Sequence record: PV261925.1
Reading direction: 5' to 3' (one strand)
DNA length: 64,000 nt
Shown: one piece after another, positions 1-64,000 of the stretch
Position numbering within the stretch: the first letter of the stretch is position 1
How the letters are laid out: every line of letters begins with the position of its first letter
Program-made: the position numbers and the translations under genes
Notes under the pieces: model-generated
Databases searched by the model: none
What the model saw: the letters and a program-made list of their open reading frames with translations, nothing else
Told to the model about the DNA's origin: nothing

Positions 1-9
1 CCCAAAAAA

Positions 10-180
10 TCAGGTAATAGGATTACCCAGTTTATCGTAGGTTGGTGGATTTAGACGACAATACTCATTAAATGTGATTTTCATCTCTTTGTACGTCAGA
101 CCACAATTATTTGCTGCTTCTGGTAAATTCCATTTTGCGGAAAATAACATTTCCATGGATTGTCGGGTTTCTGGTCTCAT
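10..180 (-). CDS. small conserved cyanophage hypothetical protein (56 aa, MRPETRQSMEMLFSAKWNLP...)
   Basis: Hand-translated ORF, ATG at 180, TGA at 10-12; below the ORF-track length cutoff. Confidence 0.65.
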   Translation of the reverse strand: MRPETRQSMEMLFSAKWNLPEAANNCGLTYKEMKITFNEYCRLNPPTYDKLGNPIT

Positions 181-181
181 A

Positions 182-253
182 TAAAAAAGTAATGGGCCCT
201 AAAATTTACTGGGATTTTTTTCTCGGCCTTTTGCAAATCAAAAGCCGATTTTG
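182..253. repeat. ~70 bp intergenic element, copy 1 (second copy at 17809-17880)
   Basis: Shares AAAAAAGTAAT(A)GGGC, GATTTTTTTC and AAATCAAA(A/G)GCCGATTTTG blocks with copy 2. Confidence 0.75.
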
Positions 254-462
254 ACTGGAGCTTCAGCATAAGCAACGATGTCCTCGTCAACTACCTTTTC
301 AATCAAGTCAAGAACACGGGAGAACTGGTCTTCGTCGTCACAGTCAACGGTTCGTTTGTTACCGACACTAGAGTAAAGATAGAACTTACTGAGGTGAGGG
401 TCAACCACGACCCGAGTCAGAAATTCGTCATCTTCATTCTTAAGAAAGGTGAAGTCAGACAT
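238..462 (-). CDS. hypothetical protein (74 aa, acidic)
   Basis: ORF track; preceded by a consensus sigma70-type promoter. Confidence 0.7.
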   Translation of the reverse strand: MSDFTFLKNEDDEFLTRVVVDPHLSKFYLYSSVGNKRTVDCDDEDQFSRVLDLIEKVVDEDIVAYAEAPVKIGF

Positions 463-485
463 AGTTGTTTGTTGATTACCTTAGT

Positions 486-514
486 AGTATAGGTCAGTCA
501 AGACCCCGTGTCAA
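486..514 (-). promoter_or_regulatory. sigma70-type early promoter
   Basis: TTGACA-N17-TATACT on the minus strand. Confidence 0.75.
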
Positions 515-530
515 GGGCAGAGTGCCAGTT

Positions 531-1592
531 CTAATATGGTCCACCAAAAGCAGGGTCTTGTAAGATTGTTATGGCCGCATTCAAGTCAGTAATTGAATTC
601 TGTACCTTTGAATTAGATTTCGATAATGCCCAGATATTTGATGCATATCCCTTCTTATATCCTTTGATAGTAGAAGAACTATTGGCGTAAGATGTGATAC
701 CTGTCCTCTGAGTTCCTATCTCTGTGATTTCAGAATCAATCTGTGTTTTTACTGCTGCACCAGAGACTGTGTTAAATGCGAATACTGTTCCTTTGACTGG
801 AATTACATCGTCACAATCAACAATGCTACCAATGACATTAGGAGAAAGTGAATTGGAATAGAATGTATTAGCAACACCCAGACCAGACATATTAGTAACA
901 AGGAGTTTTGCCTGATAATTCCTGAAGGGACTACCTACTGTTGTATTAGGTGGTTCCAAATCTGGATAGAAGGTGACAATTGTATTATCATTACGAATAC
1001 CACCAGTACCAACATAATTTACAAATGATGGACCATCACTATATGCAATACCAGGTTGTGCACCAAAATAAACTGTCTGACCAATACCAAAATTACCTGA
1101 CACATTTCTGACAAGAACACTAAGTGCCGTACCAACAGTTGCTGTTGCATTAACTGCAACAACACCAGTAGCACCTGAAAATGAACTTATTGCAGTTCCT
1201 GCTGAAATACTTTGAGAAACTGTGACCGCAACTCCTGTAAAGTTTAGATTGTGATAAACTTCTTTGGTAGTAAGAACAGTGTTGAACTGAGTTGTAACTG
1301 CGGTATCAGCGTCTCCAGATGTGGCGTAATATTTTGGATAAGTTACAAAGTTAGAATACTGTCCTAATGTGACAATATCATTCTTGTTTGTGTTGATGTC
1401 TGCCATCTTATTGATGACAACATTATCCATGACAGTACAAGGTTGTTTGAACTGTTCGTATCTAAAAGTATTGATACCCAGAGTAGTTTGACTACCATTC
1501 AACTGGAGTAATGTTGTCTTAGATTCAACCTGTGCATTTAACAATCCTACAACAGGTGTGTATCCCTCATAACTTGTAACTGCAAATCCCAT
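531..1592 (-). CDS. putative virion/baseplate structural protein (353 aa, T/S/G/V-rich)
   Basis: ORF track; translationally coupled in the gp5 operon; beta-rich composition. Confidence 0.55.
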   Translation of the reverse strand: MGFAVTSYEGYTPVVGLLNAQVESKTTLLQLNGSQTTLGINTFRYEQFKQPCTVMDNVVINKMADINTNKNDIVTLGQYSNFVTYPKYYATSGDADTAVTTQFNTVLTTKEVYHNLNFTGVAVTVSQSISAGTAISSFSGATGVVAVNATATVGTALSVLVRNVSGNFGIGQTVYFGAQPGIAYSDGPSFVNYVGTGGIRNDNTIVTFYPDLEPPNTTVGSPFRNYQAKLLVTNMSGLGVANTFYSNSLSPNVIGSIVDCDDVIPVKGTVFAFNTVSGAAVKTQIDSEITEIGTQRTGITSYANSSSTIKGYKKGYASNIWALSKSNSKVQNSITDLNAAITILQDPAFGGPY

Positions 1593-2434
1593 TACTTACC
1601 TCTCTTGTCGTAGTCGTATCCTGCAATAGAGAATCTACTATTGTCACCTGGATAATCTGCTGGACTATCACCTTTATATTCTACATGCAATTTCTCATCA
1701 TACTTTCTTGCTGCCCAGACTTGGTAGTAACATTCGATAGGACCACCAGCTCTATTTCTAATCTCAATCTTTTTACCCCAGTCAATAGAGTCAACATACA
1801 GTTCTTGATATGAACCAATAGGTGTTAATTGAACAGAAATACTCTCTGGGTCAACAAGACCATCCCAATAACTTGGACAGGTGATTGATGTTCCTTTCAG
1901 TTTACCTCTAATATAAATCGGTCCATCCTCAGGACCCTCAACACAAATGTGTCTGATTCTGTGTCCTTTTTTGGTTGGATGTTCAATATCAAATCCTTTA
2001 TCACTCAAAGGTACCTTATCTAACACTGCAGCAGCAACGTCACCGATACCTGCCAGGTCTAGAATACCATTCAGACCCACATCACCAGCAATATCAATAT
2101 TACCAAGAGTTTGCATGTCACCAACCATGTTGGCAAACTCAGTGAGTTCATTAAGGACAGGAATATTACCAAATGATGCTTCTTCTGTGACCTGTGCAGT
2201 TGACACAGAGTCTAGATGTTGACCCACATAATTTTCATATGTGTTCATCAAGAATGAACCAATATCTGTATTCTTGAATGCGGTGTCTTGGTTAATCAAT
2301 GTATGCCATAGACCCTCTTTGTCTGTAGCATCAAAATCAAAATCACCAGTAAAATACTGTGGTCCAGAAAATGTTCCAAAGTGTTTGAAAATAAACTTAT
2401 ATGGAACCTCTTTAATATTATAATTACCTAGCAT
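1592..2434 (-). CDS. baseplate/tail-associated protein with C-terminal HP..KG..(I/L).H.C.EGPE domain
   Basis: C-terminal domain paralogous to that of 2424-3101; gp5 operon context. Confidence 0.55.
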   Translation of the reverse strand: MLGNYNIKEVPYKFIFKHFGTFSGPQYFTGDFDFDATDKEGLWHTLINQDTAFKNTDIGSFLMNTYENYVGQHLDSVSTAQVTEEASFGNIPVLNELTEFANMVGDMQTLGNIDIAGDVGLNGILDLAGIGDVAAAVLDKVPLSDKGFDIEHPTKKGHRIRHICVEGPEDGPIYIRGKLKGTSITCPSYWDGLVDPESISVQLTPIGSYQELYVDSIDWGKKIEIRNRAGGPIECYYQVWAARKYDEKLHVEYKGDSPADYPGDNSRFSIAGYDYDKRGK

Positions 2435-3101
2435 TATTTTTTACCTCCGTTTTAAGTCTGGGAACATCTTTTCTTTCGGCACATACAAGATAATAACAAT
2501 CAATAGGGATACCAGGTCTTGACCCAAGAGTAATCTTATTATCCTGAATACGTTTTATGTATACACTCTGTTCACATCCAATAGGTGTGAGAGTTACAGT
2601 GATAGAGAGTTCTTCTACAAGGTCTCTCCATACTTCAGGTAGTACAATCTCGTCGTGATTTCTCAATCTACCACGATGATATACACCATTCTCTGGACCT
2701 TCTAGACAAGAGTGTACTAGATTGTATCCTTTCCTCTGTGGATGAGGAATAGAGAAGTTCTTTACTTTTGCAATGATAACCTCAGAGTAAATTATTTTTG
2801 CTCTGATGTTAGAAACTGTAAGTAGTTTGTCAACCTTCAAGAAACTTTTAATTCTTGCATAGGTTTTTGTAATCATTGCATAGAATGGAGGAGGAATCAT
2901 CTCCACATTCTCATTCTGACCCAACATGGTCGCACCCAATTCAAAAGGGTCGGGTTTATTGAATTCGGAAGGGTCACCAGTGATTTGTGGTCCTTCAATA
3001 TATGCAGAACCACGTACTTCTTTTGGTCCTCTACCTAAAATTTCAGGTTTACCAAGACCACAAAATAGTCTCTTGCCAACATTTATATCAGGTACCTTCA
3101 T
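2424..3101 (-). CDS. baseplate/tail-associated protein with C-terminal HP..KG..L.H.C.EGPE domain
   Basis: Paralogous C-terminal domain shared with 1592-2434. Confidence 0.55.
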   Translation of the reverse strand: MKVPDINVGKRLFCGLGKPEILGRGPKEVRGSAYIEGPQITGDPSEFNKPDPFELGATMLGQNENVEMIPPPFYAMITKTYARIKSFLKVDKLLTVSNIRAKIIYSEVIIAKVKNFSIPHPQRKGYNLVHSCLEGPENGVYHRGRLRNHDEIVLPEVWRDLVEELSITVTLTPIGCEQSVYIKRIQDNKITLGSRPGIPIDCYYLVCAERKDVPRLKTEVKNNAR

Positions 3102-3673
3102 TCTCTGTTTTGCTCCTCATTTTGAGAGATAGATTTTGATCCCTTCACACTTGTTGCACCATCTGCAACATCAACAAGACCACCATACATGTTAAGAATA
3201 CCTCTTCCGATAGTCTCTACAGTTTTCTCAGAGAATATCTTGGTAGATACTTTTGATGATACATCAATAGTCTGTGACTTAATAATAACTTTTTCGTTAC
3301 CATTAATATTTACTACACCATTTTCACCATCTGCACCTGATGCTACAAGGTCAATATTGATACCTTCAATCCTGACCCTTCCACTTGGTGCCTTGAGTAC
3401 CAAGTCACCACTAACTGCTTCAATGTATACTCCAGGATGGTCATCGTCTACATTGTCTCCTGCCCTTACCTGAAAACTACCAGGTGAACGACAGATGGTA
3501 CCATGTTTTCTATGTTTCTCACCCGTAGCATCAAGAGTTATGTAATGTTTTAAAGAGCCACCATTTCTCAACATAACAGCAGAGAGGACATTATCTTGAG
3601 TGATATGTCCAAACTGCAGTTCACCCTCTGCGGTACCATACCTAATAGTATGGTAATTTTTTAACTCTGCCAT
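3098..3673 (-). CDS. gp5 C-terminal-like beta-helix spike protein
   Basis: Directly downstream of gp5; alternating V/I-x-I/L beta-strand repeats (VYIEAVSGDLVLKAPSGRVRIEGINIDL). Confidence 0.5.
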   Translation of the reverse strand: MAELKNYHTIRYGTAEGELQFGHITQDNVLSAVMLRNGGSLKHYITLDATGEKHRKHGTICRSPGSFQVRAGDNVDDDHPGVYIEAVSGDLVLKAPSGRVRIEGINIDLVASGADGENGVVNINGNEKVIIKSQTIDVSSKVSTKIFSEKTVETIGRGILNMYGGLVDVADGATSVKGSKSISQNEEQNRE

Positions 3674-6048
3674 CAGAACTTACCTACACAGTCAATGACT
3701 CTAACAACCTTGTCTTGAGTTGTTGGTTGTTTGAGTTCATCAGAACCAACTCTATCTATACAAAGTTTTGGTCTTAATTGAGCATTATAACCTGTCTCTG
3801 ACCTAATGTAAAGTCTTGGGAACTCTGTGAATCCTTCACCTTGTTCAGTAACTTTAACAGAAATAACTCTACCCTGTTGATCAAACTTCGCCTCTGCCTT
3901 TGCACCAATGTCAGGTTCAATCACAACCTTATCTTCAAATGAATAGTTGATACCACTATTGTCAATGACAATCTCACAAAGATAAAGGATAACAGGATAA
4001 GAACCATTAGATTCTGATGGATAGTCACCTGAGACTCTATTATAATCTGGAAGTGGAGAAGTAAACTTACCTGGACGTTCAACTGTCACAGGATTACCAC
4101 CAATGATCTCTTCACCACCACCTTGATCACCTTCGATTGGTTCAGTAACTACAACAGTACCAGGTGGAATCGTAACTTCATCTCCTGGTCCAACAACAAT
4201 AATATTACCTGGTGGTTTAGGTACATCATAATCACCGTTTGGTTTCTTGACTATAGAATCATCTGGATCAGCCCATGTGTATTCGTTACCACCTTTACTA
4301 CCATCAGGAGCAGATAAGTAACCAGTGCCAGGATAAACAACTTCGATGTCTACAATACCACTTTGAATATTACCATCATCATCGGTATAGTCCTCAACAA
4401 TTGGTCTAATGACTGCACCTTTACCTTTACCGCACTGGTCTTTGACCTTTGCAAAACTTCTTTGTGGGTCGTAACCAAATCCAAAGCTCTTCATATCAAT
4501 ACCAAGAACTTCACCTGCAGTACCAATAATCAAGTTACCTGCAGCATTTGACCCCGAACCAAAGAACTCAGCAATTGGTGGTCCACATAAAAGTGGTCCA
4601 ATACCACAACCATCTACATTAAATGCATCACTGAAGTCATTGTTTAATAATCCTTCTACTCCACCTTGAGCATTTTGCAATGATGTCTCAAATCCTTTCG
4701 CAAAATTCTTTGACTTACCGATGATACTTTCTAAGTCTCCCTTAGCTAACTTACCAGCACCACTCAGAATGTTCCACTCATTAACTTCAGAACACTTAGG
4801 TTTCTCCTCACAAGTCAAGAATGAAAGAACATCTGTGATGGTTCCTACAATATCATCAACAATTGATTGTGCTTGACCAACCAATGAAGTAATAGAACCT
4901 AATGCTTGATTAAGTGTGTCCTGAACTTGTTTAATAATCTTACCAAGTGTGTTGCTTATCATATTCTCTGCGACACACTGTGCTGCGTTGATTACTTTCT
5001 TTGCAGCATCCTTGACAAAACTACCCATCTGTTCGAGTAAACCACCAATCAATTTTCTAAACAGACAAGCAATCAAATCATTAACATTATCTACAGCCTT
5101 CTTTAGTTCTGGTCTCTCGTTAGGGAACAATAAGAAGTAAGTCTTCTTCATACCCTTATTGACTGTGTTGATAACAAACTTTTGAACCTGAGTGAATATC
5201 CACTTCATGTTCTCAGCAATAAACTTTTGAGCCTTCTCAATCTGTTTATTGATTTGTTCTTGAATGTCACCGATATTATTCTTGACAGCAAGAGAGTATT
5301 TGTATTGTGACTTTTGAAGTTTCTGAATTTCTACAATAATATTCTGAAGTTGTTTTTGAATTCTACCTGTAGGGATTGGTTCACAATCTTCTGGTTCAGC
5401 AATGGGTTGACTTTGTTCCTCTGCTGCTACTTCAGATGCAGCATCCTTAATAGATGTTGATGCAGTTGCTGCTTCATTAACCTTTTCATTATTTTTAGGT
5501 CCTGTTAATTGTCCTTGTGCTTCTGTCTTACCTTCTCCATTACCCCCAGTTTGTTCTACAACCTGACCACCTTGTTCAACTCTCAGAGAGTAATATGAAG
5601 TGTTATCATTCTCTGTATAACCACTGAATGGAACAAACCTTGCCTTGGTTATGTTTTTACTGACAGCAGCATACTCATTGTTACCAAGGATACCCATAAT
5701 GACAGGCATCTGAGCATCCTCACCATCCATGAAGAAGCCAAAGACAAAATCACCCTGAGATATGTTTGCAGACTGAGAACCTGAACGCCCACCACCACCA
5801 GCCGTGACTGGATACATGACATATGCCCAAGGCAATTCATCATCAGGAATCTCATCGATGTTTGCAGTATGGTAACCCATAATGCGAACACGGTATCTCT
5901 CACCAAAACCCTTTATCTCTTCATTAGTACCAACAGGAATACCAGCCTTGTTGTCTTTCCATGAGGACTCAGGGGCAACCTGACCGATCCACCAAATGAA
6001 TCCGTCTCTACCTACGAAATATCTTTTAAAGAGTCCTTGTTCTATCAT
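3673..6048 (-). CDS. gp5: baseplate hub subunit gp5 (N-terminal OB-fold)
   Basis: FIWWIGQV...RYRVRIMGYHT...LPWAYVMYPVT...VFGFFMDGEDAQMPVIMG is the T4 gp5 OB-fold signature. Confidence 0.85.
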   Translation of the reverse strand: MIEQGLFKRYFVGRDGFIWWIGQVAPESSWKDNKAGIPVGTNEEIKGFGERYRVRIMGYHTANIDEIPDDELPWAYVMYPVTAGGGGRSGSQSANISQGDFVFGFFMDGEDAQMPVIMGILGNNEYAAVSKNITKARFVPFSGYTENDNTSYYSLRVEQGGQVVEQTGGNGEGKTEAQGQLTGPKNNEKVNEAATASTSIKDAASEVAAEEQSQPIAEPEDCEPIPTGRIQKQLQNIIVEIQKLQKSQYKYSLAVKNNIGDIQEQINKQIEKAQKFIAENMKWIFTQVQKFVINTVNKGMKKTYFLLFPNERPELKKAVDNVNDLIACLFRKLIGGLLEQMGSFVKDAAKKVINAAQCVAENMISNTLGKIIKQVQDTLNQALGSITSLVGQAQSIVDDIVGTITDVLSFLTCEEKPKCSEVNEWNILSGAGKLAKGDLESIIGKSKNFAKGFETSLQNAQGGVEGLLNNDFSDAFNVDGCGIGPLLCGPPIAEFFGSGSNAAGNLIIGTAGEVLGIDMKSFGFGYDPQRSFAKVKDQCGKGKGAVIRPIVEDYTDDDGNIQSGIVDIEVVYPGTGYLSAPDGSKGGNEYTWADPDDSIVKKPNGDYDVPKPPGNIIVVGPGDEVTIPPGTVVVTEPIEGDQGGGEEIIGGNPVTVERPGKFTSPLPDYNRVSGDYPSESNGSYPVILYLCEIVIDNSGINYSFEDKVVIEPDIGAKAEAKFDQQGRVISVKVTEQGEGFTEFPRLYIRSETGYNAQLRPKLCIDRVGSDELKQPTTQDKVVRVIDCVGKF

Positions 6049-7361
6049 TTAAATCCTGTTTTCTTACCAAATGAATCTCTAACCAGAGCTAATTTTGTAA
6101 AAGATTCTCGTGGTGTAATTCTATGACACACACTTGCTACCATATATATACCTCCTGTCTGAGGATTTGTATCCTTTGCTTGCTCTCCAGTTACCTCAGG
6201 AAATTCACACTGTACTACATCACCTGCCTTGATACTTAAGTCTGCTTCAAGAGTCACGTTAATCTTGACCGTGAACATCTGATTGTATCTCATCACAGAC
6301 TGAGCCATGGTGTTCTCAGCATCATAGTTAGGTGAGGATGGATTCTGTTTCCATTGTTCTAACTGGTCATTACCAGTACCGTTAGGCATTGCACCCACAT
6401 CAAACACATGACTCATCAAACGTGTAGGTGTTTCTGTAAATTCTTTTGCAACCAAATCACCAGCAAAATACTTACCTGCCTTACCCACATTGTCAGGTTT
6501 GTACTTGAATTCTTTTACATAATAATCCATAGCAAATGGATTGAAGTAGATTGCTCTACTATTATATGTACCAAGTGTCAGGTTCTGTTTAAGGTCAATG
6601 TCACTATCAATAGAATAACTTAATACATTTGCATCATTACCTTGACTTGTCTCACCAGTATTGTTAAAGATATATTTCTTGACTGGCTCTTGTTCGAATA
6701 ACTTATCGATTGACCTAAAATTCATACCATCTCTGGTTTGATAGAATAGAAAACCTGCCCTTGATCCTACATCTTTATCAGGTACAGCCTTTGATGCCAA
6801 CCATGTACATGTATAGAATGGTTTCCTATCACTACCAATGAAATTATAATTCAATGATGTGTTATCTACCTGTTCAATCTTAACATTATCACCAAGAGTA
6901 CCTAGGATCTCATTGACATGTTCAGAGATCTTACCTTCATATCTTTTCATTACTCTCTGTTGTTCATTCGCAAAGAATTCTTTCGATGCAAAGTCAACAA
7001 AGAATACATCCTTGGATGTACCAGGGTCAGCATCTCTCACTCTATTGACATAGAGACCTTGTAAAGATTGAAAGGAGAGTTTATTTTCTTTATTATCTTC
7101 AATAACAATGTCAGTTCTTTCACCACCTCTGATAGGTAGAGCATCGAGAACACCCTTAGATGCCTTGATACTACCACCATCACTCTCATATCCACTATCA
7201 ACTACCACTGCAGTTGCGGTAACATTATTAGATAACACACTCTCGTAGTATCTAAATTCAACCACACCACCAGATAAGTCAATCGCTTTATCGGATTGAT
7301 TAGAACTAATCTTAAATTTTTGAATGTTACCAGGAGATGCTGGTGCGTTTTGTGATGGCAT
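6045..7361 (-). CDS. baseplate hub protein (gp27/VgrG-N-like)
   Basis: Immediately upstream of gp5; FLFYQTRDGMNFRSIDKL and GIYMVASVCHRIT motifs typical of contractile-tail hub proteins. Confidence 0.6.
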   Translation of the reverse strand: MPSQNAPASPGNIQKFKISSNQSDKAIDLSGGVVEFRYYESVLSNNVTATAVVVDSGYESDGGSIKASKGVLDALPIRGGERTDIVIEDNKENKLSFQSLQGLYVNRVRDADPGTSKDVFFVDFASKEFFANEQQRVMKRYEGKISEHVNEILGTLGDNVKIEQVDNTSLNYNFIGSDRKPFYTCTWLASKAVPDKDVGSRAGFLFYQTRDGMNFRSIDKLFEQEPVKKYIFNNTGETSQGNDANVLSYSIDSDIDLKQNLTLGTYNSRAIYFNPFAMDYYVKEFKYKPDNVGKAGKYFAGDLVAKEFTETPTRLMSHVFDVGAMPNGTGNDQLEQWKQNPSSPNYDAENTMAQSVMRYNQMFTVKINVTLEADLSIKAGDVVQCEFPEVTGEQAKDTNPQTGGIYMVASVCHRITPRESFTKLALVRDSFGKKTGFK

Positions 7362-10045
7362 TATCCCTGTTTATATAAGAATCCCATAAGTTGAGACTTG
7401 TAATAACTATTTACTACGGCTGAAGTAGACACACTCATCATAGGTACACCACTCTGTCCACCTCCTCCTGATGGTTGTTGACCAGGAATAGGAATTGGTG
7501 TGATACTACCTTGACCATACATTTGATCGTAAGATCCACGTCTATTAATATTCCTCTCAGAACGTGCACCTTGTGTTGGCTGATTTGGTGACAATTGTGC
7601 ATTTATCTGAGGTGTCTGACCCTCTGGGTCATATCTTCCAATCTGCAGATACTTAACATAAGGCATAGGATCTTCATCCTGTCCATATCCTCCTGTTCCA
7701 ACTGGACTGACCTCAAAGTGTAAGTGTTCTCCAGTTCCTGCACCTGTATTTCCAATCTCACCAATTACCTGACCCGTATATTTCTCTCCTTTTTTTACTA
7801 GGATTTGTGCAAGGTGTGCAAATAAGAAGTCCTTATCACCTACTGTAATAATAACTGTTTTACCATATCCTTTGAAAGTTCCAACGTCTGATACAACACC
7901 ACCCAGTTTAAATGCAACATACCATCCCTTCTCTCCAGTGGTTCCAATATCAACACCAGCATGATGTTTCCATCTTCCTGATACAGGATTCAATCTATCA
8001 CCTCTTCCACTAGTCATACCAACAGAACCTTTCCCTCTTCCAATACCCTCAAAGTTAGTAGTAGGTACAATATTGGTTAAACCACCACGATTGGGAGTTG
8101 AAGGTTGTGTGAGTTGAGCTTGTGACACTCTTGAATCACCCTGCATGGCGTCTTGTGTTTGTTGCTGTTGTTCGGCAAGTTTTTGAGCCATCTGTTGTTC
8201 TCTAGTCAGAGTAGCACCAGCAGCCAGTGGACCAGGACTAGAACCTGCAGGTGCTGGTTCAATGGTGAAACCTCCACCAGTACCAAGATAATTCTTTGCA
8301 GCAACACTCAGGTCTAACATGTGATTGTCGGCATGTCCTGCAACACCAGGACCAACATCATTGACTCTAATAATAGCTTGTTTACCGTCTTTGTTTGTAA
8401 CCTTTAAGAGGAATGGTCTTTTAATAGTTCTTCCAATGCCACCCCAATTAGGATTGGATGTTGGTTGAGTCATACTTCTCGGCAACATGGAGATGAGAGG
8501 TGGGAATGCTGCAGCAGAGAATACTTCAGGTCTATATCCTTCACCTGTTGATGTTGCAGGTAGACCATCAGCAGTTTTATGTCCACTGGCATTGATACCA
8601 CCAAGTGATGGATCATAATATGTTGTCTTTGCTCCTTCAACAAAAAGTTGTCCTATTGAACCAACTGGACCAGTACCAAGTCTTCCTGCTGCAGTGGTTT
8701 GTTGTTCTTGTTCTCTTATCTTTTGTTGTTTCTGTTCCTCAGTAATTGGAGGAGTTCCAGGACCCACCTTATCTTTAGGATCAACAGGTGGAACGAGACC
8801 CATCTTCTCTTTAATCAATTCATATAAAGCTTTACCTGCCCAGTCACCAATCATACCACCCAGAATAGCACCAGCAGCTGTACCTGCAAAAGGAAATACA
8901 GCAGAACCAATACCACCACCAATCCATGCACCGATACCACCACCAATTGCTCCGACTATAGCTCTGTCAAGTGGTTCACCCAGTAACATATCAATAAAGA
9001 CACTGATAAGTCCACCAACAACAGGAACTCTCTTAAATACTTTTCCAATTTTTAAAAGTCTCTCTGCACCTTTGCCCATCACATTTTTGGCAGTGGTTTT
9101 AGATCCTTGTTGTAGTGCAGCCTTTGGTGTAGTTTTTGATAAGGACTTTGATGCCTGAGTTGCTACAGGCGGAACATTCTTTGCAACTTGTTTGGTGACA
9201 CCCTTCGTACCTTGACCAGTTATCTGACCTGTGATCTTCTTTGCAAAATTAACAATTCCCTGACCAACAGAACCAAAAGTTTTCTTTGCAAGAGGAAGGA
9301 CTTGACCCATCTTCTTGGTCAGAACTTGACCACCCTTACTCAAACCCTTCCAAGTGGTTTTGAATATACCTTTGATAGGTCCAGCGAATACTGAGGAAAT
9401 TCCTGTAATGACACCCTTTAACATTTTAAAGGGATTTTGGAAGTTTTGACCCAGGGTGGTAAATAAATTCTCAATGGTTTCATAATTATTGAGGAGGAAT
9501 GCTACCAAACCTCCCATTGCTACGTTAGTTAAGAAATCAAAGATACCAAAGTTCTTACCAATCTTTTTACCGACTGATAAGATACCACCTCCACCTTTCT
9601 TTTTCTCTAACTCATCTTCCTTTTTTCTAGCCTTCTCAATTCGTTGTTTATCTCTTAATTCCCTATTAGCTTCTTTCTTTGCTTTACTCTCAGCCTCACT
9701 CACCTTAACAAGAGTTGAGGTTGTATTATTAATGTTGTCAAGTTGTTTACTGATAGACTCAAACGATGTCTTACCAGATGTTTGTGTTGATCGATCAGAT
9801 TGATTTGGTTTATAGACAGACTTTGGTAACTTGATCGTCTTTATCTTCTTTGTCTTGGGAGTCGATACCTTTTCAGATACTTGTCTTCCAACGTCTTGAG
9901 TCTTCTTTGTTGCGGTCTGTTTTGCCTTATCCTTTGCCTTACCTTTGACAAACTTCTTGGCACCACTCATGACAGCCTTCTTGGCACCACCTTTGGCGGC
10001 ACCAGCCAACAAACCTTTTGCTCCTGCTAGTAAGGGTAATGCCAT
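7361..10045 (-). CDS. large virion protein (tape-measure-like) with RlpA-like DPBB and M23 peptidase domains
   Basis: TTYYDP...IIRVNDVGP...MLDLS (DPBB); HHAGVDIG...FAHL...GNTG..TGEHLHFEV (M23); G/A-rich hydrophobic middle segment. Confidence 0.75.
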   Translation of the reverse strand: MALPLLAGAKGLLAGAAKGGAKKAVMSGAKKFVKGKAKDKAKQTATKKTQDVGRQVSEKVSTPKTKKIKTIKLPKSVYKPNQSDRSTQTSGKTSFESISKQLDNINNTTSTLVKVSEAESKAKKEANRELRDKQRIEKARKKEDELEKKKGGGGILSVGKKIGKNFGIFDFLTNVAMGGLVAFLLNNYETIENLFTTLGQNFQNPFKMLKGVITGISSVFAGPIKGIFKTTWKGLSKGGQVLTKKMGQVLPLAKKTFGSVGQGIVNFAKKITGQITGQGTKGVTKQVAKNVPPVATQASKSLSKTTPKAALQQGSKTTAKNVMGKGAERLLKIGKVFKRVPVVGGLISVFIDMLLGEPLDRAIVGAIGGGIGAWIGGGIGSAVFPFAGTAAGAILGGMIGDWAGKALYELIKEKMGLVPPVDPKDKVGPGTPPITEEQKQQKIREQEQQTTAAGRLGTGPVGSIGQLFVEGAKTTYYDPSLGGINASGHKTADGLPATSTGEGYRPEVFSAAAFPPLISMLPRSMTQPTSNPNWGGIGRTIKRPFLLKVTNKDGKQAIIRVNDVGPGVAGHADNHMLDLSVAAKNYLGTGGGFTIEPAPAGSSPGPLAAGATLTREQQMAQKLAEQQQQTQDAMQGDSRVSQAQLTQPSTPNRGGLTNIVPTTNFEGIGRGKGSVGMTSGRGDRLNPVSGRWKHHAGVDIGTTGEKGWYVAFKLGGVVSDVGTFKGYGKTVIITVGDKDFLFAHLAQILVKKGEKYTGQVIGEIGNTGAGTGEHLHFEVSPVGTGGYGQDEDPMPYVKYLQIGRYDPEGQTPQINAQLSPNQPTQGARSERNINRRGSYDQMYGQGSITPIPIPGQQPSGGGGQSGVPMMSVSTSAVVNSYYKSQLMGFLYKQG

Positions 10046-10048
10046 GTC

Positions 10049-12514
10049 TTATCCTACTATATTATAGATTGATTTGACAACAATAAGGTCAAAATTATTT
10101 AAATCCTCAGCAGAGAATCCTGGTACTTGTTTTTGTGCTGCACTTGCTGCACTATTGGTTCTCTGACCACCCGTAGGAACAGGAAGAACTGCTGTACCAC
10201 CTCCACCTTGAGTTGGTGGAGGAGTTATCTTAACTTCTACATTATGTCTTGTTACTTGTGCTTGAGGTGGTGATGAAACACCAGGTTGTAAATTCAAACC
10301 TCTTGTTAAAGAATCCTCAAGTGGTTTGGTCAAAGCATCAAGTTGCTGATTACTTAAACCAGGTCCCCTTAAAACTAAGTTCTGAAGTTCTGGTGACATA
10401 TTACCTAATTCAATTAGACTGACACCTCTATTTGTTCCTGCAAGACCACCTCTATGTGTCTTGCTAAAGGCACCAGCAGTTCTTGCAAAATCAGCTTCTA
10501 CTGGGTTGATCGCATCAGTCCCTGGCATAGGTGGAATGACACCACGTCCAGTTCCATATCCAGACTCCAGTGACGCATCCATGTGGATTTCAATGACTTC
10601 ATAACCTTGTTTCTCTAGAGCCTTGAGTTTGTTTTGTTGTATTGTAAATGCTGCATCAGTATTAGGAGTTTCATCATGCATGTCTAACAATTTAACAGGA
10701 ATATTAGAACCATACCTTGCCTTCAAGTTATCAACAGTTCTTCTTGCAAGATCTCTTACCAACTCCATTTCACCAGGAGCTCCTGCACCAGCAGCATGAC
10801 CAGGAACAATAATGTAACCTTTAGAACCTGCACCACTTCCCATACCAAAGTCTCTAATTGGTGCCGAACCCTGTCTTCCCAAGACAACACCACCACCTTG
10901 GAAACCTTGGATTTTACCAAACTTAGGTTTGTTACTACCACCAGCCATTGCATTAGCAGCAAGAAGATTGTCGGCACCGAACATATCGACTGCCTTCTTA
11001 CTCATCATAATTTCACCAGGTTGTGCAGCAATCAGCTGGGTGTCTTTACCCATACCTTTGATTGTCATACCTGTCATCTTGTCGATGGCACCACCATCAA
11101 AGAGTGAAAGATTCTTGATGTCTACTACTTGACCACCACCCTCTTGTTGTTGCATCCATTGAGGATAAGGTATCTGTGGTATATTTGGAATCGCAATATT
11201 AGGGATGTCAGGGAACTTAGGGACCTGTATAATAGGTACTATTTTTTGAATTTGTTTTAATGCAAATTCTAATTCATTAAACGCTGAGTTCAACGTATTA
11301 ATATAGACATTAATAGGATATAAAACAGTATTATTGATGAAGTTAATAATGTTGTTCAGGAAATCAACTATACTATTTCCAAAATCAATGATAGGTTTCA
11401 AATACTTACCAGGATTCTGAACGATATCCAAAATCAGATTAATTGCACCACCAAGTAAAATATTCTTAAAGAAATCTCCGATCATATCGAAGATACCCTT
11501 CGCTGGTTTTAATGCCTTTTCAATCTTCTCACCTTTCTTTTTATCTCTTGCCTCAAGTTTTGCTTCCTTCTCTCTGAACCCTTCAGTCTCTTCCTTTGCT
11601 GCAAGTTTTCTTGCAGTCTCCTTTTCAAGTTCTAACTTATCCTGATTGATCTTTAAAAGTTTCTGTAAGTTCTTATCAATATTAGTGAGAGACTTTGAGA
11701 TAGGGACAAGTTTCTCTTGTACATCCTCTTGGAGGTCTGCCTTTACACTCTCAGGTACATTTGAAGCTGACGACGTGGATGATGGAAGTAACTTATCTGT
11801 CTGAACTTTGGTTGGTCCAGTGGGTTTTGATTTACTTTTTCTATTAACAAAGTTCGAAGTCCTTACAGTCTTTTTCCTAGACTTTGGTTTAAATCTACCA
11901 GACTTAGACTTTACCTTTTTATATTCATCATCAATTAATTTACTTTCCTCAGTAGGAATTTTACTACCAGACATTCTGGCAGCCATCATTCTCTCCTTTA
12001 AGAGAGTTTTATATGTATCGTAATCTAAGTCACTGACATCTTCTAATCCAAGGAGACTTAGAATTCTTGGATCTACATCTTCACTCTTAGGTGGTGTAGT
12101 TTTCTTTTGAGTAACACTCTTTACTATTGCAGTAGTCTTACCTTTCTTGTCACCACCCTTTTCTTTTTTGAGAGTATCTACATCATCTCTGATTTCTTTC
12201 AGAAGGTCATCAAGACCATCTGGAATTTCTTGTTGTTTTTTATTTGACTTTTTTGCAGCCTTTACATTCTTTGTAGTTACATTTCTAATATTACCTTTCT
12301 CATCAAATTCACCTGCAAGTCCTCTTGCAATATCAGTGAAGTCATTCGATCTTCCTTGAATGAGTTCACTATCAAGTTTAGATTGTTCTCTTTCGTTAAG
12401 TGAATTGTAGTATTTTGATAGTTGAGCAATATGAGCATCAGAAAGTTTATCGGCAAGTTTCTTGCCGAGTTTCACTTCGTAAGCCTTTCTTAGTCTAGCT
12501 GGGTCTCTAGCCAT
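10049..12514 (-). CDS. large virion protein (tape-measure-like) with N-acetylmuramoyl-L-alanine amidase (Amidase_3-like) domain
   Basis: Coiled-coil N-terminal half; IIVPGH..G.GAPGE, VIEIHMDA and SLIELGNM zinc-amidase motifs. Confidence 0.7.
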   Translation of the reverse strand: MARDPARLRKAYEVKLGKKLADKLSDAHIAQLSKYYNSLNEREQSKLDSELIQGRSNDFTDIARGLAGEFDEKGNIRNVTTKNVKAAKKSNKKQQEIPDGLDDLLKEIRDDVDTLKKEKGGDKKGKTTAIVKSVTQKKTTPPKSEDVDPRILSLLGLEDVSDLDYDTYKTLLKERMMAARMSGSKIPTEESKLIDDEYKKVKSKSGRFKPKSRKKTVRTSNFVNRKSKSKPTGPTKVQTDKLLPSSTSSASNVPESVKADLQEDVQEKLVPISKSLTNIDKNLQKLLKINQDKLELEKETARKLAAKEETEGFREKEAKLEARDKKKGEKIEKALKPAKGIFDMIGDFFKNILLGGAINLILDIVQNPGKYLKPIIDFGNSIVDFLNNIINFINNTVLYPINVYINTLNSAFNELEFALKQIQKIVPIIQVPKFPDIPNIAIPNIPQIPYPQWMQQQEGGGQVVDIKNLSLFDGGAIDKMTGMTIKGMGKDTQLIAAQPGEIMMSKKAVDMFGADNLLAANAMAGGSNKPKFGKIQGFQGGGVVLGRQGSAPIRDFGMGSGAGSKGYIIVPGHAAGAGAPGEMELVRDLARRTVDNLKARYGSNIPVKLLDMHDETPNTDAAFTIQQNKLKALEKQGYEVIEIHMDASLESGYGTGRGVIPPMPGTDAINPVEADFARTAGAFSKTHRGGLAGTNRGVSLIELGNMSPELQNLVLRGPGLSNQQLDALTKPLEDSLTRGLNLQPGVSSPPQAQVTRHNVEVKITPPPTQGGGGTAVLPVPTGGQRTNSAASAAQKQVPGFSAEDLNNFDLIVVKSIYNIVG

Positions 12515-12674
12515 TCCTTGCCTTCATCTTTTGCTCTTCTTCCTCAAGATGTTCTTGGAGTAATGCAACGTAGATGTCTCGTTCCCAAGGCATCATGTTT
12601 TCAAGCTCTGTTAATGAATATTTATGGTACTGCATCAAGGCAAAAGTTAATCTGAAGTAATTCTCCAGATCCAT
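12507..12674 (-). CDS. gp51: baseplate hub assembly catalyst gp51
   Basis: Hand-translated MDLENYFRLTFALMQYHKYSLTELENMMPWERDIYVALL...; follows gp26. Confidence 0.85.
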   Translation of the reverse strand: MDLENYFRLTFALMQYHKYSLTELENMMPWERDIYVALLQEHLEEEEQKMKARNG

Positions 12675-12685
12675 GTGGACAAGGC

Positions 12686-13402
12686 CTATCCGAAAAAACT
12701 TGATAACCCTTCCAATACTACAGTACTCTTTACTTTAGTGACAGGATTTTTTACCTCAATAGTATGAGATAACTTAGGCATTGTCTCAAAGAACTTCTCA
12801 ATCTCTTTGAACTGAGTGGAACTCATCTGTTCAAGGAATTCGATTACTTCTTTATTAGTAACGTCAGCAGTTGACCATACCTCTTCTTCACTATAAATCT
12901 TGTCAATACAAGTTGCAATCAATTCAAATGATTTATCAACAGAGTTATCATCAAAGTCAAAGTTGTTCTTGATGAACTGATCCAGTGATGGATACTTCAT
13001 CTCCATCATCAAAGTGTCGTCAAGTTTGATTTGTTTTGAATGGTTCTCATTCTCCACCACCTTGATATCCTCAAGGTCAATCTTCACATTGATCGATGTC
13101 TCACCATCATCAGGTGCAATAATACCTACCTCAACTTCTTCACCAACAGACTTACCTCTAATGTTTAAGAAGAGATACTCAATATCAAATGTAGGAAGTT
13201 CCTCAACCTTAATACCTCTGGTAGAGATACAGTTCTTGATTACGGTTTTAATTGCAGTTGTAATCTGTTGAGTATCCTCACTCTCAAGTGCAAGGACAAG
13301 AAGTTTTTCTTCCTTTACAAGGAAAGGTCTAAATTTGATTTTCTGTTTGGTAGAAGGCAACTCAAGCTCATAAGTTGGAGTAACAATCTTTGGTAAAGGC
13401 AT
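12686..13402 (-). CDS. gp26: baseplate hub subunit gp26
   Basis: MPLPKIVTPTYELELPS...FRPFLVKEEKLL...DIEYLFLNIRGKSVGE. Confidence 0.9.
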   Translation of the reverse strand: MPLPKIVTPTYELELPSTKQKIKFRPFLVKEEKLLVLALESEDTQQITTAIKTVIKNCISTRGIKVEELPTFDIEYLFLNIRGKSVGEEVEVGIIAPDDGETSINVKIDLEDIKVVENENHSKQIKLDDTLMMEMKYPSLDQFIKNNFDFDDNSVDKSFELIATCIDKIYSEEEVWSTADVTNKEVIEFLEQMSSTQFKEIEKFFETMPKLSHTIEVKNPVTKVKSTVVLEGLSSFFG

Positions 13403-13432
13403 GATATCTGATAATGATTTCAGTAAAAATAT

Positions 13433-13912
13433 TTAGTTACGTTTTTTACGTTTCTTTGGTTGAGGAATACCGAGGTCATGTTCGGTCAATACTTTAAACT
13501 GGACACCATTGTCTTTGGCAAACTCTGCTGCTGCATTCCACTTGGCTTGGTTTATTGCGTAGGTTGTACACTCATTGATATAAGCTTTTGTAACTCTACT
13601 CTTCTTCTTTGGTTCGACACACTGTTTTGCTGGTTTAATTTCAATAATGTATCGACACACCCTACCATCCTGGTGTCTTATCTGTACAATCCCATCAGGA
13701 TAATATCTATGGACACGATTGTCAACTGGACTGACATAAGGTATTGAAAATTCTTCCGATGCATACTTAAGAACAGCATCGTTTCTGTCACACCACTTTA
13801 AAAAGTGTAGTTCCCAACTACTACGGTAGACTATATTCCTCGCATCCCCCATATATTTTTCAGGATGCTGAGGATGAAATCTACCTTGATGGTACTTCGA
13901 ACCCCTAGGCAT
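13433..13912 (-). CDS. gp4: head completion nuclease gp4
   Basis: HPEKYMGD..NIVYRSSWE...YYPD...IEIKP...AINQAKW (TnsA-like endonuclease). Confidence 0.9.
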   Translation of the reverse strand: MPRGSKYHQGRFHPQHPEKYMGDARNIVYRSSWELHFLKWCDRNDAVLKYASEEFSIPYVSPVDNRVHRYYPDGIVQIRHQDGRVCRYIIEIKPAKQCVEPKKKSRVTKAYINECTTYAINQAKWNAAAEFAKDNGVQFKVLTEHDLGIPQPKKRKKRN

Positions 13913-13949
13913 CAGTTATACATAGTATTGATATAGTAACTGTATTTAG

Positions 13950-14639
13950 ATGCCTGCACCAGGTGGAGCACCAAAACCAAAGTCTATAAAGACATCTCAG
14001 ATTAAGAGTAGGATCTTAAACGTTGCTACTCCTAATAATTACATCGTAAAATTTACACCTCCCTCTAAGGTATCCACATTCATGGAAAATCGTGGATTAC
14101 CATACAATATTGTAGGTGAAGATATTGAACTGAGATGTATTCAAACAACCACACCAGGGACCTCATTCCTGACACATTCTGTCAGTTCTGACCATCAGGG
14201 TATTGTAGAAGAGATACCTTATAGAAGAGCATATGAGAATGAAATCTCAATGACCTTCATTGTTGATAGTAACTATGAGACCGTTGCATTCTTTGAAGCA
14301 TGGGTCGATTATATGAGTGGTGTTGGTCCAACTGTTGCAAGAGAAGCATACTATGGTGACTATGCTATCTACAGAATGAATTATTTTAATGACTACAAGT
14401 GTAATCTATTCTTGACAAAGTTTGAAAAAGATGCGACTGATAATTCAAGGATCAGTAAATCTCGTCGAGACAAGAGAGCACTTCAGTATACATTGATTGG
14501 TGCATACCCAAAACAAATAAATAGTATGGACTTACAGTATGGTGAAGCGTCTGATTTTATGAGACTTGTAGTGACCTTCGGTTACTCAAGATATGTAAGA
14601 GAAAGAGTCAACATCCAGGACAGCAATGAAGACATTTAA
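13950..14639 (+). CDS. tail tube initiator / gp19-fold baseplate protein (gp54-like)
   Basis: LRC..TTPG...IPYRRAYENEISMTF...FFEAWVDY...AYPKQI...VTFGY; context next to gp2/gp48. Confidence 0.65.
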   Translation: MPAPGGAPKPKSIKTSQIKSRILNVATPNNYIVKFTPPSKVSTFMENRGLPYNIVGEDIELRCIQTTTPGTSFLTHSVSSDHQGIVEEIPYRRAYENEISMTFIVDSNYETVAFFEAWVDYMSGVGPTVAREAYYGDYAIYRMNYFNDYKCNLFLTKFEKDATDNSRISKSRRDKRALQYTLIGAYPKQINSMDLQYGEASDFMRLVVTFGYSRYVRERVNIQDSNEDI

Positions 14640-15258
14640 TCAATTCAACGAAGACGCATCATCATCTGCCTCGTCTGCTATCAGTGGATCAGGTTCCTTT
14701 AAAGGTTCCTCTGACGCACTTAGACTAAAATACGATCAAAGTTTTAAGAAGAGACCATCGACTGGTCTTGGTGGACTTGCCAAAGATGCTGCTAAACGTG
14801 TTGGAAGTGCAGTAAAAGATAGACTGAAGAATAGACAAGGTAAACCAAGACCTGATGGTCCAGGTAAACAACCTGACAGAAAACCACAACCATATAGAAG
14901 TTCAAAACCTCAGAGCACATCACCTCAAAGTAAAGAACGTCCTGCACTACCACAAGGTAAAGAACGTCCTGCACTTCCTGCAGGTAAGGATTCAATGGTA
15001 GCAAGAAGAACAGCTGCTGCTAAACAACCACCACAACATAAACAAATCTCTGCAAGACCAGCATCAACAGCAATGGCTGGTAGTAGACAAAGACCTGCAA
15101 TCAAACCTGCAAAGTCTAATCTCTCCAGAGATAACATGGGTGTTCAGAAGGTCAATGTCAGAGACGAAGGACCGACTCAACAGAAGAGACTCAATCCTGC
15201 TCAACAAAGACAACTTCCACCCGCAAAACAAAGACAGTTAAAAGCTGCTGATGGATGA
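14626..15258 (+). CDS. basic low-complexity protein, putative internal head protein
   Basis: N-terminal MKTFNQFNE resembles the T4 capsid-targeting sequence; K/R/P/Q/A/S-rich; tandem KERPALP(Q/A)G repeat. Confidence 0.55.
   Translation: MKTFNQFNEDASSSASSAISGSGSFKGSSDALRLKYDQSFKKRPSTGLGGLAKDAAKRVGSAVKDRLKNRQGKPRPDGPGKQPDRKPQPYRSSKPQSTSPQSKERPALPQGKERPALPAGKDSMVARRTAAAKQPPQHKQISARPASTAMAGSRQRPAIKPAKSNLSRDNMGVQKVNVRDEGPTQQKRLNPAQQRQLPPAKQRQLKAADG
14932..14985 (+). repeat. 2 x 27 bp in-frame tandem repeat
   Basis: AAAGAACGTCCTGCACTACCACAAGGT / AAAGAACGTCCTGCACTTCCTGCAGGT. Confidence 0.85.
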
Positions 15259-15640
15259 AGAACAACAGGAGTATCTGAATAGTAAGATCAACAGATTTTC
15301 TGAAGAGGAAGTCAATCGTATCAAGGCTATGAGAGTCGAAGATGATATGATGTTGGAAATTATTGAGAAACTTCAGACTGAGGTTGAGGTAGTTCCTGAT
15401 GTTGGTAAGTATTTTACTTTCATCTATACAGCAAAGACACCCAGAGTTGAGTATGATAGGTTCCCTTTAGTTGCAGTCACTGGTTTATTCAGATGGGGAT
15501 TCAGAGGACTTAATTATCACTGGGGTGATTTCAGAAATTACACCTGGGAAGAACTACAGAGCAATCTATACAAAGTATATCCCATGGAACTGAAGACTCT
15601 TAGAGCCATTCCATATCAAAGTTTCACGATAAATAACTAA
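15251..15640 (+). CDS. gp2: DNA end protector gp2-like protein
   Basis: PDVGKYFTFIYTAKT...YDRFPLV...GFRGLNYHW. Confidence 0.75.
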   Translation: MDEEQQEYLNSKINRFSEEEVNRIKAMRVEDDMMLEIIEKLQTEVEVVPDVGKYFTFIYTAKTPRVEYDRFPLVAVTGLFRWGFRGLNYHWGDFRNYTWEELQSNLYKVYPMELKTLRAIPYQSFTINN

Positions 15641-15655
15641 AAGTATCCTAGTATA

Positions 15656-17143
15656 ATGTCGGACGTTGTTAAGTCATCTGCAATTTGGAACGGACTTAAG
15701 GTAGATTCTTATACCAACGTGCGTACTGGAGAGATCAGTTTATATCAACCTGGTAGATTAATACCTGTTCTTCTCGCAAGATCAATTCCAGCTAATGGTG
15801 CAGCAAAATGGTCCTATGAGGGCAATGGAGAAAACTTTAGAAACATCTATAATGATCAACAAAGAGCAATTGGCGGAAAAGAATTAACTCAAAAAGAATT
15901 TAACCAACAATTTTTCACAAAAGGTACGACTGCGTTCAATAATATCAGAGGAACAATTCTCAGAACAGAAAGTAATTACGTAAATGCTGGTATTCCAGTG
16001 ACCGAAAGAGAACTTATAAAACAAGGTCACTTTGACAATAGAGTGCCTGGATCAGTGGATCCAGCATCAGATATTATGGTGAACTCTGATGGCACCTTAC
16101 CAGATCAAAGAACTTCTGGAGAGGATCTTATACAGAGAGATCCTGTTATACCTACACGTACAGGACCTGGACCTGGAGGAGGAGGTGGAGGAGGTGCCGG
16201 TGATGGTCAAGTCATATCTATCACCGATATAGAAAATGCAGGTAATGAGGAAAATAGAAGAAACCCAAGGGGCAGAACTACAGAATTATTGAGGTATCCA
16301 TTAATTGAACCACCTCCAGAGTTCCAATATGATTACATAAGTATAACGGCATATGACTATATACCAGATAAAGGACTAAAATTAGGAGAAGAAAGATTTG
16401 CAAATTTAGGAAATCCTGCAGAAACAGTCTTCCTTCCTATGCAACCTCAAATATCAGAAACCAATGCAGTAAGTTGGTCCGACGATCAACTTAATCCTGT
16501 CCAAAAGGCTCTGGGTAATGCAGCAATAGGTGCAATAACAGGTATTGAAAAATTAAATTTACAACAGATTGGTAATGCATTTTCACAACTTGGAACGAAA
16601 GTTGGGGAGGTATTTAAAGACGATAGGACAAAGGCATTTGCAACAGCATATTTTGCAGGTCAGGCAGTAGGTGCAAATATTGTCGGAAGAAGCGAAGGTT
16701 TGGTCATCAACCCAAACCTTGAGCTTCTTTTTAATGGTCCTAACTTAAGAACATTTTCATTTAACTTCAGACTTACTCCAAGAACTAGAGAAGAATCAGA
16801 AGTAATTAGAAAAATTATCCGAGCATTCAAAAGAAATATGGCAGTACAAAAAAGTAGTTCAGGTCTATTTCTCAAGTCACCACGTATTTTTCAACTCAAA
16901 TATATCTACAAAGGACGTGGTATGGTCAATGAAAGAACTGGAGGGGATCATCCATATCTAAATAAATTTAAACCATGTGCATTATCTAACTTCCAAGTAA
17001 ATTATACACCTGATGGTTCGTATGCAACCTTTGAAGAGACAGGTTCACTTACTGCATACGAAATTACAATGGATTTTAGTGAAATAATACCAATTTACGA
17101 CACTGATATTCCTACATCTGAAACCGAATCGATGGGTTACTAA
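15656..17143 (+). CDS. gp48: baseplate tail tube cap gp48
   Basis: INPNLELLFNGPNLRTFSFNFRLTPR...EVIRKIIRAFK...P.IFQLKY...KPCALSNFQVNYTPDG. Confidence 0.85.
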   Translation: MSDVVKSSAIWNGLKVDSYTNVRTGEISLYQPGRLIPVLLARSIPANGAAKWSYEGNGENFRNIYNDQQRAIGGKELTQKEFNQQFFTKGTTAFNNIRGTILRTESNYVNAGIPVTERELIKQGHFDNRVPGSVDPASDIMVNSDGTLPDQRTSGEDLIQRDPVIPTRTGPGPGGGGGGGAGDGQVISITDIENAGNEENRRNPRGRTTELLRYPLIEPPPEFQYDYISITAYDYIPDKGLKLGEERFANLGNPAETVFLPMQPQISETNAVSWSDDQLNPVQKALGNAAIGAITGIEKLNLQQIGNAFSQLGTKVGEVFKDDRTKAFATAYFAGQAVGANIVGRSEGLVINPNLELLFNGPNLRTFSFNFRLTPRTREESEVIRKIIRAFKRNMAVQKSSSGLFLKSPRIFQLKYIYKGRGMVNERTGGDHPYLNKFKPCALSNFQVNYTPDGSYATFEETGSLTAYEITMDFSEIIPIYDTDIPTSETESMGY

Positions 17144-17811
17144 TGGCACAAAAATATTTTAGAAATATTCCTAACTTTGAGTATGTTGACAGGACCAAAG
17201 ACGGTCAGAACATCTCAGACTATACAGAAGTAAAGAACTTATTCAAGAGAGGTAAACTTAGAGAGGACATCTTCCAAGACCTCACATACTTCACCAAGTA
17301 TAAGGTGGTTGGTGATGAGAGACCCGATGAGGTTGCATATAGGATCTATGGTGATGCGAATCTTGATTGGATTGTGATGTTATCCAATAACATCATCAAC
17401 TTTGAGAATGAGTGGCCAATGGCTCAACAATCATTTGATAAGTATCTTCTTGATAAGTATGGTTCATATCCAAACATGTATCTCGATCATCATTATGAAA
17501 CCAATGAGGTGAGAGACAGTGAAGACAGAATTATTATTGAGAAGGGTTTGATAGTCCCAAGTGACTGGAGTATCACTTTCTATGATACTGGTCTCGGTCA
17601 ATTGGTAACTCGTTCCTCTGTCTATCCAGTTTCAAACTTTGAATACGAAGAGAGAATTCAAAACGATAAGAGAAATATATTCTTACTAAAAGATATCTAC
17701 GTGGGTCTAGTTATTGATGATGTAGAAACTGTCATGCCATACACACCTGGTTCAACACAGTATGTCTCAGACCGTCTTGTACGTGGTGAGAACATCAGAT
17801 TATACGAATAA
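17143..17811 (+). CDS. gp53: baseplate wedge subunit gp53
   Basis: YFRNIPNFEY...GDERPDEVAYRIYGDANLDWIVMLSNNI...WP. Confidence 0.9.
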   Translation: MAQKYFRNIPNFEYVDRTKDGQNISDYTEVKNLFKRGKLREDIFQDLTYFTKYKVVGDERPDEVAYRIYGDANLDWIVMLSNNIINFENEWPMAQQSFDKYLLDKYGSYPNMYLDHHYETNEVRDSEDRIIIEKGLIVPSDWSITFYDTGLGQLVTRSSVYPVSNFEYEERIQNDKRNIFLLKDIYVGLVIDDVETVMPYTPGSTQYVSDRLVRGENIRLYE

Positions 17812-17880
17812 AAAAAGTAATAGGGCAAAAAAATACCCCGATTTTTTTCGGGGCATTTTTGAAATCAAAGGCCGATTTTG
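17809..17880. repeat. ~70 bp intergenic element, copy 2, containing a bidirectional terminator-like hairpin between convergent gp53 and gp32
   Basis: AAAAAAATACCCCGA-TTTTT-TCGGGGCATTTTT; flanks match 182-253. Confidence 0.75.
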
Positions 17881-17883
17881 GTA

Positions 17884-18846
17884 TCAGGACTCAGCAAGCT
17901 TACTGAAGTAAGACATGGGGTCGTCGTCATCGTCTCCCTTACTGACAGTAATATCAGGAGAGTTGAAGTCAGAAGTTGTCTTTGAAGATTGATAGGAGTC
18001 TTCAAGCTTTCGCATGACCTCCTCTTCAGAGACAGTCTTTCGTTCTGTTGCTGCGTAGTTATCATACTCAGTTTCTTCCTCTACGGTTGATCGACGGGTG
18101 GACTTGTTGCCCAGTACATAATCAAGACGCTTCTTCAGTTCATCATAGGATTTGAACTGATCGGGTGCAGTGAAGGCAGTGAGTGAATACTGCTTCTTCC
18201 AGATTGCTTCCATCGCTTCATCGTCATCCAGGAGAGGAGACACACGATCGAACTCGGAACTATCATAGTTCCAGTAACCAGCAACCTTCTTCAGTTTGAG
18301 TTTGAAGTTGGCACCTTGCCAAAAGTCAAAGGGGTTGATAGGAGTTTCATCTTCGAATTCAGGTTGCATTGCTTCCATGATCTTGTCGAAGATCTTCTTA
18401 CCAAACTTGTACAGGAATACCTTACCTTCATTCTGAGGGTTGGCAGGGTCCTTGACCACGTAGATGTTTGCGTAGAAAGAAAGTTTACGCTTTTGTTTGC
18501 GAACGGTTTCCTTATCCGATTCGTTACCCGTGTTCCACAGTTCACGATTCAGTTCACCGATAGGATCCTTACCACCAATGGTAGTCAGGGAGTTTTCGAT
18601 GTACCAACCACCAGGACCTTGGAAGGCATGGGAGAACAGTTTCACCCAAGGGAGATCTTCTCCTTCGGGAGCAGGAAGGAAACGAATAACAGCATATCCG
18701 TTACCACTTTTATCCATCTCTGGTTTCCACAGTCGGTCATCGGCACCACCGCCGCCACCACCGTTTTGTTTCTCTACTTCTTTGACCAGTTTCTGTGTCA
18801 GAGAACCAAGAGAGGATTGTTTCTTTAGGTCTGAAAAATTTGACAT
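17884..18846 (-). CDS. gp32: single-stranded DNA-binding protein gp32
   Basis: DDRLWKPEMDKSGNGYAVIRFLPAP...HAFQGPGGWYIENSLTT; acidic C-terminal tail. Confidence 0.97.
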   Translation of the reverse strand: MSNFSDLKKQSSLGSLTQKLVKEVEKQNGGGGGGADDRLWKPEMDKSGNGYAVIRFLPAPEGEDLPWVKLFSHAFQGPGGWYIENSLTTIGGKDPIGELNRELWNTGNESDKETVRKQKRKLSFYANIYVVKDPANPQNEGKVFLYKFGKKIFDKIMEAMQPEFEDETPINPFDFWQGANFKLKLKKVAGYWNYDSSEFDRVSPLLDDDEAMEAIWKKQYSLTAFTAPDQFKSYDELKKRLDYVLGNKSTRRSTVEEETEYDNYAATERKTVSEEEVMRKLEDSYQSSKTTSDFNSPDITVSKGDDDDDPMSYFSKLAES

Positions 18847-18879
18847 TTGTTCCTTGTATTAGTTGTATTTGGTCTGTGT

Positions 18880-18910
18880 CCCAGATTTGGGTGGGGGTTC
18901 TGGGTCCCCC
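18880..18910 (-). promoter_or_regulatory. H-type pseudoknot in the gp32 leader (putative translational autoregulation operator)
   Basis: GGGGG-A-CCCAGA-A-CCCCC-ACCCAAA-TCTGGG: 5 bp S1, 6 bp S2, 33 nt upstream of the gp32 ATG. Confidence 0.7.
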
Positions 18911-18912
18911 AT

Positions 18913-18941
18913 AATATAACCCCTTTACGGGGAGGTGTCAA
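18913..18941 (-). promoter_or_regulatory. sigma70-type promoter upstream of gp32
   Basis: TTGACA-N17-TATATT. Confidence 0.6.
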
Positions 18942-19428
18942 CAGTGTATTTAGGGTGTTTCTTCCACCCCTTGTGTTGTTTTCTACCCTCTAAACCACGA
19001 CACACTTTATTCATACCACTTGGGTCTAAATTATTCTCAAGACAAAATTGTTTGAGGTTATGGACGACCACATACTGACCGTCAGGAGACTGTAGGTGGT
19101 AAGTTTTACTTGTATCAGGAGGATTGACCCTCCCCCTCTCTACACCCCCTCTAATGTTGTCTGATTGTGTTCCCCAGACCAGGTTGGTGTAATGATTGTT
19201 AGAGGGGTCGTCATCCATATGTTGAACCACAGGATAGTTCTCTGGATTAGGACAATACTTTTCTCCTACAAGTCTATGGACATAAAAACACCTGAACTTT
19301 CCATCATCACATTTCAGACAGACATGTTTGTAACCTTGACCCCTGTCATATTGTGTCATAACTTTGTTATCGTCTCTGATGACGATACCTTCAGGGGTCA
19401 CTGTGTATATTGATAAGTAATTCATCAC
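18925..19428 (-). mobile_element. free-standing HNH homing endonuclease (HNH_3 type, C-terminal DNA-binding domain)
   Basis: FYVHRLV...NPENYPVVQHMDDDPSNNHYTNLVWGTQSDN. Confidence 0.85.
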
Positions 19429-19586
19429 TCTTCCTCCATCAAGGGGACAAAGAAGTCCAGGAGGTCTTCTACCTCTCCATACTTCTCTTTCATCTCTTGA
19501 TAGTAACTATAAAGTTGATATTCTAACATGTTACAGGTCTCTATCTCTTCTTCGAGAGACCTGATACAATCTTTAATTCTTGACAT
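19425..19586 (-). CDS. small acidic hypothetical protein (53 aa)
   Basis: Hand-translated MSRIKDCIRSLEEEIETCNMLEYQLY...; stop overlaps the HNH start. Confidence 0.55.
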   Translation of the reverse strand: MSRIKDCIRSLEEEIETCNMLEYQLYSYYQEMKEKYGEVEDLLDFFVPLMEEE

Positions 19587-19719
19587 AAAAATAATCCATA
19601 ATAGGTTTCTAAGTCGGGGAGACTTATACTATGTATTATAGATTAGATTTTACTATTTGTCTATATGGTTTATCCCTACGGGATAAAGTTACGAAGTAAC
19701 TTTTCTTTTAGTAATCTTT

Positions 19720-19777
19720 ATAGTAACCTTATCTTCCAGGACAAACCTAGTCTACACATGGTTTGAGAAGTTGTCAA
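19720..19777 (-). promoter_or_regulatory. promoter + conserved leader element, copy A
   Basis: TTGACA-N17-TAGACT-AGGTTTGTCCTGGAAGATAAGGTTACT; near-identical to 30428-30485. Confidence 0.65.
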
Positions 19778-19882
19778 GAGGGACCAGGAGAGACTTATGG
19801 ATACTGTCTCCCCAGACTTTACCTATACCTCTCTCAGTCCCTCTCAGATGAGTTTAGAGACATCCCAGGTCTATACAGTTCG

Positions 19883-20218
19883 TCAGAGACTTTCGTCAAG
19901 GTGTTTCCTCATGTTGTCGATGATGTTGGTCATGTTACTGAAGACGTATGTCAGGTCCACGTCAGCAGGGAATCCGAGTTGACGTGCAGAAGCCATGATA
20001 CTCTCCTTCATCATCTGAGCTTCGGGATCATCAGATAAGCTCAGACGAGTGTAGAGAACCTGTTGTTTCTTTAACAGACTCTCTAACATTTCAACATGTT
20101 CCAACTTATCTTTGTTGGTCATTGATGCGAACGCAAACACGTTCTTATAGATCTCTTCTTGTAATTCGGAGATCTCTTTCATTTCCGTTTGAACTATTTC
20201 TGATTGAAAGAAACTCAT
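19883..20218 (-). CDS. conserved cyanophage hypothetical protein (DUF1825-like)
   Basis: MSFFQSEIVQ.EM.EI.ELQEEIY...RLSLSDDPEA. Confidence 0.7.
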   Translation of the reverse strand: MSFFQSEIVQTEMKEISELQEEIYKNVFAFASMTNKDKLEHVEMLESLLKKQQVLYTRLSLSDDPEAQMMKESIMASARQLGFPADVDLTYVFSNMTNIIDNMRKHLDESL

Positions 20219-20379
20219 TCTACTTCTGCTTCTTGATTGTTAGACTCTTCGATCTGTTCCAGAACGTCAATGGCACCGAGGATCTTAAGATACATCTCTC
20301 GTCCACCATCGATTTGTTGTTCGAGTTCAGCCTTTTGCTTTCTCAGATTTTCAAGCACGGTAGCATTATCAAGAGCCAT
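20215..20379 (-). CDS. small coiled-coil hypothetical protein (54 aa)
   Basis: Hand-translated MALDNATVLENLRKQKAELEQQ...LKILGAIDVLEQIE; fills the gap between gp59 and 19883-20218. Confidence 0.65.
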   Translation of the reverse strand: MALDNATVLENLRKQKAELEQQIDGGREMYLKILGAIDVLEQIEESNNQEAEVE

Positions 20380-20980
20380 TGATTATTACCTCCTTGAGGA
20401 TAGATCTAAATTTAAATACATCAATATGTATAAAGGAATCATACTTATCAATTCTCATCGATAAGAACTTCCACACAGGGTCATCCAGTTTACTATCGAA
20501 TTGTTTTTTGAATCCTAAGATCTTATTTAAGATCACTAAAGACTCAAGGGAAAGGTTCTTTCCCAGGTGTTCTTTGATGAGTTGAGGGTGACGAGTTCCC
20601 TCAATCTTGAACATCTCATCAAAGTTTTTACCAGAAAAAACATTCTCTACTTCTGATTTGAACGTATAAGATAGAGACTGAAGACGTTTTTTCCAATCGG
20701 TGTAGTTCTGTTCACCGTTCCTGACGATCTCACCAATCCACAGAGACTGAGGATCATCACAAGACACAAAATTACTGACAAAGAATTCAATAACTTCACT
20801 ATCATCTTTCTGCCGACTCAATTTTTCAAAAAAGAACCTGTCTTTACGTTTGTAAAAGGACTCTAATGATGCACGAGACTTACCACCATAACGATGGTAA
20901 TCATATTTTTCTTTTGTAAAGTGATTTTTCAATCCAAGATAACTCTTGTAAGTGTCGAAGGGTGTCACTTTAGGTATCAT
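20369..20980 (-). CDS. gp59: loader of gp41 DNA helicase gp59
   Basis: YLGLKNHFTKEKYDYHRYGGKSRAS.ESFYKRKDRFFFEKLSR. Confidence 0.85.
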   Translation of the reverse strand: MIPKVTPFDTYKSYLGLKNHFTKEKYDYHRYGGKSRASLESFYKRKDRFFFEKLSRQKDDSEVIEFFVSNFVSCDDPQSLWIGEIVRNGEQNYTDWKKRLQSLSYTFKSEVENVFSGKNFDEMFKIEGTRHPQLIKEHLGKNLSLESLVILNKILGFKKQFDSKLDDPVWKFLSMRIDKYDSFIHIDVFKFRSILKEVIINGS

Positions 20981-21246
20981 AAAGGTAGTTTCGCATGAGA
21001 TGTACGTTTCAATAGGTTGAGTTCCATAGCCTCAGCCTTAAGTTTTTCCTTCAAAGGTTTGGATATTAACTTAGGAATAGACTCAATGTCAATATTATTA
21101 CTCTCACAAAAGAAAACAATTGAGTCCATGTACTTCATGTCCTTGTTCTCTTTTGCAATCTTCTCAATCTCCTCCGAGAAAGTTCTACTATTATAGAACT
21201 TCTTTTCGATGAGTTGATCAACACTGAGTTCTTCAGATTTAGGCAT
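20977..21246 (-). CDS. gp33: late promoter transcription coactivator gp33
   Basis: FSEEIEKIA...YMDSIVFFCESNNIDIESIPKLISKPLKEKLKAEAMELN; start moved to MPKSEE. Confidence 0.85.
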   Translation of the reverse strand: MPKSEELSVDQLIEKKFYNSRTFSEEIEKIAKENKDMKYMDSIVFFCESNNIDIESIPKLISKPLKEKLKAEAMELNLLKRTSHAKLPL

Positions 21247-21904
21247 GTTGCTGTAGTTTGAATTCAACAAACTCGCTAATATATTCTGCGAGAAGGTTGA
21301 TGTACTTTCTCTTATCATACTGTTCATAGACTTCAACTTCTCCATTTTCACAAGACATAATGATGACAAATTTTTTGACCATAATACCAGTCATTTCATA
21401 GAGCATACAAGCATAGGCTGCACACTGTACATAATAATGTTCGATCCACTTTTCTGGTTTTGGTTTCTTACTTGTCTTGAAGTCAATGACAGCAAGTTCT
21501 CCATCATACTCAGCAATACAATCGACTGTTCCTGCAACACCTAACTCTTTACTATAAAGAGCCTGTTCGATTGCATGAATGTTGTCAATTTTGTCTAGAT
21601 CAGGTTTGGCTTGTTTAAAAAGGAACTCTGACAATGGTTGCACTGTCGGAAGTTCCTTATTCAACATATAGTTTTCAACCAGTGTGTGCATGTCAGTTCC
21701 ACGACTGGTTGCTGCCTTTGTGATCTTGTTTGCTTCTTCAACACCAACCCTTTTTCTCCACTTAGTGAAGATTTCTCGATTGTAGTGACTAATAATCGAT
21801 GTGATGGAAACTAATTTTTGTCCATCTGGAGTATCATAATACCTTACACCGTCAATCATCTCTCTATCGAGAGTTGGATAATCAATTTCAATGTGATTAA
21901 ACAT
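21239..21904 (-). CDS. PD-(D/E)XK exonuclease
   Basis: SITSII...ATSRGTDMH...GVAGTVDCIAEYDGELAVIDFKTS...YYVQCAAYA. Confidence 0.85.
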   Translation of the reverse strand: MFNHIEIDYPTLDREMIDGVRYYDTPDGQKLVSITSIISHYNREIFTKWRKRVGVEEANKITKAATSRGTDMHTLVENYMLNKELPTVQPLSEFLFKQAKPDLDKIDNIHAIEQALYSKELGVAGTVDCIAEYDGELAVIDFKTSKKPKPEKWIEHYYVQCAAYACMLYEMTGIMVKKFVIIMSCENGEVEVYEQYDKRKYINLLAEYISEFVEFKLQQHA

Positions 21905-22668
21905 TACATACCGAGTTCAAGTTTAGCAATGATGTACTCTTTAACAAGACCACTTCTACAGATATCTTCTGCATTGAATTCAATTGTATCAAAGGATGGC
22001 ATATTAGTCAAGATACGCATGAAGTCTGCGATACCATTCCTCTCATTCTGTTTGGTCAAATCGGACTGAGTTGCATCACCACAGAACATGATCTTAGAAT
22101 TCTCACCGATACGAGTGATCATTGAATCAAGTTCATGGAAGTTCAGGTTCTGGAACTCATCAACAATCACAATCACATTATCCAATGTGGTACCACGAAT
22201 GAATGATGTGGACCAGAAAGAAATAGTTCCCTGTGCCTTAAGATTGTTATACAACATCTCAAAGGATGCATCATCAGGCATCTCGAACATGTACTTGACC
22301 ATGTTCTTGTATGGAATCTGATACAAAGAAGACTTGTCCTCATGGTCACCAGGAAGGAAACCAATCTCTCTGGTCGGTACAAGAGACCTGACGATGTAGA
22401 TCTTCTCGTAGGGTGACTTGGGGTCTAAGACATCCAGAAGGGCGTTGTAGAGGGTGATAAAGGTCTTACCTGTACCAGCACACCCGTAGGCAACTAAGTT
22501 CTGTTGTTCCTTATACTTCTCAAAGAAAACTTCTTGGTTCTCTGTGATTGGTTCTACCTTCTTGATATAGTCAAGATTGATTGGTTTCTTTCTCTTCATT
22601 ACCCTATTGCTCATACCAAATGGAACTGGGTTAGTAGTTCCGACACCTGTCTTTTTCTTTGCCGGCAT
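21904..22668 (-). CDS. phoH: PhoH-like ATPase
   Basis: GCAGTGKT Walker A, IGFLPG, RGTTLDN..VIVDEFQN, GDATQSD; start moved to MPAKKK. Confidence 0.93.
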   Translation of the reverse strand: MPAKKKTGVGTTNPVPFGMSNRVMKRKKPINLDYIKKVEPITENQEVFFEKYKEQQNLVAYGCAGTGKTFITLYNALLDVLDPKSPYEKIYIVRSLVPTREIGFLPGDHEDKSSLYQIPYKNMVKYMFEMPDDASFEMLYNNLKAQGTISFWSTSFIRGTTLDNVIVIVDEFQNLNFHELDSMITRIGENSKIMFCGDATQSDLTKQNERNGIADFMRILTNMPSFDTIEFNAEDICRSGLVKEYIIAKLELGM

Positions 22669-22672
22669 AAAA

Positions 22673-22924
22673 TTAATCGTAGTGTTTGAGTGTTGAACCT
22701 GGTTGTTTCTTGGCTGCGCCAATTACATCTTTCCAACCTGGATGTTTGGTGTAGATCTTATTAAATGGATCACCCATTTCAACACCCAAACAAGGAGCGT
22801 TGTCGGGGGTATAAAAACGTTCCCAGTCGGGATTGTCCTCACGCCATTGATCCCATGCATGAATACTCATCTGGATCTCTTTCTCTTCACCAGTCTTCTT
22901 ATTTCTTACTGGATACGTTGCCAA
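22673..22924 (-). CDS. conserved T4-like hypothetical protein (FmdB-like neighbour of phoH)
   Basis: MATYPVRNKKTGE.KEI.MSI..WDQW..DNPDWER. Confidence 0.65.
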   Translation of the reverse strand: MATYPVRNKKTGEEKEIQMSIHAWDQWREDNPDWERFYTPDNAPCLGVEMGDPFNKIYTKHPGWKDVIGAAKKQPGSTLKHYD

Positions 22925-22954
22925 CTTATTTCTCCATTGTAATGTGTATATTTA

Positions 22955-23590
22955 TTACCACTCCAGAGCCTCTGAAATGACAGGGAATTGCTCCTTGAAG
23001 ATCTCCTTACAAGAGTTTGCAATGTCCATGTGTTCCTTCTGTGTACCATTGGCAGACCGAAGATCGATGTAATGAATCCAACTGCGAATTGAACCAGTCA
23101 TATACATTTTGGTTGGTGTTGCCAACGGCAATACAAAGCGAGCACATTCTTTGGCGACTCCTGCTTCCAACATCTGATTGTAAAGATTATATGAGGAACT
23201 AAACAGAGTGACCATCTGACGTTCCAAACGGTCAACAACTTCAGGATCAAGATCGTCAATACTATTCTGACGATTCTTAACGTCTTGACGCCTCAGTTCG
23301 GGGAGTTCAATCTCAGTAGACAAGAGATTAGTACTTGCATATCGTTGAGAGAACTCTTGGAATGTAAACGAACGATGCCGCAAGACTTGAGCAGCAAGAC
23401 CACGGGTAGTCTCAATCTCAAGAGTCATGAATGCTTGTTCAAAAATACTCCAGTGTTGATGTTTGATACAATATCTTAGGAGACCAGCAAAGTTCTCATT
23501 GTCCTGATTGTTTGGGTTAGACACACGTGCACAGTATGCAATGTGTTGCTCAGCATCAGGAGTGACTGAGATTAGTTTCGCTTGATTCAT
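22955..23590 (-). CDS. thyX: FAD-dependent thymidylate synthase
   Basis: HQHWSIFE, RHRSFTFQEFSQRY, ARFVLP, LRSANGTQKEH. Confidence 0.95.
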   Translation of the reverse strand: MNQAKLISVTPDAEQHIAYCARVSNPNNQDNENFAGLLRYCIKHQHWSIFEQAFMTLEIETTRGLAAQVLRHRSFTFQEFSQRYASTNLLSTEIELPELRRQDVKNRQNSIDDLDPEVVDRLERQMVTLFSSSYNLYNQMLEAGVAKECARFVLPLATPTKMYMTGSIRSWIHYIDLRSANGTQKEHMDIANSCKEIFKEQFPVISEALEW

Positions 23591-23711
23591 GTTTCTTTTG
23601 TGACTTTTGTTGTTTACGTTCCTTCTTTACCCTTTGTACATAAAGTCTCTCACCTTCTGTGAAAAGTTCTGGGTGTTTAAGGATGTACTTGATTGCTTTC
23701 TTTGTTTTCAT
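23556..23711 (-). CDS. small basic hypothetical protein
   Basis: MKTKKAIKYILKHPELFTEGE...; ORF track with adjusted start. Confidence 0.55.
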   Translation of the reverse strand: MKTKKAIKYILKHPELFTEGERLYVQRVKKERKQQKSQKKHESSETNLSHS

Positions 23712-23919
23712 GATTGAAGTATGCGTTGAAATATGCAACGATTCCATTACTTAACTTGTTCCCCTGAGAGATCCAAGTGTCAACACACTCATAGATATCT
23801 TTTGTTGAATATGATGTTTTGTCTATACGACCACTACCATATCTATTTAACAAAACTTTAAGACATTGTTCACGGAGTTTCATTCTCTCCTCCGTGTACC
23901 TCCAATCCTCATTCGTCAT
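23677..23919 (-). CDS. hypothetical protein
   Basis: MTNEDWRYTEERMKLRE...IYECVDTWISQG; ORF track with adjusted start. Confidence 0.6.
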   Translation of the reverse strand: MTNEDWRYTEERMKLREQCLKVLLNRYGSGRIDKTSYSTKDIYECVDTWISQGNKLSNGIVAYFNAYFNHENKESNQVHP

Positions 23920-24151
23920 CTTCGAATACCTCATCGTAGTCAGGGAGTGGAGGAAGTCTTTCCTCCGTCTTTACGTATGCACCAGGATCAGAATACACCT
24001 CCGATTCCAATGCGTCAAGTAGAAGTCTGAGATTTCTGATGATTAATTTAAGATTGTCTTTTTCCATAAAAAAAGGGGACCTATGTCCCCAGTCTAACAG
24101 ATTATTGAACAAGTGACAAGTCACTTGACGTAAGTGCGTCCACGGTAGCAA
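23909..24151 (-). CDS. hypothetical protein (likely start MEKDNLKLIIRNL)
   Basis: ORF track; the N-terminal extension overlaps a terminator hairpin, so the true start is probably later. Confidence 0.55.
   Translation of the reverse strand: MLPWTHLRQVTCHLFNNLLDWGHRSPFFMEKDNLKLIIRNLRLLLDALESEVYSDPGAYVKTEERLPPLPDYDEVFEDDE
24066..24092 (-). terminator. rho-independent terminator after the DUF4278 gene
   Basis: GGGGAC-ATAG-GTCCCC followed by a T run on the minus strand. Confidence 0.7.
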
Positions 24152-24288
24152 AATGTTCCGTGGGTTTCATTTTTCTCTTCACAGTGTACATCATACTCAA
24201 CACCACGATATGCAGTGTGAGAAATCTGTGCGTCGTGAAGTGCAGATGCTTTGTTGATCTGCTTCTTGATCATGTTCAGTGTGTTCAT
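24121..24288 (-). CDS. DUF4278-family small protein (55 aa, two YRG motifs)
   Basis: Hand-translated MNTLNMIKKQINKASALHDAQISHTAYRGVEYDVHCEEKNETHGTFCYRGRTYVK; SD AGGAG. Confidence 0.8.
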   Translation of the reverse strand: MNTLNMIKKQINKASALHDAQISHTAYRGVEYDVHCEEKNETHGTFCYRGRTYVK

Positions 24289-24299
24289 GAGTTTACTCC

Positions 24300-24538
24300 T
24301 GAAATACTAGGGATTTTTACCCCGTTCCTTCAGTCGTGTGCGTCCCTGATACACCTCATTCCATGACTGCCGACAAGTTTTTTAAGAATTTGAGTCTTAG
24401 ACTTATCAGAAAGATATGGATCTTCCATAACCACATCTATAACTTCCTTCACCGACTCACAGGACATTGGATGTTCTGAAGCAGTTGCAGGAGTGAATAG
24501 AAGTAGAAGGAGTATGAAGTATTTCATGGGATGAACGA
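24300..24538 (-). ncRNA. Downstream-peptide (glutamine-II riboswitch)-like aptamer, split by an ORF in its P2 loop
   Basis: 5' half TCGTTCATCCC (24538-24528); 3' half GGGACGCACACGACTGAAGGAACGGGG...TTTCAG; P1 CGTTC/GAACG, P2 TCCC/GGGA, pseudoknot CTGAAG/TTTCAG next to the SD. Confidence 0.6.
24330..24527 (-). CDS. small secreted/membrane protein (65 aa, signal peptide, two Cys)
   Basis: MKYFILLLLLFTPATASEHPMSC...MRCIRDAHD. Confidence 0.7.
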   Translation of the reverse strand: MKYFILLLLLFTPATASEHPMSCESVKEVIDVVMEDPYLSDKSKTQILKKLVGSHGMRCIRDAHD

Positions 24539-25111
24539 TTAGAGTGATTTTTTCCAGCGACGAATAGAAGTATGAGATGTTTGATAAACTTCTGCAAGTT
24601 TTCTAATGGGTAAAGATAAAATAGATTCATCTTTACTTACATCTTTTAGAAAGTCATCATACATTTTACCTCTGGTATATGTTATGGATTTAGTAGTAGC
24701 GTATTCTTTTGGATTACGACTTCTACCTTTCCACCACCCAGAAGGAATGTCATTCTCATAAACTACTCGTTCATTTTTACCGTCAGTAATACGAACTTTA
24801 CCAAAACAGGGATTGCCTCTACCAATTCGTTCTCCCTGAGAACAGAAAGAAAATGAAGAAGATGTTTGCTTTGCCCTATTAGCAAAGTGAGGATTAGTAT
24901 CAACTTGATAAAACTCATGGAGTTTTACTTCCGCTTCAACTGCTTCCTCTCTCGTAGCATGTTCGGTAAGAATGATTTTAGAGGAAGGATTAAATGTTTT
25001 GTCTCCATAGGAACCAAAATAATTATCCTCCACTGGATTACACTCACATCCTCTGCTACCAATGTAGCCTCTCCCAAAGGGTTCGTAAGAGTAGTAAGTG
25101 TAATAAATCAT
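24539..25111 (-). mobile_element. free-standing GIY-YIG (Seg-like) homing endonuclease
   Basis: YYTYYSYE..GRGYIGSR...REEAVEAE...FAN; C-terminal NUMOD-like GKVRITDG...GWWKGR and HTH segments. Confidence 0.8.
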
Positions 25112-25125
25112 TCTAATTGCTTACG

Positions 25126-25170
25126 CTCCGTTCCGCGACTTACTTGCGTCCAGTTACCTGGATGAACGAC
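25126..25170 (-). ncRNA. glnA (glutamine-I riboswitch)-like aptamer
   Basis: GTCGTTCA-TCCAG-GTAA-CTGGA-CGCAAGTAAGTCGCG-GAACG: P1 CGTTC/GAACG, P2 hairpin, GCAAGTAA junction. Confidence 0.55.
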
Positions 25171-25176
25171 AGGTCT

Positions 25177-25205
25177 ATTATAGACCACTGTAGTTATTTA
25201 GTCAA
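25177..25205 (-). promoter_or_regulatory. sigma70-type promoter driving the riboswitch-like leader
   Basis: TTGACT-N17-TATAAT, ending 7 nt before the aptamer. Confidence 0.75.
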
Positions 25206-25392
25206 GGGGCCCGTACTCTTCGCCCTCTTTGATCAGTTGGGACACATAGTTTTCTGTCCCATCCATGGTCTTGACTTCGAAGATCGTGGACTTCTGATAC
25301 TTCTTGATCTTTTTATATTTTTTGACGAGGGCTTGAACCTGATCTTGGTTCATGTCCAAACCTTCGAACTTAATATCAAATCCGTTACTCAT
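25198..25392 (-). CDS. hypothetical protein (64 aa)
   Basis: ORF track; coupled to the upstream ORF. Confidence 0.65.
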   Translation of the reverse strand: MSNGFDIKFEGLDMNQDQVQALVKKYKKIKKYQKSTIFEVKTMDGTENYVSQLIKEGEEYGPLD

Positions 25393-25670
25393 TTTCTTTT
25401 CTTCTCGGACTTCTTATCACCACCCCAGAGTTTGGGATTGATTCGACCTTCAGTTTGTGTCATGTTCTTGAAATCACTACGGTAGTTATCCCAATAATGA
25501 TCAAAGATATCTACCTTCTTCTTTGAAGTTACAATATCAAACTTTGTCATACCATCTTGAAGATACTCAACAAGATAAGCTGTGTATGGGAGACTCTTGT
25601 CTTGTGCAAGTGATGGGTCACAATCCTGATGGAGAATTCTTATACTATCACTCAAGATCGACCACCCCAC
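25389..25670 (-). CDS. conserved cyanophage hypothetical protein
   Basis: IRILHQDCDPSLAQDKSLPYTAYLVEY...FDHYWDNY...TEGRINPKLW. Confidence 0.7.
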   Translation of the reverse strand: MGWSILSDSIRILHQDCDPSLAQDKSLPYTAYLVEYLQDGMTKFDIVTSKKKVDIFDHYWDNYRSDFKNMTQTEGRINPKLWGGDKKSEKKRK

Positions 25671-26125
25671 TCAATATCGGGATAGGCTTTACGAACCACA
25701 TCATCAGTGATCTTGTACTGAGCACCAAGACGTTTGTCTTTTACAAGACACAAGATCGATGCTTCCTCAGGATGAAGACCTTCGAGCATTTGAATAAACA
25801 TAGACTCTCTACGTGTCTTAGAGAGACCGTCATTACCACCTTTTACAAAGTGATACAGATTCCTACACTCCTTACGAAGTGAGGTGTGATCGGTGCCAAG
25901 AGGTGCCTCATTCTTATTAAAAGGTACTTCACCCTCAGGGAGCATTGACAGAACACTGTCATCAAAGTTCCAAATCAGAATAGATGTGAGTGCATCACAT
26001 CGATGTTCTTGTAAGATTTCAATCTTTTTTGCTTTCGTTCTTTGTTTAGATACCAACTCAAGAATCTCATGAACAAATGGGTTGGGAGGTAATTTAGTTT
26101 TCACAGTGAAAGATTTAGTTGCCAT
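25652..26125 (-). CDS. conserved T4-like hypothetical protein
   Basis: LPPNPFVHEILELVSKQRTKAKKIEIL...RRESMFIQMLEGLHPEEA. Confidence 0.75.
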   Translation of the reverse strand: MATKSFTVKTKLPPNPFVHEILELVSKQRTKAKKIEILQEHRCDALTSILIWNFDDSVLSMLPEGEVPFNKNEAPLGTDHTSLRKECRNLYHFVKGGNDGLSKTRRESMFIQMLEGLHPEEASILCLVKDKRLGAQYKITDDVVRKAYPDIEWGGRS

Positions 26126-26164
26126 TGTATGTTCAATTTAGTTTAGAATATTTATTTGGTGGTG

Positions 26165-26386
26165 TCAATCTTCAGACTCAAAGTCCTCTAGGCTATTTTC
26201 AAACCTAACAGCTAAAACATCATCTGGAATAATTTGTCCATTTTCGTCAAACATCTCTGGATGTGTTGGAATAAATGTTGAATTCCTTTCGATTACATAT
26301 TCCTTTAAAAGATATCCAATCACTCCTCCCACCAAAAGGAACATGATTGAAATGACCGTGGACAATGTAAGTGTGACTGCTAACAT
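26165..26386 (-). CDS. small membrane protein
   Basis: N-terminal TM helix; HPEMFDENGQIIPD. Confidence 0.7.
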   Translation of the reverse strand: MLAVTLTLSTVISIMFLLVGGVIGYLLKEYVIERNSTFIPTHPEMFDENGQIIPDDVLAVRFENSLEDFESED

Positions 26387-26387
26387 C

Positions 26388-26624
26388 TTAGCTCTCCTTT
26401 TTTCTTATGTCAAACTGAATGTCTAAGAAAAAATGGAACTCTCTTCGAAGGAAGGAGACCATCTTTCCAAACTTTACTTGAAAAGTTTTAGGTGGTTCCC
26501 TCCTCTTTTTATTTCTGAGTAATAATTCAAATCCCCTATTCATCTTAGGAGACTCGTTGTCATTATTTAGAGACTCTTCGTTTTCTTCCAGGTCGTTTAT
26601 CATTTTTATACCTCTCTGCGTCAT
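26388..26624 (-). CDS. hypothetical protein (start uncertain)
   Basis: ORF track; fills the gap on the operon strand. Confidence 0.5.
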   Translation of the reverse strand: MTQRGIKMINDLEENEESLNNDNESPKMNRGFELLLRNKKRREPPKTFQVKFGKMVSFLRREFHFFLDIQFDIRKKES

Positions 26625-26913
26625 GAAGAATATTGGCGAGATAATTCTTAATCTTTCTTGCCTCTGGTTTACCTAGGTGACCGTAACCCTCACGTAATTG
26701 TTTGTGAACCTCGTCACTACCACCCTCCAGATACCCTTCAAGGTCCAACACAAGGTTCTTTACCTCAGTGGCAGTACAACTCATCAGGAACTCCTCTACG
26801 ACAGTTCTAGAGACCTTACTGTCTTTGAGATATGCATACATGTCAAGCATATATTTACCTTCGAAGACGTAATCAATTGTCTTCTCTACTACTTCGTATA
26901 GTTCCTCTACCAT
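26563..26913 (-). CDS. conserved cyanophage hypothetical protein
   Basis: LREGYGHLGKPEARKIKNYL. Confidence 0.7.
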   Translation of the reverse strand: MVEELYEVVEKTIDYVFEGKYMLDMYAYLKDSKVSRTVVEEFLMSCTATEVKNLVLDLEGYLEGGSDEVHKQLREGYGHLGKPEARKIKNYLANILHDAERYKNDKRPGRKRRVSK

Positions 26914-27152
26914 TACACCAACTTATTCTCCTTCAAATATTTAACAGTTTCCATGCATCCACCAATAGTTTTACCATCAACTGATACCTGAGGGAAGGTA
27001 GAACCTTGTCCAAAGTCAGCATAAAATTGATTTTTATCAAAGTCTCTACCCAATTTGAGTTCAACATACTGAAGTTCAGCAAGTTGTAATGCAGAAACTA
27101 CCTTGGTGCAATAAGGACAACCGTTCTTTGAGTAAACAGTGAAGACTTTCAT
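26913..27152 (-). CDS. nrdC: glutaredoxin
   Basis: YSKNGCPYC...TFPQV..DGKTIGG. Confidence 0.9.
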   Translation of the reverse strand: MKVFTVYSKNGCPYCTKVVSALQLAELQYVELKLGRDFDKNQFYADFGQGSTFPQVSVDGKTIGGCMETVKYLKENKLV

Positions 27153-27236
27153 AGTAAAATTAATAGTGGGATTGAGATAGTTAGAATTGCTATTAGGAAA
27201 CCCCCTGCCATATTTAACAGGGGGCGTGTACTGTGT

Positions 27237-27404
27237 TCAGTCATCTTTCTTTTTACGTTTACCCGTGATCTTATCGTAGTCATACTTCATAGCCATAACG
27301 AGCCATGATGATGACAACGAATCTGGACCATGATCGAGAAGATATATCTGACGTTCAGATAACTTCTTCATCTTCTTGTACTCTTCTCGCCAAGTATTAT
27401 CCAT
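27237..27404 (-). CDS. small hypothetical protein (55 aa)
   Basis: Hand-translated MDNTWREEYKKMKKLSERQIYLLDHGPDSLSSSWLVMAMKYDY. Confidence 0.6.
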   Translation of the reverse strand: MDNTWREEYKKMKKLSERQIYLLDHGPDSLSSSWLVMAMKYDYDKITGKRKKKDD

Positions 27405-27416
27405 GTATATATCTAG

Positions 27417-27442
27417 ACAAAAAAAGAGGGGTTGACCCCTCT
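27417..27442 (-). terminator. terminator after psbD
   Basis: AGAGGGG-TCAA-CCCCTCT followed by a T7 run. Confidence 0.7.
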
Positions 27443-27467
27443 ATAGTATCACGTTGTCAAGTTCTTG

Positions 27468-28529
27468 TCAAAGAGCATTGCCACGTGGGAGTACTTCCTC
27501 AGGAAAAACAAAGTTTTCATGTGGCTGATCGACTCCTGCCATCCATGCACGAATACCTTCGTTCAAGAGAATGTTCTTAGTATAAAAAGTCTCAAACTCT
27601 GGATCCTCCGCCGCACGAATCTCCTGAGATACAAAGTCGTAAGCACGAAGATTAAAAGCGAGTCCAATAATACCGATAGAAGCAGTCCAGAGACCCATGA
27701 CGGGAACAAAGAGCATAAAGAAATGCAACCAACGCTTGTTACTAAAAGCAATACCGAAAATCTGTGACCAGAAACGGTTCGCAGTAACCATCGAGTAAGT
27801 CTCCTCCTCTTGTGTACTATCAAAAGCTTTGAAAGTATTCGCTTGTTCGCCATCTTCGTAGAGTGTGTTTTCGACTGTCACACCGTGAATGGCTGAGAGT
27901 AAAGCACCACCAAGGATACCTGCGACTCCCATCATGTGGAAGGGGTTGAGTGTCCAGTTATGAAATCCTTGTAGAAAAAGTAGGAATCGGAAGATTGCCG
28001 CGACACCAAAACTCGGCGCAAAGAACCAACTGGATTGTCCAAGTGGATAGATGAGAAATACAGAAGTGAATACGGCAATAGGACCTGAAAAAGCAATCGC
28101 ATTGTAGGGACGGATACCGACGAGACGAGCAATTTCAAACTGACGTAACATGAAACCTATGAGAGCAAATGCTCCGTGGAGTGCCACGAAATTCCAGAGT
28201 CCCCCAAGTTGGACCCAACGGACGAAATCTCCCTGAGCTTCAGGACCCCATAAGAGTAAGAGGCTATGTCCGAGAGCATCAGCAGGAGTAGAAACAGCAG
28301 CAGTGAGAAAGTTAGCCCCCTCAAGATATGAACTCGCCAGGCCATGGGTGTACCAACTGGTAGCAAAGGTGGTTCCTGTAAGCCAACCGCCAATAGCGAG
28401 ATAAGCTGTAGGGAAAAGGAGAATGCCAGACCAACCGACAAAAACAAACCGATCACGCTTAAGCCAATCATCGAGAACATCGAACCAGCCTCCCCCTTGT
28501 TTAGGAATAGAAAGTGTAGATGAAGCCAA
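27468..28529 (-). CDS. psbD: photosystem II D2 protein
   Basis: [21 protein letters not shown]...[10 protein letters not shown]; TTG start with a GAGG SD. Confidence 0.98.
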
Positions 28530-28561
28530 AAGTTTAACCTCTTAGAATACTTATCATATTT

Positions 28562-28590
28562 AGTTTACACTTCTTTACAAAAGGGGTCAA
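28562..28590 (-). promoter_or_regulatory. psbD promoter with an HLR1-like direct repeat
   Basis: TTGACC-N17-TAAACT; plus-strand TTTACACT-TC-TTTACAAA at 28564-28581. Confidence 0.55.
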
Positions 28591-28647
28591 GAGTAGAACT
28601 ACTTACTCTTTTTCTTTTGAGGACGATACAACTGGGGCCAGGTGTCT

Positions 28648-29091
28648 CTAATAATTTCCGCTAGTTTGTAAGGTGTCTGTGTGGTTATCATTGAGATAGT
28701 TAATCATCCTTGAAAGAGTATCTATATTATCACCAATGTGACCAAGGGCAACGTTACATTTACCACAAAGTAGACCTCTTACCTTGCCTGTGGTGTGACA
28801 ATGGTCAACATGAAATCTCTTACCATTTGAAAATGTGGTGTCGTCTGTTCCACATATTGCACACTTATAATTTTGTCTTGTGAGCATATCATCATATTCA
28901 TTGAGAGTAATACCATACTTACTCTTCAAATCCTTCTCTCTCTTTCTCTCTGGAGAGTATCTCTCTTTCTTTACCTTAGCCTGACAGGGTTTACAGTGAG
29001 AAGAATATTTTCTACTTCCATCAACTCTCTTTCCCTTAGGAGAGAATGACTTGAACTCTTTTGTTTCTCCACATTTATTACAGACGCGCAT
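28648..29091 (-). mobile_element. endonuclease VII-type HNH homing endonuclease between psbA and psbD (F-CphI-like)
   Basis: C..C...C..C N-terminus; YGITLNEYDDML..QNYKCAICG...FHVDHCHTTGKVRGLLC..CN..LG...DN; same position as F-CphI in S-PM2. Confidence 0.85.
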
Positions 29092-29118
29092 AAAAAAAGA
29101 GGAGTGTTAACTCCTCTT
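29092..29118 (-). terminator. psbA terminator abutting the endonuclease ATG
   Basis: AAGAGGAG-TTAACA-CTCCTCTT plus T run, then ATG. Confidence 0.7.
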
Positions 29119-29148
29119 ATTTAACATATTATTCAGTTTTTGTCAACT

Positions 29149-30228
29149 TCAACCAATTGAAGGAGCAGTGAGAGCTACAGGAGTAGACTCGGCAGCTGCA
29201 AGGTCAAGCGGGAAATTGTGTGCGTTCCTTTCGTGCATCACCTCCATCCCCAGACCAGCGCGGTTCAATACGTCAGCCCAAGTGTTGAGGACTTTACCCT
29301 CAGAAGATTGGATTGACTGATTGAAATTAAAGCCGTTCAAGTTGAATGCCATAGTTGACACGCCGAGGGCGGTAAACCAGATGCCGATGACAGGCCATGC
29401 TGCCAGGAAGAAGTGGAGCGAACGTGAGTTGTTAAAAGAGGCATACTGAAAGATAAGTCTTCCAAAGTAACCGTGGGCAGCCACGATATTATATGTTTCC
29501 TCTTCTTGACCAAACTTGTAACCGTAGTTCTGTGACTCGTTCTCAGTGGTTTCACGAACCAGTGAGGAGGTAACCAGTGAACCATGCATTGCGGAGAACA
29601 GTGAACCACCGAAGACACCAGCGACACCCAGCATGTGGAAGGGGTGCATCAGGATGTTGTGTTCTGCCTGGAAGACAAGCATGTAGTTGAAGGTACCAGA
29701 GATACCCAGGGGCATACCATCAGAGAAAGAACCTTGACCGAAAGGATAGACGAGGAAGACTGCGGATGCAGCTGCAACAGGTGCAGAGTAAGCAACACAG
29801 ATCCAAGGACGCATACCCAGTCTGTATGAAAGTTCCCACTCACGACCCATGTAGCAGAAGACGCCGATGAGGAAGTGGAAGACTACCAGTTGATAAGGAC
29901 CACCATTGTAGAGCCATTCATCCAGAGATGCGGCTTCCCAAATGGGGTAGAAGTGAAGACCAATTGCGTTGGAAGAAGGAACAACTGCACCAGAGATGAT
30001 GTTGTTACCGTACATCAGAGAACCAGCGACTGGTTCACGAATGCCATCGATGTCCACTGGGGGAGCAGCGATGAACGCAGTAATGAAACAAACGGTTGCT
30101 GCCAACAGAGTTGGGATCATCAGCACACCGAACCAACCGACATACAGACGGTTATTTGTGGACGTGACCCAGGAACAGAAGGATTCCCAGGTAGAGGCGC
30201 CTTGTTGGCGCGAAAGAGTTGCGGACAT
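29149..30228 (-). CDS. psbA: photosystem II D1 protein, intronless
   Basis: Continuous ORF ...[14 protein letters not shown]...[14 protein letters not shown]; start moved to MSATLSR. Confidence 0.98.
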
Positions 30229-30231
30229 TGT

Positions 30232-30345
30232 TTTGAACAAAAAAGTAAGACCATCAGGGAAATGGTGGAGTTACTATTTCCTCGTACCCTTAACGAGGAT
30301 ATGAAAGACGTGTTTATACTCCCTAGAGGTCTTGGTTTAAGGGGA
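30232..30345 (-). ncRNA. structured psbA 5' leader (PhotoRC-II-like)
   Basis: Hairpins CCTCGT-TAAGGGT-ACGAGG and ACCAT-TTCCCTG-ATGGT; wording matches my recollection of cyanophage psbA leaders. Confidence 0.55.
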
Positions 30346-30380
30346 GTTTAGGTAAGTCAGGAAACCCTGACCTGTCCATG

Positions 30381-30414
30381 TATTTATAATAACCTACTTT
30401 GGTGGTCCTGTCAA
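30381..30414 (-). promoter_or_regulatory. overlapping early (sigma70) and T4 late promoters of psbA
   Basis: TTGACA-N17-TATTAT, and TATAAATA at 30388-30381. Confidence 0.75.
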
Positions 30415-30427
30415 CTCTCTTAGCCAC

Positions 30428-30485
30428 TTGACAGACTGTCCATTCTTGAATAGAATAGGCTTGTCCAGGATGATAAGGGTTTACT
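30428..30485 (+). promoter_or_regulatory. promoter + conserved leader element, copy B
   Basis: TTGACA-N17-TAGAAT-AGGCTTGTCCAGGATGATAAGGGTTTACT. Confidence 0.65.
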
Positions 30486-32412
30486 TAGGTAATCTTTTAG
30501 CTTTTTCTACTTTTTTATCAATAGCTTTAATACCAGTCCTTGGCATTGCTTTAGCACTAATAGGATCTAGTTTATTAAATCTTTGAGAAGTCTTCTCACC
30601 TGTTACAAGATCAGGATGAAGTCCTTTGATCTGAGGTGGTGGTGGATTCTCTGGGAACTCAGGTTTAATATCTTTATCTTTAAAGAATGCTTGTGGATTT
30701 TTAAGTTTTCTTTCCACAATCATTTCTCCTTCTGGTTCATAAGAATTTTTTTGATGTTGTCTATTTGTTTTCCATTTGTTTCTTACTCTCTGTCTATTTT
30801 TAACAGCATTTGCTCTTCTTTCTTCTGCTCTCTTAATTCTTTCAGGATCACCACTAGCATTTGCTGCTTCAAGTTCAGCAGTTGCATCTTGTAATTGTTT
30901 ATCAGCTGCAGCAGTTTCTTGTTTTTGTTGTTCACTGGTTCCTCTTTCATAGTCTTGAGCATCTCTTTCAGCTCTTCCCATGTCAGGTTCCCAATTATTG
31001 ACTAACCATTCTGCTGCATCATATGACAGATTAGTTACTGCCATAACTCCAGCAACACCCAATCCAATAAGTCCTGAAATAGCTTCAGCACTTAAACCAA
31101 GAAGTCCAAGTTCACCCATGGCTTGATCCATAGCAGTTTGATATAATTCTGTACCATATGGATTCTTAGAAAGTGGTGTCAAGTCTTGACTGTAATCAAC
31201 CTCTGCTGCTTGTTCCCATGATGGTGCTTGAGAAGGATCAGTAAACTCTCTGTCGGCATTAGTACCAGGGAAGGAGTCACCAAATTTATTAAGAAGATAT
31301 TGGTCACTTGCATTCATCATCTCTCTGAGTTTTTTAATCTTCTGTTCATTTGATAATTTTGAGAACTCGCCAGTCCTTACAAACGATGAAGACTCTGGAT
31401 TATCAAGAGGAACAAATACTGTGAGGGGAGTTTTTCTTTTCAGACCAATATTAGATACTGTAAATGTTCTTGCATAATTTCCATTTAAATCAGAAAAATT
31501 ATCTTTAATCCAATCCCACAAATACAATCTATCTGCTTCTGTATGACCACCCGTCTCACCAGAGACAGGCCAGGGATCATATCCACCATATTCTCTTCCA
31601 CTATAAAAATCCCAAATCAATAAAGTTATAGAAGTACTTTTATAATCATCATCTGCCCAGTCATTATTTACAATGTCCCATATTCTCGCTGCAGATGCTG
31701 TGTTCGCAACGGTTGCACCCCAAAAATTTCTACCCATTGCAAGTCTTGAAAGATAATCAGTTCTATAATTTTCATTATCAGAACTATCGAAAGTATCTAC
31801 TTTGAATTGAAAGCTAGTATTTTTTTTTCTAGCCTCTGGTGGTAGTTCAAAATTATATTCTCCACTTGACAAAAGAGACCCTACAATAGTTCCAAAATCA
31901 AAAGAAGTATCAAACTCACCCCCATCCCCATTATATCCATAAAATTGAACTTTTAAAGGGTGAGCAGGTAGTGGTGCATTATTTCCTGTTCCAACTGTTA
32001 ATCTAAACGAGAGGTGACTTAAAAGACTTGTATCATAAGTAGTAGTTGTACCCCATTGATACCAATTCTGCCCGTATTGTCCACCACCTGGTTCTACTGT
32101 TCCAAATTTAATTTCACCATCAGCCACCAATCCAAATTGAGATTGCATTGCATCATCAGTAGCAGGGACATCTGTAAGAACAGTATCACCCTCTGATGGA
32201 AGAGTTGATGCATAGGTGAATGCCTGAGTGGTCATTCCTTCATCTAGATCAAATCTCCAGTTGGAATATAAAGGACTATTTTTGTTTAATAATGTTTCTA
32301 ATTCTTTTTTACGACACAGTTCTTCTATACGCTTCTCTTCCTGAAGCTTCCATGTATTTCTTTTGACATCCGCCATGGATACATGACGAAGAATTGAATT
32401 ATAAGACGCCAT
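30481..32412 (-). CDS. large hypothetical protein (643 aa), possible internal virion protein
   Basis: ORF track; YSNWRFDLDE and SYEPEGEMIVE motifs; acidic beta-rich middle and coiled-coil segments. Confidence 0.7.
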   Translation of the reverse strand: MASYNSILRHVSMADVKRNTWKLQEEKRIEELCRKKELETLLNKNSPLYSNWRFDLDEGMTTQAFTYASTLPSEGDTVLTDVPATDDAMQSQFGLVADGEIKFGTVEPGGGQYGQNWYQWGTTTTYDTSLLSHLSFRLTVGTGNNAPLPAHPLKVQFYGYNGDGGEFDTSFDFGTIVGSLLSSGEYNFELPPEARKKNTSFQFKVDTFDSSDNENYRTDYLSRLAMGRNFWGATVANTASAARIWDIVNNDWADDDYKSTSITLLIWDFYSGREYGGYDPWPVSGETGGHTEADRLYLWDWIKDNFSDLNGNYARTFTVSNIGLKRKTPLTVFVPLDNPESSSFVRTGEFSKLSNEQKIKKLREMMNASDQYLLNKFGDSFPGTNADREFTDPSQAPSWEQAAEVDYSQDLTPLSKNPYGTELYQTAMDQAMGELGLLGLSAEAISGLIGLGVAGVMAVTNLSYDAAEWLVNNWEPDMGRAERDAQDYERGTSEQQKQETAAADKQLQDATAELEAANASGDPERIKRAEERRANAVKNRQRVRNKWKTNRQHQKNSYEPEGEMIVERKLKNPQAFFKDKDIKPEFPENPPPPQIKGLHPDLVTGEKTSQRFNKLDPISAKAMPRTGIKAIDKKVEKAKRLPK

Positions 32413-32437
32413 CTACGTAGATGTTTTCTTATATTTA

Positions 32438-32596
32438 TTAGTAGGTAAATTCGTTTATGTAATCAAGAACCTTGTTGAGATACTCGTCAGCAAGGTATTT
32501 GTTTTCTGCAAGACCTTCTCTATCTTTGAGTTCGTTTTTCAATCTATAAACCTTAGATAAAATCTCATACCTGGTCAGTTGTCCGTGGGGCATCAT
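32438..32596 (-). CDS. small hypothetical protein (52 aa)
   Basis: Hand-translated MMPHGQLTRYEILSKVYRLKNEL...LADEYLNKVLDYINEFTY. Confidence 0.6.
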   Translation of the reverse strand: MMPHGQLTRYEILSKVYRLKNELKDREGLAENKYLADEYLNKVLDYINEFTY

Positions 32597-32855
32597 ATTC
32601 TCCTTTTATCTTTGAATCAATAAACCTAGATCTTTTCTTCCAAGTATCCTTTTCTCCATATATATGACCTTTCTTGTGAGAAGGGTTTATACATTGAGGA
32701 GATTCCACCAAACCACAGACGAGGTTAGATAGGGTTTCAGGATCTCCAAGCTTACCAGTGCCAGACCATATATGTTGTCCATTTAACCAAATTGCTCCAC
32801 ACTTAGAACATTCCTTTCTATCAATAGATAGGTCAGAAGTTTCTTTATCGTCCAT
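32565..32855 (-). CDS. conserved Cys-containing hypothetical protein
   Basis: ECSKCGAIWLNGQHIWSGTG...NLVC...CIN. Confidence 0.7.
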   Translation of the reverse strand: MDDKETSDLSIDRKECSKCGAIWLNGQHIWSGTGKLGDPETLSNLVCGLVESPQCINPSHKKGHIYGEKDTWKKRSRFIDSKIKGEYDAPRTTDQV

Positions 32856-32975
32856 AGATTGTTACACTGTGATACAGTTTCAACTATTTACAAATTTTAG
32901 TATTTCTTTAGATCAAAATGTTAGTGTTGTAACACACTCAGATAATTCTAAATATCTACAGTGTACGTTAGATCA

Positions 32976-33473
32976 ATGAAAAAAGTCTTTCTGACTTTAG
33001 GTATGTTATTGATGACCGCAGGTGCTGCAAATGCTGGCGGACTTGTTCATAGTATGTCTTCTTCTGTTCAACTGACTGTTGATTCAGCAAGAACCCAATC
33101 AACTAGACTTGGTAATCAGTACTCCGTGTCAGGAAGTAACGTCAATACTTCTGATGGAACAAATTCAGGAGCATTGACCACTGGTTCAATTTCAAGTGGT
33201 GTCTATTCACCTGGTACCATCACTGCAACTCAAGCAACAGCTGGTGAAGCATTCTCTTTCTCAACTTCATTTATTGAGGGTGATGCTCTGAGCACTTCTG
33301 CTCCTACTGTAGGAACTGTAAGTAACTTCTCAAGTCAAACTTCTTATGCATCTGGATCAGCTGGAACTCTTGCAGGTACAATTACAACTGATGGTGGTAT
33401 CACTCTGACTGCTGGTGGAGCTGGTACAAGCGCAACGGGTCAATTCGTCTCTGAAATCACGGTCATCGATTGA
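32976..33473 (+). CDS. signal-peptide S/T/G-rich protein
   Basis: MKKVFLTLGMLLMTAGAANA signal peptide; CTAAATA late-like box upstream. Confidence 0.75.
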   Translation: MKKVFLTLGMLLMTAGAANAGGLVHSMSSSVQLTVDSARTQSTRLGNQYSVSGSNVNTSDGTNSGALTTGSISSGVYSPGTITATQATAGEAFSFSTSFIEGDALSTSAPTVGTVSNFSSQTSYASGSAGTLAGTITTDGGITLTAGGAGTSATGQFVSEITVID

Positions 33474-33916
33474 TGACTAGACTACAAGAAGCAATCGGTC
33501 TTGGGTTGGTTCTTGGTGTGGTTCACGGGTTACTACAACCAGCACACAGTGTACCCGTAGTACCAAACTTTACTCAGGGAAGTATGACAAGTCATACTGA
33601 AACCACGAGCACAGTGACTGAAACCATTAATTCAATGGACTACAACACAGGGTATCAATACTCTGCAACTGGGTCTGGAGTAACTGTCAATGGAAATTTA
33701 TCTCCAGGAACTGGTTCTGTAAATGTTAATATCAATGGGGTGACCTCATCATGGACTGGAGCAACATCAAAACCAGTATTTTCTCAAACAACAACAGGTG
33801 CTCCGTTTCAGTTCACCGAAACATACAGGGGACCAGGGCTCAGCAATCACACGATTATCCAACGTACCACAGAAATCAGGTCAGTAACTGACACAACCAG
33901 TATCTTTAGCCAGTAG
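33470..33916 (+). CDS. signal-peptide T/S/G-rich protein
   Basis: ...QPAHS|VPVVPNFTQGSMTSHTETTS. Confidence 0.75.
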   Translation: MMTRLQEAIGLGLVLGVVHGLLQPAHSVPVVPNFTQGSMTSHTETTSTVTETINSMDYNTGYQYSATGSGVTVNGNLSPGTGSVNVNINGVTSSWTGATSKPVFSQTTTGAPFQFTETYRGPGLSNHTIIQRTTEIRSVTDTTSIFSQ

Positions 33917-34420
33917 TGCCTCGTAAAGAAGTTTGATTTCTTCTAACGTGGCATTATTTTTTATACGGTTTGCTCTCTGACTGATAATCCATACATTGTC
34001 AGGGGTATAACCTTTACTACTATCAATTCTATCTACACTAGGGCTCGTATCTTGATGACCCGTGTGTTCCATTTTAAACCCTAATACAGGGCATCTCTCA
34101 GGTATAACTATATCAGATAGTCTAAGGGTGCATTCCTCCCCCCTTCTCTTGGCGTTACGACGGGCGTAATTCAACAGGCGCCTTTCATACTTTGTCTTGG
34201 GGTCAGACTTAGGGTGTGTATATCCTTCTTTCTTTCGACAACCACAACTCACAGGTGGCTTAGGTCTTCTAAATACATCACTAGTGTATAGTTTCTCAGA
34301 ACTACACCAATCACAACGACACCAGTAAGTTCCTCGTTTATTTTTAGTAGTAGCCTCTAGGTCTTTACGTAATATATACAGGCCACCGAACTGTTCTCCA
34401 GTGTAATCTACAATCTTCAT
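33881..34420 (-). mobile_element. HNH homing endonuclease-like gene inserted antisense in a plus-strand operon
   Basis: DYTGEQFGGL...CRCDWC...SCGC N-terminal domain; CPVLG...SPSVDRIDSSKGYTPDNVWIISQRANRIKNNAT. Confidence 0.8.
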
Positions 34421-34432
34421 TGTGATAATATT

Positions 34433-35179
34433 ATGACACTACGAAAACTATTTAGTCTCAATAGATATTTTATCACACTTTTCCTAATTTGTCAACATGC
34501 AAATCCGTCATTGGCTGAAACAGTGGGTGGTGTTAGCGCCACAGCTGCTCCTGTTGCTAACTCTTCAGGTTCTGTTACTAATCAAGCTATCCAAGTCCTC
34601 CAAGGACCATACATCACTAACACATATGGAGGAGGAATTCAATGTCAGGGACCTACTCTTAATGTAACGCCATTCATTACTGGTTCATTGTCACAGGCTC
34701 ATCCCTATGAACCATACTATAATGACCCTGTATATGATATGTCTGACTTAGATGATGATGGTGTACTTGATAACCCTGGAAACATCTTATATCATGTTCC
34801 TACTAGAACGGGTCAAAAGAATAATACAAACCTGTCTCTGGGGTTCTCAGCCACCTGGTCTAATCCTTTAGATAAAACATTACAAGACCAGTGTAAGAGA
34901 GCAGCAGCAACACAGATTGCATTACAAGAACAGTTGACTGCAAACAAACGTCTAGACTTCGAGATTGCCAGACTGAAGAATTGTGGCGAGTTGAAGAAAC
35001 AAGGCATCTATTTCCACCCCAAGTCGCCATATTATAAAATATGTGCGGATGTGATTGTTACTAATCCTGGTGGTGTCATCCCCCCTCATAGACATACTAT
35101 TCCCTCCCCTTCAAAATCCGAACAGCCTTATTCCTCGAACGCTGCTGACCTCGGCGCTCCCTTAACGAATCAACCTTAA
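34433..35179 (+). CDS. conserved secreted-type hypothetical protein
   Basis: SLA|ETVGGVSATAAPVANSSGSVTNQAIQVLQG...DFEIARLKNCGEL. Confidence 0.7.
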   Translation: MTLRKLFSLNRYFITLFLICQHANPSLAETVGGVSATAAPVANSSGSVTNQAIQVLQGPYITNTYGGGIQCQGPTLNVTPFITGSLSQAHPYEPYYNDPVYDMSDLDDDGVLDNPGNILYHVPTRTGQKNNTNLSLGFSATWSNPLDKTLQDQCKRAAATQIALQEQLTANKRLDFEIARLKNCGELKKQGIYFHPKSPYYKICADVIVTNPGGVIPPHRHTIPSPSKSEQPYSSNAADLGAPLTNQP

Positions 35180-35771
35180 CCTTTTTACCTACCATTTGAG
35201 ATACCTTCTTTACAACTTTCTTGATGGTTGGTTTGATTAACTTGAGTAGAAAGTCAGCAATCGGTTTTGCCAACAGTGCTGATGTGGTTGCTACAAGTGC
35301 AATCGATGCAGTGGTTGTAACTGTACCCAGTGGTGGTAGATATTCTTCTGTCCAGGGTATCTCTGGTTTGGTTTCTACAGTTTCTTCCTCCTCTACAATG
35401 GCAGTTTGTGGAGGAGTTTTTGGTATCTCTGGTGTCTCTGGTACAGGTGGTTTAGGTGAGTTCGGAACCTTAGGTACCTTTGCTGGTTCAGTATAGATTA
35501 ATTGTTCAGGTTCAAACTGAATAGGATTAAAACCAGGGATGCCAGAGTCACAAATTGTAAAATTACCTTTCGGGTCGTCAGTGGGGAGTGTGGTTGATGT
35601 TGAGTCACGAGCTTCTACACATCCAGGTAAGTTTACTATTGGTAGACCAATGTCAACTGTGACAGGTGCATTAATACCTGATACTACAGGTGGTGCATTG
35701 GATAATGGATTGATCTGTATCCTTATCGGGTCGATCCGTATAGGTTGAATTTCCATGTAGTTCACTGACAA
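35097..35771 (-). CDS. Pro-rich membrane-anchored hypothetical protein
   Basis: PGCVEAR...CD...FNPI; Pro-rich linker; C-terminal TM helix and basic tail. Confidence 0.7.
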   Translation of the reverse strand: MSVNYMEIQPIRIDPIRIQINPLSNAPPVVSGINAPVTVDIGLPIVNLPGCVEARDSTSTTLPTDDPKGNFTICDSGIPGFNPIQFEPEQLIYTEPAKVPKVPNSPKPPVPETPEIPKTPPQTAIVEEEETVETKPEIPWTEEYLPPLGTVTTTASIALVATTSALLAKPIADFLLKLIKPTIKKVVKKVSQMVGKKVKVDSLRERRGQQRSRNKAVRILKGRE

Positions 35772-35922
35772 TTAAAGCCTTTTCAGCCATTAAAACCGTG
35801 GGACATAACTGTCCAGTTAATGATCCTTCAGTAAGTGCAAATGCTGGTGAGGAAAAAAGAATAAAGATCCAGAACATAATTCAATTTCAAATAATTTATA
35901 TTTAACATCTCTCATCAAATTT

Positions 35923-36180
35923 TCAGAAAGGAACAACTCCACCTGTTACATTTGGTGACGATTTGATAACATCACCTGTTGCATCAGGTAGTTCTGGCAT
36001 TGCTGCATCCAACATACCAGGTAATGCATTTGTGATTGACTCAGTAACACCATTAATCATTTGAGTCTTCACATTATGAATCATGTTATCTTTCTCAAGG
36101 TAGATCCATGTACCACCTACGACTACGCCCAGTGATACAAGACCTGAAAGTAATGCAATACCATTAATGATCTTTTGCAT
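35923..36180 (-). CDS. small membrane protein
   Basis: MQKIINGIALLSGLVSLGVVVGG TM helix. Confidence 0.7.
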   Translation of the reverse strand: MQKIINGIALLSGLVSLGVVVGGTWIYLEKDNMIHNVKTQMINGVTESITNALPGMLDAAMPELPDATGDVIKSSPNVTGGVVPF

Positions 36181-36382
36181 TTTCTTCTACCTTTTTAAAA
36201 AGTTCTTCTCTATCTATAAGAAGTTGTTTCTCCAACTTTCTTTTCATTAATTCCATCTTGATACGAAGTGGAATGAATCTTAATTGTAAATCAATGTAAG
36301 CAAACAATTTCATTGTGTTGTCAAATCCTGCGTATGCTACCAGGAGAACAACAATTGTGACTGTAAGATATAAACCAATCAT
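36164..36382 (-). CDS. small membrane protein
   Basis: N-terminal TM helix; YIDLQLRF. Confidence 0.65.
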   Translation of the reverse strand: MIGLYLTVTIVVLLVAYAGFDNTMKLFAYIDLQLRFIPLRIKMELMKRKLEKQLLIDREELFKKVEENAKDH

Positions 36383-36455
36383 GATCTTCTAGTCCATGTT
36401 AATTCCATTGTAATACAAAGAAGAATTAAAAATCCGTATACAAAAATACCACTTA

Positions 36456-36881
36456 TCATATAAACTTACCATTACTATCTCTCTTGACTTTCGACATATC
36501 TTTATTTCTATTTCTCTCGGCCAAGTCTGGGCGTTTTCTCCCCTTGTTCTTTTTACCCGCGGCACGCATCTTTTCTAATTGTTCTTCTGTAAAAACTCTC
36601 CTCTTATTTGATGCTACAATGGCGGGGTTAGGTCCAGTCTTCTTTCCTTTGTTCCAGGGTATCTTACCTTTATTTGCGGCACTAATAACTTGTCTTCTAA
36701 TCTCTTCTTTACCTATAAGTTTATCTAAACCAGAGGCGGCAATTCTATCATACTCATGCCCATGCTCTTCATATAATTTCCAATGGGCTGCAGCATGTTC
36801 CTCTACTGACAACTCTACAATGTTATCAGGGTCATCAGTGCCGCCCAAGTGTCGGGGTATAATATGGTGTTTATGTTTCAT
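36456..36881 (-). mobile_element. HNH homing endonuclease with NUMOD3-like C-terminus (MobE-like)
   Basis: HKHHIIPRHLGGTDDPDNIVELSVEEHAAAHWKLY; KGKIPWNKGK; late promoter TATAAATA at 36910-36903. Confidence 0.85.
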
Positions 36882-36927
36882 ACTATTATTATAACACAAT
36901 AGTATTTATAAATCAACCACCATAAGG

Positions 36928-37386
36928 TCAGACAAGAGTTCCGTGTGCCTTGCGTATCTCACGCAATTCCTCAAAATCTTTTTTCTTTGTTCCGCCTGCG
37001 TAGGGCCACGCGTAACCTTCAGTAATCATTTGTTCGTTAAGGGACAACTCGCCGTCCCCGACATAAAGCCAGCCAAGAAGGCGACCGTACTTACCGACCC
37101 CACCAACAAGCTCAGTGCGAATAACGAGATCATCATCTCCACTGATAGCACCTTCCAATTTATCTTTAAGCCAGTTAGTCGCATGAATACCTAGTTCCTT
37201 TTCTTCAAGGTCTTTGGTTCTTTTCTCTGGCGTGTCCACACCAGCAACTCTAACTCTCTCTTTTTTATAAAGGTCAAAACCGAGATCGATTGTGACATCG
37301 ATTGTGTCCCCATCCAACACTCTATCTATAGAGATGACTCTAAAATTGTAACAACTCTTACGACTTGGTGGCGTCATTGCTCCCAT
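36928..37386 (-). CDS. thermonuclease (SNase-like) family nuclease
   Basis: RVLDGDTIDV.IDLGF...RVRVAGVDTPE...GKYGRLLG...LNEQMITEGYA. Confidence 0.85.
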   Translation of the reverse strand: MGAMTPPSRKSCYNFRVISIDRVLDGDTIDVTIDLGFDLYKKERVRVAGVDTPEKRTKDLEEKELGIHATNWLKDKLEGAISGDDDLVIRTELVGGVGKYGRLLGWLYVGDGELSLNEQMITEGYAWPYAGGTKKKDFEELREIRKAHGTLV

Positions 37387-38555
37387 TCGATATCTCCCTA
37401 TTGGATAGATCTATTAACGTATATATGTAATACCCAACACCACAAAGGAGTGCTATCAAACAAATGACAACACTCCAAGTAACATCGTTTACATTATTCA
37501 GGGGTCTAAGGAAAAGATTCATGGATTTTTGGGGTCAATACCTAATTTGATAAGATACTCAATCCACCAATCTTGATCTTTGATATATCTCCAGTTAGGA
37601 ACTTTTTCATTTTTTTCTACCACATAATATTGATAGAGGGAATCATCGATAGTCTGTGCGATCTCCATATTCTTCATCCTCTTCGTCAACGTCCTCATAT
37701 GGATTTGCCACATAGGGTCCATGGGGTTTTCTGGATTCTGCTTTGACATAACTCTGCTCTTCGTTTACTGCAAAGATCCACAGACTTAATTTCATAACCA
37801 CCCAGATTATCACTAGTGGTAAGAAACAAGCTACTAGTATCATGGGTTTCATTTGTCAAAGGGTGCCCAATGTTCCCACCCATATTTATGGACTGCCCAC
37901 ATACCTAGAATAGGTACAAATATTAAAATGAATCCCAAGAATCCTAATGCAGGAGGAGATTCCATCCAGTGACGTACAAATAGAATCATTGGTCTGTAAA
38001 TGCGGCTATACAAAATAAAATGAATCCAAATGAAATTGGAATCATTATGATGACAAACTGTTGTACTATTTGTGTGCTAATTGACATTTCCATTTCCCCA
38101 CTGTAACCAAAGGTCTCTAAAATAGAAATCAACTGAAGAAAGTCTATCTAAAGGAGCTTCTTCTTCTGTACCAGCCCAAGTCATACAAAATCTTGAAACA
38201 TCAGTATGTGATTCGACATAAGGTACACCATACATTCTTGAGAATGAACTCATAGCAAAGATGTACCTCATCTTAATGCGCGGTTCCATTTCCATCATAG
38301 TCGTCCGAGTCGTAGTAATCGTTCTCTCCCTTGATAAAACCAAAGCAAAGTGTTGTAACTACAAATGGGACACATATCCAAACTAAAAAGTCAGCAAGTT
38401 CCATCGTCCTCATCGTTGTCGTAGAATAGTTTGCATGACCACCATTCATCATCCTCTTCATAAAGAGGACAGGGTTCCTCAAAAAGATATGCCATCCTTA
38501 ATTGATAAACCCTTTCTCTAAGTGACTTATAGAATTCTCTTTTTTCGTCTTGATT
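37358..38555 (-). other. cluster of very small, mostly single-TM hypothetical ORFs
   Basis: e.g. 37358-37522, 37519-37749, 37643-37852, 37849-37989, 38273-38482; overlapping start/stop codons. Confidence 0.55.
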
Positions 38556-38878
38556 CATTCGACATGTACTGTACCGATCATTCCTGCACCTTTATGTGGT
38601 CCACACCAATAAGTATAGTCACCTGACTCAGGGAATTCAACAGTAAAGTCTTCACCTGGTAACATTGCCAGAGCTTCGTGACCCAATTCGGGATGGTCTT
38701 CTACCACAACATTGTGAGGAGGAAGCATATTATTAATAAAATGTACTGACTCACCAGCAGCAATAGAAATTTCAGCAGGTTCAAAAACTAGATTACCATC
38801 GTAACCCATTTGAACATCAACTGCCCATACTGGAGAGGAAAATAAAATTGTAGCGAGAAGAGCAAAAATAAACTTCAT
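38555..38878 (-). CDS. petE: plastocyanin
   Basis: Signal peptide; LVFEPAEISI..GESVHFINN..PPHNVV; YTYWCGPHKGAGM copper ligands. Confidence 0.93.
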   Translation of the reverse strand: MKFIFALLATILFSSPVWAVDVQMGYDGNLVFEPAEISIAAGESVHFINNMLPPHNVVVEDHPELGHEALAMLPGEDFTVEFPESGDYTYWCGPHKGAGMIGTVHVE

Positions 38879-38900
38879 ATAACTCTTACAACTACACTAT

Positions 38901-39110
38901 CTATTCAAGAGATGTGTGTTTATACCTATCGTTTGTCTTGACTTCCTGACTTATCATTTCTCCGAACTCTTTACAACATTCTAACCATTCTTGTCTTGCT
39001 TTCTTTCTCTCAGGATCGTCAGGATCTCTTGTCTGAAATAAAGAAAACCACACCCTCCAGAGGTCTGCACATTCGTCAGACTTCTTTTGAAGATGTGGTT
39101 CTCGATACAA
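38901..39110 (-). CDS. hypothetical protein (69 aa)
   Basis: ORF track. Confidence 0.6.
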   Translation of the reverse strand: MYREPHLQKKSDECADLWRVWFSLFQTRDPDDPERKKARQEWLECCKEFGEMISQEVKTNDRYKHTSLE

Positions 39111-39112
39111 TT

Positions 39113-39412
39113 TTACTTTTTAGGTTCGATTGCGGATTGGACAGGTGGTTCTCCTTCTTTCTTTTTCACTTGTTGACCACCACCAGTTTTGGCTGGTGAC
39201 AATCCGAAAGCTGCAAGAGAGCCTGAGAATACTGATGCGATAAAAGTAGGGTCGAAGTCAAGAATCTTCTGACCATTTGGAAGTCTAACGTAACTGAATG
39301 TAAGAAGAGATGCAGACCAAATAAGTACAACAACTTTGACTAGATTACCTAGTACCTCACTCTTATCTTCATCTTGGTCCTTCTCTTCTACTTTTTTTGG
39401 TTTGCCAAGCAT
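39113..39412 (-). CDS. two-TM membrane protein
   Basis: VKVVVLIWSASLLTFSY...DPTFIASVFSGSLAAFG. Confidence 0.7.
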   Translation of the reverse strand: MLGKPKKVEEKDQDEDKSEVLGNLVKVVVLIWSASLLTFSYVRLPNGQKILDFDPTFIASVFSGSLAAFGLSPAKTGGGQQVKKKEGEPPVQSAIEPKK

Positions 39413-39574
39413 GAGTAGAAAATAAGGGTGTAATTATTTATTAGACACCCTCATATACTGGTTGCATTAAACCACTATCGGGACCGTTATCGTCATCGTC
39501 TACATCATCTGTGAACAACACAGAGTAGAAGATGAAGGTCCCTAACAAGATGGAACCTAGTAATAACATGTCGT

Positions 39575-39682
39575 TCACCAGATGCCTGGGATAAGTTGTC
39601 CTGTCGTGGCGTATGCACCCATGGCTGCCATGACACCAATCATTGCTGCCCAACCATTAATACGTTCTGCTCTTTCGTTCAT
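39575..39682 (-). CDS. hli: high-light inducible protein (35 aa)
   Basis: Hand-translated MNERAERINGWAAMIGVMAAMGAYATTGQLIPGIW; AExxNGxxAMIG motif. Confidence 0.9.
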   Translation of the reverse strand: MNERAERINGWAAMIGVMAAMGAYATTGQLIPGIW

Positions 39683-39828
39683 TGTTTTTCCTCTTGTGTC
39701 TTGTTTGTAATGATGATCTTTTGACCATCGTGGGTAAATTGTAACTCATCATCTGGATCCCACAGTAACTCTTCATACAAATCATCGAGTTTCTGCATAT
39801 CAATGTAGAGTTGATCTGGATTAGGCAT
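39679..39828 (-). CDS. small acidic hypothetical protein (49 aa)
   Basis: Hand-translated [31 protein letters not shown]. Confidence 0.6.
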   Translation of the reverse strand: MPNPDQLYIDMQKLDDLYEELLWDPDDELQFTHDGQKIIITNKTQEEKQ

Positions 39829-40114
39829 ACTTATCAAACATTTTACGAATATTTTGAGTAATACCCATACCCCCAGTAAACTCTTCTAGTTTGTTTCCTT
39901 CCCCATCAACAATGACAAGAACAGGAGTTGCAGTCACACCATACTGCTTTGCAAGATCAAGATTCTCTTGTGGGATAGGTACATCACTTACGTCTTCAAG
40001 GTCAACCTTTTCAAGAAGACTGGTACGTTCATCTTTAATGGAACGCATGTATTTGTCCACTAACATACATGGACCACACGAATCTTTTGAAAAGAGATAG
40101 AACTTGTTTGTCAC
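39821..40114 (-). CDS. thioredoxin-like protein
   Basis: FSKDSCGPC...[12 protein letters not shown]; probable GTG start. Confidence 0.8.
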
Positions 40115-40404
40115 AAATTTTCCTCCTGCTCTGAGAGAATTACACAATCACTAGTCGGATATGCGACACAGGTCAGAATGTATCCCTCTTCAATTTGGTC
40201 ATCATCCAGGAAGGATTGTTCTTCGTTGTCCACAGTTCCACTGATGATCTTACCAGCACATGCAGAACATGCACCAGCCTTACATGAGTAAGGAAGGTCT
40301 ACACCTGCCTCTTCACCAGCCTCTAAAATGTACTGATCATCAGCACACTCAAACTTTGACTCGGTTCCATCAGGGGATTGGATAGTGATGCTGTAAATTG
40401 CCAT
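40111..40404 (-). CDS. petF: plant-type [2Fe-2S] ferredoxin
   Basis: [16 protein letters not shown]...[11 protein letters not shown]. Confidence 0.95.
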
Positions 40405-40490
40405 TAGTAAGTCTCAGATAGTTTTTCTACAGAATACGCCAACAATACAAAGAAGGCGATACTCGTTAGTGTAAAGAGTGTTGAAGTCAT
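40404..40490 (-). CDS. 28-aa single-TM microprotein
   Basis: Hand-translated [28 protein letters not shown]; stop overlaps the petF start. Confidence 0.5.
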
Positions 40491-40492
40491 TG

Positions 40493-40702
40493 TCAACCTT
40501 TAAGTGTGAGATAAAACTTGGTTTCATCACCTGGAGTATTCTCGTAGATGGATGAGTCACCATATGTTTTGTGGTCTTTGTATCCTACCATACGACCTTT
40601 AGTGTTCTGAAGTGCAGGCATAAAGGCGATGAGAAAGAATACGGCAGGTGCTCCGATGATAAGAGCACCAGAAATCACATAATAAGTAATAAGTTCAGCC
40701 AT
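40493..40702 (-). CDS. small membrane protein in the hli operon
   Basis: ORF track; one TM helix; lacks a clear Hli motif. Confidence 0.65.
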   Translation of the reverse strand: MAELITYYVISGALIIGAPAVFFLIAFMPALQNTKGRMVGYKDHKTYGDSSIYENTPGDETKFYLTLKG

Positions 40703-40920
40703 CAGAATCCAAATGCTCCGAAGAAGAACACACTACCAGTCGTTGCATAAGAAACAACTGCTGCAACAAAACCAAGCATTGCTACACGTCCATTCAACTT
40801 CTCTGCTTTCTCAGCATGAGTTTCGATACCATAACGGTCAAGGTCTTCCTTGGTCATGTACATTGCTGGTTCAGTAGCCCACATATTTTGTTGGCCACGA
40901 TCATTAGTAGTAACAGTCAC
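40702..40920 (-). CDS. hli: high-light inducible protein
   Basis: AEKLNGRVAMLGFVAAVVSYATTG. Confidence 0.9.
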   Translation of the reverse strand: MTVTTNDRGQQNMWATEPAMYMTKEDLDRYGIETHAEKAEKLNGRVAMLGFVAAVVSYATTGSVFFFGAFGF

Positions 40921-40985
40921 GGATCTCTCCTGTGTGAAGTATTGTTACATTATATATGTTTTCTTAATATTCTGTCAAGTAAAAA

Positions 40986-41005
40986 GGACAGTCTCTCGAC
41001 TGTCC
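40986..41005. terminator. GGACAGT-N6-ACTGTCC palindrome (pstS terminator and/or operator of the hli promoter)
   Basis: Hairpin followed by T5 on the minus strand; 7 nt upstream of TTGACA (40978-40973). Confidence 0.6.
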
Positions 41006-41019
41006 CTGTGTTCATATGA

Positions 41020-41988
41020 TCACTTAAGTGTTTCTACAACACCTAAAGCTCGTTGTCGAAGTTCCTCTGGGAGAGGGACATAACCAAGAGAATCTGAAAG
41101 AGCTTGTGACTCTTCACTCAACATAAAACGAAGGGTGGTCTTCACTGCTTCATTATTATCTGCCTCAGGATACGCTAGGATCCAAGTAAGGGAGACAATA
41201 GGGTATGCATTGGCACCCCTAGGATTAGGATCAGCACCACGAAGCTGATCGTCAAGGATGATCTGTGATAAACCAGCTGCAGATGTTTCAGCATTTGCTT
41301 TAACATAGTTACCATCTCTGTTTTGAAGAGAAACTTGTTGGAACTTTCCACCGTTTACATAACCATAGTTAAGATAACCAATCGAACCATCAATTTGTCT
41401 GATCTGTGCAGCTACACCAGAGTTACCTTTACCACCAACACCAACAGGCCACTTAACTGACTTACCAGTTCCTACACGTTCTGCCCATTCAGCAGAGAAT
41501 GCAGACAGAGAGTTTGTGAAACCTTTGGTAGTACCAGAACCATCAGAGCGATGGACAGTCACGATCTTCTTATCAGCACAACCAAACTCAGACCAGTTGG
41601 TGATATTACCAAGGAAGACATCAGCAAGTTGTGCTTGAGTCATCTTGGCATCACAACCAGAATTGTTGTAAGCAGGAACAATTGCACCACCAGTCATGGG
41701 GATATGCACCATGGGCAGTTTTTGTTTCTTATCACTTACAGCACCATCAGAGGCACCGAAGTCAACAGTCTTAGCAGTGAACTGACGGACACCAGCACCA
41801 CTACCAACTGCCTGGTAGTTCACTTTGTTACCAGTCTTTTCTTGAAAATTTTGTAACCACGCAGTGTACAGAGGTGCAGGGAAAGTAGCACCAGCACCAT
41901 TTAACTTGAATGTAGTTTCTTTAGAACCACATGCGACAAGAGTGCCACCAACGGCGATGGCACTCAGAACTTTGAGAAAGTTTTTCAT
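41020..41988 (-). CDS. pstS: phosphate ABC transporter substrate-binding lipoprotein
   Basis: Lipobox LVAC; GAGATFPAPLY, YQAVGSGAG, DFGASD, HRSDGSGTT. Confidence 0.97.
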   Translation of the reverse strand: MKNFLKVLSAIAVGGTLVACGSKETTFKLNGAGATFPAPLYTAWLQNFQEKTGNKVNYQAVGSGAGVRQFTAKTVDFGASDGAVSDKKQKLPMVHIPMTGGAIVPAYNNSGCDAKMTQAQLADVFLGNITNWSEFGCADKKIVTVHRSDGSGTTKGFTNSLSAFSAEWAERVGTGKSVKWPVGVGGKGNSGVAAQIRQIDGSIGYLNYGYVNGGKFQQVSLQNRDGNYVKANAETSAAGLSQIILDDQLRGADPNPRGANAYPIVSLTWILAYPEADNNEAVKTTLRFMLSEESQALSDSLGYVPLPEELRQRALGVVETLK

Positions 41989-41991
41989 TTA

Positions 41992-42351
41992 TCAGAACCT
42001 GTACTTAGTGCCCAGTTCAACTTTCCAATCACGGGTGTTGTCTTCCATGAAAAGATTTTCCCACTTTCCATATGCAGACAGACTATCTGTCAACTTTACT
42101 TTACCACCAACTTCCAGAACGGTAAAGGTCTCACTCTCCTTTCCATCAGGAGAAATGATACCAGCACCACCCTCGATGTAAGGAGTGAAGGAACCAAACT
42201 TTTTATCAACACCAATACGAGCAGAATTTACAGACTTCGAAAAGTCCTCGTCAGTCCCTTTAAACTCATGCTTAGTTTCTACATAAGGACCAGCGAATGC
42301 AGGTGTCGCTATTGCTGAGAGTGCCAGAGCGGCAAGTGCAATTGATTTCAT
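41992..42351 (-). CDS. outer-membrane beta-barrel-like protein (divergent DUF680/PhCOG173-like paralog)
   Basis: Signal peptide ...PAFA|GPYVE; amphipathic strands; C-terminal KYRF. Confidence 0.65.
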   Translation of the reverse strand: MKSIALAALALSAIATPAFAGPYVETKHEFKGTDEDFSKSVNSARIGVDKKFGSFTPYIEGGAGIISPDGKESETFTVLEVGGKVKLTDSLSAYGKWENLFMEDNTRDWKVELGTKYRF

Positions 42352-42416
42352 TTTTTTATTAAGGTAAATTACTTTGTCCGAAGACTCTAGTATTATAACA
42401 GAGTCTTTGTGGTTTG

Positions 42417-42486
42417 TATTTAAGATCAAGTTAAATTGATTTGAGAACAAACCTTGGTATATATACTGGCTTAATTTAAAATTAAC
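42417..42486 (-). promoter_or_regulatory. putative Pho boxes (11-bp-period TTAA repeats) with a downstream -10
   Basis: TTTAACTT-GAT-CTTAAATA and GTTAATTT-TAA-ATTAAGCC; TATAAT 19 nt downstream of the proximal pair with no -35. Confidence 0.55.
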
Positions 42487-42536
42487 CATAAAAAAACCCC
42501 CTCATAAAGAGGAGGTTTGATTATCTGGTATTAGAA

Positions 42537-42911
42537 TCAGAAGCTGTACTTCAGACCCAGTTTACCACCAGCATTCAGGGCGTCAAAGTCGCCACCATCG
42601 GTAGTGGTTGCAGACAGTTCACCGTATGCACCCAACTTCGAAGACAGTGCAACAGAAGCACCAACCTTACCAGAGAACTCAGTCTCGGCTTCTTCACCGT
42701 CAAGGGAAACGATGGAAGGACCGCCTTGGACATACCAAGCAGCATCTTCGCCCAGAGCACCTTCGTAGCCGACGTGCAGATCAGTTACTGCACCAGTGTA
42801 GTCATCACCGACCCAACCAGCGTTGGTCTCAACGTTAACGTAAGGACCTGCAACAGCAGCGCCAGCGGACATAGACAGAGCAGCAGCAGCTGCGAATACA
42901 GATTTGAACAT
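42537..42911 (-). CDS. outer-membrane beta-barrel-like protein (DUF680/PhCOG173-like)
   Basis: MFKSVFAAAAALSMSAGAAVA|GPYVNVETNAGW.GDDY.G..TDLHVGYEG...GGKLGLKYSF. Confidence 0.75.
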   Translation of the reverse strand: MFKSVFAAAAALSMSAGAAVAGPYVNVETNAGWVGDDYTGAVTDLHVGYEGALGEDAAWYVQGGPSIVSLDGEEAETEFSGKVGASVALSSKLGAYGELSATTTDGGDFDALNAGGKLGLKYSF

Positions 42912-43024
42912 TAGTTTTACCTCGTTTTTACTTGTGGAATGGTTACCCACAGATGGAAAGGGAATCGACACTCCCTGTTTTATTACCAATTGTAACTTTA
43001 ATTACTGAAAGACAAAAGGTGAAG

Positions 43025-43058
43025 TATTTATAGTAACAGACAACTGTAACTTTGTCAA
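43025..43058 (-). promoter_or_regulatory. overlapping sigma70 and late promoters
   Basis: TTGACA-N17-TACTAT, and TATAAATA at 43032-43025. Confidence 0.7.
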
Positions 43059-43870
43059 CCCTCTTGTGGGGGTTGTACGTTAGATGGATCGGATACCCGA
43101 CCCAGATATGGATTGAAGTCCATTAACTCAGAGATTTCCATCTGAGCCCCAGTCTGTGACCAGAAGTTGAATTGAGCTTGATAGTTGCTCTTGTGGAATA
43201 CCTCCACATGGTCCTGGTGAATACTGGAACCTAGATCGGTCTTGTATAACAAAAGGGGAATGGCGTAAGTGTTACCAGAATTGTAGATGAGATCATCTGC
43301 AACAGGTCTTGGTCTTACATCATTATCAAGTTTGTATTTGTCACCACGACAGTGAAGACGAATTAGTTTCTCTGCGTGATGACGAGTGATAATATAACAT
43401 GCTGTAGAGAATTCATTCACGAAACGTTTATGAATCTTGATGTTGATATCACCAGTACAGATGATTGAGATCTGAGTTACATCCCAATCATATGGAATCT
43501 TACTAAAGAAATCCCTCCATGTAAAGTTCCAGAACCTGACCAGATCAAGTTCACAATCATCTTCCATCATGATTGCGTATGGTTCACCACTATCATAGAA
43601 CTCTTTGATAGCCTTGAGGTGAGAGGTCACACAACCGATCTCACCTGGTGAACACATGTCAGGGTACCTACCCTTCAGAATGTGTCCCAGATCGTCTTCT
43701 CGACCGTCGTAAGCGGACACACGGGTATAGTTAGTGATCTCCCAGTACTTGAACTGGTCCTCCATGTACTTCCATCTCTCAGGTTGTCCGTCGAGATTAA
43801 TACAATAGATCTTCGGAAGACCTTGAAGTTTGAATACGGCTTTGTTTCTATCCATTACAGTATTTCCCAA
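43055..43870 (-). CDS. glycosyltransferase family 25
   Basis: YCINLD...ERW...TRVSAYDG...GEIGCVTSH...IMMEDD...STACYII. Confidence 0.85.
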   Translation of the reverse strand: MGNTVMDRNKAVFKLQGLPKIYCINLDGQPERWKYMEDQFKYWEITNYTRVSAYDGREDDLGHILKGRYPDMCSPGEIGCVTSHLKAIKEFYDSGEPYAIMMEDDCELDLVRFWNFTWRDFFSKIPYDWDVTQISIICTGDINIKIHKRFVNEFSTACYIITRHHAEKLIRLHCRGDKYKLDNDVRPRPVADDLIYNSGNTYAIPLLLYKTDLGSSIHQDHVEVFHKSNYQAQFNFWSQTGAQMEISELMDFNPYLGRVSDPSNVQPPQEG

Positions 43871-44649
43871 TGGTCAGGGTACAAATCTTTAGTGTCTAAG
43901 TGAGCATTGTTTGGTCCAAACCATTTGGAAGGAGCAATGACTCTACCACAGTTCGCCAACCATGCACCCCACCATGAGAATGTAGAGTTGGCAATGATAA
44001 AGTCACTACACTGAGTCATCAGGTACAGATCATGATAGGAACTGTTACCCTCAGACAGAAGGAATCTATCTGGTTTGAATAGTTCTTGAGAAGCAGCCCA
44101 GAATGGATCGTCAGTGAATAGAATTACTTCCCTGTCTGGGTCAAACTTACTCAAGGCTTTCTCGTACCATTCAAGAGAAAGGTTGTGGTGATTACCACTG
44201 TTGATCAGAAAGTCTCCCCTACGAATATGTAAAGCAATGGGACTTTGATCGAACACCTCATCAACGATAGGTTCAGACTCTCCTTGAATCGTAGAGTTGA
44301 ACTTAAAATCCTGACGGATAGTATCTTCAATATGTTTGAAGTATTTCTCCGTCTGAAAGAAACCGAACAGACTTACATTGTCTGGACAGGTTTCAAATAG
44401 ATCTTCGTTGAAATGGAACCCGTTCTCCTGAACGACCGACCCACCTATCATACCACGTTGACAGTGGATCGTAAAGGGGTTGTCCAGTTCGATCTTGAGG
44501 AAGTTACCAATTCCATCATGAAAGACTTCATCATGGTCAGGGATACACATATCGTATCCACGATTTGCGGCGATACCTTTTGTCGCAGCATACTGGAACA
44601 TCTGGTTTCCTAGTTGTCCAGCCTTACCAAGATAATCAAATCCAATCAT
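43855..44649 (-). CDS. alpha-1,2-fucosyltransferase-like glycosyltransferase (GT11)
   Basis: GQLGNQMFQYA; GFFQTEKYF; IALHIRRGDF; IIANSTFSWWGAWL. Confidence 0.9.
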   Translation of the reverse strand: MIGFDYLGKAGQLGNQMFQYAATKGIAANRGYDMCIPDHDEVFHDGIGNFLKIELDNPFTIHCQRGMIGGSVVQENGFHFNEDLFETCPDNVSLFGFFQTEKYFKHIEDTIRQDFKFNSTIQGESEPIVDEVFDQSPIALHIRRGDFLINSGNHHNLSLEWYEKALSKFDPDREVILFTDDPFWAASQELFKPDRFLLSEGNSSYHDLYLMTQCSDFIIANSTFSWWGAWLANCGRVIAPSKWFGPNNAHLDTKDLYPDHWEIL

Positions 44650-45484
44650 TTTTCATATCGTTGAACACTTTTGCAATACCATCTTGAAGGTTGGTCTTTG
44701 GCAACCACCAACCCATAATATAATTATTGGCTTCGTTTCTCTTGTCAAGTTGAACACTATCCTTGGCAAGACCAGGATGAATCTTGATGGGTCTACCAAT
44801 CAGATTAAATTGACCCATGATGATCTGTGCAACTTCCTTAATACTGGAAGAGTTGAATGATGTGATGTGAAGAGGATCTTCTGGTTTGAAGTCAGTGTAG
44901 TTATCCATCACCGTTTCAAGTGCTTCACAACAGTCTTCAGCATACAGGAACTGACGCTCTTCTGTGCCATCAGTCATCATATCAAAGTCACCATATTCAA
45001 ATCCCTTACGGATAAAGTCTGTAATGACGTGTGACTTGTCATGGTCTTTCTCGATACCATAGACATTCCAGAACTTCACAATCAGACCATTGAGTGACTT
45101 GGTATACAACTCACCAAGTTTCTTTGCTGCACCGTAAGGTGAGTAAGACATGTTACTCATCTGTGACGAAGCGAACACGAATCTCTTATTATACTTCTCA
45201 AGAAGACCAAATACATTGACCATCATCCTTGCATTATTGTCAAGGAATTTGAATGTATGTTGATACTTCTTCAGGTATCTTGACCCACCAACATCAAACG
45301 CGAGAAAGAAAACAAAGTCTGCTTTCTGAACCTCACGTTCGAGATTATGATTTGGAATTTGTGTCAGGTCATGGCCATGATGTTTGGCAATATCAAACTC
45401 AATAACTTCATGACCCTTACGTGTCAAGTAGTCAGTCAGGTATGCACCGATCTGACCACTCGAACCAAGGTTTAATACTCTCAT
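44636..45484 (-). CDS. NAD-dependent epimerase/dehydratase
   Basis: LGSSGQIG; YGAAK; NVYG; ERQFLYAEDC. Confidence 0.85.
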   Translation of the reverse strand: MRVLNLGSSGQIGAYLTDYLTRKGHEVIEFDIAKHHGHDLTQIPNHNLEREVQKADFVFFLAFDVGGSRYLKKYQHTFKFLDNNARMMVNVFGLLEKYNKRFVFASSQMSNMSYSPYGAAKKLGELYTKSLNGLIVKFWNVYGIEKDHDKSHVITDFIRKGFEYGDFDMMTDGTEERQFLYAEDCCEALETVMDNYTDFKPEDPLHITSFNSSSIKEVAQIIMGQFNLIGRPIKIHPGLAKDSVQLDKRNEANNYIMGWWLPKTNLQDGIAKVFNDMKNDWI

Positions 45485-46131
45485 ACACCCTCTTTAAATT
45501 TCTTCCAATCGTTATCAAATATCTCCAGTCCCTTATCAGTCAGTACATGATCGTACATCTGGTCGAAGACCTTAGGTGGCATCGTTACCACTTCAGCACC
45601 ATTATACCATGAACGGATAGCACGTTGTACACTACGAATAGAAGCAGACAACACCTGTGTACGAATACCATGGATACGATACAGTTCACTGATTGATCTG
45701 ACGACTTCCAGACCTGCTACTGATTGATCATCCAATCGACCAACGAAAGGTGAAACATATGCAGCACCAGCCTTGGCAGCAAGAACAGCCTGAGATGCAC
45801 AGAAGATCAATGTGACATTGACACGAATTCCATTCTTAGATAGTTCCTTACAAGCAAGAAGACCATCACGGGTACAAGGTACTTTGATTGTTGCCACTGA
45901 CCCAAACTTCTCAGACAGTCTTTCACCCTCTCTGAGCATCTCCTGTGCGTCTCCCATGACCTCCATACTGATGTCTTTGACACCAAGATCTTTCAGTTTC
46001 TGGTAAACCTCATCAGGATCCTGACCATTCTTCATGATCAGTGTGGGGTTAGTTGTGACTCCATCAATCAGTCCAGTCTCGAAATACTTCTCAATTGTGT
46101 CTGTATCAGCAGTGTCAAGAAAAATTCTCAT
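45481..46131 (-). CDS. talC: transaldolase (TalC/FSA-like)
   Basis: MRIFLDTAD...GVTTNPTL...IKVP...NVTLIF...YVSPFVGRLDD...LSASIRS. Confidence 0.95.
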   Translation of the reverse strand: MRIFLDTADTDTIEKYFETGLIDGVTTNPTLIMKNGQDPDEVYQKLKDLGVKDISMEVMGDAQEMLREGERLSEKFGSVATIKVPCTRDGLLACKELSKNGIRVNVTLIFCASQAVLAAKAGAAYVSPFVGRLDDQSVAGLEVVRSISELYRIHGIRTQVLSASIRSVQRAIRSWYNGAEVVTMPPKVFDQMYDHVLTDKGLEIFDNDWKKFKEGV

Positions 46132-46933
46132 AGTATTTTTTTAGATATGTTTGTGTTGAATAGTACTCCATTAATTGTTCTTTGTTCATCCTTTGAATCT
46201 TCTCCCACTCTGACATGTTAGATGCCATGTGAGGATTGGTGAACCAAGAGTTTGCACCACGTGCATGTTCAAGGTGATAAATGTAATCAGGTATCCTTCC
46301 TACTTTATAACCAAGTGTAGTGTATCTATAATACCTTTCTTTGTCCTCTGGAGCATAGGCCTTGAAGTTCTCATTCTCCATACCACCTTTGATGTAATCG
46401 GACCTTCTAAAGAACTGAACCCAACCAAAGTCAGAGTCATGAATCTTAGAGTTCGATTTCAAGATAGCATAGTCACATGATTCTAGGAAGTCTGAGACAA
46501 CATTATCACTTGCCTTCACTTGATACTGGAACATTCCCTGTCCATATGGATAAACCACATCGTAAATACCATCCATGATACCTCGATATGCCATCACATA
46601 TGAATTGATAGGAAGGATTGCATCACAGTCATAGTTGACCACAATCTCAGTATCAGCTTCCATAATCATTTCATTCAGAACCTTCTGTCTATGAAACAGT
46701 GGTTCATCACTCTGCTCAAAGATGTGTTTGACTTTTACATCAACATCTAGAATCTCTTTTAAAATAGGAAGGGCATCCCTTTCAAAGACAGACTCTGAAT
46801 CAACTTCCTTAATGATGATGTTGGTATCAAAGTTCTCTAAAAGAAATGCCGTAGTTGTAATTACATTCCTCAACCTATCAGGTGATTCGATTCTGATAGG
46901 AATAATAAATGTCGCTTGACTGAGGTCTATCAT
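46115..46933 (-). CDS. glycosyltransferase (GT2/GT7-like)
   Basis: TFIIPIR.ESPDRLRN; NYDCD DxD; GGMENENFKAYAPED; YHLEH. Confidence 0.75.
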   Translation of the reverse strand: MIDLSQATFIIPIRIESPDRLRNVITTTAFLLENFDTNIIIKEVDSESVFERDALPILKEILDVDVKVKHIFEQSDEPLFHRQKVLNEMIMEADTEIVVNYDCDAILPINSYVMAYRGIMDGIYDVVYPYGQGMFQYQVKASDNVVSDFLESCDYAILKSNSKIHDSDFGWVQFFRRSDYIKGGMENENFKAYAPEDKERYYRYTTLGYKVGRIPDYIYHLEHARGANSWFTNPHMASNMSEWEKIQRMNKEQLMEYYSTQTYLKKYYENFS

Positions 46934-47826
46934 AGTTGGGTTTTAATCCAGTCCAGAATATTTACTTTGGGTTTCCATGTGAGTTCTGTTTTTGCTTTAC
47001 GAATGTCTGCAAGTGTTTCTCTCATCTCACCAGGTCTACCAGATAGGAAGACTTGGTTATCATCAATGGCATTTGCAATCTCTTTGATACTCCAGTTCTC
47101 ACCATATCCAATATTATACACCTCACCCCAGTTGTCAAGTTCCTGGAAACTAATCAATGCATTAGCATCCACTACATCAGACACATGAATGAAGTCACGA
47201 CGTTGTAGACCATCACCATAGATTGTCAGAGGAAATCCTTCTCTCTTCATCTTCAAAAACTTACTAACTGCTGGTGCATATGTTCCAACGTGACGTGCTC
47301 TTTCACCATACACATTGGTATAACGGAATGCAACAGTCTTCATACCATACAGACCATAGTAAGCCTTGACCATCTGTTCACCAGATAGTTTACCAATAGC
47401 ATATGCATTAAGAGGGTCTTCTCTCATTACCTCACTGTTTGGAAGAGGATTTTTATTACCATATGCAGCAGACGTTGAAGAGTAGATAAACTTCTCAACA
47501 CCATGTTTACGTGCGGCTTCAAGAACATTGATTGTTCCCATGACCTGTGTCTCGATCGTAGGGATAGGATTATCTACAGATGCTTGTACACTAGCCTTTG
47601 CTGCAAGGTGGTACACATAATCTACATTCTTAAATACCTTTTCAATTGTTGAATAGTGTCTGATATCTTGATGATAGTTTCTTGCATCTTTATTCCAATA
47701 GTAATCATCATGACCATCAGATGATTCATTATCAATCACGATAACTTCGTGACCCATCTCAAGAAGTTTGTTGACAAGATGGCTTCCAATAAAACCAGCT
47801 CCACCAGTAACAAGTGACGTTCTCAT
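46930..47826 (-). CDS. NAD-dependent sugar epimerase (UDP-glucose 4-epimerase-like)
   Basis: VTGGAGFIGSHL; YHLAA; YAIGK; RRDFIHVSDV. Confidence 0.88.
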   Translation of the reverse strand: MRTSLVTGGAGFIGSHLVNKLLEMGHEVIVIDNESSDGHDDYYWNKDARNYHQDIRHYSTIEKVFKNVDYVYHLAAKASVQASVDNPIPTIETQVMGTINVLEAARKHGVEKFIYSSTSAAYGNKNPLPNSEVMREDPLNAYAIGKLSGEQMVKAYYGLYGMKTVAFRYTNVYGERARHVGTYAPAVSKFLKMKREGFPLTIYGDGLQRRDFIHVSDVVDANALISFQELDNWGEVYNIGYGENWSIKEIANAIDDNQVFLSGRPGEMRETLADIRKAKTELTWKPKVNILDWIKTQL

Positions 47827-48602
47827 AGTTTCTCAAAAATCCTATTCTTAAATGACTCTTCTACGTTCGATGGTTCTGGAATAATAACCTTGGGTTTACA
47901 GTCACCCAACCACCATGCAACCTCAGCAAATGTTGAAGCATACGTTCCAACAATTGTATCACACCTAGACAGTAACATCAAGTCAATGAATGCATCAACA
48001 CTAGCTTGTGTAGAAGTATTATGTCCTGACTCCGCCTTGTGAGGATGATTATATCTATCTTGTGAGTGAGTGATGATTCTATCACCATACTTGGTCTCAA
48101 AGTGTTTCAAGACATCATCGTTATCACCACACAAAAAGATTTTCTTATCTTTATCTAAACTATCAATAACATTCTCAAATAGTTCATTACTATGATACTT
48201 GCGGCGATCACAATACCAGGACCTGATGTGAAGACCAATGACTCCATCCCAGTCTTTTGTGAAGTCATCAACGTATTCTAGAATATCTTTATTAATTTTA
48301 AGATACTTGAATGCCTTCTTGTATTCCTCAACAAAATGTTCTGGAGTCTTGTCATACAGAAGGTCAATGTGTTTGTATTCAGTTTTATATTTGTCTTCAC
48401 CTGGAACAGTTGCAAGTCTCCAGTTGTCATAACATGGAAACGTATTTAATTCCTCATCAGTTGCGACTCTGATGTCATCAAAGATATACGCATCTGCATC
48501 TTTAGTGGTCAATGCTTGTTTGAAAGTCCTTAGAATAGACACATAGTTCTTAATTCTATTTGCAAGACCAGGTGAACCATTATGAATTGCAACTTCAATC
48601 AT
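47823..48602 (-). CDS. O-fucosyltransferase-like GT-B glycosyltransferase (NodZ/GT23-like)
   Basis: GLANRI; IGLHIRSW; IFLCGDN; AFIDLMLLSRCD..VGTYASTFA. Confidence 0.7.
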   Translation of the reverse strand: MIEVAIHNGSPGLANRIKNYVSILRTFKQALTTKDADAYIFDDIRVATDEELNTFPCYDNWRLATVPGEDKYKTEYKHIDLLYDKTPEHFVEEYKKAFKYLKINKDILEYVDDFTKDWDGVIGLHIRSWYCDRRKYHSNELFENVIDSLDKDKKIFLCGDNDDVLKHFETKYGDRIITHSQDRYNHPHKAESGHNTSTQASVDAFIDLMLLSRCDTIVGTYASTFAEVAWWLGDCKPKVIIPEPSNVEESFKNRIFEKL

Positions 48603-49405
48603 GACTTAATAACCTCCCAGGACTCGGGTAACAGATCCTGTGTACTGATATGCTGTAAACCACTACCATACCATACATCAGGACAAATGACACGTTTGTC
48701 TGGGTTCTGAGATAGGTATGCTCCCCACCAGGAGAATGTAGAGTTGGAGATGATGTGATCACTACACTTAGACAACAGACACATATCAAAGTGTGATTTA
48801 TCTACACTGACTGTGATGTCATTGAAGTAGAAGTTATCACCCTTGAATACTTCTTGTTCCTCACACAACTTCAGATTGTTTGAACAGATAATATATGGTC
48901 TGTCTTTACCTAGGATATCAATTGCTCTCTCCCAATATTCCCATGGAAGATTACGATGATTGTTTGATGCACCAGGATAATCAAAGTGATTGTTGTATTC
49001 TCTCACACAAATAGATACAGGACTCTCACTCAAGATGTCTCCCCAGTTGTAGTCAACGGCTGAGATTACTTCTTCCTTGAATCTAAAGTCCCACTTCAGT
49101 TGTCTCCATGCATCCTTGAAATATTTGTCACTCTGAAAGTAACCATTCAGGTGAGTGTGATTAGGACAATGATCGTACAGTTCTTGACAGAATTCATGAG
49201 AGTCATGGAGTTCTACTTCATCACCATCGATAAGTCCAAACCTACCACCACAGTGGAGCATCTCAAAACAATTAATTAGTTCAGTCCCTTCAGGAATGAC
49301 AAAATCATATCCACGATTCTTTGCAATACCAACCAGTGCAGCATACTGGAACATCTGATTACCAATCCTTCCGTTCCGTCCCAGGTTGTTCATACCGATG
49401 GTCAT
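48599..49405 (-). CDS. GT11 glycosyltransferase
   Basis: GRIGNQMFQYA; GYFQSDKYF; IISNSTFSWWGAYL. Confidence 0.88.
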   Translation of the reverse strand: MTIGMNNLGRNGRIGNQMFQYAALVGIAKNRGYDFVIPEGTELINCFEMLHCGGRFGLIDGDEVELHDSHEFCQELYDHCPNHTHLNGYFQSDKYFKDAWRQLKWDFRFKEEVISAVDYNWGDILSESPVSICVREYNNHFDYPGASNNHRNLPWEYWERAIDILGKDRPYIICSNNLKLCEEQEVFKGDNFYFNDITVSVDKSHFDMCLLSKCSDHIISNSTFSWWGAYLSQNPDKRVICPDVWYGSGLQHISTQDLLPESWEVIKS

Positions 49406-50229
49406 AATTTGATCTCCTTATTTTGTTCTGCCAGTGTTGTATCAGTTATATCACCTACGTCAAGTGAATAGAATGTGTGCCAACCTCTCGCGTTAGCTGC
49501 GTACCAGTTATTTAAAGCACCCCTAGTCATCTTGATCTTCTCCCAGAACTCACGAGATTGGATCTGATAGTGGTTGTTTAGGATCTCGGGATCATCTGGT
49601 CTCCCTACAAATGACAGATTGATTGTAGGACCAGCTGTAAATATCTTATGAATGTTGAAGTTGGTAACACCAAACTTTGTATTTGCAATCTGTTTTGGTG
49701 CCCAGAGGTTGAACCACTCGGGTTCCTCTTGACCAGATCCCGCACATCGTGATCGGTGAGTCATCCATACCCTATCCCCGAACTCCGCACGAGATGTAAA
49801 ATTCTGAACGAGACCACCAGTAGGATGGTAAAGATGATCGTTACTATTAAACCATACCCAGTTGGTTTCGACGGTTCCATAGTCCTCGTACTTTCGTAAG
49901 ATTTCCTTAAGATTTATTGTCTTTGGACTATATAGAAATTCATCTAGATCAATTTGTGCAATCCATTGAGTTTCGTTACAAACAGGTAGAAAGAATTTAT
50001 TGTTTACATCAGTCTGCCTACCAGTGTATCTCTCTGTGATGTCATTTTGGAAGAGAGTAACAAAGCCTTCACGAATGAAAGGTTCAAGAATAGGCATGTA
50101 CTCGTCATCACTGAAGTCGTTGACCAGATAGATGTGATCAACACCATGATGCTTATAATGTAGAATCCACTCTTTAAGATTCCAGCTTTCATTTTTGAAT
50201 ACTGATGCAACTGATAGGTAGTGTTTCAT
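49402..50229 (-). CDS. glycosyltransferase family 92 / GT2-like
   Basis: LSVASVFKNE...LKEWILHY...GVDHIYLVNDFSDD; IDLDEF; NHY. Confidence 0.75.
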   Translation of the reverse strand: MKHYLSVASVFKNESWNLKEWILHYKHHGVDHIYLVNDFSDDEYMPILEPFIREGFVTLFQNDITERYTGRQTDVNNKFFLPVCNETQWIAQIDLDEFLYSPKTINLKEILRKYEDYGTVETNWVWFNSNDHLYHPTGGLVQNFTSRAEFGDRVWMTHRSRCAGSGQEEPEWFNLWAPKQIANTKFGVTNFNIHKIFTAGPTINLSFVGRPDDPEILNNHYQIQSREFWEKIKMTRGALNNWYAANARGWHTFYSLDVGDITDTTLAEQNKEIKL

Positions 50230-50939
50230 AATGTGATACCGTGTTTCTTTCTACAATATTCAAATTCTTTCTGTACTACTTCGTCACTAATTGTGGAGGA
50301 TAGTGCATCCTTATTCACTCTTTGAGTCATCAGACAGTCATTGAGATAATAACAATCACCGTACTTAGTCCTCAATGAATAGTAGAAATCAATGTCCAGT
50401 AACATACATGTCTTAGGATCCCACCTTACATCCATGTCTTTGTTCTTGTAAGAGATAACAGCAACACCACTCATGGTATTGTTACCTCTTGCTCTCAACA
50501 TATTGTCATTCCATCTTGGCATTAGGAATGTATCAAATGTTCTACCATCATCTCTGGTGTGATTAGTTCCACAAACTAACCACATCTTATCAGAGTTCAT
50601 CAATGCATTGTAAGTTTTCTCCAATGCATCTTTGGTATAGAAGTAGTCATCCATGAACATCATCTTGACAACCTCACCCTTGGCAAGATCCATTCCAATG
50701 TTCATATTGGTTGCAACATCACCTCTATGTTCTTCATCTCTGAAGTAGATGATATTGAGATCAAAGATATTGTCATTACAAAAATCTTCAATCTCTGTAT
50801 CAACACTCTGGTCAGTAACAATAACTTCTACTTCTTTGAGTGTTTGTTGTGAGATGGTTCGAAACATATCAGAGAGATATCTGACACCCTTACCACCATA
50901 CTCATAACAAGGGATGACTACAGATACCTTTATTTCCAT
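50226..50939 (-). CDS. glycosyltransferase family 2
   Basis: VSVVIPCYE; EVIVTDQS; MMFMDD. Confidence 0.85.
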   Translation of the reverse strand: MEIKVSVVIPCYEYGGKGVRYLSDMFRTISQQTLKEVEVIVTDQSVDTEIEDFCNDNIFDLNIIYFRDEEHRGDVATNMNIGMDLAKGEVVKMMFMDDYFYTKDALEKTYNALMNSDKMWLVCGTNHTRDDGRTFDTFLMPRWNDNMLRARGNNTMSGVAVISYKNKDMDVRWDPKTCMLLDIDFYYSLRTKYGDCYYLNDCLMTQRVNKDALSSTISDEVVQKEFEYCRKKHGITL

Positions 50940-51613
50940 ACCTTCACACCAGCACTGATACCATCCTCATAGATTTCAAACTTGTATCCGTGTTTGGTCA
51001 ACCACTCTCGGAAAGCCTTTCTCTCATGGTGATCATAGTCAGGTTCATGACCATGCCAGTCATCAAATCGAAAGTACAGTTGATCCCACTCACACTTATC
51101 AATGAACTTAAATGCGGAGACGGTTGGTTCGTAGATGTCCAGGTCAATATGAATTGCACCGACCTTACCAATACCAAAGTCAGATGGTTCTTTCTCTACC
51201 ATCTCATGAACATCTTCAACAAAGATCTTGATGTTCGGTGAGACAGAACACTTTCTCTTAACATCTTCTACAGTCTTAGGGATCCAGGTATATGAGGGAT
51301 CACCAATACGGAATGCACCCTCTGCCCATCCAGCATACGATGGTGTGGGTTGCTGTGTGACCTCCAGACCTTTGAAGTGGTCGAAACCAAAGACCTTACG
51401 GGATGGATTCTTCTGTCCGATAGGAAGGATTGTACCACCACTACAGACACCGAACTCTAGAATATCTCCTTCTCCTCCAAGCTCTTCAATACGTTCTGCA
51501 AAGGTAACGTGATTGAGAGTGTAAGATGCTGTGTTGTTATCAGTTCTCTTTGGACCTTCAGGAAACACATTATCCTCCTCAACAAAGGAGGGTGCATTAT
51601 AAACAAATGACAT
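50930..51613 (-). CDS. TylF/MycF-like sugar O-methyltransferase
   Basis: ILEFGVCSG; VFGFDHFKGL; IHIDLDIYE; FDDW; start moved to MSFVYN. Confidence 0.75.
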   Translation of the reverse strand: MSFVYNAPSFVEEDNVFPEGPKRTDNNTASYTLNHVTFAERIEELGGEGDILEFGVCSGGTILPIGQKNPSRKVFGFDHFKGLEVTQQPTPSYAGWAEGAFRIGDPSYTWIPKTVEDVKRKCSVSPNIKIFVEDVHEMVEKEPSDFGIGKVGAIHIDLDIYEPTVSAFKFIDKCEWDQLYFRFDDWHGHEPDYDHHERKAFREWLTKHGYKFEIYEDGISAGVKVWK

Positions 51614-51635
51614 AGTAATAATGAATTTGAAATAT

Positions 51636-52358
51636 TTATCGGGGGTTGTAACCCTCCACCTCAATACCAGGGGGAAGATTATTATGAAAACCAAAGGGAA
51701 TTATACCACGATTCTCAGGAACAGGGGACTCGTATGAGAAGAACTTTGCAATCTCAATAGGAGCAATTTTACACCCACACTTCTCATATAAGTGTTTGTT
51801 ATGTACTGTGATGTTACCGTCTTCATTTGTATTGTTACTACCGAACATCTTATAGAAGTCTGGTGCAACCTCTGCACACTTGAATGGAATCCATGTATGT
51901 GTTGGTACCTCTAATAGTTTCTTTGATCTGAAAGAGAACCCACCATTACCTACCCTTTGATGTTCTCCAAACGGGGTGACGTACGCTCTTTCTCGTAGGG
52001 GCCAGGGAGCACCAATGTAATCATAATCAAAAAACTCATCCATCCAAGCATCAGGATTAAGTATGAACGCGTGATCTTGGATGGTGAGAACATAATCAGT
52101 ATCAATATGTTTATGAAGACGATATAGCATATAGTAACTATAATCATCAATGTTGTTGATTGGTTTTGTAAGCTCCTCTACTAAAATACCATCAGAGGAC
52201 AGTTCCTCCTTGTACTTAGTGACATACTCAGGGGTGGTGACTAGCTTGACATCCCCAAAGTTTGCAACACTTTTACAAGTGTGAAGTGCCTTGATGGTTT
52301 CTTCTATTCGATTTGTGTTATCAATCGCAAAGCATGTAACTCTGGATAGATCAACCAT
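51636..52358 (-). CDS. DUF5672-like putative glycosyltransferase
   Basis: VLTIQDHAFILNPDAW.DEFFDYDYIGAPW...VGNGGFSFRSKKLL...NED...FGFH. Confidence 0.7.
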   Translation of the reverse strand: MVDLSRVTCFAIDNTNRIEETIKALHTCKSVANFGDVKLVTTPEYVTKYKEELSSDGILVEELTKPINNIDDYSYYMLYRLHKHIDTDYVLTIQDHAFILNPDAWMDEFFDYDYIGAPWPLRERAYVTPFGEHQRVGNGGFSFRSKKLLEVPTHTWIPFKCAEVAPDFYKMFGSNNTNEDGNITVHNKHLYEKCGCKIAPIEIAKFFSYESPVPENRGIIPFGFHNNLPPGIEVEGYNPR

Positions 52359-53646
52359 TCTTGAAATCCTCTACTACTTGTCCAATGTAATCAATCATAT
52401 CATCAGTGATGACAGGAGAACAACCAAGGAAGAATACTGTGTTAAGAACCTTATTCGCTTCAGGATACTTCATGGCATCATCAAGATGTGAGTAACCAGG
52501 ATGAAGAAGGATATTACCAGCAAAGTAATTACGAGTCTGAACTTTGTTCTTCTCAAGGTGAGCGACAAGAGAGTGTTTCAGTTTCTTGTCATCACATACA
52601 ATAGGAACACCAAACCAACTGGTTTCACTGTCTTCACGTTCGTTGACAACACGACAACCAGGAATAGTCTCGATGATCTTTTGAATCCTCTCCTTGTTCT
52701 TTCTCCTCAGATTATGAATCTCATCAAACTTCAGGAGTTGAACTGAACCAACAGCACCCTGCATGTCAAGGGGTTTCAGGTTATAACCCATCTGTGAGAA
52801 CACATACTTGTGATCCACAACATCTTCATAACCATCCAACCAAGTGTCAAATCGACGACCACAGACACCATTAGAGAGGAGATTTTGTTGTCCAACACAA
52901 TAACAACCACGACCCCACCAAGCAAAACTACGAGCCAGGTCTACAATCCCTTTGATATTTGACGATACCATACCACCCTCGATGGTACAGATGTGGTGTG
53001 CAGGATAGAAAGAACAAGATGCAGCCACTGCATGTTTGGTCAGGTAGTCACCTTTGTACTTACTTCCAAGACTGTCACAGTTATCTGCAATGATATGGAT
53101 GTCTTTACTCTTACAGATGTCAACTAGACGATCAAGATCATATGCATTACCAAGAACAGGAGAAGAGAACACCGCACGAGTCTTTGATGTGATCTTCTCC
53201 TCAACCTGATCCATATTCCAGTTCAGATCATCCCAGTTGATGTCAACAAAAACTGGTTTCAAACCATTCTGTACCAGTGGAGCAATGGTAGTAGCAAAAC
53301 CACAGGAACATACGATGACCTCATCACCATCTTCCCACCCGAAGTATTTCTTCAGAGCAGCAATCATCACCAGGTTTGCTGATGAACCAGAGTTGACCAT
53401 GACAGAATGATCGAAACCAAACCTGTCAGAGAACTCTTTCTCAAACTTGTTTACCTTCTCACCAGAAGACAACCACTTACCTTTCAGTGTAGCATAGATA
53501 AGTTCTTGGATCTCTAGATCATTCCAATATGGACCAGAGTAGTAGACATTATTACCTGGCTTCCAATCCTTATTAGCCATGAAGGGAAAGACGTTATCGT
53601 CCATCTCTTTGGCGTCTTGGATGAAGTTCTCAATCAGTTGGTACAT
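52351..53646 (-). CDS. rfbH: NDP-4-keto-6-deoxyhexose 3-dehydrase (RfbH/DdhC E1-type, DegT family)
   Basis: MVNSGSSAN; ADNCDSLG; SFYPAHH (His at the Schiff-base Lys position); WGRGCYC...C [2Fe-2S] motif; TRNYFAGN. Confidence 0.85.
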   Translation of the reverse strand: MYQLIENFIQDAKEMDDNVFPFMANKDWKPGNNVYYSGPYWNDLEIQELIYATLKGKWLSSGEKVNKFEKEFSDRFGFDHSVMVNSGSSANLVMIAALKKYFGWEDGDEVIVCSCGFATTIAPLVQNGLKPVFVDINWDDLNWNMDQVEEKITSKTRAVFSSPVLGNAYDLDRLVDICKSKDIHIIADNCDSLGSKYKGDYLTKHAVAASCSFYPAHHICTIEGGMVSSNIKGIVDLARSFAWWGRGCYCVGQQNLLSNGVCGRRFDTWLDGYEDVVDHKYVFSQMGYNLKPLDMQGAVGSVQLLKFDEIHNLRRKNKERIQKIIETIPGCRVVNEREDSETSWFGVPIVCDDKKLKHSLVAHLEKNKVQTRNYFAGNILLHPGYSHLDDAMKYPEANKVLNTVFFLGCSPVITDDMIDYIGQVVEDFKNG

Positions 53647-53647
53647 A

Positions 53648-54622
53648 TTATTCTACAGTTTGATTTCTAGTATACAACGGACTCTTAATCCTGTAAACAT
53701 CCCATTCCTTCTCACACTCTGTGCCAGAGAACTCTTTACCATCTCTATCGATGTAGTCCCAGGTTGGTACAATCATATCATCACCACGCCACCATCCATC
53801 AGATGTCTTGTGGTCGAACCAATACTTAGGAGCGATTACTTTTTTAACTTCTTCACTTGTCCATACAGGCCAGAAAGAAAATGTCGATGCAGACATAATT
53901 ACATTCCTAGCATTATATAGGATCGACCAATCAACCCCAATATTACCACCCTTATACTTGAAGAATCCAGTTCCTTGTTCGATATCTTCTTGTTCAGAAA
54001 GAGTGGTGGCACCTACAACCTTTGCCCATGGGATGAACTTGTTTGCATTCTCAGGATCATCTGTGACAACCACAAATTTCATATTGGGATTGTATTCCAA
54101 CATACGATCACGTGCATTCTCATAGAACTTAGGTTCCAACCATGAAGCAGTGATCAAATACTCACCACCACGGAAGTGAATTACACAAGTATCATCGTCA
54201 GAGTAATCTCGGACATCAATATTAGTCTTCAACCATTCTCGGATGGTACTCTTTTGACCATCTAGGTATGACAGACATTGAAATAATCCATCAATCTTTG
54301 AATTGTCAGGTAGATTATTCCAAAGACCAGGATCAAAGAAGATACCATCATGTCCACACTGAGGAAGAGGGACAGACTGCTCACGAATATAGTGTTTAAT
54401 ACCTTGTGGGAGAGATGCAGGTTGTTGTCCTTCCCGTGGTGTAGAACCACCAATAACTTCCTCACCAAAGTCGAAGTCAGGCATAAAGTTCTTTGCCTTG
54501 AATGGAGTGGTCTTCATGACACCCCACTTATATCCATGTCTGCGTGCAAGGATCTTTGATACGACAAGGTTCCAGATCTGGTTACCCAGTCCAGAACCCC
54601 TATAGATTTCAGTAACGATCAT
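53648..54622 (-). CDS. GT11-like glycosyltransferase
   Basis: GLGNQIW; IHFRGGEY; VTDD; SASTFSFW; IAPKYW. Confidence 0.8.
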   Translation of the reverse strand: MIVTEIYRGSGLGNQIWNLVVSKILARRHGYKWGVMKTTPFKAKNFMPDFDFGEEVIGGSTPREGQQPASLPQGIKHYIREQSVPLPQCGHDGIFFDPGLWNNLPDNSKIDGLFQCLSYLDGQKSTIREWLKTNIDVRDYSDDDTCVIHFRGGEYLITASWLEPKFYENARDRMLEYNPNMKFVVVTDDPENANKFIPWAKVVGATTLSEQEDIEQGTGFFKYKGGNIGVDWSILYNARNVIMSASTFSFWPVWTSEEVKKVIAPKYWFDHKTSDGWWRGDDMIVPTWDYIDRDGKEFSGTECEKEWDVYRIKSPLYTRNQTVE

Positions 54623-55503
54623 TTGATTAGATAAGAATACTTCTCTTGGTTGTCAAGTAAATACTGAGGGAATCGATCTTCGTCAAAGTGACAGATACAA
54701 TAGGATGCATTGTCTTGACCAAGTGGTGATCTACCATCCTTAAGTCTTTGTTCCAACTCACCAATCAGTCTATCATTATTCAACTCAGTGTGTGCTGAAG
54801 ATTTAATCTTCTTCATCACTCGATCATACATGGTAGTCTCTTCATCACTACCAACCGTGCTCCAGTGCCAACCACCAGGATAGATCCTAAGATTATTCTC
54901 TTGAGGAAGTTCACGTCTCATACCAGTCAGAGTGTACTTCTTCAGTGTGGCAAAGTCACACATCTTTGTACCAATCCAACGAGGACCCTCTTCTTCATAA
55001 GAGAAATCTTTGGTTTGAGAATGAATCGTACCACTGGTCTCGAACCAGTTCAGTGCAGCTTGATAGTTGTCTTGTGCAAAGTTGTAGACAGTACCAGGTT
55101 TGTAGAATGATTCATACTGTTCAATGACTTCAGGATTAGGTACCTCATCCAAATCACTCCAGATGATGATGTCTTCATCAGAACAATGTTCCTTCAATAC
55201 ATCCATGATACTATCTTTGTAGTATGTGTCCCTCATGAAGGACTCTCTCTTCACGTTGTATTGAATACCTTTTGCTTGAAGTTCTTCTTGAGAAGGTTCT
55301 TCAATCTTGGTGTAGATAATCTTATCTTTGAACTTCTTGAATCTCTTGTCAGTCTTTTTAAAGATATACCCCTTATCTTCACCAGAGAAAGTTTTACTAC
55401 CCTCACTGAATACAAAGTAATCAACATATGGATCAAGAAGATTCATACGAATCTCCAACAGATCTAACTCATAACCAAAAAGAAATACGTCAAATACTTT
55501 CAT
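54619..55503 (-). CDS. glycosyltransferase family 17-like
   Basis: FDVFLFGYELDLLEIRMNLLDPYVDYFV..E...TFSG..K; SDLDEVP; GGWHWS. Confidence 0.8.
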   Translation of the reverse strand: MKVFDVFLFGYELDLLEIRMNLLDPYVDYFVFSEGSKTFSGEDKGYIFKKTDKRFKKFKDKIIYTKIEEPSQEELQAKGIQYNVKRESFMRDTYYKDSIMDVLKEHCSDEDIIIWSDLDEVPNPEVIEQYESFYKPGTVYNFAQDNYQAALNWFETSGTIHSQTKDFSYEEEGPRWIGTKMCDFATLKKYTLTGMRRELPQENNLRIYPGGWHWSTVGSDEETTMYDRVMKKIKSSAHTELNNDRLIGELEQRLKDGRSPLGQDNASYCICHFDEDRFPQYLLDNQEKYSYLIK

Positions 55504-55504
55504 G

Positions 55505-56218
55505 TCAGTCTCTCAGTTTAAACAATGCATCACCACCCATCACATCAGTGTATGGCCAGTTCTGTGCTAGATCATATCCAGGAAGCAGATCTGAAACAGT
55601 CTGAAGGTTAGTTGCACCTTCATACATTTCTTCTTCATGATACTCGGTGTAGATATAATCAATCTTACCGATCATATTCTTTGCACCAAGGAACACTTCC
55701 TTCTCTGCACCTTGAACATCCATCCACAAGAAGTCGATGTGTTCAATACCATTCTCTTCACAGAATGAATCAAGACTACGAGTAGAGACTGTAATCTTCT
55801 CATCGTATTTGATGAATGGCCAACGGTTACCCTTTGGACCACCATCAATGATAGTCTTTGGTTCGTAGATAGAACCAGAGTACCTACCAAAGTCTACACC
55901 ACCATCAGGTGCATTGACATTCCTAGAACGTGTGAATGTGGTTACACCATCCTGTGCTGCAATTGCCGCAGGAGTGAATGTGTGACGACTATCAGAACGA
56001 AGGTTGTCATTAGTTACACCTTTGACATCTTTACCACCAGGTGTTGACATCGCTTTGATATTGGTGGGGTCAGGATCAAACGTATACAGTTTCAGATTAG
56101 GACCAAACTGTCGAAGAAATTCCTTCGAGTCAGTACCATCTGCACATCCCACCTCGAAGATAACCACAGACTCACGGTTACCTACCATCTCATGAATTTT
56201 ATCAATTGCTAGTCCCAT
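55505..56218 (-). CDS. FkbM-family methyltransferase
   Basis: IFEVGCADG; LDSF...IDFLWMDVQGAE..VFLGA. Confidence 0.85.
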   Translation of the reverse strand: MGLAIDKIHEMVGNRESVVIFEVGCADGTDSKEFLRQFGPNLKLYTFDPDPTNIKAMSTPGGKDVKGVTNDNLRSDSRHTFTPAAIAAQDGVTTFTRSRNVNAPDGGVDFGRYSGSIYEPKTIIDGGPKGNRWPFIKYDEKITVSTRSLDSFCEENGIEHIDFLWMDVQGAEKEVFLGAKNMIGKIDYIYTEYHEEEMYEGATNLQTVSDLLPGYDLAQNWPYTDVMGGDALFKLRD

Positions 56219-57278
56219 CTACTTTCTCCTCAATTTGTGTACAAATCCATTCGTATGTCTTACGGATACCCTCTTCAAGACTCTGAGAGTAATCCCAACC
56301 AAGTTTCTCACGGATGAGATCGTTATTTGAATTACGACCACGGACACCCGTAGGAGCATCGAGTTTATAGATCTTTCTAACTACCTTATCAGACACTTTT
56401 GCTGCAGTATCAACCAGTTGATTGATAGTCACCATTTCCTCGGAACCAATATTTACTGGACCTTGGAAGTCACTATCCATCAATCTTCGAGTTGCTTCAA
56501 TGCATTCGTCAATGAACAGGAAGGAGCGAGTCTGTAAGCCATCTCCCCACACCTCGATTCCTCCACCGACCTTCGGGAGGTAAGCGACTTTACGGCAGAT
56601 TGCAGCTGGTGCTTTCTCTCTTCCACCGTCCCAGGTTCCCTCAGGTCCAAAGATGTTATGATACCTAGCGACACGAACAGGGATCCCGTAATTACGAGAG
56701 TAAGCAAAGTAGAGACGTTCTGAGAACAATTTCTCCCATCCATATTCGGAGTCTGGGTCTGCTGGGTATGCTGATTCTTCACGACAGTCAGGGTTGTCAG
56801 GATCAAGTTGATTGTGTTCTGGATACATACATGCAGATCCAGAGTAGAAGATCTTAGTCGTATTAACTTCTTTTGATTCGTTTAGTTTACGTTGTTCTTC
56901 AAGAACATTCAGGTTGATAGACACAGAGTTGTGCATGATATCTGCATCGTTCTCACCAGTGAAAACGAAACCTGCACCACCCATATCAGCGGCAAACTGA
57001 TAGATCTCATCAAAAGGTTGTGCAAACTTCTCAGCAATCTGTTGATAGAAGTTACCAAGGTATCCAGTGAAACGAATACAACGACGAACAAAGGTCACAT
57101 CACGCAGGTCACCCTGAATGAATTCATTTGCTTCAGTCTCAGAATACTCTGGTCGTTTCAGGTCAACACCACGAACCCAGTACCCTTCTGACCGTAATCG
57201 TTTCACCATGTGACTACCAATGAAACCACCTGCACCGAGAACCAGTGCAGTCTTCTTATACTCAGTCATAACATCCAT
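56202..57278 (-). CDS. GDP-mannose 3,5-epimerase-like extended SDR
   Basis: GAGGFIGSH; QFAADMGG.GF; YSGSACMYP; YGWEK; RYHNIFGPEGTWDGGREKAPAAICRK; GVRGRNS. Confidence 0.85.
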   Translation of the reverse strand: MDVMTEYKKTALVLGAGGFIGSHMVKRLRSEGYWVRGVDLKRPEYSETEANEFIQGDLRDVTFVRRCIRFTGYLGNFYQQIAEKFAQPFDEIYQFAADMGGAGFVFTGENDADIMHNSVSINLNVLEEQRKLNESKEVNTTKIFYSGSACMYPEHNQLDPDNPDCREESAYPADPDSEYGWEKLFSERLYFAYSRNYGIPVRVARYHNIFGPEGTWDGGREKAPAAICRKVAYLPKVGGGIEVWGDGLQTRSFLFIDECIEATRRLMDSDFQGPVNIGSEEMVTINQLVDTAAKVSDKVVRKIYKLDAPTGVRGRNSNNDLIREKLGWDYSQSLEEGIRKTYEWICTQIEEKVDGTSN

Positions 57279-57307
57279 GAATTACTTACTATGTATTCTT
57301 AAAAAAG

Positions 57308-58138
57308 TCAGTACACTTTACACATCATATCAAGTCCTGTGTCGATGTCAAGTTTAGGAACAAACCCTAAAGAATTTAACTTATCGACATTCATTGTGAA
57401 GTTCTTGATCTGTAGATAGTCCTGATCCTCAGGAAAAGGAACGTCAATGATCTCACTTGTACTACCTACCTTCTCCTTACAATATTCAATGATCTCCCTG
57501 AATGATCGTGACACACCAGTTCCGATGTTATAGATCTCATTTGGTTTACCAAAGACCATCAATTCATCCATCGCTCTACATACATCATCGACATACATGT
57601 AGTCTTTCTGATAGTCACCACCACCATACAGTTTGATAGGGTCATTGTTCTTCAGACAACGAATCATATACCCAAGAACATTCTTTCCTGGTGTCACTGT
57701 AGGGTCAATACCAAAGACATTACCAATCCTAAAGATACGGTAATCAATACCAAAAGTCTTGCAGTATGAAATGACTAATGACTCTGCACATCTCTTAGTG
57801 ATTGAATAGAACCCTGTTGGATTGCAGGGGTCATCTTCCCTTGCATCGATGATGTCATTGTCATAAACGAAACCAGAACTGACAAAGTTGAACACAGTAT
57901 CTGTTCTCTTACAATGTGATAACACCTCAGTCAGAATCTTCAGATTGGTATCGATGTCAACCTGAAGATCTTTAAAGACATTCTGATTACTTGTTGTACT
58001 AATCAAGTACAGGATATCAGAGGATTCAGGGTGTCTCTGGCCACGGGGGATAGGAATATTATCAGGGTACATTCGACAGTAATTACTACCGATATAACCT
58101 GATGCACCAAATACAGATAGATTAATCATATTTCTCAC
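57308..58138 (-). CDS. NAD-dependent epimerase/reductase (dideoxyhexose synthase-like)
   Basis: GASGYIG; YSITK; RIGNVFG; KDYMYVDDV. Confidence 0.8.
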   Translation of the reverse strand: MRNMINLSVFGASGYIGSNYCRMYPDNIPIPRGQRHPESSDILYLISTTSNQNVFKDLQVDIDTNLKILTEVLSHCKRTDTVFNFVSSGFVYDNDIIDAREDDPCNPTGFYSITKRCAESLVISYCKTFGIDYRIFRIGNVFGIDPTVTPGKNVLGYMIRCLKNNDPIKLYGGGDYQKDYMYVDDVCRAMDELMVFGKPNEIYNIGTGVSRSFREIIEYCKEKVGSTSEIIDVPFPEDQDYLQIKNFTMNVDKLNSLGFVPKLDIDTGLDMMCKVY

Positions 58139-58667
58139 ACTCCTCTAAGGTCTTACCACGTTTATCTTTCTCAGACAAAATAGGATATGGAACATTCCAT
58201 TCAATATCTAGAGCAGGATCATTCCACAGAAGAGTTCGATCATACTCCTTGTAGTAATACTCTGTTGTCTTGTATGAGACATGTGCACGGTCACTCTTGA
58301 CAACAAACCCATGTGCAAATCCCTCAGGAACCCACAACATCAATTCAGGTCTGTTCAAATCAATCTTATAGTGTTCACCAAAAGTATTTGATGTCAATCG
58401 AAGATCGACGATAACATCTGTGATCCAACCTTTTACACACCTTACAAGTTTTCCTTGTGGTTTCTCAACCTGATAGTGAAGACCACGAAGAACATTCGCC
58501 GTAGAGGAAGAGTGATTGTCTTGAACAAATTCTACATCCAATCCAACCTCACTAAAGTCCCTTTTGTTGTATGACTCAATGAAGTAACCACGATCATCAA
58601 AGTGTCGTGGTTGTTCGATGATGTATGCACCATCGAGAGGTGTATTAATGATTTTCATAATGTTCAA
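58122..58667 (-). CDS. rfbC: dTDP-4-dehydrorhamnose 3,5-epimerase
   Basis: DDRGYFIE; FVQDNHS.S..NVLRGLHYQ; GKLVRC; PEGFAHGF; LSEKD. Confidence 0.95.
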   Translation of the reverse strand: MNIMKIINTPLDGAYIIEQPRHFDDRGYFIESYNKRDFSEVGLDVEFVQDNHSSSTANVLRGLHYQVEKPQGKLVRCVKGWITDVIVDLRLTSNTFGEHYKIDLNRPELMLWVPEGFAHGFVVKSDRAHVSYKTTEYYYKEYDRTLLWNDPALDIEWNVPYPILSEKDKRGKTLEECEKYD

Positions 58668-59562
58668 TCGTCTTTAGGAGTCCTTGATTGATGTCAGTTT
58701 TTGGTTTCCAACCAATTTCGGTAGTGATCTTTTGATTTGATGTTGAGTATCTTACATCATGTCCTGGTCTGTCAGCAACTAATACAATAGGGTGATCAGG
58801 TTTACCCATCAGTGATGTAATACGTTTGACAAGTTCAAGATTAGTCATCTCACACTCACCACCGATGTTGTACCTGTCTCCTACATTACCATGGGTCCAC
58901 AATTCAATCAAGGCATCACAATGATCCTCAACAAAAATCCAATCTCTGACCTGCTGACCATCACCATAGACAGGAATGGGCAAATCATTCTTCACATTAT
59001 GAATGATCTTGGGGATCATCTTCTCATAATGTTGTCTAGGTCCGTAGTTGTTTGAACAATTTGTGATCGTTGTGGGTAGACCATAAGTCTTATTGTATGC
59101 GTTCACAAAGTGATCACTTGCTGCTTTTGATGCAGAGTATGGATTCCTTGGTTTGTATCTTGATTGTTCATTGAAGGAACCTTCAGAGATAGAACCAAAT
59201 ACCTCATCAGTAGAGATGTGCATAAACCTGTTCACCTCCTTCTCTAATGCAAGTTGAAGAAGATTGACTGTACCAATCACATTGGCTTCAATAAATGGTT
59301 TACAGTCCTTGATAGAGTTGTCTACGTGACTCTCTGCAGCAAGATGGAAGATGTCCGTGAAGGTTTCTTGTTCAAAAAGATATCTGACCGCCTCCTCATC
59401 TGCAAGATCAGCCATATAGAGTTCCACATTGTCAGGTACATTGTCCTGACTAGCGGCATAGGTAAACTTGTCTACGCATACAAGTCTTTCTTTGAATGGT
59501 GCAAGTTGTCTGAGAAGACTACTACCAATGAACCCTGCACCACCAGTAACTAAAATTGTCAT
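58645..59562 (-). CDS. rfbB: dTDP-glucose 4,6-dehydratase
   Basis: VTGGAGFIG; HLAAESHVDNSI; HISTDEV; PYSASKAASD; NCSNNYGP; DRPGHDVRY. Confidence 0.95.
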   Translation of the reverse strand: MTILVTGGAGFIGSSLLRQLAPFKERLVCVDKFTYAASQDNVPDNVELYMADLADEEAVRYLFEQETFTDIFHLAAESHVDNSIKDCKPFIEANVIGTVNLLQLALEKEVNRFMHISTDEVFGSISEGSFNEQSRYKPRNPYSASKAASDHFVNAYNKTYGLPTTITNCSNNYGPRQHYEKMIPKIIHNVKNDLPIPVYGDGQQVRDWIFVEDHCDALIELWTHGNVGDRYNIGGECEMTNLELVKRITSLMGKPDHPIVLVADRPGHDVRYSTSNQKITTEIGWKPKTDINQGLLKTIEHYENH

Positions 59563-60059
59563 TTTTGTTCGTACTTATCAAGGATGGAAGGTGAATATTG
59601 TTCAGGTACATCACCCTGAAATTTTTCTATCCTCTTCTTTGTCTCAAGTTCAAACACTCTATTTCTTAATTCGGTAGAAGAGTATTTGTGTTGTCTCTTG
59701 TGATAATGAATCTCAATATCATTATCAATACAATATTGTTTACCTGTAAAGTCTCTATCCTTATACTCCTCACTCAAGAATCGAATGTCGATCCTCTGGG
59801 TCTTGATCATATTCAGAAGATCTTCTTCGGTCTCGTAGACCAGAATCTCATCGACGTATCTACAACCCTGTACCTGTACATATCTCTCGTACACACTCTG
59901 AGTGGGTTTGTTTTTGATGCCAGGTCTGTCGATAGTGGGATCAACCTGAAGTGCAACAATCAACCAGTCGCATAATTCTTTTTCCATCTTCAACATTGTC
60001 ACATGTCCAGCATGAAACAAGTCAAAGGAACTACAATTAAAACCAATCTTCATTATCAA
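59559..60059 (-). CDS. cytidylyltransferase (TagD-like)
   Basis: SFDLFHAGH (HIGH motif); ER..QV.GCRYVDE; RQHKYSSTELR. Confidence 0.85.
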   Translation of the reverse strand: MIMKIGFNCSSFDLFHAGHVTMLKMEKELCDWLIVALQVDPTIDRPGIKNKPTQSVYERYVQVQGCRYVDEILVYETEEDLLNMIKTQRIDIRFLSEEYKDRDFTGKQYCIDNDIEIHYHKRQHKYSSTELRNRVFELETKKRIEKFQGDVPEQYSPSILDKYEQK

Positions 60060-60081
60060 AGATCATAACCACATAGTATGT

Positions 60082-60110
60082 ATTGTATGAAAAAAGGAGC
60101 CCTTTGTCAA
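60082..60110 (-). promoter_or_regulatory. sigma70 promoter at the head of the glycan island, overlapping a terminator hairpin
   Basis: TTGACA-N17-TACAAT within GGAG...CTCC-TTTTTT. Confidence 0.7.
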
Positions 60111-60115
60111 GACTC

Positions 60116-60688
60116 CTAGAAATTACTTACAATATTAAATGAAATCGTATATCTATGATCCTTTACAGGATTCACATAATGTAAAAGTGATGATGGGAAT
60201 ATTAAAACAGACCCCTCTTCATAATCTTTTGTATTGATTGTATGTGCGAGATACGAATTTGAATTTGGATTGTAGAAGAAAGTAGTATTTGGTTCTTCCA
60301 CATGAAGTAAATAAATTCCAGAGAATGAAACATTCTCACCTAGGTGATCATGAACTTCCTGAAATCCACCAGGTTCATAATAATTAAACCAAATAGATTT
60401 ACAATTACTTGATTGAGGATATGTTGTTAAAGATTTATCATCAAGTAGTTCACCAACCATTTGATCCATAGAATCCCAGATGACACTATCAATAAACTTG
60501 GGATCATGTAGGAAATCAAGTCTATAATTGAATGATGTGTATACTTCAGCATTCCAAGATCCTACATTATGATACTTCTCTTTATTCTCAAGTTCCGATT
60601 TTATTTTGGGTAGTACATCTTCTTTGATTCTTTTATGATTAGGAACATTCCTATGAAATAGAAATGGACTTCGAAAATTTTTAATCAT
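60116..60688 (-). CDS. 2OG-Fe(II) oxygenase (TIGR02466-like)
   Basis: WFNYYEPGGFQEVHDH...SGIYL...EEGSVLIFPSSLLHYV.P...RYTISFN; start moved to MIKNF. Confidence 0.8.
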   Translation of the reverse strand: MIKNFRSPFLFHRNVPNHKRIKEDVLPKIKSELENKEKYHNVGSWNAEVYTSFNYRLDFLHDPKFIDSVIWDSMDQMVGELLDDKSLTTYPQSSNCKSIWFNYYEPGGFQEVHDHLGENVSFSGIYLLHVEEPNTTFFYNPNSNSYLAHTINTKDYEEGSVLIFPSSLLHYVNPVKDHRYTISFNIVSNF

Positions 60689-60701
60689 TTTATGAAGATA
60701 T

Positions 60702-60728
60702 AAAAAAAGATGGGTGTGACCCATCTTT
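60702..60728 (-). terminator. terminator following the structured RNA
   Basis: AAAGATGGG-TCACA-CCCATCTTT plus T run. Confidence 0.75.
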
Positions 60729-60729
60729 G

Positions 60730-60812
60730 GTACTCAGGCTCGCCAAGTTATTTTTATCACTGAGTAATAACTAAATCTCAGGCGGGGAGAGATCCCATCC
60801 GCACCAACTAAT
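60730..60812 (-). ncRNA. wcaG-like RNA motif
   Basis: TTGGTGCGG...CCGC, CTGAG-loop-CTCAG with the loop AGTTATT pairing downstream AATAACT, TGGCGAGCC; family name from recollection. Confidence 0.5.
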
Positions 60813-60935
60813 CTTTGGAGAATTAGTAAACTCAGTTGGGTCCAGTGACTCCACCACTTAGTTTTACGAACTAAGAAACGCGGGATTGAAGGGGCCTCCC
60901 TTCACCGACCAGTGCTGTTATAGTCCCTCCGTGAC
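60813..60935 (-). ncRNA. manA-like RNA motif
   Basis: Follows a mannose-6-phosphate isomerase gene; hairpins GAAGGG/CCCTTC, CTTAGTT/AACTAAG; GGTGGAGTC..GGACCC; family name from recollection. Confidence 0.45.
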
Positions 60936-61268
60936 TCTACCATAATCATCCTGAAGTCTGATGATATCGTCTTCTCTACAGTCTCCTGACTGAACCTCAA
61001 GGAACATAATCCCTTCTGGTCCAGCCTCCATCCTATGAATCATATTCCTAGGAATGTGGAAATGATTTTCGTGTCCTGCAGGAAATGTATGATTACCAAG
61101 AGTGACTCTACCAAACCCAGACAATATAAACCAGAATTCGCTTCTGTTCTTATGTTTCTGTAGGGACAGTTTCTGGTTGGGAGAGACTTTAATTCTTTTG
61201 ATGACCCTGAAAGGATTTCTCTCAAGGTCAACATAGAATCCCCATGGTTTATCAACCACGTTCATCAA
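60918..61268 (-). CDS. mannose-6-phosphate isomerase type II-like cupin
   Basis: KPWG...KRIKVSPNQKLSLQKH..RSEFW...HRM...EVQSG..REDDIIRLQDDYGR. Confidence 0.85.
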   Translation of the reverse strand: MMNVVDKPWGFYVDLERNPFRVIKRIKVSPNQKLSLQKHKNRSEFWFILSGFGRVTLGNHTFPAGHENHFHIPRNMIHRMEAGPEGIMFLEVQSGDCREDDIIRLQDDYGRVTEGL

Positions 61269-61504
61269 AGAGCACCCTTCGAAAGCTTAGAGATATTAAG
61301 ACCTTCGTTCATTTTCAAAACTCTAACGAGTTCATCGAACTTACCCTCAAGACCAGAAGGTGCAGCTGCAGGTGCTTCAGCCTTTGCTTGACACGCCGAC
61401 TTCAACTCAGTTACTGCTTCTTCAAGAGCCTTCAGTCTGCTCTCAACTTCCTGGTCATACTGACTCATGTATGCACCAGTAGAGGATGTTCTTTTCGTTG
61501 CCAT
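61265..61504 (-). CDS. small coiled-coil hypothetical protein
   Basis: SQYDQEVESRLKALE. Confidence 0.7.
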   Translation of the reverse strand: MATKRTSSTGAYMSQYDQEVESRLKALEEAVTELKSACQAKAEAPAAAPSGLEGKFDELVRVLKMNEGLNISKLSKGAL

Positions 61505-61528
61505 AATAGTTATAGATTTAATTCTAAC

Positions 61529-61804
61529 CTATTTATTTGACACCCTGTCTTTGATGTAACAAGGTACACGATCAGGATCTAACCATTTGGTGTATTCGAA
61601 ATCTTCCATGGCAGTCAGAAGTTGCATCTGATTGTCTAGAAGATACATGTCTTTGTAACGCTTGGTCCAACTATCCGCCTTTTGAATACGAAAGTCGGGG
61701 AACCCATTGTCTAGGGTTCCGCATTCAACATAACGATAAGGGAATCTCTCAAGGAGAATCTTCATCACTCCACCTCTTGAAGTTCCAGGTCCTCCGCCAA
61801 ACAA
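61529..61804 (-). CDS. conserved cyanophage hypothetical protein (likely start MKILLERFPYRYV)
   Basis: ORF track; RYKDMYLLDNQMQLLTAMEDFEYTKWLDP. Confidence 0.7.
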   Translation of the reverse strand: MFGGGPGTSRGGVMKILLERFPYRYVECGTLDNGFPDFRIQKADSWTKRYKDMYLLDNQMQLLTAMEDFEYTKWLDPDRVPCYIKDRVSNK

Positions 61805-61981
61805 TCGATGAGAATATCATAGTCGTCAAGAGGGTCACCAGAAAAAGTTACACCGTCGTTCTCATAAAACTTACGGACCTTTTTGAAAAGTTTCGGATTC
61901 TTAACGTCAAGGAAGAAGTCTCCATTCACTGCGGAACGAAGAGTCGTGATGTCTTTTTTGAACTTAGAAGTGATTGTCATT
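61765..61981 (-). CDS. conserved cyanophage hypothetical protein (start MTITSKFKKD, approximate)
   Basis: C-terminal part of ORF 61765-62055; downstream of an early promoter. Confidence 0.6.
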
Positions 61982-62002
61982 GTCTTGCGTGTTGACCTTA
62001 GT

Positions 62003-62053
62003 AGTATAAGGGTTTTGACCTTGTGAGTCAAGAGGACAGTAATTAAACTGTCC
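62003..62053 (-). promoter_or_regulatory. early promoter with an upstream GGACAGT-N6-ACTGTCC palindrome
   Basis: TTGACT-N17-TATACT; palindrome at 62034-62053. Confidence 0.7.
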
Positions 62054-62055
62054 AA

Positions 62056-62128
62056 TGGGGGATGTGGGGATCGAACCCACCTTTCTCCTGTTATGAGCAG
62101 GGTGCTTTCACCAGAGAGCTAAACCCCC
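62056..62128 (-). tRNA. tRNA with CAT anticodon (elongator Met or Ile2)
   Basis: Cloverleaf, CT-CAT-AA loop, GTTCGAT; no initiator features; T-T mismatch in the acceptor stem. Confidence 0.8.
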
Positions 62129-62132
62129 AAGG

Positions 62133-62204
62133 TAGGACTGCTGGGAATTGAACCCAGGTCACACCGTTATAAGCAGTGGGCCTTAACCGTTAGGCGACAG
62201 TCCC
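62133..62204 (-). tRNA. tRNA-Ile(TAT)
   Basis: GGGACTG/CAGTCCT acceptor stem; CACTG-CT-TAT-AA-CGGTG. Confidence 0.88.
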
Positions 62205-62377
62205 TAGGGAGCTTCGTTATTATTATTTGTATACATGTCTATTAAAGGATCATCTGCTGGTATCATTACTGCAGCAGATCCATTCTCATTAACTATCCCT
62301 ATATGTTCTCCATCTTCTACTCTTTGTATCAGTTCATCCCATCTCTCTTGAAATTCTTGCACCGTGAAGACTTCCAT
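62204..62377 (-). CDS. Phd/YefM-antitoxin-like small protein (57 aa)
   Basis: Hand-translated MEVFTVQEFQERWDELIQRVEDGEHIGIVNENGSAAVMIP. Confidence 0.6.
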   Translation of the reverse strand: MEVFTVQEFQERWDELIQRVEDGEHIGIVNENGSAAVMIPADDPLIDMYTNNNNEAP

Positions 62378-62412
62378 AATTGATAATATTTAGTGGGGGA
62401 TTGGTTACCCAA

Positions 62413-62486
62413 TCGGAATGACAGGATTCGAACCTGCGACCCCTGCTTCCCAAAAGCAGTGCTCTACCAAACTGAGCTACATTCCG
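62413..62486 (-). tRNA. tRNA-Pro(TGG)
   Basis: CGGAATG/CATTCCG; CTGCT-TT-TGG-GA-AGCAG. Confidence 0.93.
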
Positions 62487-62573
62487 TGGCGGAAAGGGTG
62501 GGATTCGAACCCACGGTGCTACTAACACGACAGTTTTCAAGACTGTTGCCTTAAACCACTCGGCCACCTTTCC
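62487..62573 (-). tRNA. tRNA-Ser(TGA), CCA encoded
   Basis: GGAAAGG/CCTTTCC; CT-TGA-AA; long variable arm. Confidence 0.93.
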
Positions 62574-62610
62574 GTGTGTCTTATCTATCATACCACATCT
62601 AGTGTGGTTG

Positions 62611-63168
62611 TCAAGTATAAGTATATGCGATTGTCATTCTTGGATGTTTACTTAGAACATTGGGAGCAAACCCCATGTGTTCCAAATGTGCAGGGAATAA
62701 CACTGCGTCGTTAGGAATGAATGATTGATAAAGATATTCTTTGTCTTCAGTCATTACAACAAACTCACCTCCCCATACACTATTCCAAGAAGGATTCGCA
62801 AAAATTAAAAGAGTCCAACTTCCAAATGAGCCATCAGTATGAAAGGTAGACTCTTGACCAAAAAACTGAATGTTGGTATTAACTCTATTTAATGTCAGAT
62901 TTTGTTTGATAATTTTCTGACACTGATACTTGAGTAGAGTACCATACTTAATCAGTGTAAGGTTATCACCAATGGTATTGAATTTTGATAATGGTTTCAT
63001 CAAACATCCCATATTGGGATGGTCTTCCTCATAACTATCGTTCTTGGTGAATCTCCAGGTATTGTATTTTGAATCCAGTTCGTCGTTCAGTAAAAAGAAA
63101 TCCTTTGTATCAAGTATGTTCTTAATACGATAGATGTTATCTTTGACTTCAACGAACCTCAAAATCAA
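62611..63168 (-). CDS. 2OG-Fe(II) oxygenase (prolyl-hydroxylase-like)
   Basis: FHTDG...WNSVWGGEF...NDAVLFPAHLEHMG...RMTIAY. Confidence 0.8.
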   Translation of the reverse strand: MILRFVEVKDNIYRIKNILDTKDFFLLNDELDSKYNTWRFTKNDSYEEDHPNMGCLMKPLSKFNTIGDNLTLIKYGTLLKYQCQKIIKQNLTLNRVNTNIQFFGQESTFHTDGSFGSWTLLIFANPSWNSVWGGEFVVMTEDKEYLYQSFIPNDAVLFPAHLEHMGFAPNVLSKHPRMTIAYTYT

Positions 63169-63397
63169 GTCTCCTCACTTTTCTTTTTCTCCTCTCTTCC
63201 TGATAGGAGAGATCAGAGTTACTAAGGAAACTTTTTGGAATTGTTTCCTTATTGGATTCTACCATCACTACTTTAGACAAGTCAACTGCAGTAACCTTGT
63301 CTTCAATTACCGTCATCATATTGGGACAACCACAACAATGTGTGTGATGGTCACTTCGGATTTCTTTGTTACACTGTTTGCATCTTACAGTAATCAT
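63149..63397 (-). CDS. small Zn-ribbon hypothetical protein
   Basis: VRCKQCNKE...CCGCPN...AVDLSKV. Confidence 0.7.
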   Translation of the reverse strand: MITVRCKQCNKEIRSDHHTHCCGCPNMMTVIEDKVTAVDLSKVVMVESNKETIPKSFLSNSDLSYQEERRKRKVRRLDFEVR

Positions 63398-63419
63398 GGG
63401 TCATGTTTGTAATTCGATA

Positions 63420-63491
63420 TGGGAGTTACAAGATTCGAACTTGTGACCAATTGCGTGTAAAGCAACTGCGCTACCGCTGCGCTAAACTCCC
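63420..63491 (-). tRNA. tRNA-Val(TAC)
   Basis: GGGAGTT/AACTCCC; TT-TAC-AC. Confidence 0.92.
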
Positions 63492-63497
63492 TCAAGG

Positions 63498-63579
63498 TGG
63501 GTGGTCTTGGATTTGAACCAAGGTAGGCAGAGCCAATGGATTTACAGTCCATCTCCTTTAACCACTCGGACAACCACCC
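63498..63579 (-). tRNA. tRNA-Tyr(GTA)
   Basis: GGGTGGT/ACCACCC; CT-GTA-AA; long variable arm. Confidence 0.92.
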
Positions 63580-63582
63580 TAA

Positions 63583-63655
63583 CTGACCCACCAGGGCTCG
63601 AACCTGGGACAGGCTGATTAACAGTCAGCTGCTCTACCAACTGAGCTATAGGTCA
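63583..63655 (-). tRNA. tRNA-Asn(GTT)
   Basis: TGACCTA/TGGGTCA; CT-GTT-AA. Confidence 0.92.
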
Positions 63656-63846
63656 TTGGATTTTTCCTCTTTGGCGGTCTTGAAGTAAAGTTTGTAATAC
63701 CGTTGTTTCATTTCTGAAATGGTATTCATGTCCTCTTCGTACCCCATGTATTTAAGGAGTTGAAAAGAACCCTCAAGTTCACTGATCAATCTTAACATAT
63801 TGATTGAAGATCTGTCAAGACCTCCAAACTCATACTCTTTACTCAT
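63646..63846 (-). CDS. hypothetical protein (66 aa) between tRNAs
   Basis: MSKEYEFGGLDRSSINMLRLISELEGSFQLLKYMG; SD AGGAGG. Confidence 0.7.
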   Translation of the reverse strand: MSKEYEFGGLDRSSINMLRLISELEGSFQLLKYMGYEEDMNTISEMKQRYYKLYFKTAKEEKSNDL

Positions 63847-63862
63847 AAACCTCCTAGGAGGA

Positions 63863-63935
63863 TGGAGAATAGGAGACTCGAACTCCTGACAGCCTGCTTG
63901 CAAAGCAGGTGCTCTACCAACTGAGCTAATTCCCC
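63863..63935 (-). tRNA. tRNA-Ala(TGC)
   Basis: GGGGAAT/ATTCTCC with G3:U70; TT-TGC-AA. Confidence 0.93.
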
Positions 63936-64000
63936 TGGAGCCTCTGACAAGATTTGAACTTGCGACCTGAGCTTTACAAAAGCCCTGCTCTACCACTGAG
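63936..64000 (-). tRNA. tRNA-Thr(TGT), 5' end outside the window, CCA encoded
   Basis: GGGCT-TT-TGT-AA-AGCTC; GTTCAAAT; ends ...AGGCTCCA. Confidence 0.85.

Follow-up and report, generated by a model that had tools for sequence, protein, structure and literature searches.

In T4, the replication origins oriF (uvsY) and oriG (gene 34) consist of a promoter and a downstream unwinding element at which an R-loop forms. These origins use MotA-dependent middle promoters and, to our knowledge, need no conserved start-site sequence. Phage early promoters can have operators that cover the start site, and divergent promoters that overlap can exclude each other. T4-like cyanophages, which lack MotA and AsiA, order their early, middle and late transcription without these two factors, Alt or Mod (PMC2984593). 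Among other T4-like phages, promoter-early stem-loop (PeSL) cassettes have been described in RB49/phi1, T4/PST and KVP40/nt-1 (Arbiol et al. 2010, PMC2839356; Comeau et al. 2014, PMC4122927). Here, we analysed a window of 64,000 nucleotides (bases 1-64000 of Synechococcus phage RB11-B, PV261925.1), in which a short promoter module occurs twice. These modules, A and B, are very probably two of the four copies of one cassette family in RB11-B, and a conserved copy on the gp55 side suggests a small co-regulated promoter set.

Copies A and B, their box and their surroundings

A previous sequence-only reading had described A and B as a duplicated promoter and leader, TTGACA-N17-TAGAMT followed by a box, and had proposed replication origins or a small-RNA family. 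Both copies were confirmed in the sequence (Table 1), as were the identity of their boxes at 19 out of 22 positions and the unrelated spacers. When a degenerate box pattern with up to three mismatches was searched, A and B were the sole sites in the window, while 100 dinucleotide-preserving shuffles gave 0 matches. Against a profile of 23 modules they reached E = 8.4e-16 and 6.7e-16, respectively, and they aligned without gaps to 77 other modules. The supposed pair proved to be incomplete, since the whole genome (210 kb) holds exactly four copies at E <= 2.5e-14 (next match, E = 0.25). About 57 other TTGAC[AG]-N16-18-TANNNT sites of the RB11-B genome lack the box.

The cassette consists of a near-consensus host sigma-70-type promoter, (C)TTGACA-N17-TA(G/C)A(A/C)T, and a box of about 22 bp right after the -10. 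The promoters, predicted to be sigma-70-like, match the consensus at 10-11 out of 12 positions with a 17-nt spacer. We predicted the start site from the consensus, and the usual 7-nt rule placed it on the G of a conserved TGT in the middle of the box, a triplet that was invariant in 79 aligned modules. With this start, the "leader" would comprise 6 untranscribed and 16 transcribed bases (box at about -6 to +16), and it can be reinterpreted as mostly a start-site element rather than an RNA leader. Among 23 distinct modules, the untranscribed AGGYTT was as invariant as the transcribed part, while the spacers varied freely. Since the spacers are saturated with changes and the box is not, selection must act on the box. 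Flanking the TGT is a short inverted repeat with compensating changes (AGG..CCT, ACC..GGT, GGG..CCC, AACC..GGTT, AACTTT..GAAGTT and GCT..AGC). When only Watson-Crick pairs were counted, the mean stem was 2.73 compared with 1.98 in left/right chimeras (maximum 2.23, 300 trials); with G.T pairs allowed, the chimera test gave no signal (3.96 versus 3.95). Independent compensatory events are few, about five or six, because clades have box types in common.

Table 1. Features of the cassette copies and their surroundings in RB11-B
Feature	Position	Strand	Sequence or score
Copy A, whole cassette	19777->19727	minus	nhmmer E = 8.4e-16
Copy A, -35	19777-19772	minus	TTGACA, then 17-nt spacer
Copy A, -10	19754-19749	minus	TAGACT
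Copy A, 22-bp box	19748-19727	minus	AGGTTTGTCCTGGAAGATAAGG
Copy A, predicted start	about 19742	minus	G
Hairpin 1 after A	19703-19685	minus	AAAGTTAC-TTC-GTAACTTT
Hairpin 2 after A	19687-19669	minus	TTTATCCC-GTA-GGGATAAA
Proximal sigma-70-like promoter	19635..19663	minus	TAGACA-N17-TATAAT (11/12)
53-aa ORF (ORF53)	19586..19425	minus	phrog_10005
HNH endonuclease gene	19425..18925	minus	Pfam HNH_3, E = 5.5e-9
995-bp insertion versus phage RN05-S	18898..19892	minus	
PhotoRC-II RNA motif, psbA leader	30266..30359	minus	75.7 bits (gathering score 39)
psbA promoter	30414->30386	minus	TTGACA-N17-TATTAT
Copy B, whole cassette	30428->30478	plus	nhmmer E = 6.7e-16
Copy B, -35	30428-30433	plus	TTGACA, then 17-nt spacer
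Copy B, -10	30451-30456	plus	TAGAAT
Copy B, 22-bp box	30457-30478	plus	AGGCTTGTCCAGGATGATAAGG
Copy B, predicted start	about 30463	plus	G
1963-bp single-gene indel versus phage S-B05	30479..32441	minus	
643-aa gene	30481..32412	minus	
First terminator-like hairpin on the B strand	32469..32505	plus	10 pairs, then ATTTGTTTTC; z = -1.88
Copy C, divergent from gp55	102037-102087		
Copy D, sense promoter of 64-aa ORF operon	about 176 kb		

Downstream of copy A, near gp32 and gp59, we found about 130 nt of AT-rich DNA and the two reported hairpins, both perfect and adjacent (19669..19703, minus). The A transcript folds with an MFE of -36 kcal/mol (z = -2.97), a structure specific to the A insertion. 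The claim that A has no cognate ORF survives in part: ORF53 and the HNH gene lie downstream on the same strand, but a proximal promoter of their own precedes them, located 114 nt past the first base of A's -35 and about 42 nt 5' of the ORF53 start codon. Copy A, the hairpins, this promoter, ORF53 and the HNH gene all lie in the 995-bp insertion, whose left junction falls inside the -35 of the RN05-S gp32 promoter (after CTTGAC), and copy A is absent from RN05-S. Copy A is part of a mobile endonuclease insertion, which it heads.

Copy B faces the 3' end of the 643-aa gene and stands back-to-back with the psbA promoter, as the sequence-only reading had stated; 13 bp separate both -35 hexamers. 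The 1963-bp indel carries this ORFan, for which neither Pfam nor PHROG gave a match, and begins directly after the last base of the B box. A and B are both placed at indel boundaries between near-identical phages. Homologues of the 643-aa protein, of 521 and 1047 aa, occupy the same place in two IMG/VR loci (L018 and L041). The first plus-strand terminator-like hairpin (32469-32496) lies about 2 kb after B in RB11-B, past the whole 643-aa gene; in S-B05, where the insertion is missing, its distance from the B start is about 50 nt. The hairpin may be coincidental, since it sits inside a conserved 52-aa gene on the opposite strand. The PhotoRC-II motif of the psbA leader lies outside the cassette and is listed as context only.

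The cassette across cyanophages and at the gp55 locus

In IMG/VR, 33 out of 37 exact box matches were preceded in register by CTTGACA-N17-TAGAMT. Among prokaryote genomes, the promoter preceded the box in 0 out of 121 box matches. A divergent cassette copy was present at 80 out of 80 gp55 loci, 72 of which carried a gp55-sense TTGTCA-N17-TATAAT promoter with its -35 overlapping that of the cassette. The stop codon of an Sm-like gene was located about 16-25 nt past the C-type box in all gp55 loci examined. In RB11-B, this copy (C) points towards uvsW and uvsY, and the annotated gp55 start is probably 22 codons too far upstream.

Six out of seven complete genomes contained 2-4 copies with a common, lineage-specific box and differing spacers. 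Specifically, RB11-B had four copies and the six other genomes 1-3, among them two in Syn9 (common AACACTG), S-PM2 (common GGGTTCATGAGA), S-SKS1 (boxes identical at 20/20 positions), S-8S53 (common unusual CTGC) and S-SM2, and one in P-TIM68. The extra copies of Syn9, S-PM2, S-SM2 and S-8S53 were ordinary sense promoters directly before small ORFs, and the genes behind extra copies were unrelated (phrog_1653, phrog_718 and phrog_507). Several copies resemble ordinary mRNA promoters, a few tens of nt 5' of a start codon. Judging from these distributions, the cassette family is very probably specific to T4-like cyanophages and found throughout them, with the universal gp55-side copy as its founder and oldest member. 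The others have probably spread to lineage-specific places, which in RB11-B are psbA (B), the HNH insertion (A) and the small-ORF operon (D). We did not find the cassette described in the literature searched; Doron et al. 2016 (ISME J), who reportedly mapped start sites and promoter motifs of Syn9, may already describe it.

Candidate roles of the start-site box

We propose that a trans-acting factor specific to the phage lineage recognises the box as an operator-like site and would switch a small promoter set on or off jointly. At gp55, the cassette shares its -35 region (TTGACAA / TTGTCAA) with the gp55 promoter. When the cassette fires or is silenced, the overlapping or adjacent partner promoter, that of gp55 and probably that of psbA, would be freed or occluded. 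The content of the transcript would be incidental: an mRNA at D, a read-through RNA with the endonuclease start masked at A, and RNAs antisense to the 643-aa gene at B and to the Sm-like gene at C. Taken together, cassette identity and this mechanism make up a statement that we consider nearly an even call, while the operator-like box with promoter competition, taken as the mechanism, is put forward more tentatively and somewhat below that. The likeness of the boxes within a genome could also result from recent duplication or gene conversion, so that a common factor need not be involved. In addition, the repeat of the RB11-B lineage spans only 2-3 bp (AGG-YTTGT-CCT), too little for a palindromic operator.

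An extension of this proposal, which we regard as doubtful, pairs the gp55-side cassette with the gp55 promoter as a two-promoter toggle timing the late-transcription switch of T4-like cyanophages. During early infection, the common -35 would be taken up by the strong cassette promoter and the gp55 promoter would stay shut; a phage factor that binds the start-site box would later turn the cassette off and thereby release gp55. Through this factor, the copies at psbA, in the HNH cassette and at the small-ORF operon would be switched in synchrony, and co-evolution of box and factor would explain why each lineage carries its own box version on all copies.

Among the alternatives, the one that survives best, although rather unlikely, assigns the function to transcription from B and C itself, which would block read-through into psbA or gp55 or down-regulate the upstream gene by sending polymerase and antisense RNA against the 643-aa gene (B) and the Sm-like gene (C). 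The box would then merely make the promoter strong or correctly timed, which is compatible with the proposal of a co-regulated set. B and C, two of the four copies, each lie between two same-strand genes and point backwards, so that near their start only antisense or non-coding RNA is possible. The arrangement of C with the Sm-like gene is kept in all gp55 loci examined, and the first genes faced by B-type copies in IMG/VR are always on the minus strand. Since the first plus-strand terminator-like hairpin is found just past the 643-aa gene, an antisense RNA from B would cover the whole gene. However, copy D is a plain sense promoter, as are the extra copies in five other phages; the targets of B-type copies vary from phage to phage, and the B transcript showed no excess of structure over shuffles (z = +1.08).

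Unlikely to a slightly greater degree is a shared RNA 5' tag, in which the transcribed 16 nt (GUCCWGGAWGAUAAGG in RB11-B; GU..GGAGGUUGAUAAG in relatives) would function at the RNA level and give all cassette transcripts the same fate, as an SD-like 5' stabiliser or as the target of a ribonuclease or of an RNA-binding protein. This part is rich in purines and resembles an SD sequence in all lineages (GGAGG, AGGG, AGGA...AAGG) and is kept in paralogous copies. At copy A, it is complementary to the arms of the downstream hairpins, which can alternatively pair with it (GAUAAGGUUAC with GUAACUUUAUC, GUCCU with AGGGA). In contrast, no conserved fold was found, and the six bases between the -10 and the predicted start show the same conservation and co-vary with +3 to +9, so that an RNA-only element is insufficient unless transcription starts elsewhere than the consensus predicts. 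As for the small-RNA family proposed by the sequence-only reading, a promoter and start-region family repeated far beyond chance does exist, but discrete small RNAs are poorly supported. Terminator-like sites were absent from the first 150 nt or so past B and C and, after B, from 30479-31400, and Rfam gave no match to the cassette even at E <= 1.

Less probable still is a mobile promoter cassette of the PeSL type, providing short homologies for the insertion, deletion and exchange of genes, with conservation due to recent spread and no regulator. Such a concept is established for other T4-like phages (PMC2839356, PMC4122927), and it would fit the position of A in an insertion whose left junction lies within a promoter -35, the indel of the 643-aa gene that begins where the B box ends and the unrelated genes behind extra copies in different phages. 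Against it, there are 1-4 copies per genome compared with dozens of PeSLs, a stem-loop upstream of the promoter is absent, and the box is conserved while the spacers are saturated, pointing to selection on the box. PeSL density was also judged too low in cyanophage S-PM2 (Puxty et al. 2015, PMC4503421). The far junctions of the A and B indels carried no second cassette copy.

Finally, transcription-primed R-loop origins, where the primer RNA would stay hybridised in AT-rich DNA downstream, are very improbable: the strong A promoter does precede AT-rich DNA beside gp32 and gp59, with the other copies running into coding sequence, the universal copy points towards uvsW and uvsY and two copies have no nearby sense ORF, but several copies are ordinary mRNA promoters, their number and positions vary among close relatives (A is absent in RN05-S and P-TIM68 has one), and conservation extends six bases upstream of the predicted start, which T4 origins, as far as we know, do not need. 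The origin claim found no support, and the whole-genome cumulative GC skew, which is a weak test in a phage whose replication relies mostly on recombination, was uniformly negative with no inflection at any copy.

Comparison with known systems

Like T4 origins, the cassette gives a promoter transcript that need not be coding, and AT-rich DNA follows copy A; unlike them, it showed no origin signal and several of its copies are mRNA promoters. With operator-controlled phage promoters it shares a partly palindromic element centred on +1 and a divergent partner with an overlapping -35, whereas the palindrome of the RB11-B lineage is very short and the operator role of the box is a prediction from sequence comparison.

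The likeness to PeSLs is closer. Both are short, near-consensus sigma-70 promoter cassettes (with predicted activity here) that are repeated in a T4-like phage, stand beside indels distinguishing close relatives (A versus RN05-S and B versus S-B05) and precede unrelated small ORFs. However, PeSLs carry a terminator stem-loop upstream of the promoter, while in the cyanophage cassette the conserved element is the box that follows the -10 and covers the start site; upstream, the flanks of the four RB11-B copies are unrelated and have no common hairpin. In addition, PeSLs occur by the dozen, clustered in hyperplastic regions, compared with one to four cassettes per genome here, one of which is fixed at gp55 with a common -35, an arrangement with no PeSL counterpart described. 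If the cassette were merely a strong promoter that has spread, it would be the ordinary cyanophage counterpart of the PeSL cassettes. Altogether, the overlap with the gp55 promoter in every relative examined and the recurrence at psbA and small early-type genes make it a testable candidate for part of the transcription control of these phages.

A promoter and box repeated in RB11-B

The sequence-only reading had described a duplicated promoter, and both copies, A and B, were found in the sequence exactly as written, with boxes identical at 19 of 22 positions and unrelated spacers. The repeated unit, hereafter the cassette, consists of a sigma-70-type promoter and a 22-bp box placed directly 3′ of the -10, over the predicted transcription start. 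When up to three mismatches were allowed, the box pattern matched only A and B in the window, and 100 shuffles gave no match. The suggested check for more copies was carried out on the whole genome of RB11-B (PV261925.1, 210,127 bp), a T4-like cyanophage infecting Synechococcus sp. MW02 whose bases 1-64000 form the window, using an nhmmer profile built from 23 distinct modules (promoter plus box). The record contained four copies, i.e. C and D besides A and B, with E values from 6.7e-16 to 2.5e-14, and no weaker copy appeared in the genome between E = 2.5e-14 and E = 0.25. Some 57 further TTGAC[AG]-N16-18-TANNNT sites, including the psbA, gp32 and gp55 promoters, carried no box. Since the four copies stand apart from these sites, the cassette is a discrete promoter subclass and not the general promoter of RB11-B. 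No Rfam family matched it at the gathering score or at E <= 1, PhotoRC-II and wcaG, both away from the cassette, being the sole matches. The promoter activity and start sites of the cassettes are predictions, and translations were made with genetic code table 11 only.

Positions of the cassette copies and neighbouring features (window coordinates unless full genome is indicated)
Feature	Position	Strand	Details
Copy A	-35 19777-19772; -10 19754-19749; box 19748-19727	-	TTGACA, 17-nt spacer, TAGACT; box AGGTTTGTCCTGGAAGATAAGG
Copy B	-35 30428-30433; -10 30451-30456; box 30457-30478	+	TTGACA, 17-nt spacer, TAGAAT; box AGGCTTGTCCAGGATGATAAGG
Copy C	102037-102087 (full genome)	+	between gp55 and the Sm-like gene, directed away from gp55
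Copy D	176372-176321 (full genome)	-	ATG of a 64-aa ORF 22 nt further on
Second promoter	19663-19635		TAGACA-N17-TATAAT, inside the copy-A insertion
HNH endonuclease gene			inside the copy-A insertion; Pfam HNH_3, E = 5.5e-9
643-aa ORFan	30481-32412	-	present or absent between near-identical phages
Terminator-like hairpin	32469-32496	+	first on this strand past B
Plus-strand operon	from 32976	+	2.5 kb from B
gp55, as annotated	101513..102058 (full genome)		outside the window
PhotoRC-II RNA	30266-30359	-	Rfam, 75.7 bits; psbA leader
wcaG RNA	60732-60835	-	Rfam, 66.4 bits; elsewhere in the window

An exact search of IMG/VR viral contigs with 18 box bases returned 37 stretches, 33 of which carried CTTGACA-N17-TAGAMT directly 5′ of the box with free spacers; the remaining four were GC-rich chance matches. 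In prokaryote genomes the box occurred at about chance frequency and, among the matches listed, 0 of 121 had the promoter, so that a host origin of the box was rejected. The combination of promoter and start-site box is thus specific to cyanophages. Sorted by neighbouring genes, the IMG/VR loci fell into a class like B, directed away from psbA, a class like C, directed away from gp55, and a class like D, before the operon of the 64-aa ORF (phrog_1653), which in RB11-B is the first in a series of small ORFs. A few loci had other placements, and for region A no relative was found beyond four near-identical phages.

The copies beside gp55 and psbA

The gp55 side was surveyed in 80 IMG/VR loci, with gp55 identities from 95% down to 64%. 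Every one had a divergent TTGACAAG-N17-TA(G/C)A(A/C)T promoter close upstream of gp55, with a related box after it, and this copy is therefore universal among the loci examined. In 72 of the 80, a gp55-strand promoter (TTGTCA-N17-TATAAT) overlapped the cassette -35 with its own, an overlap that the reverse complementarity of TTGACAA and TTGTCAA allows. The annotated start of RB11-B gp55 is probably 22 codons too far upstream, because the gene's own promoter (TTGTCA-N17-TGnTATAAT) lies inside the first 22 annotated codons and gp55 of relatives begins MPKPRN. Sequence was also conserved at 25-45 nt past the gp55-side copies. An RNA element was ruled out here, because this region is the C-terminus (..EKLYK(N/S)S*) and stop of the Sm-like gene (Pfam Sm_like, E = 9.6e-11) on the other strand.

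Copy B does face the 3′ terminus of the 643-aa gene and stands back-to-back with the psbA promoter, as had been proposed, with 13 bp between the two -35s. Phage S-B05, 99.3% identical on both sides, lacks 30479-32441, which holds the 643-aa ORFan, and has 6 bp in its place; the two sequences part precisely at the final base of the B box. The ORFan had no Pfam or PHROG match, and homologues of 521 and 1047 aa with a common N-terminus (MASYNSILRH) occupied the same site in other IMG/VR contigs. At other B-type loci, this site held two or three small minus-strand genes, with a plus-strand operon lying 0.5-0.7 kb downstream. B could also be a distant promoter of this operon in RB11-B, because no consensus promoter was found before it. 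The first B transcript segment of 158 nt showed no structure beyond shuffles (z = +1.08), and the first plus-strand terminator-like hairpin lies just beyond the insertion. In S-B05 the same hairpin stands about 50 nt past the B start and would yield an RNA of about 85 nt. This candidate small-RNA gene was rejected and the hairpin given little weight, because it lies within a conserved 52-aa gene, is not conserved at other B-type loci and has a z of only -1.88.

We tentatively favour a reading in which the box would be an operator-like site through which one factor controls a small set of promoters, and in which the cassette would compete with its partner promoter both at gp55, where the -35s overlap, and at psbA, where they nearly adjoin. 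Antisense or insulating transcription at B, which runs into a minus-strand gene, and at C, which runs towards the Sm-like gene, is a rather less likely explanation, and one that concerns two of the four copies.

The box and its lineage-specific versions

TGT was invariant in an alignment of 79 modules. Its G, which lies 7-8 nt past the -10 and follows a pyrimidine, is the predicted start, as expected from the usual sigma-70 promoter spacing. The predicted starts fall at about 19742 (-) and about 30463 (+) in the window and at about 102072 (+) and about 176336 (-) in the full genome, and those of the Syn9 copies at about 123700 (-) and about 52776 (+). Of the 22-nt leader proposed earlier, the conserved 22 nt stood, but the predicted start would split them into 6 untranscribed and 16 transcribed bases. 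The untranscribed AGGYTT was as invariant as the rest of the box in the 23 distinct modules, which argues for an element acting at the DNA level. That the box serves as a tag at the RNA 5′ end, of which these 16 bases would form the transcribed part, appears unlikely.

A short inverted repeat flanks TGT, its left arm beginning at the first base past the -10. The arms showed compensating changes by lineage (AGG..CCT, GGG..CCC, ACC..GGT, AACC..GGTT, AACTCT..AGGGTT, AACTTT..GAAGTT and GCT..AGC), and in the RB11-B lineage the repeat comprised only 2-3 bp. As a control, the left part of each sequence was joined to the right part of another in 300 trials. The Watson-Crick stem averaged 2.73 in real sequences versus 1.98 in these chimeras (maximum 2.23); the co-variation is real but has few independent events behind it. 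When G.T pairs were allowed, real sequences and chimeras did not differ (3.96 versus 3.95). What had looked like G.U-specific pairing on the cassette strand was therefore a composition effect, produced by a pyrimidine-rich left arm opposite a purine-rich right arm, and an RNA hairpin at the 5′ end was rejected; the position of the left arm upstream of the predicted start also speaks against it.

A Dcm-type CCWGG site in the box was likewise dropped, because CCWGG is not avoided in the RB11-B genome (322 versus about 193 expected). GGCC (96) is not depleted either. CCGG occurs only 7 times in the 210 kb versus about 320 expected from base composition, a scarcity that may stem from avoidance of restriction or mark a modification target. 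The genome also contains the 11-mer AGGTGAGTAAT 11 times, its 10-mer core AGGTGAGTAA 13 times and TAAATAACTA 12 times, perhaps as ribosome-binding or late-promoter contexts.

Seven complete genomes were scanned for the cassette. The four RB11-B copies had AGGYTTGTCCWGGAWGAT in common, the two of Syn9 AACACTG.CAGGGTTGA, the two of S-PM2 AACTCTGTC..GGGTTCATGAGA and the two of S-8S53 an unusual CTGC instead of CTGT. S-SM2 had two copies with a related box (16/20) and P-TIM68 a single copy. S-SKS1 (NC_020851.1) had two copies with unrelated spacers and a box identical at 20/20 positions, ACCTTTGTTAGGGTTGAAGAG; a third promoter at about 61597 (minus strand) carries an RB11-B-like box, AGGTTTGTCCCCGTTAAAGATAA, and this genome therefore holds two box types. 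Within one genome, copies carried that genome's version of the box, with different spacers and flanks. The extra copies stand before unrelated genes (phrog_1653, phrog_718 and phrog_507); their orthology was rejected, as the genes that follow the second copies in Syn9 and S-PM2 are not related to the 64-aa ORF of copy D. The same box in all copies of a genome fits a required match to one lineage-specific trans-acting factor, and it also fits a box that spreads and is homogenised by gene conversion or duplication. Under either explanation selection acts on the box itself, since divergence of the spacers is complete.

Copy A, indel borders and known systems

In comparison with RN05-S (98.9% identical flanks), RB11-B carries a 995-bp insertion (19892..18898) in place of 38 bp, containing, in order, copy A, two hairpins, the second promoter, a 53-aa ORF and the HNH endonuclease gene. 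The left junction falls inside the -35 of the gp32 promoter, after CTTGAC, and the core of that promoter is replaced in the exchange; at its 5′ end, gp32 has retained a GGGGG..CCCCC hairpin in both phages. The two hairpins noticed earlier downstream of A were confirmed in the sequence. The predicted copy-A transcript folded better than shuffles (z = -2.97). In the fold, the transcribed box is paired to hairpin arms (GAUAAGGUUAC to GUAACUUUAUC and GUCCU to AGGGA), and a long 3′ hairpin joins the proximal -10 region to the bases immediately 5′ of the ORF53 start codon. Read-through RNA from A is therefore probably not translated in this model, and RNA from the proximal promoter probably is. The claim that A has no cognate ORF thus fails in that two genes lie downstream, and holds in that A is probably not their working promoter. 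In S-B43 (MN018232.1 183000-199000), only about 5 kb separates copies A and B, which are convergent, and gp32 directly adjoins the psbA-B-643aa-OMP1 block. Relative to RB11-B, either a rearrangement or a difference in assembly accounts for this order; recombination between A and B does not, because each copy has kept its flanks.

Cassette copies were thus found at indel borders, and no second copy was found at the far junction of either the copy-A or the copy-B indel. A recombination cassette of the promoter-early stem-loop (PeSL) kind is improbable as an explanation. The R-loop replication origins of the sequence-only reading are very improbable: AT-rich DNA past A is the sole point in their favour, several copies are plain mRNA promoters, copy number varies between close relatives, and GC skew, an uninformative test here, had no inflection.

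The cyanomyovirus literature describes sigma-70-like early promoters, NATAAATA late promoters and motifs upstream of psbA. Doron et al. 2016 reportedly mapped the start sites of Syn9 and found a 'novel regulatory element' for early genes. The box may already be described there; with only two copies in Syn9, it is probably not that general element of early genes. The other cyanophage papers searched do not describe the box. Among described elements, the PeSL cassettes of other T4-like phages, repeated strong promoters associated with indels, come closest (PMC2839356, PMC4122927). The cassette was not classed as a PeSL, because two defining PeSL features were tested and were absent. PeSLs carry their stem-loop upstream, number in the dozens and have no copy fixed at gp55 (PMC2839356, PMC4122927); the cassette differs in all three respects, and resembles them in its repeated strong promoter and its association with indels.

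Follow-up and report, generated by a model that had tools for sequence, protein, structure and literature searches.

The leader RNA of a small DUF4278/IF17-like gene in a Synechococcus T4-like cyanophage (RB11-B/S-B43) is, on the comparative evidence of its sequence, a single glutamine-riboswitch fold that holds another copy of its core nested in one of its stems, an arrangement seen in about 330 related loci. The leader probably adopts the structure of one glnA-type (RF01739) glutamine aptamer, and this reading, with genes in the loops and a switch acting on the downstream gene, is the one that we favour as an explanation of the whole.

Organization of the locus

The window, i.e. the whole stretch of 64 000 nucleotides from record PV261925.1 that was analysed, carries the locus on its minus strand, where all the sequence features listed in an initial annotation were recovered in place, including the promoter (25205–25177) and a terminator made of a hairpin and a T run (24090–24068). 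In order of transcription, the features are:

25177–25205, minus strand: sigma-70-type promoter TTGACT-N17-TATAAT, 11 of 12 consensus positions
25168–25129, minus strand: CGTTCA-TCCAG..CTGGA-CGCAAGTA-AGTCG-C-GGAACG (‘aptamer 1’)
25164–25168, minus strand: outer P1, 5′ strand CGUUC, pairing with GAACG (24323–24327) some 840 nt downstream
25149–25162, minus strand: P2(1) hairpin UCCAG-GUAA-CUGGA, short in this phage
25141–25149, minus strand: J2/3 ACGCAAGUA, the AGUA of which is one half of the E-loop
25136–25140, minus strand: P3, 5′ strand AGUCG, pairing with CGACU (24332–24336)
25129–25134, minus strand: inner hairpin, strand 1 GGAACG, pairing with CGUUC (24533–24537)
24539–25126, minus strand: homing-endonuclease cassette of 588 nt (15-nt leader and 190-aa ORF, 24539–25111) in the inner hairpin loop
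24532–24537, minus strand: inner hairpin, strand 2 CGUUCA
24538–24528, minus strand: TCGTTCATCCC, followed directly by the ATG (24527) of the 65-aa ORF
24330–24527, minus strand: loop ORF of 65 aa (hydrophobic N-terminus, two cysteines)
24346–24322, minus strand: GGGACGCACACGACTGAAGGAACGG, overlapping the last codons (R-D-A-H-D) and TGA of the 65-aa ORF
24322–24346, minus strand: the same segment read as GGGA (P2(2), 3′ strand), CGCACA (inner J2/3), CGACU (P3), GAAG (J3/1), GAACG (outer P1) and G
24310–24323, minus strand: small variable hairpin GGGG-UAAAAA-UCCC, 3′ of the aptamer
24296–24304, minus strand: expression platform, UUUCAG fused to the SD GGAG, complementary to CUGAAG (24328–24333)
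24121–24288, minus strand: DUF4278/IF17-like gene (55 aa, two YRG motifs)
24068–24090, minus strand: intrinsic terminator GGGGAC-AUAG-GUCCCC followed by U7

An equivalent promoter lies at an equal distance from the leader in S-B05, Sf-CH5, S-SM2 and IMG/VR loci, and transcription would be expected to start a few bases 5′ of outer P1. A loose search pattern, CGTTCA..CGCA..GGAACG, has a single match in the window, where chance alone would predict 0.01. The small GGGG..UCCC hairpin is 14–47 nt long across loci, with an additional hairpin inserted in some; transcription attenuation through this hairpin and its U-rich tail was judged unlikely, because its stem has only 4–5 pairs and varies widely in length and sequence.

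Nested fold and covariation

Outer P1, P2 and P3 meet in a three-way junction that is supported by covariation. Nine divergent cultured phage records, picked from the tblastn spread, were uninformative in this respect, their core being invariant, and variant strands surfaced only through IUPAC-exclusion scans of IMG/VR. Among the 228 complete loci, where counts are not frequencies since the scans were aimed at variants, the junction-proximal pair of outer P1 is C-G in 212 and U-A in 16, and the inner hairpin pair is G-C in 117 and C-G in 111, with no mismatch in either. The main strand sets are CGUUCA/GGAACG/CGUUCA/GGAACG (116 loci) and CGUUCA/GCAACG/CGUUGA/GGAACG (95), and the rarer ones CGUUUA/GCAACG/CGUUGA/GAAACG (15) and CGUUUA/GGAACG/CGUUCA/GAAACG (1), although many loci are related and each compensatory class may trace to few events.

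The remaining elements agree with this fold. The P2 hairpin displays two-sided changes in all five of its pairs. The complementarity between AGTCG (25140–25136) and CGACT (24336–24332), already pointed out in the initial annotation, proves to be the covarying helix P3, found as AGUCG/CGACU (218), AGUCA/UGACU (69) or AGUCU/AGACU (3), the varying pair being G-C, A-U or U-A; a paralogous unit has an unrelated 7-bp P3 (GAGCAUA/UAUGCUC) in an equivalent design. J2/3 (ACGCAAGUA) is invariant in alignment A1 and agrees with the Rfam Glutamine consensus aCGGAAGUA, and the E-loop strands, ACGCAAGUA-AGUCG...CGACU-GAAG, are invariant in 85 distinct rows. The two E-loop halves, AGUA and GAA, are adjacent in the nested fold only, and the glnA RNA was itself flagged ‘Eloop’ (Weinberg 2010). 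Overall, 97.3% of the pair cells of alignment A1 are paired, a value reached by none of 500 shuffles on any measure, and the nearest-neighbour energy of a compact relative (L013) is −25.7 kcal/mol in the nested fold versus −18.6 kcal/mol in the tandem one. At its far end, P3 has no loop and opens into a second three-way junction, a circular permutation of the core made of a GAACG-loop-CGUUC hairpin, the P2(2) helix and ACGCA(A/C)A; the inner hairpin loop has 3–4 nt in 232 of the 241 parsed loci.

The initial annotation had described two tandem aptamers, each with its own P1, and it is this description that the compensatory changes contradict: covariation ties the first 5′ strand to the last 3′ strand and couples the two middle strands to each other. 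Two independent tandem aptamers, joined by a linker that contains the endonuclease gene and the second of them carrying the ORF in its P2 loop, would account for the presence of CGUUCA, a P2 helix, ACGCA and GGAACG in each half and for the weak Rfam matches to ‘aptamer 1’ alone (27.6 and 24.8 bits). Tandem glnA RNAs are also on record, one such metagenomic example having been aligned as a single first aptamer (Weinberg 2010). Nevertheless, tandem pairing would leave a mismatch (C.C, U.C, G.G or G.A) at the junction-proximal P1 position in 111 of the 228 loci for the first unit and in 112 for the second, while the cross pairs are always Watson–Crick. Moreover, the covarying P3 joins the two halves, a single half possesses neither both E-loop strands nor P3, the Rfam threshold is passed in the nested register only, and a linker of 3–4 nt suits a hairpin loop, so that independent tandem aptamers appear very improbable. 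The sequence of P1 recurs in the inner hairpin, so that the RNA might instead switch back and forth between nested and tandem-like registers, with glutamine picking one of them and the inner module acting as a built-in competitor rather than as a second sensor. Such an exchange would cost a single pair (four of the five P1 pairs form in the tandem register), GAACG/CGUUC is kept in the inner hairpin of the divergent paralogous unit while the other inner strands have changed, and in the RNAfold minimum-free-energy (MFE) structure of the compact RNA the inner hairpin and the platform helix occur together. We hold it to be unlikely, as no tandem-register pair has covariation support, the sole varying pair varies against that register, and the known mechanism of the class works without strand exchange (Klahn et al. 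2018, PMC6212724).

Relation to known glutamine riboswitches

At the gathering threshold, an Rfam search of the whole window returned no match to a glutamine family, owing to the large inserts. Below threshold, ‘aptamer 1’ of the window scores 27.6 bits with the Glutamine model (threshold 35) and 24.8 bits with Glutamine-II (threshold 33); S-B05, Sf-CH5 and S-SM2 likewise gave only sub-threshold matches, to the first unit, and ‘aptamer 1’ alone scores 27.6–28.5 bits with the Glutamine model. Indeed, only the first 46 nt of the window RNA can be scored by the Glutamine model, the rest being out of its reach because inserts of 588 and 187 nt separate the parts. The insert-free relatives L102, L013, L022 and L095 reach 46.4, 43.6, 39.6 and 35.6 bits (threshold 35), in the nested register only, with P3 closing an insert of 38–41 nt. 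The presumptive class membership of the window RNA thus rests on its orthology to these compact alleles. The proposal that a relative of the glutamine riboswitches lies 5′ of a DUF4278/IF17-like gene in a phage is supported, and we infer that the phage RNA would bind glutamine.

On these comparisons, the phage RNA represents a novel form within an established class of riboswitches. Like the type 1 glnA RNA (RF01739) of cyanobacterial gifB/IF17, it has P1 (CGUUC/GAACG), P2, ACGnAAGUA, P3 and GAAG, which together build an E-loop-containing three-way junction; it also precedes a DUF4278/IF17-like gene and has an SD-overlapping region that pairs with the 3′ side of the aptamer. Unlike it, the phage RNA has an uncapped P3 that leads into a permuted second junction, P2 loops that hold translated genes with start and stop codons in the stems, and a core reading ACGC..GAACGG where the glnA family consensus is ACGG..GAACGC. 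The distribution also differs: the phage version occurs in phages of marine Synechococcus, whereas these hosts are reported to have the type 2 motif only (Klahn et al. 2018, PMC6212724). With Glutamine-II/Downstream-peptide RNAs (RF01704) of marine picocyanobacteria it shares CGUUCA, a P2-like hairpin, CGCA and GGAACG followed by G (GGAACGG), the C..G version of two correlated core positions, and a location 5′ of short DUF4278 ORFs. However, CGUUC/GAACG forms in Glutamine-II a pseudoknot inside the second hairpin loop, and in the phage RNA a conventional P1 along with P3 and the E-loop; scores with that model stay below its threshold of 33 bits both in the window (24.8) and in S-SM2 (29.8). 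As in tandem riboswitches (glycine; tandem glnA), there are two copies of the aptamer core per leader and possibly two ligand sites, but here the copies are nested, have one helix in common and interleave their P1-type strands.

Small genes in the P2 loops

The second P2 helix encloses a gene. UCCC (24528–24531), just 5′ of the AUG of the 65-aa ORF, pairs with GGGA (24343–24346), and the last five codons and TGA of this ORF are the riboswitch core. At pair 4 of this long-range helix, 55 rows have C-G and 23 have U-A. ORF-bearing alleles amounted to 114 of 124 in an unbiased first scan, and 104 of these 114 loop ORFs have their ATG 4 nt after CGUUCA and their stop within CGACUGA; loop lengths are almost all 1 mod 3, and insert-free alleles were also found. 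The dN/dS ratio of 0.24–0.27 points to a coding constraint. The claim of a translated ORF in a P2-type loop is accordingly well founded, with a dN/dS of about 0.25 and fixed start and stop positions: on these signatures, the loop ORFs are coding, and the 65-aa ORF is a member of a conserved family whose proteins are small and have two cysteines. The loop ORFs match PHROG 504 and 6471, and the 65-aa product is modelled as a helical hairpin. A signal segment is plausible in the 65-aa ORF (K, then FILLLLLF, then ATA/S).

The first P2 loop can be occupied as well, since P2(1) carries an ORF of 65–75 aa in Sf-CH5 and 36 IMG/VR loci, where the stop codons UGA, UAA and UAG are matched by UCUCA, UCUUA and UCCUA, respectively. 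As the start codon and the last codons of the ORF sit in a stem, coupling of its translation to RNA folding may reasonably be proposed.

Endonuclease cassette in the inner hairpin loop

The placement of a homing-endonuclease gene between the two CGUUCA..GGAACG units is supported by the match of the 190-aa ORF (25111–24539) to PHROG 314 ‘homing endonuclease’ (E = 1e-8) and by an empty site in S-B05, GGAACGGA joined to TCGTTCA, the flanks of which are 99.5% identical to the window with precisely 588 nt absent. S-B05 DNA containing GTCGCGGAACGGATCGTTCATCCC is a candidate target of the enzyme. In Sf-CH5 the endonuclease has 98.9% amino acid identity within different flanks and neighbours, six more IMG/VR loci carry the gene in another riboswitch background, and one locus retains a 64-nt remnant of the cassette; endonuclease-bearing alleles remain rare (9 of 241 parsed loci). 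The gene thus combines a single precise site polymorphism with spread through divergent genomes, and comparison of alleles identifies the cassette as a mobile, recently acquired free-standing insertion with putative cleavage activity.

The GIY-YIG label initially given to this ORF is not confirmed. Searches of the 190-aa protein gave no Pfam match at E ≤ 1 and only noise among PDB sequences, and Foldseek with its model (pLDDT 81; strands 2–9, 15–22 and 44–51, helix 54–67) gave no match at E < 0.001, the best PDB match being a UPF0213 protein at a non-significant E of 0.97. UPF0213 is a GIY-YIG-type family, and GIY-YIG enzymes have catalytic Tyr, Arg, Glu and Asn residues. Residues Y4/Y6, Y16-I17-G18, E61 and N78 of the protein are invariant and compatible with this assignment, but these motifs and the strand order are only suggestive of it; relatives carry NUMOD3 or PF22083 only. 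A match in S-PM2 (58% identical) overlaps features annotated as F-CphI and an adjacent hypothetical protein. Membership of the F-CphI (Endo VII) family was considered and dropped, because the window protein has no CX2-4C/DHDH/CX2C motif, the Endo VII signature reported for F-CphI.

The cassette resembles free-standing homing genes of T4-like phages (seg/mob; F-CphI of S-PM2) in being compact and set amid conserved sequences, in its presence/absence polymorphism in near-identical genomes, and in its near-identical copies in divergent backgrounds, its decayed remnant and the NUMOD3-type motifs of its relatives. It differs from them in that the target would be riboswitch hairpin-loop DNA and not a protein-coding gene, and in that it displays only GIY-YIG-like motifs, with neither an Endo VII DHDH motif nor a Pfam match.

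Expression platform and proposed mechanism

The DUF4278-like ORF begins 34 nt 3′ of the aptamer. Its assignment, put forward in the initial annotation, finds support: the protein has two YRG motifs and matches PHROG 545 (5e-36), and although it scores only 22.0 bits (E = 2e-4) with Pfam PF14105, below the 25.3-bit cut-off, kinship with DUF4278 is likely since positional orthologues pass it (29.5 and 32.3 bits).

CTGAAG (24333–24328) is complementary to TTTCAG (24304–24299), which adjoins the SD GGAG. This pairing varies in a coordinated manner: in CUGAAG loci the partner is CUUCA, UUUCA, CUUUA or UUUUA, all wobble-compatible, and in the CUAAAG variant it is CUUUA in 24 of 24. The helix is present in the MFE fold and sequesters the first SD base. 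Taken by itself, the platform hairpin shows no excess of stability over shuffled sequence (z = −1.4). The pairing once described as a pseudoknot is thereby retained as a covarying helix, but not as a pseudoknot, since it competes with P3 and J3/1 and could not coexist with them; it is better read as a putative OFF-state helix that sequesters the SD.

Under the mechanism that we propose, the promoter at 25205 would drive a single leader RNA. Without glutamine, CUGAAG (the end of P3 and J3/1) would pair with UUUCAG beside the SD and block translation of the DUF4278/IF17-like gene; glutamine would stabilize P3, the E-loop and P1, freeing the SD and turning the gene on, as in cyanobacterial gifB, the precedent for both the gene association and a glutamine ON-switch (Klahn et al. 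2018, PMC6212724). This switch direction, and inhibition of glutamine synthetase by the 55-aa product, would follow by analogy. The folded state would bury the AUG of the loop ORF, and a ribosome on that ORF would sit on stem and core nucleotides, so that ORF translation and the ligand-competent fold should be mutually exclusive.

Alternatively, the switch of the window phage may be a relic, its aptamer disrupted by the endonuclease cassette and the ORF, and the DUF4278 gene may be constitutive or coupled to the end of loop-ORF translation at the UGA within CUGAAG. Inserts of 588 and 187 nt separate the parts, and co-transcriptional folding is slow over such spans; a ribosome terminating at this UGA would sit over CUGAAG and thus release the SD, which lies 30 nt farther 3′; and alleles with the endonuclease gene are scarce (9 of 241). 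The 588-nt cassette in the inner loop may indeed slow or impair folding in this phage. Against a relic, the conserved nucleotides are all intact in the window, the endonuclease gene occupies a loop, a place at which added sequence can leave the pairing intact, and ORF alleles are the majority (114 of 124, first scan) and keep P2(2) pairing through compensatory changes, which implies that the RNA fold is selected with the ORF present. Loss of the switch therefore seems decidedly improbable. A more elaborate version of the favoured nested fold, in which one sensor exerts reciprocal translational control over several cistrons and the inner junction is a second, cooperative glutamine site sharing P3, can be advanced only tentatively. 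Such a second site is in itself doubtful, since the inner junction has no E-loop, and its joining strands differ from the outer ones and are not conserved in the paralogous unit (L170). If this version were true, the glutamine-bound fold would hide the start codons of the two-cysteine genes and at the same time lay open the SD of the IF17-like gene; conversely, ligand sensing would be prevented whenever ribosomes occupy the embedded genes. We know of no precedent among natural riboswitches for reciprocal multi-cistron control or a cooperative twin junction.

Distribution and significance

The DUF4278/IF17-like gene was detected in 371 phage records, and the nested element in all 13 phage genomes inspected; by these sequence comparisons, the nested layout is common in marine cyanophages. 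A cellular origin was considered and rejected: each of the six true copies that a scan of a genome collection yielded sat on a contig of MAG or contaminant type whose promoters and genes were in the cyanophage style, and none on a recognizable cyanobacterial chromosome. According to riboswitch surveys, phages rarely use riboswitches, and only two glutamine aptamers had been noted in cyanophages (McCown 2017). Covariance models miss the present element because genes lie within its loops, and searches tolerating large loop inserts may reveal more such riboswitches.

The element provides a natural aptamer with a permuted copy of itself inside P3, the DNA of which is a putative conserved target of a homing endonuclease. 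Its stems form across translated ORFs of 150–230 nt, and the identity of a stop codon covaries with the opposite strand, which makes it a rare and testable example of overlapping constraints on RNA structure and protein coding, where translation would be set against riboswitch folding. For marine cyanophages, the element suggests that the nitrogen status of the host is sensed early in infection and that glutamine synthetase is probably manipulated.

Locus and source phage

Over the region, RB11-B and S-B43 match the window with 100% identity; both are Synechococcus phages of the T4-like cyanomyovirus type within the Kyanoviridae. All the elements listed in the initial annotation were recovered at their places on the minus strand, as follows:

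25205-25177, minus strand: promoter TTGACT-N17-TATAAT (11 of 12 consensus positions)
25168-25129, minus strand: first unit, CGUUCA-UCCAG..CUGGA-CGCAAGUA-AGUCG-C-GGAACG
25111-24539, minus strand: 190-aa ORF
24527-24330, minus strand: 65-aa ORF, its AUG directly 3' of UCGUUCAUCCC
24346-24322, minus strand: GGGACGCACACGACUGAAGGAACGG, overlapping the last five codons and UGA of the 65-aa ORF
minus strand: CUGAAG opposite UUUCAG, the latter adjoining the Shine-Dalgarno sequence GGAG
24288-24121, minus strand: 55-aa ORF with two YRG motifs
24090-24068, minus strand: terminator

A loose aptamer pattern occurred once in the 64 kb, against 0.01 occurrences expected, and the first unit matched both Rfam glutamine families weakly (27.6 bits for a threshold of 35; 24.8 bits for a threshold of 33). 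Elsewhere on the minus strand, the window holds a PhotoRC-II RNA (30266-30359; Rfam 75.7 bits, threshold 39), a wcaG RNA motif (60732-60835; 66.4 bits, threshold 42) and nine or more tRNA genes arrayed at 62056-64000, the last of which is cut by the window end.

Relatives of the locus vary in what their loops contain. Phage S-SM2 shares the layout at only approximately 77% identity, with a different 55-aa ORF whose C-terminal W-D-A-N-D-stop is encoded on the conserved RNA core, and in Sf-CH5 both P2-type loops hold ORFs. An IMG/VR pattern scan with the 3' core retrieved 120 loci; of 124 cases, 114 had an ORF in the second P2-type loop, and 36 had one in the first. Approximately 10 loci have short hairpins at both P2 positions, so an insert-free form exists and the loops can do without their ORFs.

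A nested double junction

The initial annotation described two tandem aptamers. This architecture is contradicted by the covariation of the outer and inner pairs and of P3, and the Rfam register and folding energies favour nesting; together these results give good support to a nested double junction sharing P3. In this fold, the first CGUUC pairs with the last GAACG (outer P1), AGUCG with CGACU (P3), and the two middle strands form an inner hairpin. When applied to four loci free of inserts, the Rfam Glutamine model reached or passed its threshold (46.4, 43.6, 39.6 and 35.6 bits) only with first CGUUC:last GAACG and with AGU:ACU as P3, the intervening 38-41 nt being treated as a P3 insert.

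The first scan yielded five loci with middle strands GCAACG...CGUUGA and unchanged outer strands. Later scans, purposely biased by excluding the canonical base, returned many more of these, together with a second variant class carrying CGUUUA at the extreme 5' end and GAAACG at the extreme 3' end. Across 228 complete loci, the outer pair was C-G in 212 and U-A in 16, and the inner pair G-C in 117 and C-G in 111, both without mismatch, whereas the tandem register leaves the same positions mismatched in 111 and 112 loci; as many loci are related and the variant scans biased, such counts measure consistency, and neither frequencies nor independent events. In a further scan, P3 was AGUCG/CGACU in 218 cases, AGUCA/UGACU in 69 and AGUCU/AGACU in three, with few wobbles and five mismatches; AGUCA...UGACU is also present in a metagenomic sequence of the Weinberg 2010 alignment. 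In the spliced alignment from which pairs were counted (85 distinct rows), 97.3% of the cells of the nested structure were paired; on no measure did a shuffle attain what was observed, and slid controls fell to 28-47%. The tandem structure differs from the nested one only in that the covarying pair becomes unpaired cells, and nearest-neighbour energies were -25.7 kcal/mol for the nested and -18.6 kcal/mol for the tandem fold. Only when nested do AGUA and GAA(G) face each other across P3 as an E-loop, the element that marks the glnA motif. The nested design recurs in a paralogous unit at two further loci, where P3 is an unrelated helix of 7 bp (GAGCAUA/UAUGCUC).

The outer junction of the nested fold reads P1, A, P2(1), ACGCAAGUA, P3, GAAG, P1, where P2(1) and P2(2) are the first and second P2-type helices. 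The inner junction, which opens where P3 ends distally, comprises a C-G pair, the GAACG-loop-CGUUC hairpin, A, P2(2) and ACGCA(A/C)A, and is thereby a circular permutation of the outer core, P3 being common to both. CGUUCA, the P2-closing U-A and C-G pairs, GACGCA, and GAACG with a G after it are all retained in the inner junction, which lacks an E-loop; conservation of its joining strands does not extend to the paralogous unit. The inner junction may provide a glutamine site, act as a scaffold or compete for the strands of P1.

At 25141-25149 and 24322-24327 of the window, the phage core has ACGC...GAACGG in place of the ACGG...GAACGC of the RF01739 consensus; the Glutamine-II consensus has the C...G combination of the phage core. 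In the solved structure, the two exchanged positions presumably form a long-range G-C pair, which the phage core would then carry swapped.

Expression platform and downstream gene

Outer P1 is followed by a variable small hairpin, yUUyA-GGAG and the start codon. CUGAAG, made of the final two P3 bases and GAAG, pairs with the yUUyA element, whose forms CUUCA, UUUCA, CUUUA and UUUUA are all compatible with pairing; the variant CUAAAG faces CUUUA in 24 of 24 cases. The CUGAAG/UUUCAG helix is present in the minimum-free-energy fold; as it draws on bases of P3 and the E-loop, it and the full aptamer are mutually exclusive. In gifB, glutamine binding frees the ribosome-binding site (Klahn 2018, PMC6212724); by analogy, glutamine would be expected to turn on the DUF4278 gene, both ligand binding and this sign of regulation being presumed.

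The downstream protein of the window scored 22.0 bits with Pfam DUF4278, just under the cut-off of 25.3 bits, and genes at the same position elsewhere scored 29.5 and 32.3 bits, above it. The proposed phage leader of glutamine-riboswitch type before an IF17-like gene is borne out in kind, with glutamine as its presumed ligand. The genes downstream of this RNA are of two types (for example at loci L253, L257 and L256): one of 54-55 aa, MNTLN..ALHDAQI..YRG..CYRG, as in the window, and a shorter one of 35-49 aa, M(A/S)xVTYRGVxYD...YRG, with a higher DUF4278 score.

The endonuclease cassette

The 190-aa ORF behaves, as far as sequence comparison can tell, as a free-standing homing endonuclease gene, as had been proposed for this leader. 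S-B05, whose flanks are 99.5% identical to the window, lacks exactly 588 nt and presents a precise empty site (GGAACGGA then directly UCGUUCAUCCC-AUG), and Sf-CH5 carries the gene in a different background with a protein 98.9% identical. Six further IMG/VR loci have it, all in a CGUUUA/GCAACG background. The cassette (15-nt leader plus ORF) terminates on the ORF stop codon and sits in the inner-hairpin loop. At locus L057, a 64-nt remnant between GGAACG and CGTTCA keeps its first and last bases (GAGCGTAAGCAATTAGAATGATTTATTGCACTTACTACTCGTCGCTGTAAAAAATCACTCTAAT); the gene was therefore lost by internal deletion.

A Pfam search of the 190-aa protein gave no match, and its relatives matched NUMOD3 or PF22083 only. 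The predicted model is a three-strand sheet plus helix followed by a helical C-terminal part; its best PDB match, not significant, was a UPF0213 protein, presumably of a GIY-YIG-type family.

Although the two genomes otherwise agree at 99.5% of positions here, the P2(1) loop beside the insertion measures 12 nt in the window (25149-25162) and 45 nt in S-B05 (1237-1287), and the spacer after the -10 box differs by one base. The P2(1) difference is possibly a co-conversion tract left by homing.

Two IMG/VR loci (L170 and L152) carry a second, divergent nested unit approximately 250-1100 nt downstream of the first, with P3 GAGCAUA/UAUGCUC and, within its first P2 loop, a 173-182-aa HNH-type endonuclease ORF that continues through J2/3 into P3 and stops at TAA. 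In their first unit, the last strand is changed to GGAACA and the target is partly duplicated (ACTGAAGGAA).

Distribution and prior knowledge

Earlier publications cover glutamine riboswitches, their link to DUF4278/IF17 genes and their occurrence in tandem, as well as the finding that T4-like cyanophages have them. In the Weinberg 2010 alignment, an example with an ORF stands as a single first aptamer, the remainder being flank, and a 2017 survey counted only two glutamine aptamers in cyanophages (McCown 2017). The glnA match reported for phage S-CREM1 (99 nt, 44 bits) is probably a compact nested copy. The literature covered contained no nested two-junction fold, aptamer-loop genes or riboswitch endonuclease, and earlier mention elsewhere is possible.

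The gene accompanying the nested riboswitch was found in 371 phage records. When prokaryotic genomes were scanned, one for each species, the nested signature appeared only on six contigs of MAG or contaminant type resembling cyanophage DNA. Carriers labelled as cellular include L343 (Synechococcus MAG, 194-kb contig), L347 (Nonlabens xiamenensis assembly, 188-kb contig), L348 and L349 (Euryarchaeota MAG), and these copies probably stem from cyanophage contigs that were binned with the assemblies or contaminate them.

Genes within stems

The ORF placed inside a P2-type loop by the initial annotation was confirmed, with its AUG directly after UCGUUCAUCCC and its last five codons and UGA within GGGACGCACACGACUGAAGGAACGG. 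More generally, judging from their sequences, the loop ORFs are genes. Differences in loop length are almost exclusively multiples of three, and dN/dS is 0.24-0.27 in three length classes, the dual-coded tail being left out. Of 114 cases, 104 have the AUG four nucleotides past CGUUCA and end on the UGA or UAA within CGACUGA/CGACUAA, so that a C-terminal D-A-N/H-D is encoded by the riboswitch core. The ORFs match PHROG 504 and PHROG 6471, families of unknown function, and in every one a hydrophobic N-terminus is accompanied by an invariant Cys and, approximately 35 residues further on, another Cys. An iterated profile search from the window ORF reached all 251 distinct loop ORFs, in a small database that makes it lenient. 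For the 65-aa protein, the predicted structure has two helices (23-35 and 41-55, pLDDT 86-96) folded into a hairpin, with Cys23 and Cys59 at its ends.

Base changes indicate that the RNA stems persist across these ORFs. At pair 4 of P2(2), 55 rows have C-G and 23 have U-A; in P2(1), the 3'-strand stop codons UGA, UAA and UAG are matched by UCUCA, UCUUA and UCCUA, respectively, in the 5' strand, the A of the start codon pairing with the U of the stop codon. We infer an interplay between translation of the loop ORFs and folding, and the nested double junction tolerates, and apparently exploits, translated genes within its helices.

Follow-up and report, generated by a model that had tools for sequence, protein, structure and literature searches.

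The locus considered here raises the question of how a cyanophage can carry psbA, the gene for the photosystem II protein D1, without an intron and directly beside the gene for an endonuclease that resembles F-CphI, an enzyme whose substrate is taken from psbA itself. Of the photosynthesis genes that marine phages have taken from their hosts, psbA is the most widespread; its mosaicism in these phages has long been noted, without a clear driver. In the cyanophage S-PM2, F-CphI and a group I intron in psbA together make up what is called 'collaborative homing' (Zeng, Bonocora and Shub, 2009, as cited in PMC6083498). A first-pass annotation of the DNA analysed here, made from its letters alone, had proposed that the 3' third of psbA was silently recoded, that this tract was co-converted and travels with the nuclease, and that its silent substitutions take the place of the intron. 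We hypothesise that positions 28596-29500 are a free-standing homing-endonuclease cassette, which probably entered an RN05-S-like ancestor by double-strand-break repair and would owe its immunity to silent sites.

The window is a stretch of 64,000 nucleotides from sequence record PV261925.1. From 28540 to 30300 it is 100% identical, at equal coordinates, to the phage RB11-B, in whose record the psbA sequence has a 100% nucleotide match annotated as D1; over the same stretch S-H68 is 100% and S-B05 99.8% identical. All three are T4-like cyanophages, and two of the three were isolated on Synechococcus sp. MW02. Two sister phages, RN05-S and S-B43, carry psbA without an adjoining nuclease gene. 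The features of the locus are collected in Table 1.

Table 1. Features in and around psbA, in coordinates of the window.
Feature	Position	Strand	Evidence and remarks
PhotoRC-II RNA motif	30266-30359	-	Rfam RF01717, 75.7 bits, E = 1.8e-12; just upstream of psbA
psbA (photosystem II D1), 359 codons	29149..30228	-	Open reading frame, ATG at 30228; Pfam Photo_RC, E = 3.8e-90
Replaced cassette, 905 bp	28596..29500	-	blastn blocks and mismatch map against RN05-S
Synonymously diverged psbA tract, codons 243-359 and stop	29149..29500	-	75 of 352 positions differ from RN05-S
Counterpart of the S-BM4 60-bp F-CphI substrate	29198..29257	-	60-mer from PMC6083498 Table S3, located in S-BM4
E333-R334, read as GAA AGG	29227..29232	-	GAG CGT in RN05-S, S-B43 and all intron-bearing alleles
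psbA terminator-like hairpin, 9 pairs, followed by a T-run	29097..29118	-	Terminator scan; centroid hairpin on folding
Free-standing EndoVII/DHHRN-type (putative homing) endonuclease gene, 147 aa	28648..29091	-	Pfam PF02945, E = 2.6e-26
psbD (D2), conserved flank downstream of the cassette	27468..28529	-	Pfam

The deposited psbA coding sequences of the two sisters (972 nt in RN05-S) begin with an internal Met (MIPTLL...) that lies 108 nt after the RB11-B start, and the 36 codons before it are intact and identical. S-B43 has, in addition, another rearrangement breakpoint at the extreme 3' end of psbA within the same clade: in its record (MN018232, 3073-4578) the gene stops resembling its relatives at codon 352, within the C-terminal extension usually removed by cleavage, and continues in frame for about 113 further codons into glycosyltransferase-like sequence, with psbD not adjacent. 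A cytosine C5-carboxymethyltransferase and DNA hypermodification are among the features that a 2025 paper describes for this phage (PMC12783734).

The suspicion that the 3' part of psbA is foreign came from its codons, and these are as the first-pass annotation described them. Phe is written TTC in each of its first 16 codons, which reach to codon 211, and TTT in six of the remaining 11 (codons 239, 255, 260, 265, 285 and 300; Fisher p = 0.0016); R334, read directly, is AGG at 29229-29227, and the atypical codons named (GGA, AGA, GGG, AGG and CCG) are all found. Comparison with RN05-S is a far stronger test than codon counting. Against this sister, psbA shows 5 differences in the 728 bp of 29501-30228 and 75 in the 352 bp of the tract (Fisher p = 4e-33), with the final tract difference at 29500 and the next one at 29631. 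When S-B43 is added in a three-way alignment, columns 1-800 (window 30300-29501) contain 6 differing positions in total, and from column 801 nearly every third base of the window differs from both RN05-S and S-B43. The predicted breakpoint near 29520 therefore exists and is 20 bp out of place, the true upstream edge being at 29500: the first TTT codon (29514-29512) is common to the nuclease-free relatives, and so lies outside the tract, and the remaining five TTT codons are TTC in RN05-S. Similarly, the co-converted tract, put at about 370 bp, is indeed continuous with the nuclease gene, but the replaced DNA does not end at the psbA stop codon and extends past it, across spacer and nuclease gene, to 28596. 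The shift in the codons of the tract consists of two-fold codons that are less biased and four-fold codons that end more often in G. A lower GC3 was considered as the cause of the odd codons and rejected: the tract stands at 0.53, its RN05-S counterpart at 0.54 and the 5' part of psbA at 0.525.

On the far side of the nuclease gene, identity to RN05-S is back at 28595, and 19893-28595 is 99.67% identical (29 mismatches in 8703 bp), including a psbD with 4 nucleotide differences and a D2 protein equal at 353 of 353 residues. On the psbA side, 29501-31383 has 9 differences. Between 28595 and 29501 the sequence of the window is either 21% divergent from RN05-S or absent there. At this place RN05-S has 478 bp, made up of its native tract and a 126-bp psbA-psbD spacer, which is wholly replaced in the window; the cassette instead contains the psbA 3' tract, the terminator-like hairpin, the nuclease gene and 52 bp past the nuclease stop codon. 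The cassette is one replaced block with sharp edges, and the DNA around it, some 11.5 kb, is at least 99.5% identical to RN05-S. The nuclease gene is present in RB11-B, S-B05 and S-H68 and absent between psbA and psbD of RN05-S, where the flanks are at least 99.5% identical, and co-conversion of the psbA tract with the nuclease gene is well supported.

The window differs from RN05-S at other places as well. At 18925-19428, on the minus strand, a 167-aa HNH-type endonuclease reading frame lies directly downstream of the gene for a gene 32-like single-stranded-DNA-binding protein (17884-18846). It falls within about 1 kb (18897-19893) that has no counterpart at that position in RN05-S and that divides a block of 93% identity (10890-18897) from the block of 99.67% identity (19893-28595). 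It may be another free-standing nuclease gene that sits at a genetic-exchange boundary, and recalls SegG at T4 gene 32. Two clusters of differences, both in near-identical surroundings, look like more mosaic patches: one of 16 differences in about 350 bp at 21398-21752, and one of 13 differences in 50 bp at 31384-31433, within a 643-aa reading frame (30481-32412) and just before a non-aligning stretch at 31439-32168.

Although the tract is so divergent in nucleotides, it encodes the same protein. The D1 proteins of the window and RN05-S match at 359 of 359 residues, with no amino-acid change in the 117 tract codons, and hence all 75 tract differences are synonymous; 68 fall on third, 6 on first and 1 on second codon positions. 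Changes affect 70 of the 111 degenerate tract codons and include multi-step switches, for example Arg CGT to AGG and Ser AGC to TCA. Four-fold sites differ at 27 of 41 (the saturation expectation being 0.68), two-fold sites at 20 of 40 and six-fold codons at 20 of 24; synonymous sites between the RB11-B and RN05-S tracts are saturated, that is, fully randomised. Within the tract, two 23-nt runs are identical to RN05-S, at approximately 29262-29284 and 29394-29416, and cover SEGKVLN (codons 313-320, part of a clade-specific loop) and HFFLAAW (codons 272-279); they may be due to chance or be short conversion patches.

The protein encoded by the tract is a rare one. It has clade-specific features, namely I282, the loop IQSSEGK and the ending APSIG, and occurs in only 4 of 512 psbA-bearing phage records (RB11-B, S-B05, S-H68 and RN05-S), the next best having five differences. 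Of the 1415 allele pairs whose tracts differ at 70-79 positions, RB11-B with RN05-S is the only one without an amino-acid change, the median being 10. An unchanged protein at 43-58 silent differences is, however, found between alleles of a commoner D1 type. This exactness is a point against homing with a foreign donor, since the D1 of the recipient clade would not be expected of a random donor. It might instead be proposed that the tract was not imported at all: it would be the clade's own psbA, recoded on the spot or by selection, for example through break-associated mutagenesis beside the nuclease or through selection for lost homology. The unchanged protein over fully randomised silent sites, its restriction to four records and the uniqueness of the pair would all fit such an origin, as would the lack of a tract donor in the collections searched. 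However, more than one substitution per silent site would have had to accumulate within 352 bp while both sides stayed at least 99.5% identical, the nuclease gene is plainly an acquired insertion, and the pairs of the commoner D1 type indicate that a donor of the same type is possible. We know of no phage mechanism for such local silent recoding, and we regard this origin as very unlikely.

The direction of the exchange can be read from other alleles. Those nearest in the psbA 5' part (87-90% identical) are 83-87% identical to the RN05-S tract and 75-79% identical to that of the window; the RN05-S tract follows the 5' relationships and the window tract does not, and the window tract is therefore the imported one. 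Donors were sought in phage records, IMG/VR, JGI metagenomes and GTDB genomes. For the tract, blastn against the phage collection gave no more than 81.5% identity outside its own lineage, IMG/VR alleles no more than 81% nucleotide identity, and intron-bearing alleles with their exons joined no more than 77.5%; for the nuclease, identity reached at most 50% over most of its length in IMG/VR and at most 53% in JGI metagenomes. An origin of the tract from a host was rejected, cellular genomes giving at most 79% nucleotide and 93% amino-acid identity. The protein-identical tract is most simply read as coming from a donor that has escaped sampling and belongs to a deep branch of the same D1 type. 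It is also conceivable, if quite unlikely, that the tract is a long-lived second allele of the clade's D1 C-terminus, protein-identical and silently saturated, in which the loss of homology is itself functional. If so, the lost homology would lock the nuclease gene to its immune target site and keep nuclease-free genomes from repairing the nuclease away, and homing nucleases would maintain deeply diverged, protein-identical psbA allele classes in one recombining phage population.

The nuclease itself has an intact catalytic motif. As the first-pass annotation had it, an F-CphI-like enzyme adjoins psbA: the reading frame is intact in three isolates and its product is an EndoVII/DHHRN protein that aligns with F-CphI along its full length, the Cys-rich N-terminal part included, at 46% identity by BLASTP over residues 2-133 of 147 (E = 3e-31), with the Pfam domain Recombination endonuclease VII at residues 53-134. 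Its C-terminal half has the EndoVII motif (CX2C, then D-H-x-H, then R, then CX2C-N): residues C77/C80, D96, H97, H99, R105, C109/C112 and N113 are all present and align with C84, D101, H102, R110 and N118 of F-CphI, and all catalytic residues of F-CphI and EndoVII are kept. In F-CphI, mutating the counterparts of these residues abolished activity or binding (PMC6083498). The best matches among solved structures are Hpy99I (over its full length) and T4 EndoVII; Hpy99I is a restriction enzyme and belongs to the endonuclease clade, not the resolvase clade (PMC6083498). Expression may be modest: the ATG abuts the T-run of the psbA hairpin and no Shine-Dalgarno sequence is evident before it on reading the sequence, and this start right after a T-run, with no evident ribosome-binding site, suggests low expression that would depend on read-through.

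It is less clear that the enzyme shares the target of F-CphI, because its identity to F-CphI is 46% and its position in trees is ambiguous. In a free quick tree of 135 relatives (149 columns) it does not join the large psbA-adjacent clade and is placed with nucleases of other genomic settings, and it is about as similar (some 48%) to nucleases of T7-like enterobacterial phages as to F-CphI. One could therefore suppose that the block is a homing cassette aimed at another target, elsewhere in psbA codons 243-359 or in the native psbA-psbD spacer, and that the changes at codons 333-335 are hitch-hiking; the N-terminal half, likely the DNA-binding part, is the least conserved, and the native spacer has been completely replaced. 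Against this, forcing the nuclease into the F-CphI clade gives a tree that the AU test does not reject and that even outscores the free one (p = 0.91, on 149 columns only), the gene stands right after psbA, as in 46 other psbA-adjacent relatives, and RB11-B has silent changes at two positions, -4 and +12 from the intron junction, that recur across the family. Another target is improbable in our view, and we continue with the F-CphI site as the likeliest place of cleavage.

At that site the comparison with S-PM2 is direct. The S-PM2 intron, 212 nt long, had been placed near codon 334/335 and maps exactly between R334 (CGT) and N335 (AAT), corresponding to 29227/29226 in the window; S-PM2 and eight metagenomic loci have an insert of 207-212 nt at this junction. 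In RB11-B psbA is, as was claimed, a single uninterrupted reading frame, and no group I intron was found in it, either from the reading frame or by Rfam over 27000-31000. Residues H332, E333 and H337, with the nearby D342 and A344, are ligands of the manganese cluster of photosystem II, and because these ligands are encoded there, only silent escape would be possible at codons 333-335. Precisely such changes are seen. With a slash at the intron position, RN05-S and S-B43 read GAG CGT/AAT, as at the S-PM2 exon junction, and the window reads GAA AGG/AAC, so the site does differ by silent changes from the canonical homing site kept in the nuclease-free sisters. The 60-bp F-CphI substrate from S-BM4 is centred on the same junction (PMC6083498), and of the 60 positions around it, 15 distinguish the window from RN05-S and 9 from the S-BM4 substrate. 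The site is consistent with immunity through silent changes, and we infer that the nuclease may be active, may cut at or near codon 334 and may be blocked there by these changes.

We then consider uncultured phage alleles, gathered by nuclease-based and D1-based scans of IMG/VR and JGI metagenomes. In these, 47 distinct EndoVII-type nucleases lie directly downstream of psbA, mostly beside an intronless gene. Association statistics used de-duplicated alleles and excluded a set selected by its site (AGR at R334); their p-values, here and below, are indicative only, because the alleles are interrelated and phage groups do not share one codon usage. E333-R334 is written GAG-CGY in 2 of 17 nuclease-linked intronless alleles against 36 of 57 nuclease-free alleles (Fisher p = 2e-4), and in the D1-ascertained set only, in 2 of 10 against 33 of 54 (p = 0.03). 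All 7 distinct nuclease-plus-intron alleles have it, reading GAG CGT/AAT. At silent positions, alleles without a nuclease and intronless alleles linked to one contrast most at -4, +9, +12 and +15, counted from the junction; of these RB11-B has the changes at -4 and +12, together with AGG. Identity to the nearest nuclease-free relative also drops more from the 5' to the 3' part of psbA in nuclease-linked alleles (median -0.083 against -0.046; Mann-Whitney p = 1e-4). Taken over the family, the statistics thus lend support to immunity at silent sites.

AGR at R334 was tried as a diagnostic mark and rejected, at least 120 IMG/VR contigs having AGR, mostly as AGA in AT-rich phage alleles. In some loci of the same survey, psbA with an adjacent EndoVII-type nuclease is interrupted in other places, in addition to the 334/335 intron or replacing it: after codon 60 in three IMG/VR loci (L012, L015 and L034), after codon 298 in L027 and at several places in L013.

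These data bear on a third alternative, in which ordinary homologous recombination brought the 3' tract and spacer from another phage, the nuclease being a passenger, inactive or with another target, and the silent differences being non-protective. Intragenic recombination of psbA is established in cyanophages, reportedly through work by Zeidner in 2005 (cited in PMC3037559) and Sullivan in 2006, and some nuclease-free psbA pairs (L259/L234 and L243/L266) likewise diverge towards the 3' end. Moreover, GAG-CGY is missing from 21 of the 57 nuclease-free alleles too, and a variant site is thus not specific to nuclease carriers. Yet tract and nuclease gene were replaced as a single unbroken block whose two ends both lie in near-identical DNA, the nuclease is intact with all of its catalytic residues in three isolates, and nuclease-linked alleles as a group differ significantly from the others both in their 3' drop, which is larger, and in the sequence of the site. 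We consider a mere passenger unlikely, and return to the homing cassette.

The linkage of nuclease and tract is not restricted to the isolates. Sampled words of the cassette were matched in at least 19 metagenome runs, which belong to at least 9 studies. Four of these runs, each of a separate study, have Logan contigs that lie over the nuclease gene or extend from it into the tract. Two of these contigs, of 399 nt and 538 nt, have no differences from the cassette; one of 494 nt, reaching 29241, has 2, and one of 679 nt, reaching 29322, has 11. These contigs show that the linkage of nuclease and tract exists in the environment. At 80% likeness, metagenome contigs were swamped by psbA and psbD of unrelated cyanophages and cyanobacteria. 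That the tract travels with the nuclease, as the first-pass annotation put it, rests on one lineage and on near-identical metagenomic contigs.

On this basis the following sequence of events may be proposed. The nuclease would have cut a nuclease-free psbA allele in its 3' part, most likely at the F-CphI site in codons 333-335. The break would have been resected and then repaired off a nuclease-bearing genome, so that some 350 bp of donor psbA were copied in along with the nuclease gene. The D1 protein cannot change at this site, and the donor allele would therefore differ only at silent positions. These differences (GAA AGG AAC for GAG CGT AAT, and others nearby) would spare the carrier from cutting itself, and so play the role that the group I intron has in S-PM2. 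With 21% divergence the tract offers almost no homology for crossovers, and the nuclease gene and its protected site would therefore be inherited as one block.

Two known kinds of system are combined in this proposal. Like F-CphI in S-PM2, the RB11-B nuclease is a free-standing DHHRN enzyme encoded between psbA (upstream) and psbD in a T4-like cyanophage; the two align along their full length at 46% with identical catalytic residues, and in both phages the psbA of the carrier departs from the canonical sequence exactly at codons 333-335. S-PM2 differs in having an extra reading frame between the nuclease and psbD and, above all, in having the intron, whereas RB11-B psbA has none, and any protection must therefore come from silent substitutions and not from interruption of the site. 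Intronless homing is known from T-even phages, with SegF at gene 56 and SegG at gene 32 (Belle, 2002; Liu, 2003; both as cited in PMC3037559) and MobE at nrdB (PMC2790892). As in those cases, an optional nuclease gene lies between conserved genes and is present or absent in close relatives, a few hundred bases of the adjacent gene are co-converted, and the target is polymorphic in the carrier, which is known to spare the carrier there and would presumably do so in RB11-B. In contrast, the T-even enzymes are of GIY-YIG or HNH type and that of RB11-B is EndoVII/DHHRN, the host gene in RB11-B is an auxiliary photosynthesis gene, the tract changes no amino acid, and the event is read from genomes, not from crosses. 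A nuclease gene at a sharp change of identity between close phages has also been described by Barth, Dunham and Seed (2023; PMC10448857), although there the nuclease flanks a divergent island of more than 10 kb, whereas in RB11-B it lies inside a divergence island of 905 bp. RB11-B is, as far as its genome tells, a case of T-even-like intronless homing by an F-CphI-family enzyme at the F-CphI locus, without the intron of collaborative homing. It is an ordinary kind of homing event and an unusually clean case.

The phages of this clade that grow on one Synechococcus strain (MW02), and that over about 11.5 kb differ essentially only by the nuclease cassette, provide a clean natural experiment. 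The locus opens nuclease-driven gene conversion of a photosynthesis gene to direct testing. EndoVII-type nucleases adjoin intronless psbA in many uncultured phages, with recurrent silent changes around the intron-insertion site, and because these changes recur in nuclease-linked intronless alleles, silent-site immunity may be the common state and the intron of S-PM2 the special one.
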